The notes beneath the pieces are model-generated. The model did no database searches. It saw nothing but the letters and a program-made list of their open reading frames with translations, and was not told the DNA's origin. DNA of 32,305 nucleotides from Nemertoderma westbladi (taxonomy: Eukaryota > Animalia > Xenacoelomorpha): positions 1 through 32,305 of the forward strand of contig JAUCBJ010004785.1 of assembly GCA_032718475.1 (NCBI GenBank), read 5' to 3'. Positions 1-32,305 of this stretch are shown one piece after another. The translations under genes and the position numbers were made by a program. The stretch's first letter is position 1; every line of letters begins with the position of its first letter.

Positions 1-179
1 TGAACAGATAGAATATCCATTGGATAAAACTTTTTATTGTACAGATGCATTACTCGTTCTGGAATATCTTACCAATGAAGTCTGCCAGTTCAACGTCTTC
101 ATCTCTAACCGAGTAGCTGTTATACTTAGTCGCACTAATATAGACCAATGGACTTCTTAAGTAAACCAGAGGAGGAATG

Positions 180-202
180 CCCCCCCCCCCCCCCCCCCCC
201 CC
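180..202. repeat. poly-C homopolymer (~23 nt)
   Basis: Uninterrupted C run seen directly. Confidence 0.9.
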
Positions 203-989
203 AACTTACTACGGCTGAGATTAGACAAGCCAAGGGAGCGTAAACAGTTAAGACTAAAACCCGGACGAGTAAATCTAAACTGTTCAAACCAGCGATAGAT
301 CTGTCAGTACTGTATAGATACAGCTGGTGCTGCTAACAAGGATTCTAACGAAGAGAGAACCAAAGATCCTAACTGAGTCCAAAGTAAGGCAGTTGCCGAT
401 ATTAGAGCCATAGATTGGAGACTGGTGTACCTGATGTCTCTGAGAGTCCACAAAATCCTTCATTCTGCTAGTATTCAGCCCAAGTACCAACAGTGGCGTG
501 AAATATCAAGTAAAATGAATTATCTCAGCACTCAGCATTGCTTCACTCTCTACACTTACTGCATTATAAACTGCATTTTGTAACCTCAAACATCTGACTG
601 CTGATTAACTGGTGATACCGCTATTTTTATACTATTTTATATGGTTGTTCATTGTAGAAGTAAATCATAGTGCTCGATAAAATAACTGTTGTAATTATTG
701 TAAGTCATAATAACTCTCTCTGGTATTTAAAGCGTAGCATCTGAAATTAACTGCTAATATTACCCTGAAAGTAAACATAGTTTTTGGAGATTATATAGTA
801 GAGATCAATCGAATAATACTAAGTAACCTACCCCTTCATACCTATAGAATTCAGTCTCCCACACACGGTAGGTCATACGCCGCGCAAGACTGTCTTCTAC
901 TGTTGTTTGATTTTTTATGGGCTAACAAATAATATAAGACACATAAATTAACAGGTTAAACTGTTAAAGGTCTAAAAGCGCGAACAGCA

Positions 990-1978
990 TGGAATTTATC
1001 TGTTGTGTTTGTTCCATGGAGTTTATCCGCTGTTGTTTCAGTAGTTGGTTGTCCTTGGTTGCAACTTCCCAAGAGCGGCAAAAATCTAGAGTTTCTTCCT
1101 GTGGTAGAGGCAGTCATTTTGAAAATAATTCCTCCCTGGTTTCTTTATCGAGAATGCCTCAGATAGGCAGTATGTTAATCCAATCATCTGCACACAATGT
1201 TGTCGATTTCTGCATCCTCGGCAAGTTTGTATCACCGGACATAATAGTCGGTGAATGTTTGGCCACTGGTCTGTTTTAGTTGAATAAATTGGTGGCAGTT
1301 GACGACAATGATTCACTCTGCCTACAGATACACTTTGATGTCGTCGATACTCTCTGTGACAGTTTTATCCGTATTGGCAGGAATGTTTAAACAGTGTCGG
1401 ATCCATTTGAAGAATTCTGGCTTGCAGTTTGAAAAGAAGATTGTGGTTTGGTCTTCTCTTATTTTCTCATCAAGGTGAACAATGCGGCAGTAATTGAGCA
1501 AATGAATGACCCATAACTTGAATCGGTTATAGTTATAATCAATATTGTGTTTATCTGGAACCCTGGTAGTCTATTTCCCAGTGGCTCCACTGTCCCAGCA
1601 TCGCTGGTCGGCGTTTGTGTAATCCTGCTCCTGATCTGCTGTTACTACGTATTGTCAAAGCAACTGTAGTAACTCCACACACTCCTCGGCATGGATCTGT
1701 GTCTGGCTTTCCTCTCGTCATTGTTCCTCTTCAATACGCTCCCGCTGTAGGTGGTTAAGGAGCTGTGTTATGTTGAACTGAGTGTTTGTTGCAGCTCGTG
1801 GTTCTTCCTCACTAGTTATTGCAGTGGATAGTTTTTGCTGTAGCGTTACCATGGAAGTTTTTGAACTGAAAGGGAGGCCTGCACGGCCGCAGTCGCAGTG
1901 TGCCTGGAGGCTTGGGCAATCTAAATTCTCGATTTCCTTGTAGGTGAGGTCGAGCCAATCCTCGGGATTGATGTCCAT
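990..1978 (-). pseudogene. Decayed Ty3/Gypsy-type gag
   Basis: Reading on from ORF 1718-1978 through stops gives gag-like segments (RFKLWVIHLLNY...FIQLKQTSGQTFTDYYVR*YKLAEDAE), resembling the 'Q..GE.F.DY..RL..LA' gag motif. It lies directly downstream of an LTR-like end and PBS. No pol is recognisable; the 3' boundary is approximate. Confidence 0.6.
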
Positions 1979-2095
1979 TACCAGGCCGTGTAGTGCAACT
2001 ACTGGAATGCAGGAATGCCGAACTATGACTACTGGTACTGAATACTGGACTCTGGAAATCTGCCTATCTGTAGTTTCAACCAGCGAGATTAGCGG

Positions 2096-2113
2096 GTTCC
2101 ATTCGCAGCACCA
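2096..2113 (-). other. Putative primer binding site
   Basis: The minus strand reads ...TATAACA|TGGTGCTGCGAATGG: an LTR-terminal CA followed immediately by TGG (complement of tRNA CCA), ~120 bp upstream of the gag start. The primer tRNA was not identified. Confidence 0.55.
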
Positions 2114-2320
2114 TGTTATATTTCATACCCGAGAATATATTGATAAACATTAAATCAAATATAATATCAGCTTTATGCATAATAAGTGCCATTGCACCAG
2201 TACTGCAGTGTATTGTAACCTACCAAGATAAAATGTAAGTAGCCTCTACTGGTCCGTTAGGGACTGATAGTTTTATATGCAACTTGGCTGTGTATGAGAA
2301 TGGAAAGTGAGTATGTAACA
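2114..2320 (-). mobile_element. Putative 5' LTR of the Gypsy remnant
   Basis: Bounded by TGTTATAT (2114) and ATGTAACA (2320), a 7/8 inverted repeat with TG...CA ends, and abuts the PBS. No second LTR was found, so the 2320 boundary is tentative. Confidence 0.45.
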
Positions 2321-2478
2321 ACCGTATTTTTAATATGATTTATTTTTCTTTTTTACTATGGTTTGATTGTTATTCCAAAAATTATCATATACTTTCAAGA
2401 ATACCCTACCCAATCCCCTCATAGATAAACATCTATGTATTAAATCCCTCGAATATATCATCAGTCAGATATACTAAC

Positions 2479-3147
2479 CTGTTTCAGTTCTGTTGTCAAG
2501 CAGCAAAGTTTCATCAAAAATGCTACTCAAGTTCCCTTCTGAAAGAAAACAATGATAATAGCGAGCTTGAGAAATATAACCTTTAAACATTGTTCCATCA
2601 ATTTCTCGTTTTCCAATCAAGAGAGTGTTATTGGTATCTGCTATATTTCGAGATGTTGATGGTGTATCAAACTCCATCATCTGGTGATCACCATTTCCTA
2701 CTTTTCGACGGTAGAACAGCACCTTTTTATCCACAGCATTCACTCCAACAGACACCATATACCATTCACCAATATCTGTTGCATCTGGCACTGGCATTGT
2801 AAGTAAAGGAGATATGCCATTAAGGGCATCATAGAACAAGGTATTGATATAAGGATATAACCGAAAGTTTGATCCAGTGGAAACTTTATTTCCAAATTCA
2901 AATATAGGACCATATATATTAACCATAGGTTTTACAAAAGCTACCATAGTAAACGTCTCTGTTAGTAACTCTATACCATGATGAACTGAAACATATCCGC
3001 TACAGAAATTCATTGCCTGTTTATCGACTCCTGATGGTCCTGGAACTAATGATGGACTTCCTTTGATGATCCCAATTTGTTTTCCCATCATGTCCTTAGC
3101 TCCATACTCTATGTTTAATGTCCAATAAGCTGAGGGTTGACATTGAT
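2479..3147 (-). CDS. Internal exon (669 nt, phase 1-1) encoding a LamG/ConA-like lectin-glucanase (pentraxin-like) domain, copy 1
   Basis: Open frame DQCQPSAYWTLNIEYGAKD...GPSG...AMNF...FTMVAFVKP...GEWYMVSV...LLIGKRE...FKGYISQARYY...LS. Acceptor tttattacAG|ATC at 3147 and donor AG|GTTAGT at 2479. Confidence 0.8.
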
Positions 3148-3949
3148 CTGTAATAAAGGTAATTAACCTGATATAACATAAATCGATCAGCAATGATTGG
3201 ATATCGAGCTAAAGGCAAGCACTAACCTACATTTAATTGTATCTACCATATGTGGCCGATAATTGGCTAATGCAAGAATTTTAATTACATTAGAATACAC
3301 ACCCCCTCTGTGACATTTTTCGTTTTAAGTATACTTTTCTTCTTTTTTTTTGCTACCAGAAATTGAATTGATGTGTACCGCCTTCTGACAAAGCAGCATC
3401 CAGTTAAAGTTACCAATTATAGTATTAAATGGTCGCGGCTTCATTTAGTATTTCTGCATAATGAATATTTCAAAATTTGAAGTGAGACACCACAATTTCG
3501 GTGCTCTCAAAATGAGGTACCACTAGGTACTCAGGTTTTTTAAAATTTTATTCGATTCAGAAACGCATCAAAATCCGCTGAAATCAAAACTTGGTGTATT
3601 TTCCGAGACTCATTTCCCAAAATTTGAGAAACCCACTATTTAGTTGCACGAAAAATGGCAAACGACTGAATTTTCAGAAATGAAATTTAATGATAATCGA
3701 TTCAGCGTCTTGCAAAACTTACTAGAGCCAGCCAACAAAGTCATATTTATTCGAATAATTCAAACAATAATTTTTTAGTAATTTTATCCTGGGACTATTC
3801 TATTTTTTATAAAAATTACTACATCAAGCTAATGAAATTTACATTTTTTAAGTTTTAGAAGTGAAATAATAATAATAAATGATATAATATTCTCACCAAC
3901 ATCCCAAATTTCGTAGGATTTCATTGAAAGGTGGTTACAAAAAAACAGT

Positions 3950-4082
3950 AAAATATACACAAAGTTCTAGAACAAACGTCTTATTTATTTTAAGAGTAGT
4001 TGCGCTACAATAGTATGCCAATACAATCTATTGCGTAGCTATTCTTACAAAAACACAATGTTCCAAAAGAATGTGTATTTAT
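3950..4082. repeat. Degenerate inverted repeat, possibly the centre of an old fold-back/MITE-like element
   Basis: TAAGAGTAGTTGCGC pairs imperfectly with GCGTAGCTATTCTTA, and AAATATACAC..GAACA with TGTTC..GTGTATTT. Element termini not found. Confidence 0.3.
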
Positions 4083-4881
4083 TAAATAGAATAAAAGATT
4101 TGTAAAAGGTTCTTTTTTAAAAAGCTTATAAAAAATTTAAAGGACAAATAAAAAATTCTGATTTCATGGGGAAATCGACGGTGAGTTGAACTAGTTGTGT
4201 TTCAAATATCATGCAATATGATAGTGATTTTGTAGAAAAATACGGTGTGGGAGGCTGGGGGTACGGGGGTCATGTTATCATTAAATGACACGATATTATC
4301 TATACTCTAGTACATCACTATACTATATTATGACAATTATTATGGGTGAATATGATGTTTATTTTTTTACGATGCTGAAATAAATTACACTAATAATAAT
4401 AATATATACATATCTATATTATATAATCGATTTCATATATATTATTTAATAATTAACTTGCTATAACTAATATGTATAATTTTTGTATATACCACCTCTA
4501 TTTTACCACCAATAAATGATGAAACCACCAATATGATAGACCCCCACTTTAGTGGTGATCTGGGGGGTGTTTCACGAAGCGTAATTTAACTAAATTGGCG
4601 TAAATGAAGTATCATTTAAGAAATCTGCGTTTCACGAAGTTTCATTTAATTAAATTAAATGAAACTCCATTTAGCTGCTAAATAATAGTGTATCACGAAG
4701 GTGTCATTTAAGTTTTTATGTCATTTAATTTAAATTAAACCTCTGGGTACCATTTAACGTTATCTAATGACATTTTACACTTAGAAATAATTTTATCCAA
4801 GCAACAATGAATTTTGTTTTCCAGAAAAACTGAAAGAAGAGTAAAACAAACATACATATTTCGTAGTTGAAAACGATATAA

Positions 4882-5104
4882 GGCCGCGTTCACACTGGTA
4901 TGTTTTATATTTTTTAGTATGTTTTTTATAATAATGTTTCATATGTTTTTTATATGCTTTTTATTTTACAGTATGTTTTTACATTTTTTAGTTCTCGAAT
5001 GCTATTTGAATACTTTCATGACAAACAATATTCGAGAACTTTTGACATATGTGAGATAAAAAATATACAAAACATATAAAAAACATACCAGTGTGAATGC
5101 AGCC
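4882..5104. mobile_element. Tourist/Harbinger-type MITE (223 bp) nested in the Harbinger
   Basis: TIR GGCCGCGTTCACACTGGTATGTTTT vs reverse complement of the right end GGCTGCATTCACACTGGTATGTTTT (23/25); TAA TSD at 4879-4881 and 5105-5107. Confidence 0.9.
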
Positions 5105-5175
5105 TAAGATATACATTGCGATGTATGTATACATCACAATAACATTGTTTTAAAGTATTATAGACCTATATTACA

Positions 5176-6118
5176 ATGCTGCATCTCATGCTTCAACAGC
5201 GTCGTGCCCCGAGACTGAGAATATTTCGGGATCGATATGATCTGTTAGACAGCATGCATCCAGAGTTATTTAAAGAACGTTACAGGTTTCCGAAAGAGAT
5301 CGTAGCAGAAATGTGCACTGGAATGTTTGCACGATTGGAACATCTTACAGGACGAAGCTGTAGTCTTTGTCCTGTAACTCTGCAGGTTTGCACAGCGCTA
5401 AGATTTTTTGCCCAGGGTTGGTACATGGCTGTAGTTGGGGATATCCAGCACATTTCGAAAACAAGTGCAAGTCGTTGTATTGAGAATGTGACAACAATAT
5501 TATGTGAAGAGGCACCAAAATTACGTTACTTTTCCAGACTTAAATGCTACGAAGTATTCGTTTTATGAATACAGCAGCATGCCCTGTGTCATAGGTGCAA
5601 TCGATGGCACTAATGTAGCAATAGACACCCCATCTGAGAATGAATCATGCTATGTCAACCGGAAAGGTTACCATAGTATCAATGTGATGTTTGTCTGTGG
5701 TCCGGATCTACAGATATATAATTGTCTAGCAAAATTTCCAGGTGGAACCCACGATGCGTTTGTTTTGACATCATCGGCCTTGTATGAATATCTCGAGAGC
5801 ACACCTCAGGAAGGTTGGTTGCTAGGAGATTCAGGGTACCCCTGTAAGAAGTGGCTGCTGACACCACTAGACGAAGGGGCATCTGCAGGTAACATAAAAG
5901 AACGTGTATATCAGAAGCGCCATAAGAAAGCGCGATGTTGTATTGAAAGATGTAATGGTGTACTTAAACAACGGTTCCGATGTTTACATAACAAGCTACA
6001 CTTTGGACCAGCGAAATATTGTAAAGTGATAACAACTGTTACAACTGTAGTACTGCACAACATAGCCATAAAGAATAATCTGGCTTTTGATTTAAACAAA
6101 GAAGAACTTGAGCAATAA
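5176..6118 (+). pseudogene. Harbinger transposase (HARBI1-like DDE_Tnp_4 family), one frameshift near 5517
   Basis: N-terminal FKERYRF...LQVCTALRFFAQG..VGD...ISKTSASRCI helix-turn-helix region; catalytic core GAIDGT, YVNRKGYHSINV, PGGTHDAFV, LLGDSGYP, IERCNGVLKQRFRCL. ORFs 5176-5568 and 5504-6118 join if one A is removed from CCAAAA. Confidence 0.92.
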
Positions 6119-6699
6119 TGTTGATTGATGACCCTGGAAGTCGATTCACTGATGATTATCACTTAGTTGCTACAGGGGCTGATGTTCGTGCCAAGCTCAT
6201 CGACAACATTTTAACTATCCAGCCCGCCCTTGAGGTACTCATAAACTGTCCCCTCGGAAAATAGTATCACCATTAACTCATAATTCATTATACAGTCGTA
6301 TAGTCCAACAGTACCGGTATGTTTGAGGAAATCCTAAACAAAGTCTGAAACTGAAACTAAAGTAAATCGACGAATTACTAAATGGTCGAAATTGCAAATG
6401 AAATTTTGAAATTAAATTGGTGGGGGCTCAAATGGTAGAGGGGGGTTGAAAGTGGGATTGTTCGTAGCAAACTTGCAATCAGATCAGTACCAGTACTTTT
6501 TTGACCTCCAAGGTGGGACCACAAAATTACGATAGTGCCATTATAAACACTGTCAGAAAACGTTTTATTGATTGTCCGTGTGTATAAATGTTGATATTGA
6601 TTACAAGTTTGAATACGGTAGGCCTACTGATTTAATTGCAGTTTATAGTTTAAGCTGTTGATATGTACGACTGATAAATTAAAGAACTTATGTCAGTTA

Positions 6700-7502
6700 G
6701 GCTGTACTCTGAGTTAAGATTATCCTCATTATTCATGAGATTCTGCGACTCTTCTCTGTAACTCATGTTCCACAACTTACTCTCGGATATCATTAGCCTT
6801 CGCTCTTCAATAGCAAGTCATCGACGCTCTATGTTTAGCCGTTCTTCCTCGATTTCAAGGCGTCGTTTCTCCACGACCAATCGCTCTCCTTCTATTTTCA
6901 AAATTGGATTGTCTTTATCCACACGTTGTATTGTGATTCTCTTAAAGGTCTTTGGCTTACAGTCTCCACTTCCTCCTTGGTTTTCATTTTGATACTTGCG
7001 TTTATTATCATTTGTATCCTCAACTGGACCTTCCCTGACTACACCCTGGTCAAAAACAACAACGTCAGCAGGCACACCGTTTATTCCTTTCCAACTATCC
7101 TCTGGTATCATTCTTGCTATCCTTTTCTCTATACAGGTAAAATTCTCAATCACTTCATCCACATTCACTTCTACTTACCCACCCCCAGTCTTCTTAATCT
7201 CCTTAGTGATACTCGAGTGCGCTGCATTTAATTTTTTTTTTTACTAATGATGACTCATTGGACCATTTTATTTTAATTTGTTCCCTTGTTCGTTCTTGCC
7301 CACCAACTGCATTAACCATGCAGGTAATTTTATCATATAATTCATTCTTGCCTGCAAGTGTAATTGTTGAACAGAACTGCGCATTGAGTATTCGGCAATG
7401 CTGCTCATAACCATCTATGAGTGCATCGAACTCGTCTGTTGTCCACTTCCCCTTCCTACTAGATTTAGTTGCCTTACTACTACCAGTTGTACTACTAGCC
7501 AT
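6700..7502 (-). pseudogene. Harbinger Myb/SANT-like DNA-binding protein with C-terminal coiled coil; frameshifted
   Basis: RKGKWTTDEFDALIDGY...KNELYDKITCMVNAVG..ERTREQIKIKWSN (Myb_DNA-bind_5/MADF-like), probable frameshift at the T11 run 7232-7242, then EKRRLEIEEERLNIERR heptads and an in-frame stop at 6818. The 3' end is approximate. Confidence 0.85.
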
Positions 7503-8411
7503 TTTACCAAAGTGAACCAAATGGGGGATGATTGCAAATGGCTTAACGAAAATAGTATGACAACTACGACACATTGTACTCTAGAGATTGTGGAATTATT
7601 GTTATCATAGAAACAAGTGAGATAAAATAATTTATTGTTGAACGATAATTATGTTAATGAGGCTAAATTACACCTAATTATCTAAATGGTACCATTTAAC
7701 GTTAAATGACAACAGTCTTTAATGACACTTAAATGACAGATTCGTGAAACGTAAAACCTTGCTGTCATTTAGGTGTCATTTAGATCGTGTCATTTAAGCT
7801 AAATTAAATGAAGCTACGTGAAACACCCCCCTGGTGTTAATGTATGAAACATTGGTACATTAGTCGTTATATGGCCTTTTTGGCCAAGTAGAAATAATAT
7901 TTTTGCTACACCCAGTACCTGGATTCGGAGATCACCTGCAGATCTCATAGCCCGAAATAACACATTCTAAAGATAATTTTTTTGCAAGCAAATGTAGAAC
8001 CTGTGTTGAGTTATAGTAACCACTGCTGGATAATTTCACAGATATCACCAGGATGTTCAGTGTTCACCAAGATGCTCTACGAGGTTCATGGTATGAATTT
8101 AATGAACTAGGTATTGTCCAACATCAGTAACATCTTGATGATAATGCAGAAATTGTATATAACTGATCAGAACTGTAGCAATGTTACACATGCTCAACCA
8201 CCAATACATACTTGTAGTGTGTGGCTGATTAATATATTATTAATCATAATTAATTATATCGAATTAATAAAAGTTTTTTTCTATTAAATCCCAAGAATAC
8301 ATCATCAATAATACTAATACTATATATTATATATAATACGTCGAGCCAGCATGTACGTACAGTGCATTTGGACATCTGTATCATCAGGTATATCATATGG
8401 GAATAACTAAC

Positions 8412-9074
8412 CTCTTTCAGTTCTGATGTCGATTTGGCAGATTTCATAAAAAATGCTACTCAAATTTACTTCTGATAAATAACAACTGTAATAGCGAGCT
8501 TGGGCAATATATCCTTTAAAGGCAATCCCATCCATTTCCCGTTTCCCAATATTCAGCGTGTTCTTAGTATCTGCTGTTCCTCTAGCTGTTGATGGTGTAT
8601 CAAACTCCATCTTCTGATGTTCAACATTTCCTACTTTCTGACTGTAGAACATCACCTTTTTATCCAATGCATTGACTCCAACAGCCACCATAAACCAGTC
8701 TCCAATATCTGTAGCATCTGGCATTCTAAGTGTGGATGATACGCCATTTTTAGCATCATATTGTAGGGTTTTAACCTCAGGATATAACCAAACATTTGAA
8801 CCACTTGCAGCAATATTTCCATATTCAAATATCGGACCATTTATATTAACCATAGGTTTTACAAAAGCTACCATAGTAAACGTCTCTGTTAGTAATTCTA
8901 TACCATGTTGAACAGAAACATATCCGCTATGGAAATTCATTGCCTGGTTATCAACTCCTGATGGTCCTGGAACAAACGATGGACTTCCTTTAATGGTCCC
9001 ATTTTGTTGTCCCATCTTGTCCTTTGCTCCAAACTCCACCGATAGTGGCCAGTAGGCTGAATCTTTGCACTGAT
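8412..9074 (-). CDS. Internal exon (663 nt, phase 1-1) encoding a LamG/ConA-like domain, copy 2
   Basis: Paralog of 2479-3147 (DQCKDSAYWPLSVEFGAKDKMG...HGIELLTETFTMVAFVKPMVNI...FKGYIAQARYY). Acceptor ttcAG|ATC at 9074 and donor AG|GTTAGT at 8412, at positions equivalent to copy 1. Confidence 0.8.
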
Positions 9075-11421
9075 CTGAATTGATATTAGTATTATTTATT
9101 ATAATTATATCGTAGCTAATATATGTATTATTTTCCTATACTAATTAAAATTACGGTGTGGAATGACAAAAAATACAAAATTAACCCTAAAGCCATGCAC
9201 AGTAGGGCGGTGCGTTTTTTACTTTTTTTCGATTTCATTGTTCTACCGGTGCACAAAAGTTGCCAAATGGTAAAAAAATAAGGCAAAAAAATTTCTCTAA
9301 ATTTCATCGATATCTTGACGGATCCCAAGGGGGTTGAAATTTTAAGCCTTCGCGATGCACCACAATGACATTTATAACAATATAACACATTGATGAAAGA
9401 TCAATGACTCAAGAAAGAACTTCCTGCATGCATCAAATGTCATCAAATGGGTCCCAAACTTAGTTAGAAACCAAAATTTTGATTTTTGGATCAAGGGAAC
9501 TAGTGCCACAGGCACATGGCCAGAACCTACCCTTTGGCGCAAGTGACGAGTATTCTCAATTTTCAGTATGGCCAACTTTTAGTACTCCTACTGCATTAAT
9601 AGTATGCTCATTAGAACCACAATGACCGATTTAGTGGGGGTAGACACCTTCAAAAAAAACGTAGAGCGAATAGTTCTTGAGATAACGCAGAAAATGTGAA
9701 GTCCGGCACAAGTCTACATTACCGCCTTGAAGCGATATGGGCAAATGCACTAACAATGATACTTTGAATTATCTTAAGGCATCAAAAATATACACATCAC
9801 TGCAAGAAATTGATTTAGTGTATACAGACACCTTCAAAATGAAAGAGTAGTGATTAGTTCACTATAGTTTTTGTACGAAATGTGTGGAATGGGTCAACTC
9901 AATCCCAATATCAAGTATCAATAAATTGGTGGACATAGTCTTGACATTTTGTAAAATAGCTTAAGAACTACTGACTACTCTTTATTTTGACAATTTTCAA
10001 CAACATTTTTCAACAATATCTTATCTTAAAACCATTAATATTAAAGCTTAAAATTAAACAATCATAAAGTGCCAAAAAGCTCCGTTTGCAATTAATCATA
10101 AGGTCAATTAAGCTTCATTGGCTTTTTAAGAATGATTGGTGATTCTGTATTAGTAAATCCAAGATGAGTAATAGACTTGATGCACAAACATAAAATTGTT
10201 AGGCTAGAAACAATTGAATAAGATAACAGAGTGCCCTGAATCGAGTGGCGGGGTGTGATTTTTGTAAAAACTTGAGGAATCAGTCAAAATGGCGGGTTTA
10301 AGTAAGTGCGGGAAATTAATTTTGAAAAGATTATGTGATTGGCTGCTACAGATTTAATGTCACTACAAAGTGCTCTGATAATTTTTCTATCTTGGTTTCT
10401 ATGGATAGTGTTTTTTTGATTCATTCAAATACACATTTAATCTGGATCATATCACAAATGGTTTATATCAATTGAAAGCGGGGAGTCTTTGTGCGTCTAT
10501 TGACACTACAATGAATTAAATTCATGATGAGGAACATTGATAAAAGGCTGTTTGCAAATTTGCAAACTTGATTGATTACCAGTACCTCCTACCTAACAGC
10601 CTGAGACATAACATCCTATCAGCACCTTGCATTACAGTATCTGAGTAATGCAGGTTACTTGATTACGTTGGGTACACCTACCGCTCTTATGCTACCCTTG
10701 ACAAGTACACATTTAGAATATTCCAAGTAGCTGAGTTCTGAGTACTACCAATTAGACTGACTGGTATTACAAGTTTAGTGTCATTATAAATCTAATCTGT
10801 AGGCCTTTCCGTACTCAATACAGGTAGGAACTCAGAACTAGGACGTTACTGCTAACAGGATATACAAAAGCCAACTGTGACGGGATCCCCGAGTTGGCGA
10901 GGGAATCCCGACCACTGTGTTTTGCTATTGTGTAGTACGCGTCGCCACGTCTGCTGGCTGCAGAATAACTGAGTTTTAGTTGCAGTTGTTCATAATGTCA
11001 GAATACAATAATAGCACAATCAGAATATAATAATAGCATGGTTATTGACGACGTTCTAAACTGTCTTGCTTCCACACTCTACACAAACCAACTGAACATC
11101 ATGTAATAAATGCAACAGTTATATTACTAACACATATAGAATATTGGTACTTGCTGTATGGCCTGGCCAATGGATCCATCCCAATTAGATGGTGTTCTGC
11201 CCCACCATTGGCTAACCTATCCCCCCTTCCTTTGGCACTCCCTGTTCCCTTGTATCCACATTCTAGCTCCCTTCGTCCCCCTGAGATGGCCTATAGCCTC
11301 TCATCTTTCCTTGTGGCTGGCAATGTATATTGCCTTCGTTGGTTGTTAGGTGCTCACTAGTCCCATAGGACTTATCCCCCTCTATGCTCGCTCCCCACAC
11401 TTGGACCTCGCACTCTATACT

Positions 11422-11441
11422 CCCCCCCCCCCCCCCCCCCC
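11422..11441. repeat. poly-C homopolymer within a pyrimidine-rich stretch
   Basis: Run of ~20 C seen directly. Confidence 0.85.
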
Positions 11442-11700
11442 TCCCTATACGCTTCTCCCATACTCAACCCCCTTTCTGCTGTCACTCTCCACACACTCCT
11501 ATCGGGCCTCACGCATGTGTATACCATGTCAGTGAGATCTGTCATTGTCCCACCTTCCTGTTTTAGTCAATTAGTCCCCAGTCCCAGTAGCTAATTGGAA
11601 AAGGTTATACCTGACTATTCTACGTATATTATACTTCTCTAGTATTAATTGATTACGTACATACATTTTAATTGCACTTATATTAATTGCGTTATGGATT

Positions 11701-12556
11701 TTTTGAGTATTCCATTATATTTATAAACTATGTAAAATCATTTTGAGAAATTCACACGCAATTTGCTACACAAACACCCTATATGGGACACAAACACCCT
11801 ATATGGGACATAAAGAACCTATTTGGGACAAATTTAAATTAAAGCTATGATAGTGAATTCTATTTTATTTTGAGTATTCCATTATATTTATTAACTATGT
11901 AAAATCATTTTGAGAAAGTCACACGCAATTTGCTACATAAACACCCTATATGGGACACAAACACCCTATATGGGACATAAACAACCTATTTGGGACAAAT
12001 GTAAATTAAAGCTATGATGGTGAATTCTATTTTATTTTGAGTATTCCATTATATTTATAAACTATGTAAAATCGTTTTGAGAAAGTCACACGCTATTTGG
12101 GACACAAACACCCTATATGGGACACAAACACACTATATGGGACATAAACAACCTATTTGGAACAAATTTAAATTAAAGCAATGATAGTGAATTATATTTT
12201 CTTTTGAGTATTCCATTATATTTATAAACTATGTAAAATCATTTTGAGAAATTCACACGCTATTTGGCACTCAAACACCCTATATGGGACAAAAACAACC
12301 TATTTGGGACAAATTGAAATTAAAGCTCTGGTAGTGAATTCTATATTCTTTTGAGTCCCTTACATTTAGAAACTATTTGAAATCATTATAAGCAATACAT
12401 ACCTTATACGGGACACAAACACCCTATATGGGACAAAAACAACCTATTTGGGACAAAATTAAATTAAAGCTATAATAGTGGATTCTATCTTCTTTTGAGT
12501 ATTTCAATATATTTATAAACTATGTAAAATCATTTTGAGAAAGTCACACGCAATTT
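11701..12556. repeat. Tandem satellite-like array, 167-bp monomer with internal 20-bp subrepeats (~5.4 copies)
   Basis: The G of TTTTGAGT recurs at 11705, 11872, 12039, 12206, 12353 and 12497 (periods 167,167,167,147,144); subrepeat CACAAACACCCTATATGGGA. Confidence 0.95.
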
Positions 12557-12632
12557 TTGAGTTATTTGTACTTATGTGTCCATGCGGTGCCTTCCAGGCA
12601 CGTCGACATCACCCGCAATCAGTTCTAGAGTT

Positions 12633-15206
12633 CTATAGTGCTCCTCCCGAACCCTCCAGGAACCATATCAGTTCTTTCCCTCTATCATCATCTTGCTTCA
12701 GTCGCTTACTCCCCTCCTGTTTGCTCTTGAGGCCACTCATTCTCGCTGATACTGTCTTGCCAAGCCCCGTTGTTGGTTTCTTGGGTGCGGGCGTTATTAC
12801 TTCGTGATATCGCATCGCAGGTGGTCCCACCGAGTGTCCCTCCTGCTTCCCCCTGGTAGCATCCCACAAGATCATCTTCATCCCATGCGGCACATGTTCC
12901 ACCAGAAAATCCCTGAACTCCATCCTGTTTTCTGGTGACCATCTGTCCAGATATCTTTGGGTGTTAATGACCCCTCCATACGATGATGACCCCTCCGCTG
13001 TTGCTACCTCCTGATATGTGAATGGTACGCTGTTGCTACCTCCTGATACGTGAATGGTAGTCTCCTCTTGGTAATCTCCTGGTGGGCCTGCAGGTTAATG
13101 TTGAAAAACCCCCACCGGAACTCCTGGGCCTTTATCCTTTGCCTTGTCATGATTCCGACGTCAGCCCAATCCTCGAAGATACGGAATTTCTCCTCATCCT
13201 CCATCCAGTCACACTGGCGCTCAAAGTGCCCCCTGAACTTGCACTTCGAACACCTGTGGTGCAACCATTGGCACGCACCCATCCTATGGGTAGACTCGTG
13301 GCAATATAGACATGTCGTCCCCTTTTGGTAACAATACAGACAGTTCTTCTGCTGATGGGTCAATCTACCACAGTAGTCGCAACTGTCTATCACTGTCTCT
13401 CGCACCAAGTCGTCCTTGGCTCCGCATAGAATCCTGGGTCTATGGAACCGCTGATAGGTGAACATTTCGACCTTGTCCTCCCTATCCATGTCGATGTCCT
13501 CCTCCTCCTCCTCCCTTGGCATCATTTCCCCAAACACTACTCATGGTCCGATTCCCAGTTGCTCGCCCAGCCAAATCGTGTTCACCAGGAAATCCATCAC
13601 CCGCTCCCAGGCTCGCTTGCCAGGTGCGTCCCAGAACGCTCTCGCCCCGCTGGCTGCCAACACTCTCCCATCCACCCAGTCCGTGTCCGACTGGCTGATT
13701 CTCTCTATCGGTGGCATCTCCCTGAACTCATCCTCATCTACTTCCTCTGTCACGAGCGGCCCCAAACCCGGGATCCCGGTTGATCCACCATGTCCCTTCC
13801 CAGCCTGGCACTCACCCGCAACCCTCCACCCTTCCATCGCCCTCGGTCTCTTCCTTATGAAGTCGCCCTCAGACCCCGCAGGCATTGGCATTCCCTGCAG
13901 TCCCGATGTAGACTGCATCGGTGTCTCTTCCATCCAATCCACCTCGCCCCCCAGCCGAAACTCGCCCGAGGTCTCTGATCCCCACCTCAACTCGTCCAAA
14001 TCTTGGGCCTCAAAATCGTACTCCCCTCCCCTTATATCCGCCTCTCTACCTGCTGCATCCCTCCTCTCTCTCCTGGCGACTTCCTCTAGCCTCATTTCCT
14101 CTTCTCTATCCGCCTCGTGTTTCTTCCATTGTTTGTGCGGTGTGTCTACCTCTCTGTCCACCAGGTGTCGGGTATCGTAATACACTGATTCGCCCTTCTG
14201 CCCAGGGTGGTTTACAAGACCTGCTAGGGCTACCTTAAATGCTCCCCTGTGGTTCAGAGCTGCTCCCATTAGTAGAATCGCCGCCGGCTCCCTGCCAATA
14301 GCCACCATGATAAATAGCTTCAGTAAACCTATCATTATCCAGTCTTCCTGTAAGATATATCTCTTCTGATATATCTTTATCACTCCCTTCCGGAAGTGAT
14401 ATAACTCTTCCTTCCCTGGTCTCGCTCCCCATTTGAGTGAGTTCGCAAGCTCCGCCCCGTATTCCTCTTGGAACTTATTCCACTCCATCGGCTTGTAGCA
14501 GATGAGCCCCATCAGCTGGCCCATCGCCACAGCTCCACATTGTCCCGTGTTATCCCCAATCCCAATCCATTTGGTTTCGTCATAGCAATGTAGACTACCT
14601 GCATGTCCAGAAGTTTTGGGGTGCCCGGTCCAACAATCCTTTCCACGTCGCTGCGTATCACCGATCCAACCTTGATCGTAGTCTTCAGCCTTACTAGTTC
14701 CTGCACCGCATTCGGTAACCAGTTTAATTTCGGCCTGCTCCTCTTCCCGTAGGTCCCTAGGTCGAATAGAAGGATATCTCCTTTCGGCGCTGCTAAATGC
14801 AGCAATATAGTCCTACCCGATCCCCTTCTCGACCCTTCGTCATCCTCCACAGTCCTCACGTCGCCTAGGGTCATGTATCCGCGGAATCCATAGAATCTAC
14901 AAACCTCCTCCATTCCTTCCTTGGTGGTTCCCTTGCGTACTTCGGTATCCCGAAGGTTGCCTCGTCTCCCTTTACAACGTAATGAAGATGCTCGTTGATT
15001 GCATAGGCCATAGGTGCCGACCAGTCGTCTCTCGTGGATCTCCCTAAACTGATCTTATATTATAGCGCGTGCGCTTTCTGACTTTTCGGGAGTCATTTGT
15101 AGTATTCCCTCGTCTTATTCTCTGGATGCCTCAGCGTGAAGTCCACTAGTAACTCCTTCCCGCTTTTCTCCGACTTCCTCTTCTTCACCAGTTTCTCCGC
15201 CATCAT
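12633..15206 (-). pseudogene. Decayed intronless ORF: DnaQ/WRN-EXD-like 3'-5' exonuclease domain, acidic linker, three CCHC zinc knuckles
   Basis: Exonuclease-like: VEDDEG...TILLHLAAPKGDILLFDL...LPNAVQELV..KTTIKVGSVIRSDVERI...LLDMQ...YQKRYILQED. Knuckles: CDYCGRLTHQQKNC, CLYCHESTHRMGAC, CSKCKFRGHFERQC. Fragments are collinear; lesions are two stops near the N-terminus, frameshifts at ~14920 and ~14530, an in-frame stop at 13541 and a 32-bp duplication. Confidence 0.7.
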
Positions 15207-15700
15207 GATTCCACTCTCTCACCAGGCTGGTGGTGCCTTAGAAAGGCTCAGTTAGGTAAGATGTTACTAAATATGGTCTTAATTAGCTTTCATCAGTGAT
15301 GGCCTACCTCCTATCTGTTCTTTTGTCAAATTTTGTACAGATATTTCCCCCTATATGCCAATAATGTGCCTAATTCGTAATTTTGTCCGTTACTTTTATT
15401 AATGATTCTAGAATCCTTCTTCCCAGTTGCTATAATTTTCTAATTTTTTATTATTATTTAATATTCACCCCCCTATGTGCTACTATTCTACCTGCTACTC
15501 AATTACTACGTAAGTAATTCACTTCTACTTGTCTACAGAGAAGACTAGCTACAGTTTTCTTATTGTTGTACTAGCTTCCTACCAGACAGCTTTCTGGCTC
15601 TGTAACAATACCCTAAGTCTGTATTATGGGCTATGCGCTATGGTAGTCTAGTTCGTGCAGCCTACAGTCTATTCTACTATGCCTACATACTCCCTCCAAC

Positions 15701-15783
15701 TTAATTAATTAATCTAATGTTTGGAATGGTGAATAGGCTTGTAAACTAGAAAGCCATGGCCCTTCAGGCCATGGGCTTTCTAG
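15701..15783 (+). mobile_element. Orphan Helitron-like 3' terminus (family A type)
   Basis: TAATGTTTGGAATGGTGAATAGGCTTGT plus hairpin and CTAG matches the 3' ends at ~17838-17905 and ~20016-20084; upstream sequence is unrelated. Confidence 0.7.
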
Positions 15784-15812
15784 TCTATCTATCTATATAT
15801 ATAAATATCATG

Positions 15813-15843
<31 letters not shown>

Positions 15844-16084
15844 TTGTTTGTCTGTCCAAGCTATACGTTTCTACACACAAGCACCAACCTGAGCTCGCGA
15901 TACATCGAACGAAAGCTCTCGTCACGAGCACGTGCACTGTCGCTATCTCGAGTCTTATTTTACGCGTTTGTTTTCGTGAATGCAGATTTCGTGAATTTGG
16001 TACCGGTAGCGCAGTAGGCCTAGCAGTTCATTCTGTCACTCTACATGTTGGGTCTCGACTATTATGCTACTTTTTGATACCAGA

Positions 16085-17580
16085 CATAATCTGTTCTAAA
16101 TGATACTTTGCAGATCTGTTCCCGACCATAGACTGTGTGTTTGGGAGGACACTGATCAATCTGCAGTTCTCCAGTCTGCCGCTAGGGGGCGAAATATCCG
16201 AAACTGAAAACATCTCCCATTTCGTTATTATTAAAGCCTTTTAGCTGATACATGGCAGAGGTCTTCTACACCATAGGCTTTGTGTTTGGGGAGGATGCTG
16301 ACCAATCTGCAATTCCCCAGTCTGCCGCTAGGGGGAGAAATATCTGAAAGTGAAAACCTTATCCCATTTCTTTGTTTATAATGATTTTTTGCTGATACTT
16401 GGCAGAGGTCTACTACACCATACAGCGTGTTTGGGGAGGAGCTAATCAGTCTGCATTTCTCCAGTCTACCGCTAGGGGGCCAAATGTCTGAAAGTGAAAA
16501 CCTTATCCCATTTCGTTATTAATAATGCTTTTAGGCTGACACTTGGCAGATGTGTATTACACCATATGGTGTGTGTCTGTGGAGGACGCCCAACTATCTG
16601 CAGTTCTCCATTCGGCCGCTAGGGGGCGAAATATCTGAAAGTGAAAACCTTATCCCATTTCGTTGTTTATAATACTTATAGGCTGGTTCTTGGCAGAGGT
16701 CTACTACACCATAGGTTGCGTGTTTGTGGAAAACTCTCACCAATCTGCAATTCCCCCGTCTGCCACTAGGGGGCCAAATGTCTGAAAGTGAAAATCTTAT
16801 CCCATTTCGTTATTAATAATGCTTTTAGGCTGACACTTGGCAGCTGTGTATTACACCATATGGTGTGTGTCTGTGGAGGACGCCCAACTACCTGGAGTTC
16901 TCCATTCGGCCGCTAGGGGGCGAAATATCTGAAAGTGAAAACCTTATCCCATTTCGTTGTTTATAATACTTATAGGCTGATACTTGGCAGAGGTCTACTA
17001 CACCATAGGCTGCGTGTTTGTGGAGAACTCTGACCAAGCTGCAATTCCTCTGTCTGCCACTAGGGGGCGCAATGTCTGAAAGTGAAAACCTTCACCCATT
17101 TCGTTATTAATAATGGTTTTATGCTGATACTTTGCAGAGGTCTTCTACACCATAGACTGTGTTTTTGTGGAGAACTCTGACCAATCTGCAATTCCTAAGT
17201 CTGCCGCTAGAGGGTGAAATGTCTGAAATGAAAACCTTCTCCAATTTCGTTGTTTCTAATGCTTTTTTTTATATTTGGGAAAGTTATACTACACCATAGG
17301 CTGTGTGTTTGGGGCGGATGCTAACCAGTCTGCAGTTCTCCAGTATACTGCTAGAGGGTGCGAAATGTCTGAAAAGTGAAAACATTCTCACATTTATTTA
17401 TTAAAAATGCATTTAGGCTGATACTTGGCAGAGGTCTACTGTTGTACTACATCATTGGCTGCGTCTTTGGGAAGGACGTTGACCAGTCTGCAGTTCTCCA
17501 GTCCGCCACTAGGGGACGAATTATCTGAAAGTTAAATCCTTCTCCCATTTAAATGCTTTAGAGTTGATTCTTGGCAGCGA
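16085..17580 (+). repeat. ~146-147-bp tandem array in A1 (~10 monomers)
   Basis: CC(G/A)CTAGGGGGC core at ~16179, 16325, 16469, 16616, 16763, 16910, 17057, 17203, with more degenerate copies at ~17349 and ~17506. Confidence 0.95.
16161..16191 (+). promoter_or_regulatory. Representative extended CTCF-like motif (repeated in nearly every array monomer)
   Basis: CTGCAGTTCT-CCAGTC-TG-CCGCTAGGGGGCG; another example CTGCAATTCC-TCTGTC-TG-CCACTAGGGGGCGC at 17039-17070. Sequence match only; binding is not shown. Confidence 0.6.
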
Positions 17581-17905
17581 TCTAAAATTACTGTACAGTA
17601 CCTACTAAATTTACGAGGATGATAACCTGCAGTTCTACAGTTTAACCTTTTTCCATATTTTTACTATTTTGTAATCCTTTGGAAATGATACTTGGTAGGC
17701 ATTTACTACAGTATATACAACAAGCCTTATGTTGTACATAGTAGTTTGTAGTAAAATAGCTTCAGTAATTTTGTTTGAGAGAACACTCAATCATGTGACG
17801 TTTTGTTAAGTTAAGTTAATTAATTAATTACAGAATTAATGTTTGGAATGGTGAATAGGCTTGTGAACTAGAAAGCCGTGGCCCGAAGGGCCACTGGCTT
17901 TCTAG

Positions 17906-20084
17906 TCTATCTATATATATAAATATCATGTGTTTGTCTGTCTGTCTGTCCAAGCTATACGTTTCTACAAACAAGCACCAATCGGAGCTCGCGATACATC
18001 GAACGAAAGCTCTCGTCACGAGCACGTGCACTGTCGCTATCTCGAGTCTTATTTTACGCATTTGTTTGCGTGAATGCAGATTTCGTGAAATTGGTACCGG
18101 TAGCACGGTAGGCCTAGCAGTTCATTCTGTCACTCTACATGTTGGGTCTCGACTATTATGCTACTTTTTGATGCGCATCTACGTGATGCAGACTGCCCCG
18201 AGCACATGGACACGAAACGTCGTTATATCGAGGCGAATTTTATGCATCATTTATGCATGAATGCGTATTTGTGGTCAAATTGGGCTATTATTCCATAACC
18301 ATTTTCAGCCAAATTTGTCAACCAGCAGGAAACTCTATAACAGCGGTTGCACCAACAGACTCAATCTGTTCTAAATGATACTTTGCAGATACGCTCCTGA
18401 CCATAGACTGTGTGTTTGGGAAGACACTGATCAATCTGGAGTTCTCCAGTCTGCTGCTAGGGGGCAAAATGTCAGAAACTGAAAACCTTCTCCCATTTCG
18501 TTATTATTAATGCCTTTTAGCTGATACGTGGCAGAGGTCTACTATACCATAGGCTGTGTGTTTTCGGAGGATGCTGACTAATCTGCCATTCCCCAGTCTG
18601 CCGCTAGGGGGAGAAATATCTGAAAGTGAAAACCTTTTCCCATTTCGTTGTTTATAATGCTTTTTTGCTGATACTTGGCAGAAGTCGACTACACCATAGA
18701 CTGCGTGTTTGTAGAGAACTCTGAATAATCTGAAATTCCTCTGTCTGCCGGTAGGGGGTGCAATGTCTGAAAGTGAAAACCTTCACCCATTTCGTTGTTT
18801 ATACTGCTTTTTTGCTGATACTTGGCAGAGGTCTACTACACCAAGACTGCGTGTTTGGGGAGGAGCTAGAACCAGTCTGCATTTATCCAGTCTACCGCTA
18901 GGGGGCCAAATATCTGAAAGTGAAAACCTTATCCAATTTCGTTATTAATAATGCTTTTAGGCTGACACTTGGCAGATGTGTATTACACCATAGGTTGTGT
19001 GTCTGGAGAGGATGCCGAACAACCTGCAGTTCTCTATTCGGCCGCTAGGGGGCGAAATGTCTGAACGTGAAAACCTAGCAGCTTATCCCATTTTGATGTT
19101 TATAATGTTTTTAGGCTGATACTTGTCAGAGGTCTACTACATCAAAGACTGCGTGTTTGTGGAGAACTAAGACCAATCTGCAATAGCTCTGTCTGCCGCT
19201 CGGGGCGCAATGTCTGAAAGTGAAAACTTTTATGCATTTCATTGTTTATAATGCTTTTTTGCTGATAGTTGGCAGAGGTCTACTACACCATAGACTAATT
19301 GTTTGGGGAGGAGATAGAACCAGTCTGCATTTATCCAGTCTACCGCTTGGGGGCCAAATGTCTGAAAGTGAAAACCTTATCCCATTTCGTTATTAATATG
19401 ATTTCAGGCTGACACTTGCCAGATGTGTAGTACACCATAGGGTGTGTGTCTAGGTAAGACGCCGAACAAACTGCAGTTCTCCATTCGGCCGGTAGGGGGT
19501 GAAATGTCTGAAAGTGAAAACCTTATCCCGTTTCGTTGTTTCTAATACTTTTAGGCTGATACTTGTCAGAGGTCTACTACACCATAGACTGCGTGTTTGT
19601 GGAAAACTCTGACCAATCTGCAATTTCTCAGTCTGCCGCTAGAGGGTGAAATGTCTCAAGTGAAATCCTTTTCCCATTTCGTTGTTTCTAATGCTTTGTT
19701 GCTTATACTTGGGAAAGGCATGCTTGACCATAGGCTGTTTGTATGGGGAGGATGCTAACCAGTCTGTGGATTTCCAGTCTACTGCTAGGGTGCGAAAAAT
19801 CTGAATCTGAAAAGTAAAAACATTCTCACATTTATTTATTAAAAATGCTTTACGCTGATAATTGTCAGAGGTCTACTGTACTACATCATAAGGCTGCTGC
19901 ATCTATGCGAATGACGTTGACCAGTGTAGATATCTGAAAAGTAAAACAGCATCAGTCCTTTTGTTTGAGAGAACACTCTCAGTCATATGAAGTTTTGTTA
20001 AGATAATTAATTAATTAATGTTTGGAATGGTGAATAGGCTTGTGAACTAGAAAGCCGTGGCCCAAAGGGCCACTGGCTTTCTAG
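17906..20084 (+). mobile_element. Non-autonomous Helitron-like element A2 with ~10-monomer array (~18360-19930)
   Basis: Near-identical 5' region to A1 (AAGCTATACGTTTCTAC...GGTACCGGTAGC...), same array type, 3' hairpin and CTAG at 20046-20084. Confidence 0.8.
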
Positions 20085-20114
20085 TCTATCTTATCTAATA
20101 TATATAAATCTCGA

Positions 20115-20186
<72 letters not shown>

Positions 20187-22366
20187 GTGTTTGTCATCGG
20201 CTATACAATCGAACCCATCTCGATGAAATCTCGCTTGCTATATCTCGTTAGAAAGGTCTCGCCCTAACTCGTTGCAACGTAATACTCAGAGCCGTCTGAG
20301 GTTCGCCCGTCTGCCGCTAGAGGGCGATTTTCGTGATTTTCGGGCGAAATTTATCGAATTATTTCGGTTCTTCTATCGGTAATTAATGATTTAGAGGGCT
20401 AACATTTATCCCACCTGGTATAAAATTAACATGGGTAGATTCGCCGTGTCCCATTCTCACAAAGTTTTTATTTTATTCGAGTGTTTAATATAAATATGTA
20501 TGATTATTTATTGATTAAAAATCAAATAGTGTATAAATATGTCATATTCGCCAAGCACGATCGAATTGGCCTATTGCTATTGAATAGGGAAGGATTGTTT
20601 TCTGTATCATAGCAACGTTAAGGTAATTATTGAACTCGCAGCTAGCTGGCTGGGCACAGATAAGGAGCAAGCAGGCTGGAGTGTTGATTGGGGTGGGTTT
20701 GGGTTGTCTATTGCTAATTGCTCAGAGTAATTCTGCTTTTTCAATCATTGGCTGCAGGGAAGGACAGGTTTATAACATTTTTGTTTTACTGTTATGAATA
20801 TTAAAAGGAAAATAATTATTTCTGTAGGCCTATACTTACAGTACTGTATTATTATTTTATCTAATAGTATACATCTAATCTCGATGAAATCTCGCTTACT
20901 ATAGCTCGTTAGATAGGTCTCGCCCTAAGTCGTTGCAACGTAATACTCAGAGCCGTCTGAAGTTCCCCCGTCTGCCGCTAGAGGGCGAATTGTCCGATAG
21001 TGAAAACCTGATCTTATTGGGTTGTTTTTAATGCTTTTGAGCTGAAACTTGGTAGCTATATACTGCAGCATAGGCTGTATTATTTCCGGAGTCACTGGGT
21101 TGTCTACAGTTCCCCAGTCTACCGTTAGAGGGCTAAATGTCTGAGAGTTAACATCTTCTCCAACTTTGTTATTTACAATCCGTTTAGACTGAAACTTGGT
21201 AGGCATCTACTACAGCATAGACTGTATCTTTACAGAGTAGCAGAGTCGTCTACAATTCCCCGGTCTACCGCTAGAGGGCGAAATGTCTGAAAGTTAACAT
21301 CTTCTCCAACTTTGTTATTTATAATCCATTTAGACTGAACTTGGTAGGCATCTACTACAGCATAGGCTATATCTTTACTGAGTCGCGCAGAGTTGTCTAC
21401 AGTACCCGCGTCTGCCGCTAGAGGGCGAAATGTATGAAAGTTAACATCTTCTCCAACTTTGTTATTTACAATCCTTTTAGACTGAAACTTGGTAGGCATC
21501 TACTATAGCATAGGCTATATCTTTGCGGAGTAGTAGAGTTGTTTACAGTTCCACAGTCAGCCGCAAGAGGGCGAATTGTCTGATAGTGAAAACCTCATCC
21601 CATTTGGTTCTTTTTAATCATTTTGAGCTGAAACTTGGTTGGTATCTACTACATCATAGGCTCTATCTTTACGGAGTTGCAGAGTCCTATACACTTCCCC
21701 GGTCTACCGCTAGAGGGTGAAATGTCTGAAAGTTAACATCTTCTCCAACTTTGTTATTTACAAACGGTTTAGACTGAAACTTGGTAGGCATCTACTACAG
21801 CATAGGCTCTACATTTACTGAGTCGCAGAGTTGTATACAGTTCCCCTATCTGCCGCTAGAGGGCGAATTGTCTGTTAGTGAACACCTCATCCCAATTGGT
21901 TCTTTTTAATCCCTTTGAGCTGGAACTTGGCAGGAATCTACTACAGCATATTCTGTATCTTTACGGAGTCCCAGAGTCGTCTACAGTTCTTCAGTCTACC
22001 GCTAGAGGGTGAAATGTCTGAATGTGAACATCTACACCAATTTTGTTATTTACAATCTGTTTAAGCTGAAACTTGAAAGGCAGGCATTTTACTTCACCAT
22101 AAACCCCATCTTTACCAAACTGCAGCGTCGTCTGCATTTCACCAGTCCGCAGGTAGAGGGTGGATCTGAAAGTGATAATTTTCTGGAAATTTTGTTATTT
22201 ACAATCTGCCTAAAGTTGAAACTTGACAGTTATCTCTTATGGGGGTGGTGTTTTATTTAATGATGGTGTCTGTTCCGTATGCAGTTCTCCAATCTCCCAC
22301 ACATATTCATATATAATCTGCACGTGCACTAGAAAGCTGTGGCCCGAAGGGCCACAGGCTTTCTAG
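20085..22366 (+). mobile_element. Non-autonomous Helitron-like element B1 with ~146-bp array (~20900-22230)
   Basis: 5' TCTATCTTATCTAATATATATAAATCTCG plus (TGTC)n; a distinct body; CCGCTAGAGGGCG-type cores at ~20975, 21122, 21268, 21415, 21561, 21707, 21853, 21999; 3' hairpin 22328-22366. Confidence 0.8.
20116..20186. repeat. (TGTC)n microsatellite, ~17 copies
   Basis: Seen directly; shorter versions sit at the 5' end of the other units. Confidence 0.95.
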
Positions 22367-25002
22367 TCTAATATATATAAATATGCATTGTCTGTCTGTC
22401 TGTCTGTTTGTCATCAGCTATACAATCGAACCCATCTCGATGAAATCTCGCTTACTATAGCTCGTTAGAAAGGTCTCGCCCTAACTCGTTGCAACGTAAT
22501 ACTCAGACCCGTCTGAAGTTCCCCGTCTGCCGCTAGAGGGCGATTTTCGTGATTTTCGGGCGAAATTTATCGAATTATTTCGGTTCTTCTATCGGTAATT
22601 AATGATTTAGAGGGCTAACATTTATCCCACCTGGTATAAAATTAACATGGGTAGATTCGCCGTGTCCCATTCTCACAAAGTTTTTATTTTATTCGAGTGT
22701 TTAATATAAATATGTATGATTATTTATTGATTAAAAATCAAATAGTGTATAAATATGTCATATTCGCCAAGCACGATCGAATGGGCCTATAGTTATTGAA
22801 TAGGGAAGGATTGTTTTCTGTATCATAGCAACGTTAAGGTAATTATTGAACTCGCAGCTAGATGGCTGGGCACAGATAAGGAGCAACCAGGCTGGAGTGT
22901 TGATTGGGGTGGGTTTGGGTTGTCTGTTGCGAATTGCTCAGAGTAATTCTGCTTTCTCAATCATTGGCTGCATGGAAGGAGAGGTTTATAACATTTTTGT
23001 TTTACTGTTATGAATATTAAAAGTAAAATAATTATTTCTGTAGGCCTATATTATTTTATCTAATATTATACATCTAATCTCGATGAAATCTCGCTTACTA
23101 TAGCTCGTTAGATGGGTCTCGCCCTAACTCGTTGCAACGTAATACTCAGAGCCGTCTGAAGTTCCACCGTCTGCCGCTAGAGGGCGAATTATCCGATAGT
23201 GAAAACCTGATCTTATAGGGTTGTTTTTAATGCTTTTGAGCTGAAACGTGGTAGCTATATACTGCAGCATAGGCTGTATATTTCCGGAGTCACTGGGTTG
23301 TCTACAGTTCCCCAGTCTACCGTTAGAGGGCTAAATGTCTGAGAGTTAACATCTTCTCCAACTTTATTATTTACAATCCGTTTTGACTGAAACTTGGTAG
23401 GCATCTACTACAGCATAGGCTGAATCTTTACTGAGTCGCAGAGTCGTCTACAATTTCCCAGTCTACCGCTAGAGGGCGAAATGTCTGCAAGTTAACATCT
23501 TCTCCAACTTTGTTATTTATAATCCATTTAGACTGAACTTGATAGGCATCTACTACAGCATAGGCTATATCTTTACTGAGTCGCGCAGAGTTGTCTACAG
23601 TACCCAAGTCTGCCGCTAGAGGGCGAAATGTATGAAAGTTAACATCTTCTCAAACTTTGTTATTTACAAACCTTTTAGACTGAAACTTGGTAGGCATCTA
23701 CTATAGCATAGGCTATCTTTGCGGAGTAGTAGAGTCGTCTACAGTTCCACAGTCAGCAGCAAGAGGGCGAATTGTCTGATAGTGAAAACCTCATCCCATT
23801 TGGTTCTTTTTAATCCTTTTGAGCTGAAACTTGGCAGGTATCTACTACATCCTAGGCTCTATCTTTACGGAGTTGCAGAGTCCTATACACTTCCGCAGTC
23901 TACCGCTAGAGGGTGAAATGTCTGAAAGTTACCATCTTCTCCAACTTTGTTATTTATAATCCATTTAGACTGAACTTGGTAGGCATCTACTACAGCATAG
24001 GCTATATCTTTACTGAGTCGCGCAGAGTTGTCTACATTACCCGCGTCTGCCGCTAGAGGGCGAAATGTATGAAAGTTAACATCTCCTCCAACTTTGTTAT
24101 TTACAATCCTTTTAGACTGAAACTTGGTAGATATCTACTATAGCATAGGCTATATCTTTGTGGAGTAGTAGAGTCGTCTACAGTTCCACAGTCAGCCGCT
24201 AGAGGGGGAATTGTCTGATAGTGAAAACCTCATCCCATTTGGTTCTTTTTAATCCTTTTGAGCTGAAACTTGGCAGGTATCTACTACATCATAGGCTGTA
24301 TCTTTACGGAGTTGCAGAGTCCTATACACTTCCCCAGTCTACCGCTAGAGGGTGAAATGTCTGAAAGTTAACATCTTCTCCAACTTTGTTATTTACTAAC
24401 GGTTTAGACTGAAACTTGGTAGGCATCTACTACAACATAGGCTGTACCTTTACGGATTCGCAGAGTTGTATACAGTCCCCCCTTTTGACGCTAGAGGGCG
24501 AAATATCTGATAGTGAACACCTCATCCCATTTGGTTCTTTTTAATCCTATTGAGCTGGAACTTGGCAGGAATCTACTACAGCATATTCTGTATCTTTACG
24601 GAGTCCTAGAGTCGTCTACAGTTCTTCAGTCTATCGCTAGAGGGTGAAATGTTTGAATATGAACATCTACACCAATTTTGTTATTTACAATCTGTTTAAG
24701 CTGAAACTTGAAAGGCAGGCATTTTACTTCACCATAAACCCCATCTTTACCAAACTGCAGCGCCGTCTGCATTTTACCAGTCCGCAGGTAGAGGGTGGAT
24801 CTGAAAGTGATCATTTTCTGGAAATTTTGTTATTTACAATCTGCCTAAAGTTGAAACTTGACAGTTATCTCTTATGGGGGGTGGTGTTTTATTTAATGAT
24901 GGTGTCTGTTCCGTATGCAGTTCTAAAATCTTCCACACATATTCATATATCATCTGCACGTGCACTAGAAAGCTGTGGCCCGAAGGGCCACAGGCTTTCT
25001 AG
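22367..25002 (+). mobile_element. Non-autonomous Helitron-like element B2 (array ~3 monomers longer than B1)
   Basis: Collinear and highly similar to B1; 3' hairpin 24964-25002. Confidence 0.8.
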
Positions 25003-26050
25003 TATATATATAAATCTCGATTGTCTGTCAGTCAGTCAGTCTGTATGTTTGTCATCGGCTATACAATCGAACCCATCTCGATGAAATCTCGCTTGCTATA
25101 GCTCGTTAGAAAGGTCTCGCCCTAACTCGTTGCAACGTAATACTCAGATCCGTCTGAAGTTCACCCGTCTGCCGCTAGAGGGCGATTTTCGTGATTTTCG
25201 GGCAAAATTTATCGAATTATTTTCGGTTCTTCTATCGGTAATTAATGATTTAGAGGGCTAACATTTATCCCACCTGGTATAAAATTAACATGAGTAGATT
25301 CGCCGTGTCCCATTCTCACAAAGTTTTTATTTTATTCGAGTGTTTAATATAAATATGTATGATTATTTATTGATTAAAAATCAAATAGTGTATAAATATG
25401 TCATATTCGACACGCAGGATCGAATTGGCCTATTGTTAGTGAATAGGGAAGGATTGTTTTCTGTATCATAGCAACGTTAAGGTAATTATTGAACTCACAG
25501 CTAGCTGGCTGGGCACAGATAAGGAGCAAGCCAGGCTGGAGTGTTGATTGGGGTGGGTTTGGGTTGTCTGTTGCAAACTGCTCAAGAGTAATTCTGCTTT
25601 CTCAATCATTGGCTGCATGGAAGGAGAGGTTTATAACATTTTTGTTTTACTGTTATGAATATTAAAAGTAAAATAATTATTTCTGTAGGCCTATACCTAC
25701 TGTATTATTATTTTATCTAATATTATACATCTAATCTCGATGAAATCTCGCTTACTATAACTCGTTAGATAGGTCTCGCCCTAACTCGTTGCAACTTAAT
25801 ACTCAGATCCGTCTGAAGTTCCCCCGTCTGCCGCTAGATGGCGAATTGTCCGATGGTGAAAACCTGATCTCATTGGGTTGTTTTTAATGCTTTTGAGCTG
25901 AAACTTTGTAGCTATATACTGCAGCATAGGCTGTATATTTCTGGAGTCACTGAGTTGTCTACAATTCCCCAGTCTACCGTTAGAAGGCTAAATGTCTGAG
26001 AGTTAACATCTTCTCCAACTTTGTTATTTACATTCCGTTTAGACTGAAAC
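25003..26050 (+). mobile_element. 3'-truncated Helitron-like element B3
   Basis: B-type 5' body and two array monomers, then an abrupt switch at AGACTGAAAC|TATATATATAAATATCATG to an A-type 5' end with no hairpin. Confidence 0.75.
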
Positions 26051-26358
26051 TATATATATAAATATCATGTGTCTGTTTGTCTAAGCTATACGTTTCTACA
26101 CACAAGCACCAATCAGAGCTCGCGATACATCGAACAAAAGCTCTCATCATATGCACGTGCACTGTCGCTATCTCGAGTCTTATTTTACGCGTTTGTTTGC
26201 GTGAATGCGAATTTCGTGAATACGGTACCGGTAGCGCGGTAGGCCTAACAGTTCATTCTGTCACTCTACACATTGGGTATCGACTATTATGCTACTTTAT
26301 GATGCGCATCTACGTGATGCAGACTGCCCCGAGCACATGGACGTGAAACGTGGTTATA

Positions 26359-29300
26359 CTACTACTACTACTAGGTCGAGCAAACTCGGACAGTGGAAAT
26401 GAGATCCTTCCAGGCTTCCCGATTCTCCATAGTTGTCGCAATTTCGTTTCTCCCAAGTTCAGTATCCCTTTCAAGTTGATCTATATATGTTATGGCCGGT
26501 CGTCCACGACTACACTTTCCATGAGTTGGTTGCCAGAGAAGTAGATCTGGTATGACCTTCGCCAGCAGTGCCCACTGAATCTTAATCTGCGTTCACGGAG
26601 GGTGGTTGATACAGGTGGTATTGTACCATAAAGCTCGGCGTTTGTCATATGTTGTCTCCAGCTGATGTTTAGGGCTGCCCTTAGTAGTCTTGTGTAGCAA
26701 CCATCAATTCGTTGTTCAAGTGATTTAGTCAGTGTCCAGGTCTCACCCCCGTATAAAAATACACTTTCCACTGTGGCTCGAAAGAACTTAGTCTTCAGGT
26801 GCCTGGAGAGATCTGATTTCCAGATGGTATCCATTTTTGATAGAGCTACCCAAGCCTTTGCTTTCCTAACTTCTATGTCCTTCTTGCTACTCTCTATCCA
26901 TGATCCAAGGTACTGGAAGTCATCGACCTTCCTTAGTTGATTATTATCAATGGTTGTCAAGTTCCCATCAACATTAAAGGTCATGAATTCGGTCTTTGTA
27001 GCATTTATATGCAATCCAACCTCCTTAGCTGCCCTCTCCACTTTATTTAGTAGAAGCTGTGCATCTGCTAGCGTATTAGAGAGCAGGGCGATGTCATCCG
27101 CAAAGTCGGTGTCTGTGACTGTAGTTGCCGGATATCTACTACTTCTGTGTTCTTGAAGTGTGAATCCCAGATCTTCACCCTTTGTGGCCGTCCTCATTGC
27201 GTAATCCAGCACAATTACAAATAGTAATGGTGCTAATGTGTCACCTTGCAGTACGCCAGCCAGGATAGAGAAAAACTCAGTTTCACCATCTGGTGAGAGT
27301 ACCTGCACTTCTGTGTCACAATATAACAATCCAATGCCAGCAACAATTACTTCTGGTATTCCATAAGCTCTTAGGATTTCAAGCATTTTACCTCTATGGA
27401 TGGAGTCGAATGCCTTCTTGAAGTCCACAAAAGTCATGACTGCGGGGAGATTCTTTGACTTAATTCCTTCAATCAGTCTCCGTAGTGCAAGTATCTGAGC
27501 TATTGTTGATCTACTTGGTCGAAATCCGTTTTGGCTCTTACGCAGTAGTTTCTCTATTTGAGGCCTAATCCTATATAGAATCATTTTATTGTATATTTTA
27601 GCAGCTACCACAAGCAGACAGATCCCACGATAGTTTGTTGGTATGCCGAGGTCTCCTTTCTTGGGGAGAGGCTTTAGTCCAAATTGGTGGTGGCTTGTCC
27701 CCTTTTAACATCCGGTTGCAAGCAAACATTCAATAATGGTCTGTTTAGCACTCCTGTTTTCCATAACTCCGCTGGGATTTCATCTAATCCACTTACTTTA
27801 TTATTGGACATGCTTTTAATGCTTCTTTGGAGTTCGGCAGGTGTGAAGTCCCCTGTTTCTATAGGTAGTGTCTTGTCATATATTTTCCTTGTAGGGCTGA
27901 CCTCGATGTTTGGTGGCAGCCCAAGCAAGTTGCTGAAGTGATTTTTCCACTTCCCAACATGTTCTTCAGGACTATCGGCTTTGAGGAGCCCCTTTGCACA
28001 ACTTTTCCGACCAGATTTACAGTTTGCCAGGTAAGTCTTGATTGTTGCTGTATGTGAGCAGTTGTAATTGCTTCAGTTTTATCCTGTATGTACTTTTCCT
28101 GGCTGATGTTGTAGGCCAATTTAAGATCGTCCTTAGCTTTCTCAACCTTGTTAATGTTTTCAGTTGTTGGTTGTTCGGTTTTAACTTTGTAGGCTATCTT
28201 AAGATCTTCTCTCTTACAAGTAACCTCAGAGTTTTGCCATGGCACATACTGTTTTCGTTTGGGTTTCTGGGGGATATGCCTCTTAGCTGATTCCTTGTGG
28301 GCTGTTATTATATTCTGGTATATTGAATCGGTGGATTGGTCTTCATCAATTGACTGAAGTGCTTCAAAGCGGTTTTGAACTTCTACTGTATAAGCATCCT
28401 TTACAGCATTGTCAGTTCTGAGTTTCTCCCAGTCATATTTGATTTGCTTGCTTGTCCTGGGTTTGCTGGCTCTCAAACTGAGTCTTATCTCTGCAGTCAC
28501 AATTCTGTGGTCCGAACCGATTAGGTTGAACGAGCTGTATGCCTCGCAGTTGACCATGCTGTTTCTCCACTTTTTGTTTATAAGGATGTAATCCAGTTGT
28601 GCTTTGGTTCCATTGGGGTATGGAAAGGTCCATAGCTTCCCCTTACTCTTTTCGAATGTGTTGTTTGTTGGTATCAATTCACATTATTCCATTAGGTCTA
28701 AAAGTAAGTACCCATTTCTGTTAGAACTGGTGTTATAGGTATATAACCCTTGATGTCTTCTGGGCCAATTTGCGCATTCAGGTCACCAGCAATGACTTTA
28801 ACATTGTGTCTCGGAATGTCCTTTATAAGTCCAGTCAGTTCTTCATAAAACTTGACTGCTTGTTCTGACTCTGAGGCATTGGTTGGACTGTAGCAACATA
28901 TAACTGTTGCCTTGGGATTCCCATCAAATGTTGTGATCATAACCCTGGAATTTATAGATTCGATGTTGTTTAGGGTCTTAAGTGCAAATGGGCTTAGCAG
29001 AATTCCTACTCCACCAATTGATGCATTGGCCGAGTTTCTTACTGCTGAGCTTGTTACTAACGTCCATCCATTTCCAATGTCATTGTACTTCATGGCAGTG
29101 TCTTCATGATAAATCCGATGTTCTTGGATGCAGATGATGTCGATGTTATATTCCATTGCCAGAGCGACCATGTCACCCTGTTTGGTATGTGCTTTCAGCG
29201 TGCATGCGTTCATTGTCGCAATCTTTAGTGTCTTTTTACATTTCAACAGGTTGGTTCTTCTTTCTTCTCTGTCTTCTGTTCCAGTAGCCAATTTATCGAC

Positions 29301-29887
29301 CCCAGCCTGGTGTACCACTGAGGGATGCGGTCCTTGTTGGCCCGGGCGACGACCAAGCTGGTAGTTCTCCTGGAGGGTTCTCATACTCATATCTTTCAGT
29401 TGCGGGAGTAAACCGCTTGTGGTCGCAACTCCTACAAGCGTCTTCGCAGTAGGTCGCCATTGGTTGATTACCTTCCGCCGACCTTGTCAGCATGTCTAGC
29501 CGTTGGTTGATTACCTTCCGCCTATCCATGGCCTACAGCCCTGCTGCCGACTGTAAGGGTCCTTTTGTTACACCCTGAACCAAGTGTGCCTCCTGGGTTA
29601 GGTAACCTAACAATGGTAGAGGAGCATCCAGTATAGACAGGGCGGGGTGTGTATCATTTCTAATGCAGATGCGTATCAAGCCTTTGCCTTCAATGGTGCC
29701 CTAGGCGCTATAGCCATCAATGACTTATTTAGTTGACGGGGCTGAACCAACCCACTCTTGATCAACTAAATAATGAATAGGCTATGCTTATGGGGCCTGC
29801 CCTACTGGGCTGACAGGTACAGGTAGTACCACATTACTGCCATAGTGGTAGCAGGATCTGGGGACCTGACCTGACACTTCGGCCCAC
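26359..29887 (-). mobile_element. RTE-clade non-LTR retrotransposon, apparently full length (3529 bp)
   Basis: 13-bp TSD AAACGTGGTTATA at 26346-26358 and 29888-29900; (TAG)5 3' tail; single APE+RT coding region; ~500-bp 5' leader. Confidence 0.93.
26400..29390 (-). pseudogene. RTE ORF: AP-like endonuclease plus reverse transcriptase, several frameshifts
   Basis: APE: KIATMNACTL, DIICIQEHR, GGVGILLS, CYSPT, AGDLNAQIG, QLDYILI, SDHRIV. RT: QNGFRPSRST, FVDFKKAFDSIHR, GVLQGDTLAPLLF, DFADDIALL, FQYLGS. Split over ORFs 28698-29390, 27859-28677, 27674-27928 and 26490-27611. Confidence 0.93.
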
Positions 29888-31359
29888 AAACGTGGTTATA
29901 TCGAGGCAAATTTTATGCATAATTTATGTGTGAAAGCGTATTTGTGGTCAAGTTGGGCTATAACCATTTTCGGCTAAATTACTGGTCAACCAGCAGGAAA
30001 CTCTATAATAGCGGTTGCACCACCAGACTTAATCTGTTCTAAATGATAATTTGCAGATCTGTTCCCGACCATAGACTGTGTGTTTGGGAGGACACTGATC
30101 AATCTGCAGTTCTCTGGTCTGCCGCTAGGGTGCGAAATGTACGAAACTGAATATACCTCTCCCATTTCGTTGTTTATAATGCTTTTTTGCTGATACTTGC
30201 CAGAGAGAGGTCTGCTACACCATAGACTGCGTGTTTGTGGATAACTCTGAGCAATCTGCAATTCCTCTGTCTGCCACTAGGGTCCAAATGTCTGAAAGTG
30301 AAAACCTTATCCCATTTCGTTATTAATAATGCTTTTAGGCTGATACTTGGCAGAGGTCTACTACATCATTGACTGCGTGTTTGGGGAGGAGCTAAAACCA
30401 GTCTGCATTTATCCAGTCTACCGCTAGGGGGCCCAATGTCTGAAAGTGAAAACCTTATCCCATTTCGTTATTAATATGCTTTTAGGCTGACACTTGGCAA
30501 ATGTGTATTGCACCATAGGGTGTGTGTCTGGGGAGGATGCCGAACAAACTGCAGTTCTCCATTCGGCCGCTAGGGGGCGAAATGTCTGAAAGTGAAAACC
30601 CTCTCCCATTTCGATGTTTATAATGCTTTTAGGCTGATGCTTGGCAGAGGTCTACTACACCATAGACTGCGTGTTTGTGGAGAACTCTGACCAATCTGCA
30701 ATTTCTCAGTCTGCCGCTAGAGGGTTAAATCTCTCAAGTGAAATCCTTCTCCCATTTCGTTGTTTCTAATGCTTTTTTGCTTATACTTGGGAAAGGTATA
30801 CTTGACCATAGGCTGTGTGTTTGGGGAGAACGCTAACCAATCTGCAGTTCTCTAATCTACTGCCAGGGTGCGAAATGTCTGAAAAGTGCAAACATTCTCA
30901 CATTGATTTATTAAAAATGCTTTTAGGCTGATAATTGTCAGAGGTCTACTGTACTACAGTATGTACATCATAAGGCTACCTTTGTGAAGGAGGTTGAGCA
31001 GTCCGCAGTTCTCCAGTCCGCCACTAGGGGACGAATTGTCTGAAAGTGAAATCCTCCCATTTTGATTCTTGGCAGCGATCTAAAAGTACCTACTAAACTA
31101 AATAAACTATACAGTAGGTTGTGTTTACGAGGATGGTAACGACCTGCAGTTCTACAGTTTAACCTTCTTCCATATTTTTAATTTGTAATCCTTTGGAAGT
31201 GATATTTGGCAGGTATATACCACAACCTGAGCCTTATATTACGTTGTACTTAGGGGAAATTCGACGCAAATAACAGCTGATTACTCTCAAAAATAAAACT
31301 GGAACCTGTTCTATTGTGTTAGTTTATTGTTTTGTTAGTTATATAGCTAATATATTATT

Positions 31360-32224
31360 ATATAGCTTGTTAGAAAGGTCTCGCCCAAACTCGTTGCAAA
31401 GTAATACTCAGCTGTCTGAAGTTCCACCGTCTGCCGCTAGAGGGCGAATTGTCCGATAGTGAAAACCTGATATCATTTGGTTCTTTTTAATGCTTTGGTA
31501 GCTATCTACTACACCATAGGCTGTATGTTTACGGAGTCGCAGTGTCTTCTAGAATTCCCCAGTCTACCGCTAGAGGGCAAAATGTTTGGAAGTGAACATA
31601 TTCTTCAACTTTGTTATTTAAAATCAGTTTAGACTGAAACTTCATAGGCATCTACTACAGCATAGGCTGTATCTTTACGGAGTCACAGAATCATCACAGT
31701 TCCCCAGTCTAATTGGGGGATGAAATGTCTGAAAGAGGAAACCTACAATTTTGTTCTTTATGAATGTTTTTTTGCTGATACTTTGCACTTGGCAGAGGAC
31801 TACTACAGCACAGTCTTCGTGTTTGGGGAGGACGCTAACCAGTGCAGAATTATGCAGTTGCCAGTAGGAGTTTCTGCTGTGACCTGTTGCACTATAGGTT
31901 GTGTTTGCGAGGATGCTAACCACTACTCTGCAGTTATGCAGTTTTCCACTAAGGGGAAAATATCACACACAGTTAAAACCTTTTCCCATTTTATTATTTG
32001 TAATCCATTGGATGTGTTACTTGGTAGGTATCTACTACAATATAAAGCCTTATGTTTATTATTGTATGTAGCTGCAACTAAAACGGAATCAGTCTGATAG
32101 TCTTGTGTAAAGTTTTGTTAAGTGAATTAATTTATTTATTTATGTTTGATATTGTCCATTTATTGATTGACTGTATATAGCTTGTGAACTAGAAAGCCGT
32201 GGCCGAAGGCCACGGGCTTTCTAG
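31360..32224 (+). mobile_element. Diverged or chimeric Helitron-like 3' portion (B-like then A-like monomers, terminal hairpin)
   Basis: B module TTAGAAAGGTCTCGCCC at ~31369, cores at ~31434 and ~31567, degenerate monomers, A-like GCTTGTGAACTAG and hairpin 32188-32224 ending CTAG|T. Confidence 0.65.
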
Positions 32225-32305
32225 TTGTTATTATAAAGATCGTCTGCCTGCGTTTAAGAAATATATTTAAATACAAAACAGGACGAACACAATGAGGCTT
32301 ATAAT

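What the first reader, a model, noticed from the sequence alone, without database searches (positions are those of the whole stretch)
16085..31960. Helitron-borne arrays of ~50 co-oriented extended CTCF motifs at ~146-147-bp spacing: a candidate mobile insulator/loop-anchor cassette
Seen: almost every monomer in both array families contains CT(G/A)CA(G/A)TTC(C/T)-N6-T(G/A)-CC(G/A)CTAG(G/A)GGGC(G), always on the + strand, with a period of mostly 146-147 bp (roughly 50-55 sites by hand count, some degenerate). The motif and its spacer are kept between families A and B, while much of the rest of the monomer differs. Known: the CTCF core consensus is CCASYAGRKGGC (JASPAR MA0139), and vertebrate CTCF ZF9-11 read an upstream TGCAG/TGCAA..CC module 5-6 bp away. 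Clustered same-orientation sites act as strong directional barriers to cohesin extrusion, and 147 bp is the nucleosome core length. Inference: these rolling-circle elements may disperse pre-built polar CTCF arrays, or exploit CTCF to shield themselves from silencing. Helitrons with central satellite arrays are known; I do not recall a description of a bipartite CTCF site per monomer.
Basis: partly seen in the sequence, partly recalled or inferred. Interest (0 to 1): 0.88.

Follow-up and report, generated by a model that had tools for sequence, protein, structure and literature searches.

The report
Helitron satellite carrying CTCF-like sites
A chain of rolling-circle transposons in an unidentified animal carries ~146-base repeats whose units mostly hold a motif like the docking site of the genome-organising protein CTCF, likely kept because it helps the transposon rather than to anchor host chromatin loops; binding is untested.

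Summary
The region is a chain of seven non-autonomous Helitrons, each with an internal ~146-bp array: 59 units, all on the + strand. The CTCF-like core is real with a recalled human matrix (43 sites, p≤1e-4) but much weaker with a published zebrafish matrix (12). The vertebrate-type upstream module and 5-bp linker are good in family A (TGCA in 21 of 27) and degenerate in family B (2 of 24). After matching base composition the core is conserved (p≈0.005), only in variants shared between copies, but two other boxes are conserved about as well and the upstream module is not. An unrelated Helentron-type family in metagenomes carries the same core at 144–148 bp, without the module. The host and its CTCF are unknown; no genome is held. 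Published work finds no CTCF loop-extrusion barrier in invertebrates, so the loop anchor is unlikely. Helitron satellites and transposon-spread CTCF sites are each known; my searches found no paper on the combination. This scan earlier noted tandem CTCF minisatellites in sharks and an annelid.

The parts
15701..15783 (+). 3' end remnant of a further Helitron (H0): hairpin ending in CTAG
15784..17905 (+). Non-autonomous Helitron H1, family A: TC start, TA-rich tract, (TGTC)n, 10 monomers (16120-17578), 3' hairpin + CTAG
17906..20084 (+). Helitron H2, family A, 10 monomers (18399-19870)
20085..22366 (+). Helitron H3, family B, 9 monomers (20940-22229) plus one short motif-bearing copy at 20279-20327
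22367..25002 (+). Helitron H4, family B, 12 monomers (23140-24864) plus short copy at 22496-22543
25003..26051 (+). Helitron H5, family B, cut off at its 3' side; 2 monomers plus short copy at 25137-25185
26050..31250 (+). Helitron H6, family A, interrupted by a LINE; 8 monomer hits (30064-31213); right end approximate, no terminal hairpin found
26358..29887 (-). Broken non-LTR retrotransposon (endonuclease + reverse transcriptase) inserted in H6, 12-bp target duplication at 26346-26357 and 29888-29899; not part of the array
31361..32224 (+). Helitron H7, B-type start grading into divergent units, 5 monomer hits, 3' hairpin + CTAG
16161..16194 (+). Example two-part CTCF-like site: 10-bp upstream module, 5-bp linker, core CCGCTAGGGGGCG
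   Evidence: geometry compared with PMC12885311

Best explanation
These are non-autonomous Helitrons with internal ~146-bp satellite arrays whose unit holds a CTCF-like site that is likely bound by host CTCF and likely kept because it benefits the element. Shown: the element anatomy, the motif, its fixed geometry, and depletion of shared variants in the core. Inferred: an ancestral unit captured or evolved a two-part CTCF site and was amplified in tandem; elements whose cores stayed intact spread better, most plausibly because bound CTCF keeps the element open or locally shielded from silencing and so available to a RepHel transposase acting in trans; after insertion each copy decays neutrally. 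The period of about 14 helical turns (147/10.5) would put bound proteins on one face of the helix and leaves no room for a nucleosome between adjacent bound sites. Any insulator effect on the host would be a by-product, not a cohesin loop anchor.
For: Helitron ends: TC...hairpin-CTAG at six 3' ends, matching the definition in PMC4067079. Core plus module by chance in 1 of 20000 shuffles. Family A module matches the zebrafish upstream matrix at p<=1e-3 in 19 of 25 units. Geometry (10 + 5 + 3 + core) equals that of the EMSA-proven IL3 +2.9 site, and the 12-bp core of the chicken HS4 probe occurs 8 times. Composition-matched conservation of the core: p=0.005 overall, 0.009 in A, 0.004 in B; depleted in shared variants (p=0.0013) but not singletons (p=0.40). 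Contigs from four runs pile up 16155-16195, about 45-fold over 16215-16254 in X1, and 47, 53 and 39 contigs in X1-X3 start matching at 16160 with varied flanks; three X3 contigs keep module and core with another linker. An unrelated Helentron-type family has the same core at 144-148 bp in 172 of 204 matches; the same pattern hits 1 stretch in prokaryote genomes and 0 in viral contigs.
Against: Host CTCF not shown; no genome and host phylum unresolved. Raw conservation is not significant (3.25 vs 4.05 steps, p=0.14), and conservation does not track matrix information content (rho -0.21, p=0.40). The module is not conserved beyond background (p=0.40; 0.71 in A) and is degenerate in B. Two other boxes are about equally conserved (p=0.004 and 0.014). 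The zebrafish core matrix scores the sites poorly. The 3'-terminal C that 10.64898/2026.10.19.759930 says may be critical for invertebrate CTCF is A in 47 of 53 units by my alignment to the motif. The upstream module is reported absent in Drosophila and maybe vertebrate-only. The depth peak is largely family B aligning there (A at 16186 in 275108 of 308957 depth). The metagenome family was selected by the motif, has TGCA in 0 of 387 units, and its unselected units show no extra core conservation (p=0.84).
Confidence: 0.48

Rival explanations
1. The core is one of several conserved boxes read by another protein (the element's own RepHel, which acts at CTAG ends, or another host zinc-finger protein); the CTCF likeness is partly coincidental.
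For: Core holds CTAG, the Helitron terminal word; two other boxes are about as conserved; conserved segments in otherwise dissimilar Helitron monomers are known in oyster; weak zebrafish-matrix scores; host CTCF unknown.
Against: Does not explain a 9-of-9 best-class upstream module at the common vertebrate spacing in family A. No hairpin precedes the internal CTAG as a terminator would need: mean z +0.61 in A, 0 of 27 below -2; -0.17 in B, 4 of 21 on either strand.
Confidence: 0.26
2. A CTCF site was captured once from host DNA and is now a neutral passenger; apparent conservation comes from uneven homogenisation among units.
For: Module decays in B and is not conserved in A; raw test not significant; units are related by duplication, so columns and copies are not independent; singleton changes are not depleted.
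Against: Shared variants are depleted in a G/C-rich core where matched columns change most; the core CpG is kept in 39 of 53 units against 12-25 of 53 for four other CpGs; a separate family has the same core and period.
Confidence: 0.18
3. The arrays act for the host as polar cohesin barriers or loop anchors spread by transposition.
For: Many same-strand strong motifs; the upstream module is needed for enhancer blocking at human IL3; transposons spread CTCF sites in lamprey and zebrafish.
Against: Invertebrate CTCF shows no loop anchoring or orientation bias in the papers read; copies show no singleton depletion; the locus is a transposon pile with a LINE insertion; CpG o/e 0.64-0.65 and the gene content argue against a vertebrate host (inference).
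Confidence: 0.08

Closest known systems
Helitron/Helentron elements with central satellite arrays in Pacific oyster (Cg_HINE, Cg170/HindIII; PMC7492417 and PMC8268682, passages read)
   Same: Non-autonomous rolling-circle element; 4-bp GTCY-type microsatellite near the left end; short array of nucleosome-scale monomers; conserved segments shared by dissimilar monomers.
   Different: Oyster monomers are mostly 160-180 bp; 'CTCF' occurs 0 times in either main text; the window elements have canonical TC/CTAG ends rather than subTIRs.
Caenorhabditis Helitrons carrying heat-shock elements (PMC6927752, abstract and passages)
   Same: Helitron carries repeated host transcription-factor sites; authors speculate selfish co-option first.
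   Different: HSF-1, binding and gene effects shown; here CTCF-like, nothing measured.
Transposon-spread CTCF sites in lamprey (hAT-Tip100, LTR) and zebrafish (TDR13B and other non-autonomous DNA transposons) (PMC5504073 passages; PMC7182764 passages and supplement passages)
   Same: CTCF motifs, including two-part sites, multiplied by mobile elements.
   Different: Vertebrates, ChIP-proven; no Helitron named in the passages seen ('helitron' 0 times in the zebrafish PDF supplement); no per-unit tandem array described in what I read.
Helitron-minisatellite PATC insulators of C. elegans (10.64898/2026.08.08.743475, abstract and passages)
   Same: Helitron tandem repeats proposed to shield chromatin from silencing, possibly for the element's own persistence.
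   Different: Mechanical 10-bp periodicity in a species without CTCF, not a protein motif.
Two-part vertebrate CTCF site (ZF3-7 core, ZF9-11 upstream; PMC12885311 and PMC10484683, passages)
   Same: Family A has the module, the common 5-bp linker and a CTAG-type core like IL3 +2.9 and chicken HS4.
   Different: Here ~10 per element in a likely invertebrate; module degenerate in B; binding untested.

Membership tests
Canonical non-autonomous Helitron | 5' TC end | tested here: met
   TC follows CTAG at 15784, 17906, 20085, 22367; H5 starts TA, H6/H7 starts uncertain
Canonical non-autonomous Helitron | 3' CTRR with nearby hairpin | tested here: met
   Six ends with hairpin and CTAG, about -19 to -20 kcal/mol for the two folded; the stem runs out to the CTAG itself
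Canonical non-autonomous Helitron | Insertion between A and T without duplication | tested here: inconclusive
   T follows all six CTAG ends; TA-rich junctions fit nested A|T insertions, but no empty site was compared
Canonical non-autonomous Helitron | Autonomous RepHel partner with shared ends | not testable with these tools
   No genome held; no RepHel among the window ORFs scanned; an unchecked note reports a Helitron-like transposase elsewhere in this genome
Two-part CTCF binding site | Core motif read by ZF3-7 | tested here: inconclusive
   38 of 53 units pass p<=1e-4 with a recalled human matrix; 8 of 25 A and 0 of 22 B with the zebrafish matrix
Two-part CTCF binding site | Upstream module at 5-6 bp linker (family A) | tested here: met
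   19 of 25 A units at p<=1e-3; distance 17 in 52 of 53 units
Two-part CTCF binding site | Upstream module (family B) | tested here: not met
   TGCA in 2 of 24; p<=1e-3 in 2 of 22, p<=1e-2 in 18 of 22
Two-part CTCF binding site | Host encodes CTCF with ZF9-11 intact | not testable with these tools
   No genome; host phylum unresolved; echinoderms and hemichordates have lost fingers
Two-part CTCF binding site | CTCF occupancy | not testable with these tools
   Only contig-level DNA runs available
Cohesin loop anchor / CTCF super-anchor | Clustered same-orientation motifs | tested here: met
   43 + vs 2 -, though from one amplified unit
Cohesin loop anchor / CTCF super-anchor | Orientation-dependent cohesin stalling and insulation | not testable with these tools
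   No Hi-C or RAD21 data; literature argues against in invertebrates
HINE (metagenome family M, not the window) | subTIR pair, inner inverted copy and terminal stem-loop | tested here: inconclusive
   subTIR-like word in 12 of 28 left and 10 of 28 right flanks, hairpin in 11 of 28 left flanks; contigs are short, no whole element or empty site checked

The most novel reading that the evidence does not exclude
Separate rolling-circle transposon lineages in invertebrates have each built helically phased arrays of CTCF sites as a selfish anti-silencing device, and family A shows that an invertebrate CTCF reads the two-part (ZF9-11) site so far described mainly for vertebrates.
Probability: 0.25. 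Interest if true: 0.8.

Novelty: new variant of a known kind. Interest (0 to 1): 0.55.

Why it matters
If CTCF binds here, a high-copy transposon would be a major sink and distributor of CTCF in an animal where CTCF probably does not anchor loops. That gives a natural test of what invertebrate CTCF does, and of whether reading of the upstream module is older than vertebrates. It would also give a function for the conserved boxes long noted in Helitron central repeats. If it does not bind, this is an ordinary Helitron-borne satellite.

Tried and rejected
Host identification failed: no genome; the LamG-like exon found nothing in two word-index searches and 7 hits at 26-34% identity in the HMMER library, three named (two lancelet, one hemichordate); the LINE protein hits listed carried no organism names; run organisms are coded. 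No RNA holder listed. A family-specific DNA pattern found nothing in metagenome contigs. No Rfam match. Internal hairpin-plus-CTAG terminator reading rejected (the alignment folds returned no structure at all, so I rely on the per-unit z-scores). Homology between the window monomer and metagenome family M rejected outside the core: best 9.6 bits, none at E<1e-3, and no link with the core masked. L074 (65% GC) is probably a non-animal repeat and was set aside. The split of changes into inner and tip branches by likelihood was not obtained; singleton versus shared counts stand in for it. The zebrafish spreadsheet supplement was irrelevant. Scan-note look-ups for this element, or for CTCF in this genome, were empty.
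Full report
WHAT IS THERE. The window is animal-type DNA; no genome is held. From 15701 to 32224 lies a chain of non-autonomous rolling-circle elements. Six 3' ends carry a long hairpin ending in CTAG followed by T (15783, 17905, 20084, 22366, 25002, 32224), and four are followed directly by a TC start, a TA-rich tract and a (TGTC)n microsatellite. This fits the canonical Helitron ends given in PMC4067079 (passages). Seven elements can be told apart: H1, H2, H6 of family A; H3, H4, H5 of family B; H7 mixed. H6 is split by a broken LINE at 26358-29887 with a 12-bp target duplication. The TA-rich junctions look like repeated insertion into the 5' end of a neighbour (inference). A profile search finds 59 monomer-like units, all on +; 29 of 49 short intervals are 146-147 bp and 41 of 49 are 144-148 bp. 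I aligned 53 of the 59; three short copies upstream of the B arrays and three partial or weak units were left out.

THE MOTIF. With a JASPAR MA0139.1 matrix recalled from memory, 43 + strand sites reach p<=1e-4 in 16085-31960, against 2 on - and 9 in the rest of the window; 38 of 53 units pass. PMC12885311 (passages) describes a CTGCAGTTCC-like module, most often 5 bp from a 3-bp lead-in to the core. Family A has this layout, the same as that paper's EMSA-proven IL3 +2.9 probe read on its other strand, and the 12-bp core of its chicken HS4 probe occurs 8 times in the window. The module-to-core distance is 17 in 52 of 53 units; 1 of 31 indel sites falls in that span, which alone is not striking. 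Shuffling the A majority sequence gave core plus TGCA in 1 of 20000. Against this: the zebrafish core matrix from the supplement of PMC7182764 gives 12 + and 12 - sites in the region and 20 outside at p<=1e-4, and 1 + site passes its threshold. The zebrafish upstream matrix fits 19 of 25 A units but 2 of 22 B units at p<=1e-3 (5 gapped units dropped). TGCA is in 21 of 27 A and 2 of 24 B units. The base after GGGCG is A in 47 of 53, whereas section 7 of 10.64898/2026.10.19.759930 says a terminal C may be critical for invertebrate CTCF; placing that C is my own alignment.

IS IT CONSERVED? Parsimony steps in the 12-bp core are not significantly fewer than elsewhere (3.25 vs 4.05, p=0.14). But G and C columns outside the motif change about twice as often as A and T columns, and against base-matched columns the core is conserved (p=0.005; A 0.009, B 0.004). 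The deficit lies in variants shared by two or more units (p=0.0013), not singletons (p=0.40). That is the pattern of constraint on the spreading lineage with neutral decay after insertion (inference; units are related, so the p-values are rough). The core CpG survives in 39 of 53 units, four other CpGs in 12-25. The upstream module is not conserved beyond background (p=0.40; 0.71 within A), and two other boxes are about as conserved as the core (p=0.004 and 0.014).

ELSEWHERE IN THE SAME ORGANISM. Three runs hold part of the stretch; one may be the window's own sample. Laying four runs on two A units at 80% likeness gives a sharp pile-up at 16155-16195, about 45 times the depth at 16215-16254 in X1, with the same shape in X2, X3 and X5. 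Much of that is the more abundant family B, which matches A best there (275108 of 308957 depth reads A at 16186), so it is not independent of the A-B comparison. Still, 47, 53 and 39 contigs in X1-X3 begin to match at 16160, the module's edge, with varied flanks, and three X3 contigs keep module and core with a different linker. Summed depth is no copy number; dividing by single-copy pieces of depth 9-14 suggests very roughly 10^4 motif-bearing units.

OTHER ORGANISMS. A pattern asking only for two cores 140-170 bp apart found 127 stretches (123 loci) in 7 of 64 parts of the metagenome collection, about 1200 estimated in all, against 1 in prokaryote genomes and 0 in viral contigs. 119 of 123 loci are one family (M) that does not align with the window monomer outside the core. 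Its period is 144-148 in 172 of 204 matches, its flanks carry subTIR-like words and a stem-loop suggestive of a Helentron-type element with the motif in the opposite sense, and it lacks the module (0 of 387). The core is identical in all four subfamily majorities at K=4, but the loci were chosen by that motif, and 473 unselected units show no extra core conservation (p=0.84, a test biased against it). Four single loci have periods 147, 157, 164 and 166. So a second lineage with the same core and period exists, but enrichment over control motifs is untested and its host was not determined.

HOST. Unresolved. The only host gene seen is a LamG-repeat gene with 26-34% hits, three of them named lancelet or hemichordate. 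CpG o/e is 0.65, which by general knowledge is unlike a vertebrate. An unchecked scan note calls the host an unidentified fast-evolving animal. CTCF is bilaterian-specific (PMC7535936, passages), so a non-bilaterian host would refute the CTCF reading; the two-part match itself argues for a CTCF-bearing lineage.

MECHANISM. Most likely (0.48) the unit holds a real CTCF site kept by selection on the element: occupied arrays would stay open or unsilenced and remain substrates for a transposase in trans. The 146-147 bp period equals about 14 helical turns and is too short for a nucleosome between bound sites; a motif-free repeat at 11701-12556 also shows 147/167-bp periods, so the length is not special to CTCF. 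The loop-anchor reading gets 0.08: two 2026 preprints (abstracts, passages, one results section each) and PMC13317027 (passages) find no CTCF-dependent loop extrusion or orientation bias outside vertebrates. A box read by another protein (0.26) and a neutral passenger (0.18) remain live. An internal hairpin-CTAG terminator was tested and not supported.

PRIOR WORK AND NOVELTY. Helitron-borne central satellites, Helitron-borne transcription-factor sites, transposon-spread CTCF sites and Helitron minisatellites as barriers are all published. Seven full-text searches (listings seen, some truncated to the top 15-30) showed no paper on CTCF motifs in Helitron central repeats; subscription journals are not covered and preprint supplements were closed and may bear on this. 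The scan's own notes list 23 tandem CTCF-motif findings; of the 8 shown, most are short shark-type minisatellites and one is a two-part site in an annelid; these are unchecked AI notes. Verdict: a real, moderately supported new variant of a known kind; interest 0.55.

Noticed in passing
window 12550-15200 (- strand): Multi-copy element (deep contig cover) with broken ORFs: a Cys/His-rich zinc-knuckle-like frame (13004-13540, weak zf-CCHC_4, E=0.008) and a frame (14512-15054) whose nearest Atlas clusters (score 0.93) carry DNA_pol_A_exo1 in 17-40% of members. Possibly a mobile element with a 3'-5' exonuclease.
   Followed up: partly
window 4562-7831: Harbinger-type transposon: 28-bp terminal inverted repeats, DDE_Tnp_4 transposase on + and Myb/SANT protein on -, both broken.
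   Followed up: partly
window 2474-3150 and 8407-9075 (- strand): Two paralogous exons, 73% identical as protein, of a LamG-like repeat gene with only distant relatives.
   Followed up: partly
window 11701-12556: Second satellite with 167- and 147-bp periods built on a 20-bp subrepeat, high-copy in the runs and without a CTCF-like hit.
   Followed up: no
window monomer columns 128-139 (e.g. near 16537) and family M: A GCTGAAACTTG-type box is conserved in the window monomers, and family M has a similar GTTGAAATT box at a different distance from the core; it may be a second shared protein site.
   Followed up: no
L063, L088, L122: Three further unrelated repeats with tandem CTCF-like cores at 147, 166 and 157 bp; L063 looks like a Helentron-type element.
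   Followed up: partly
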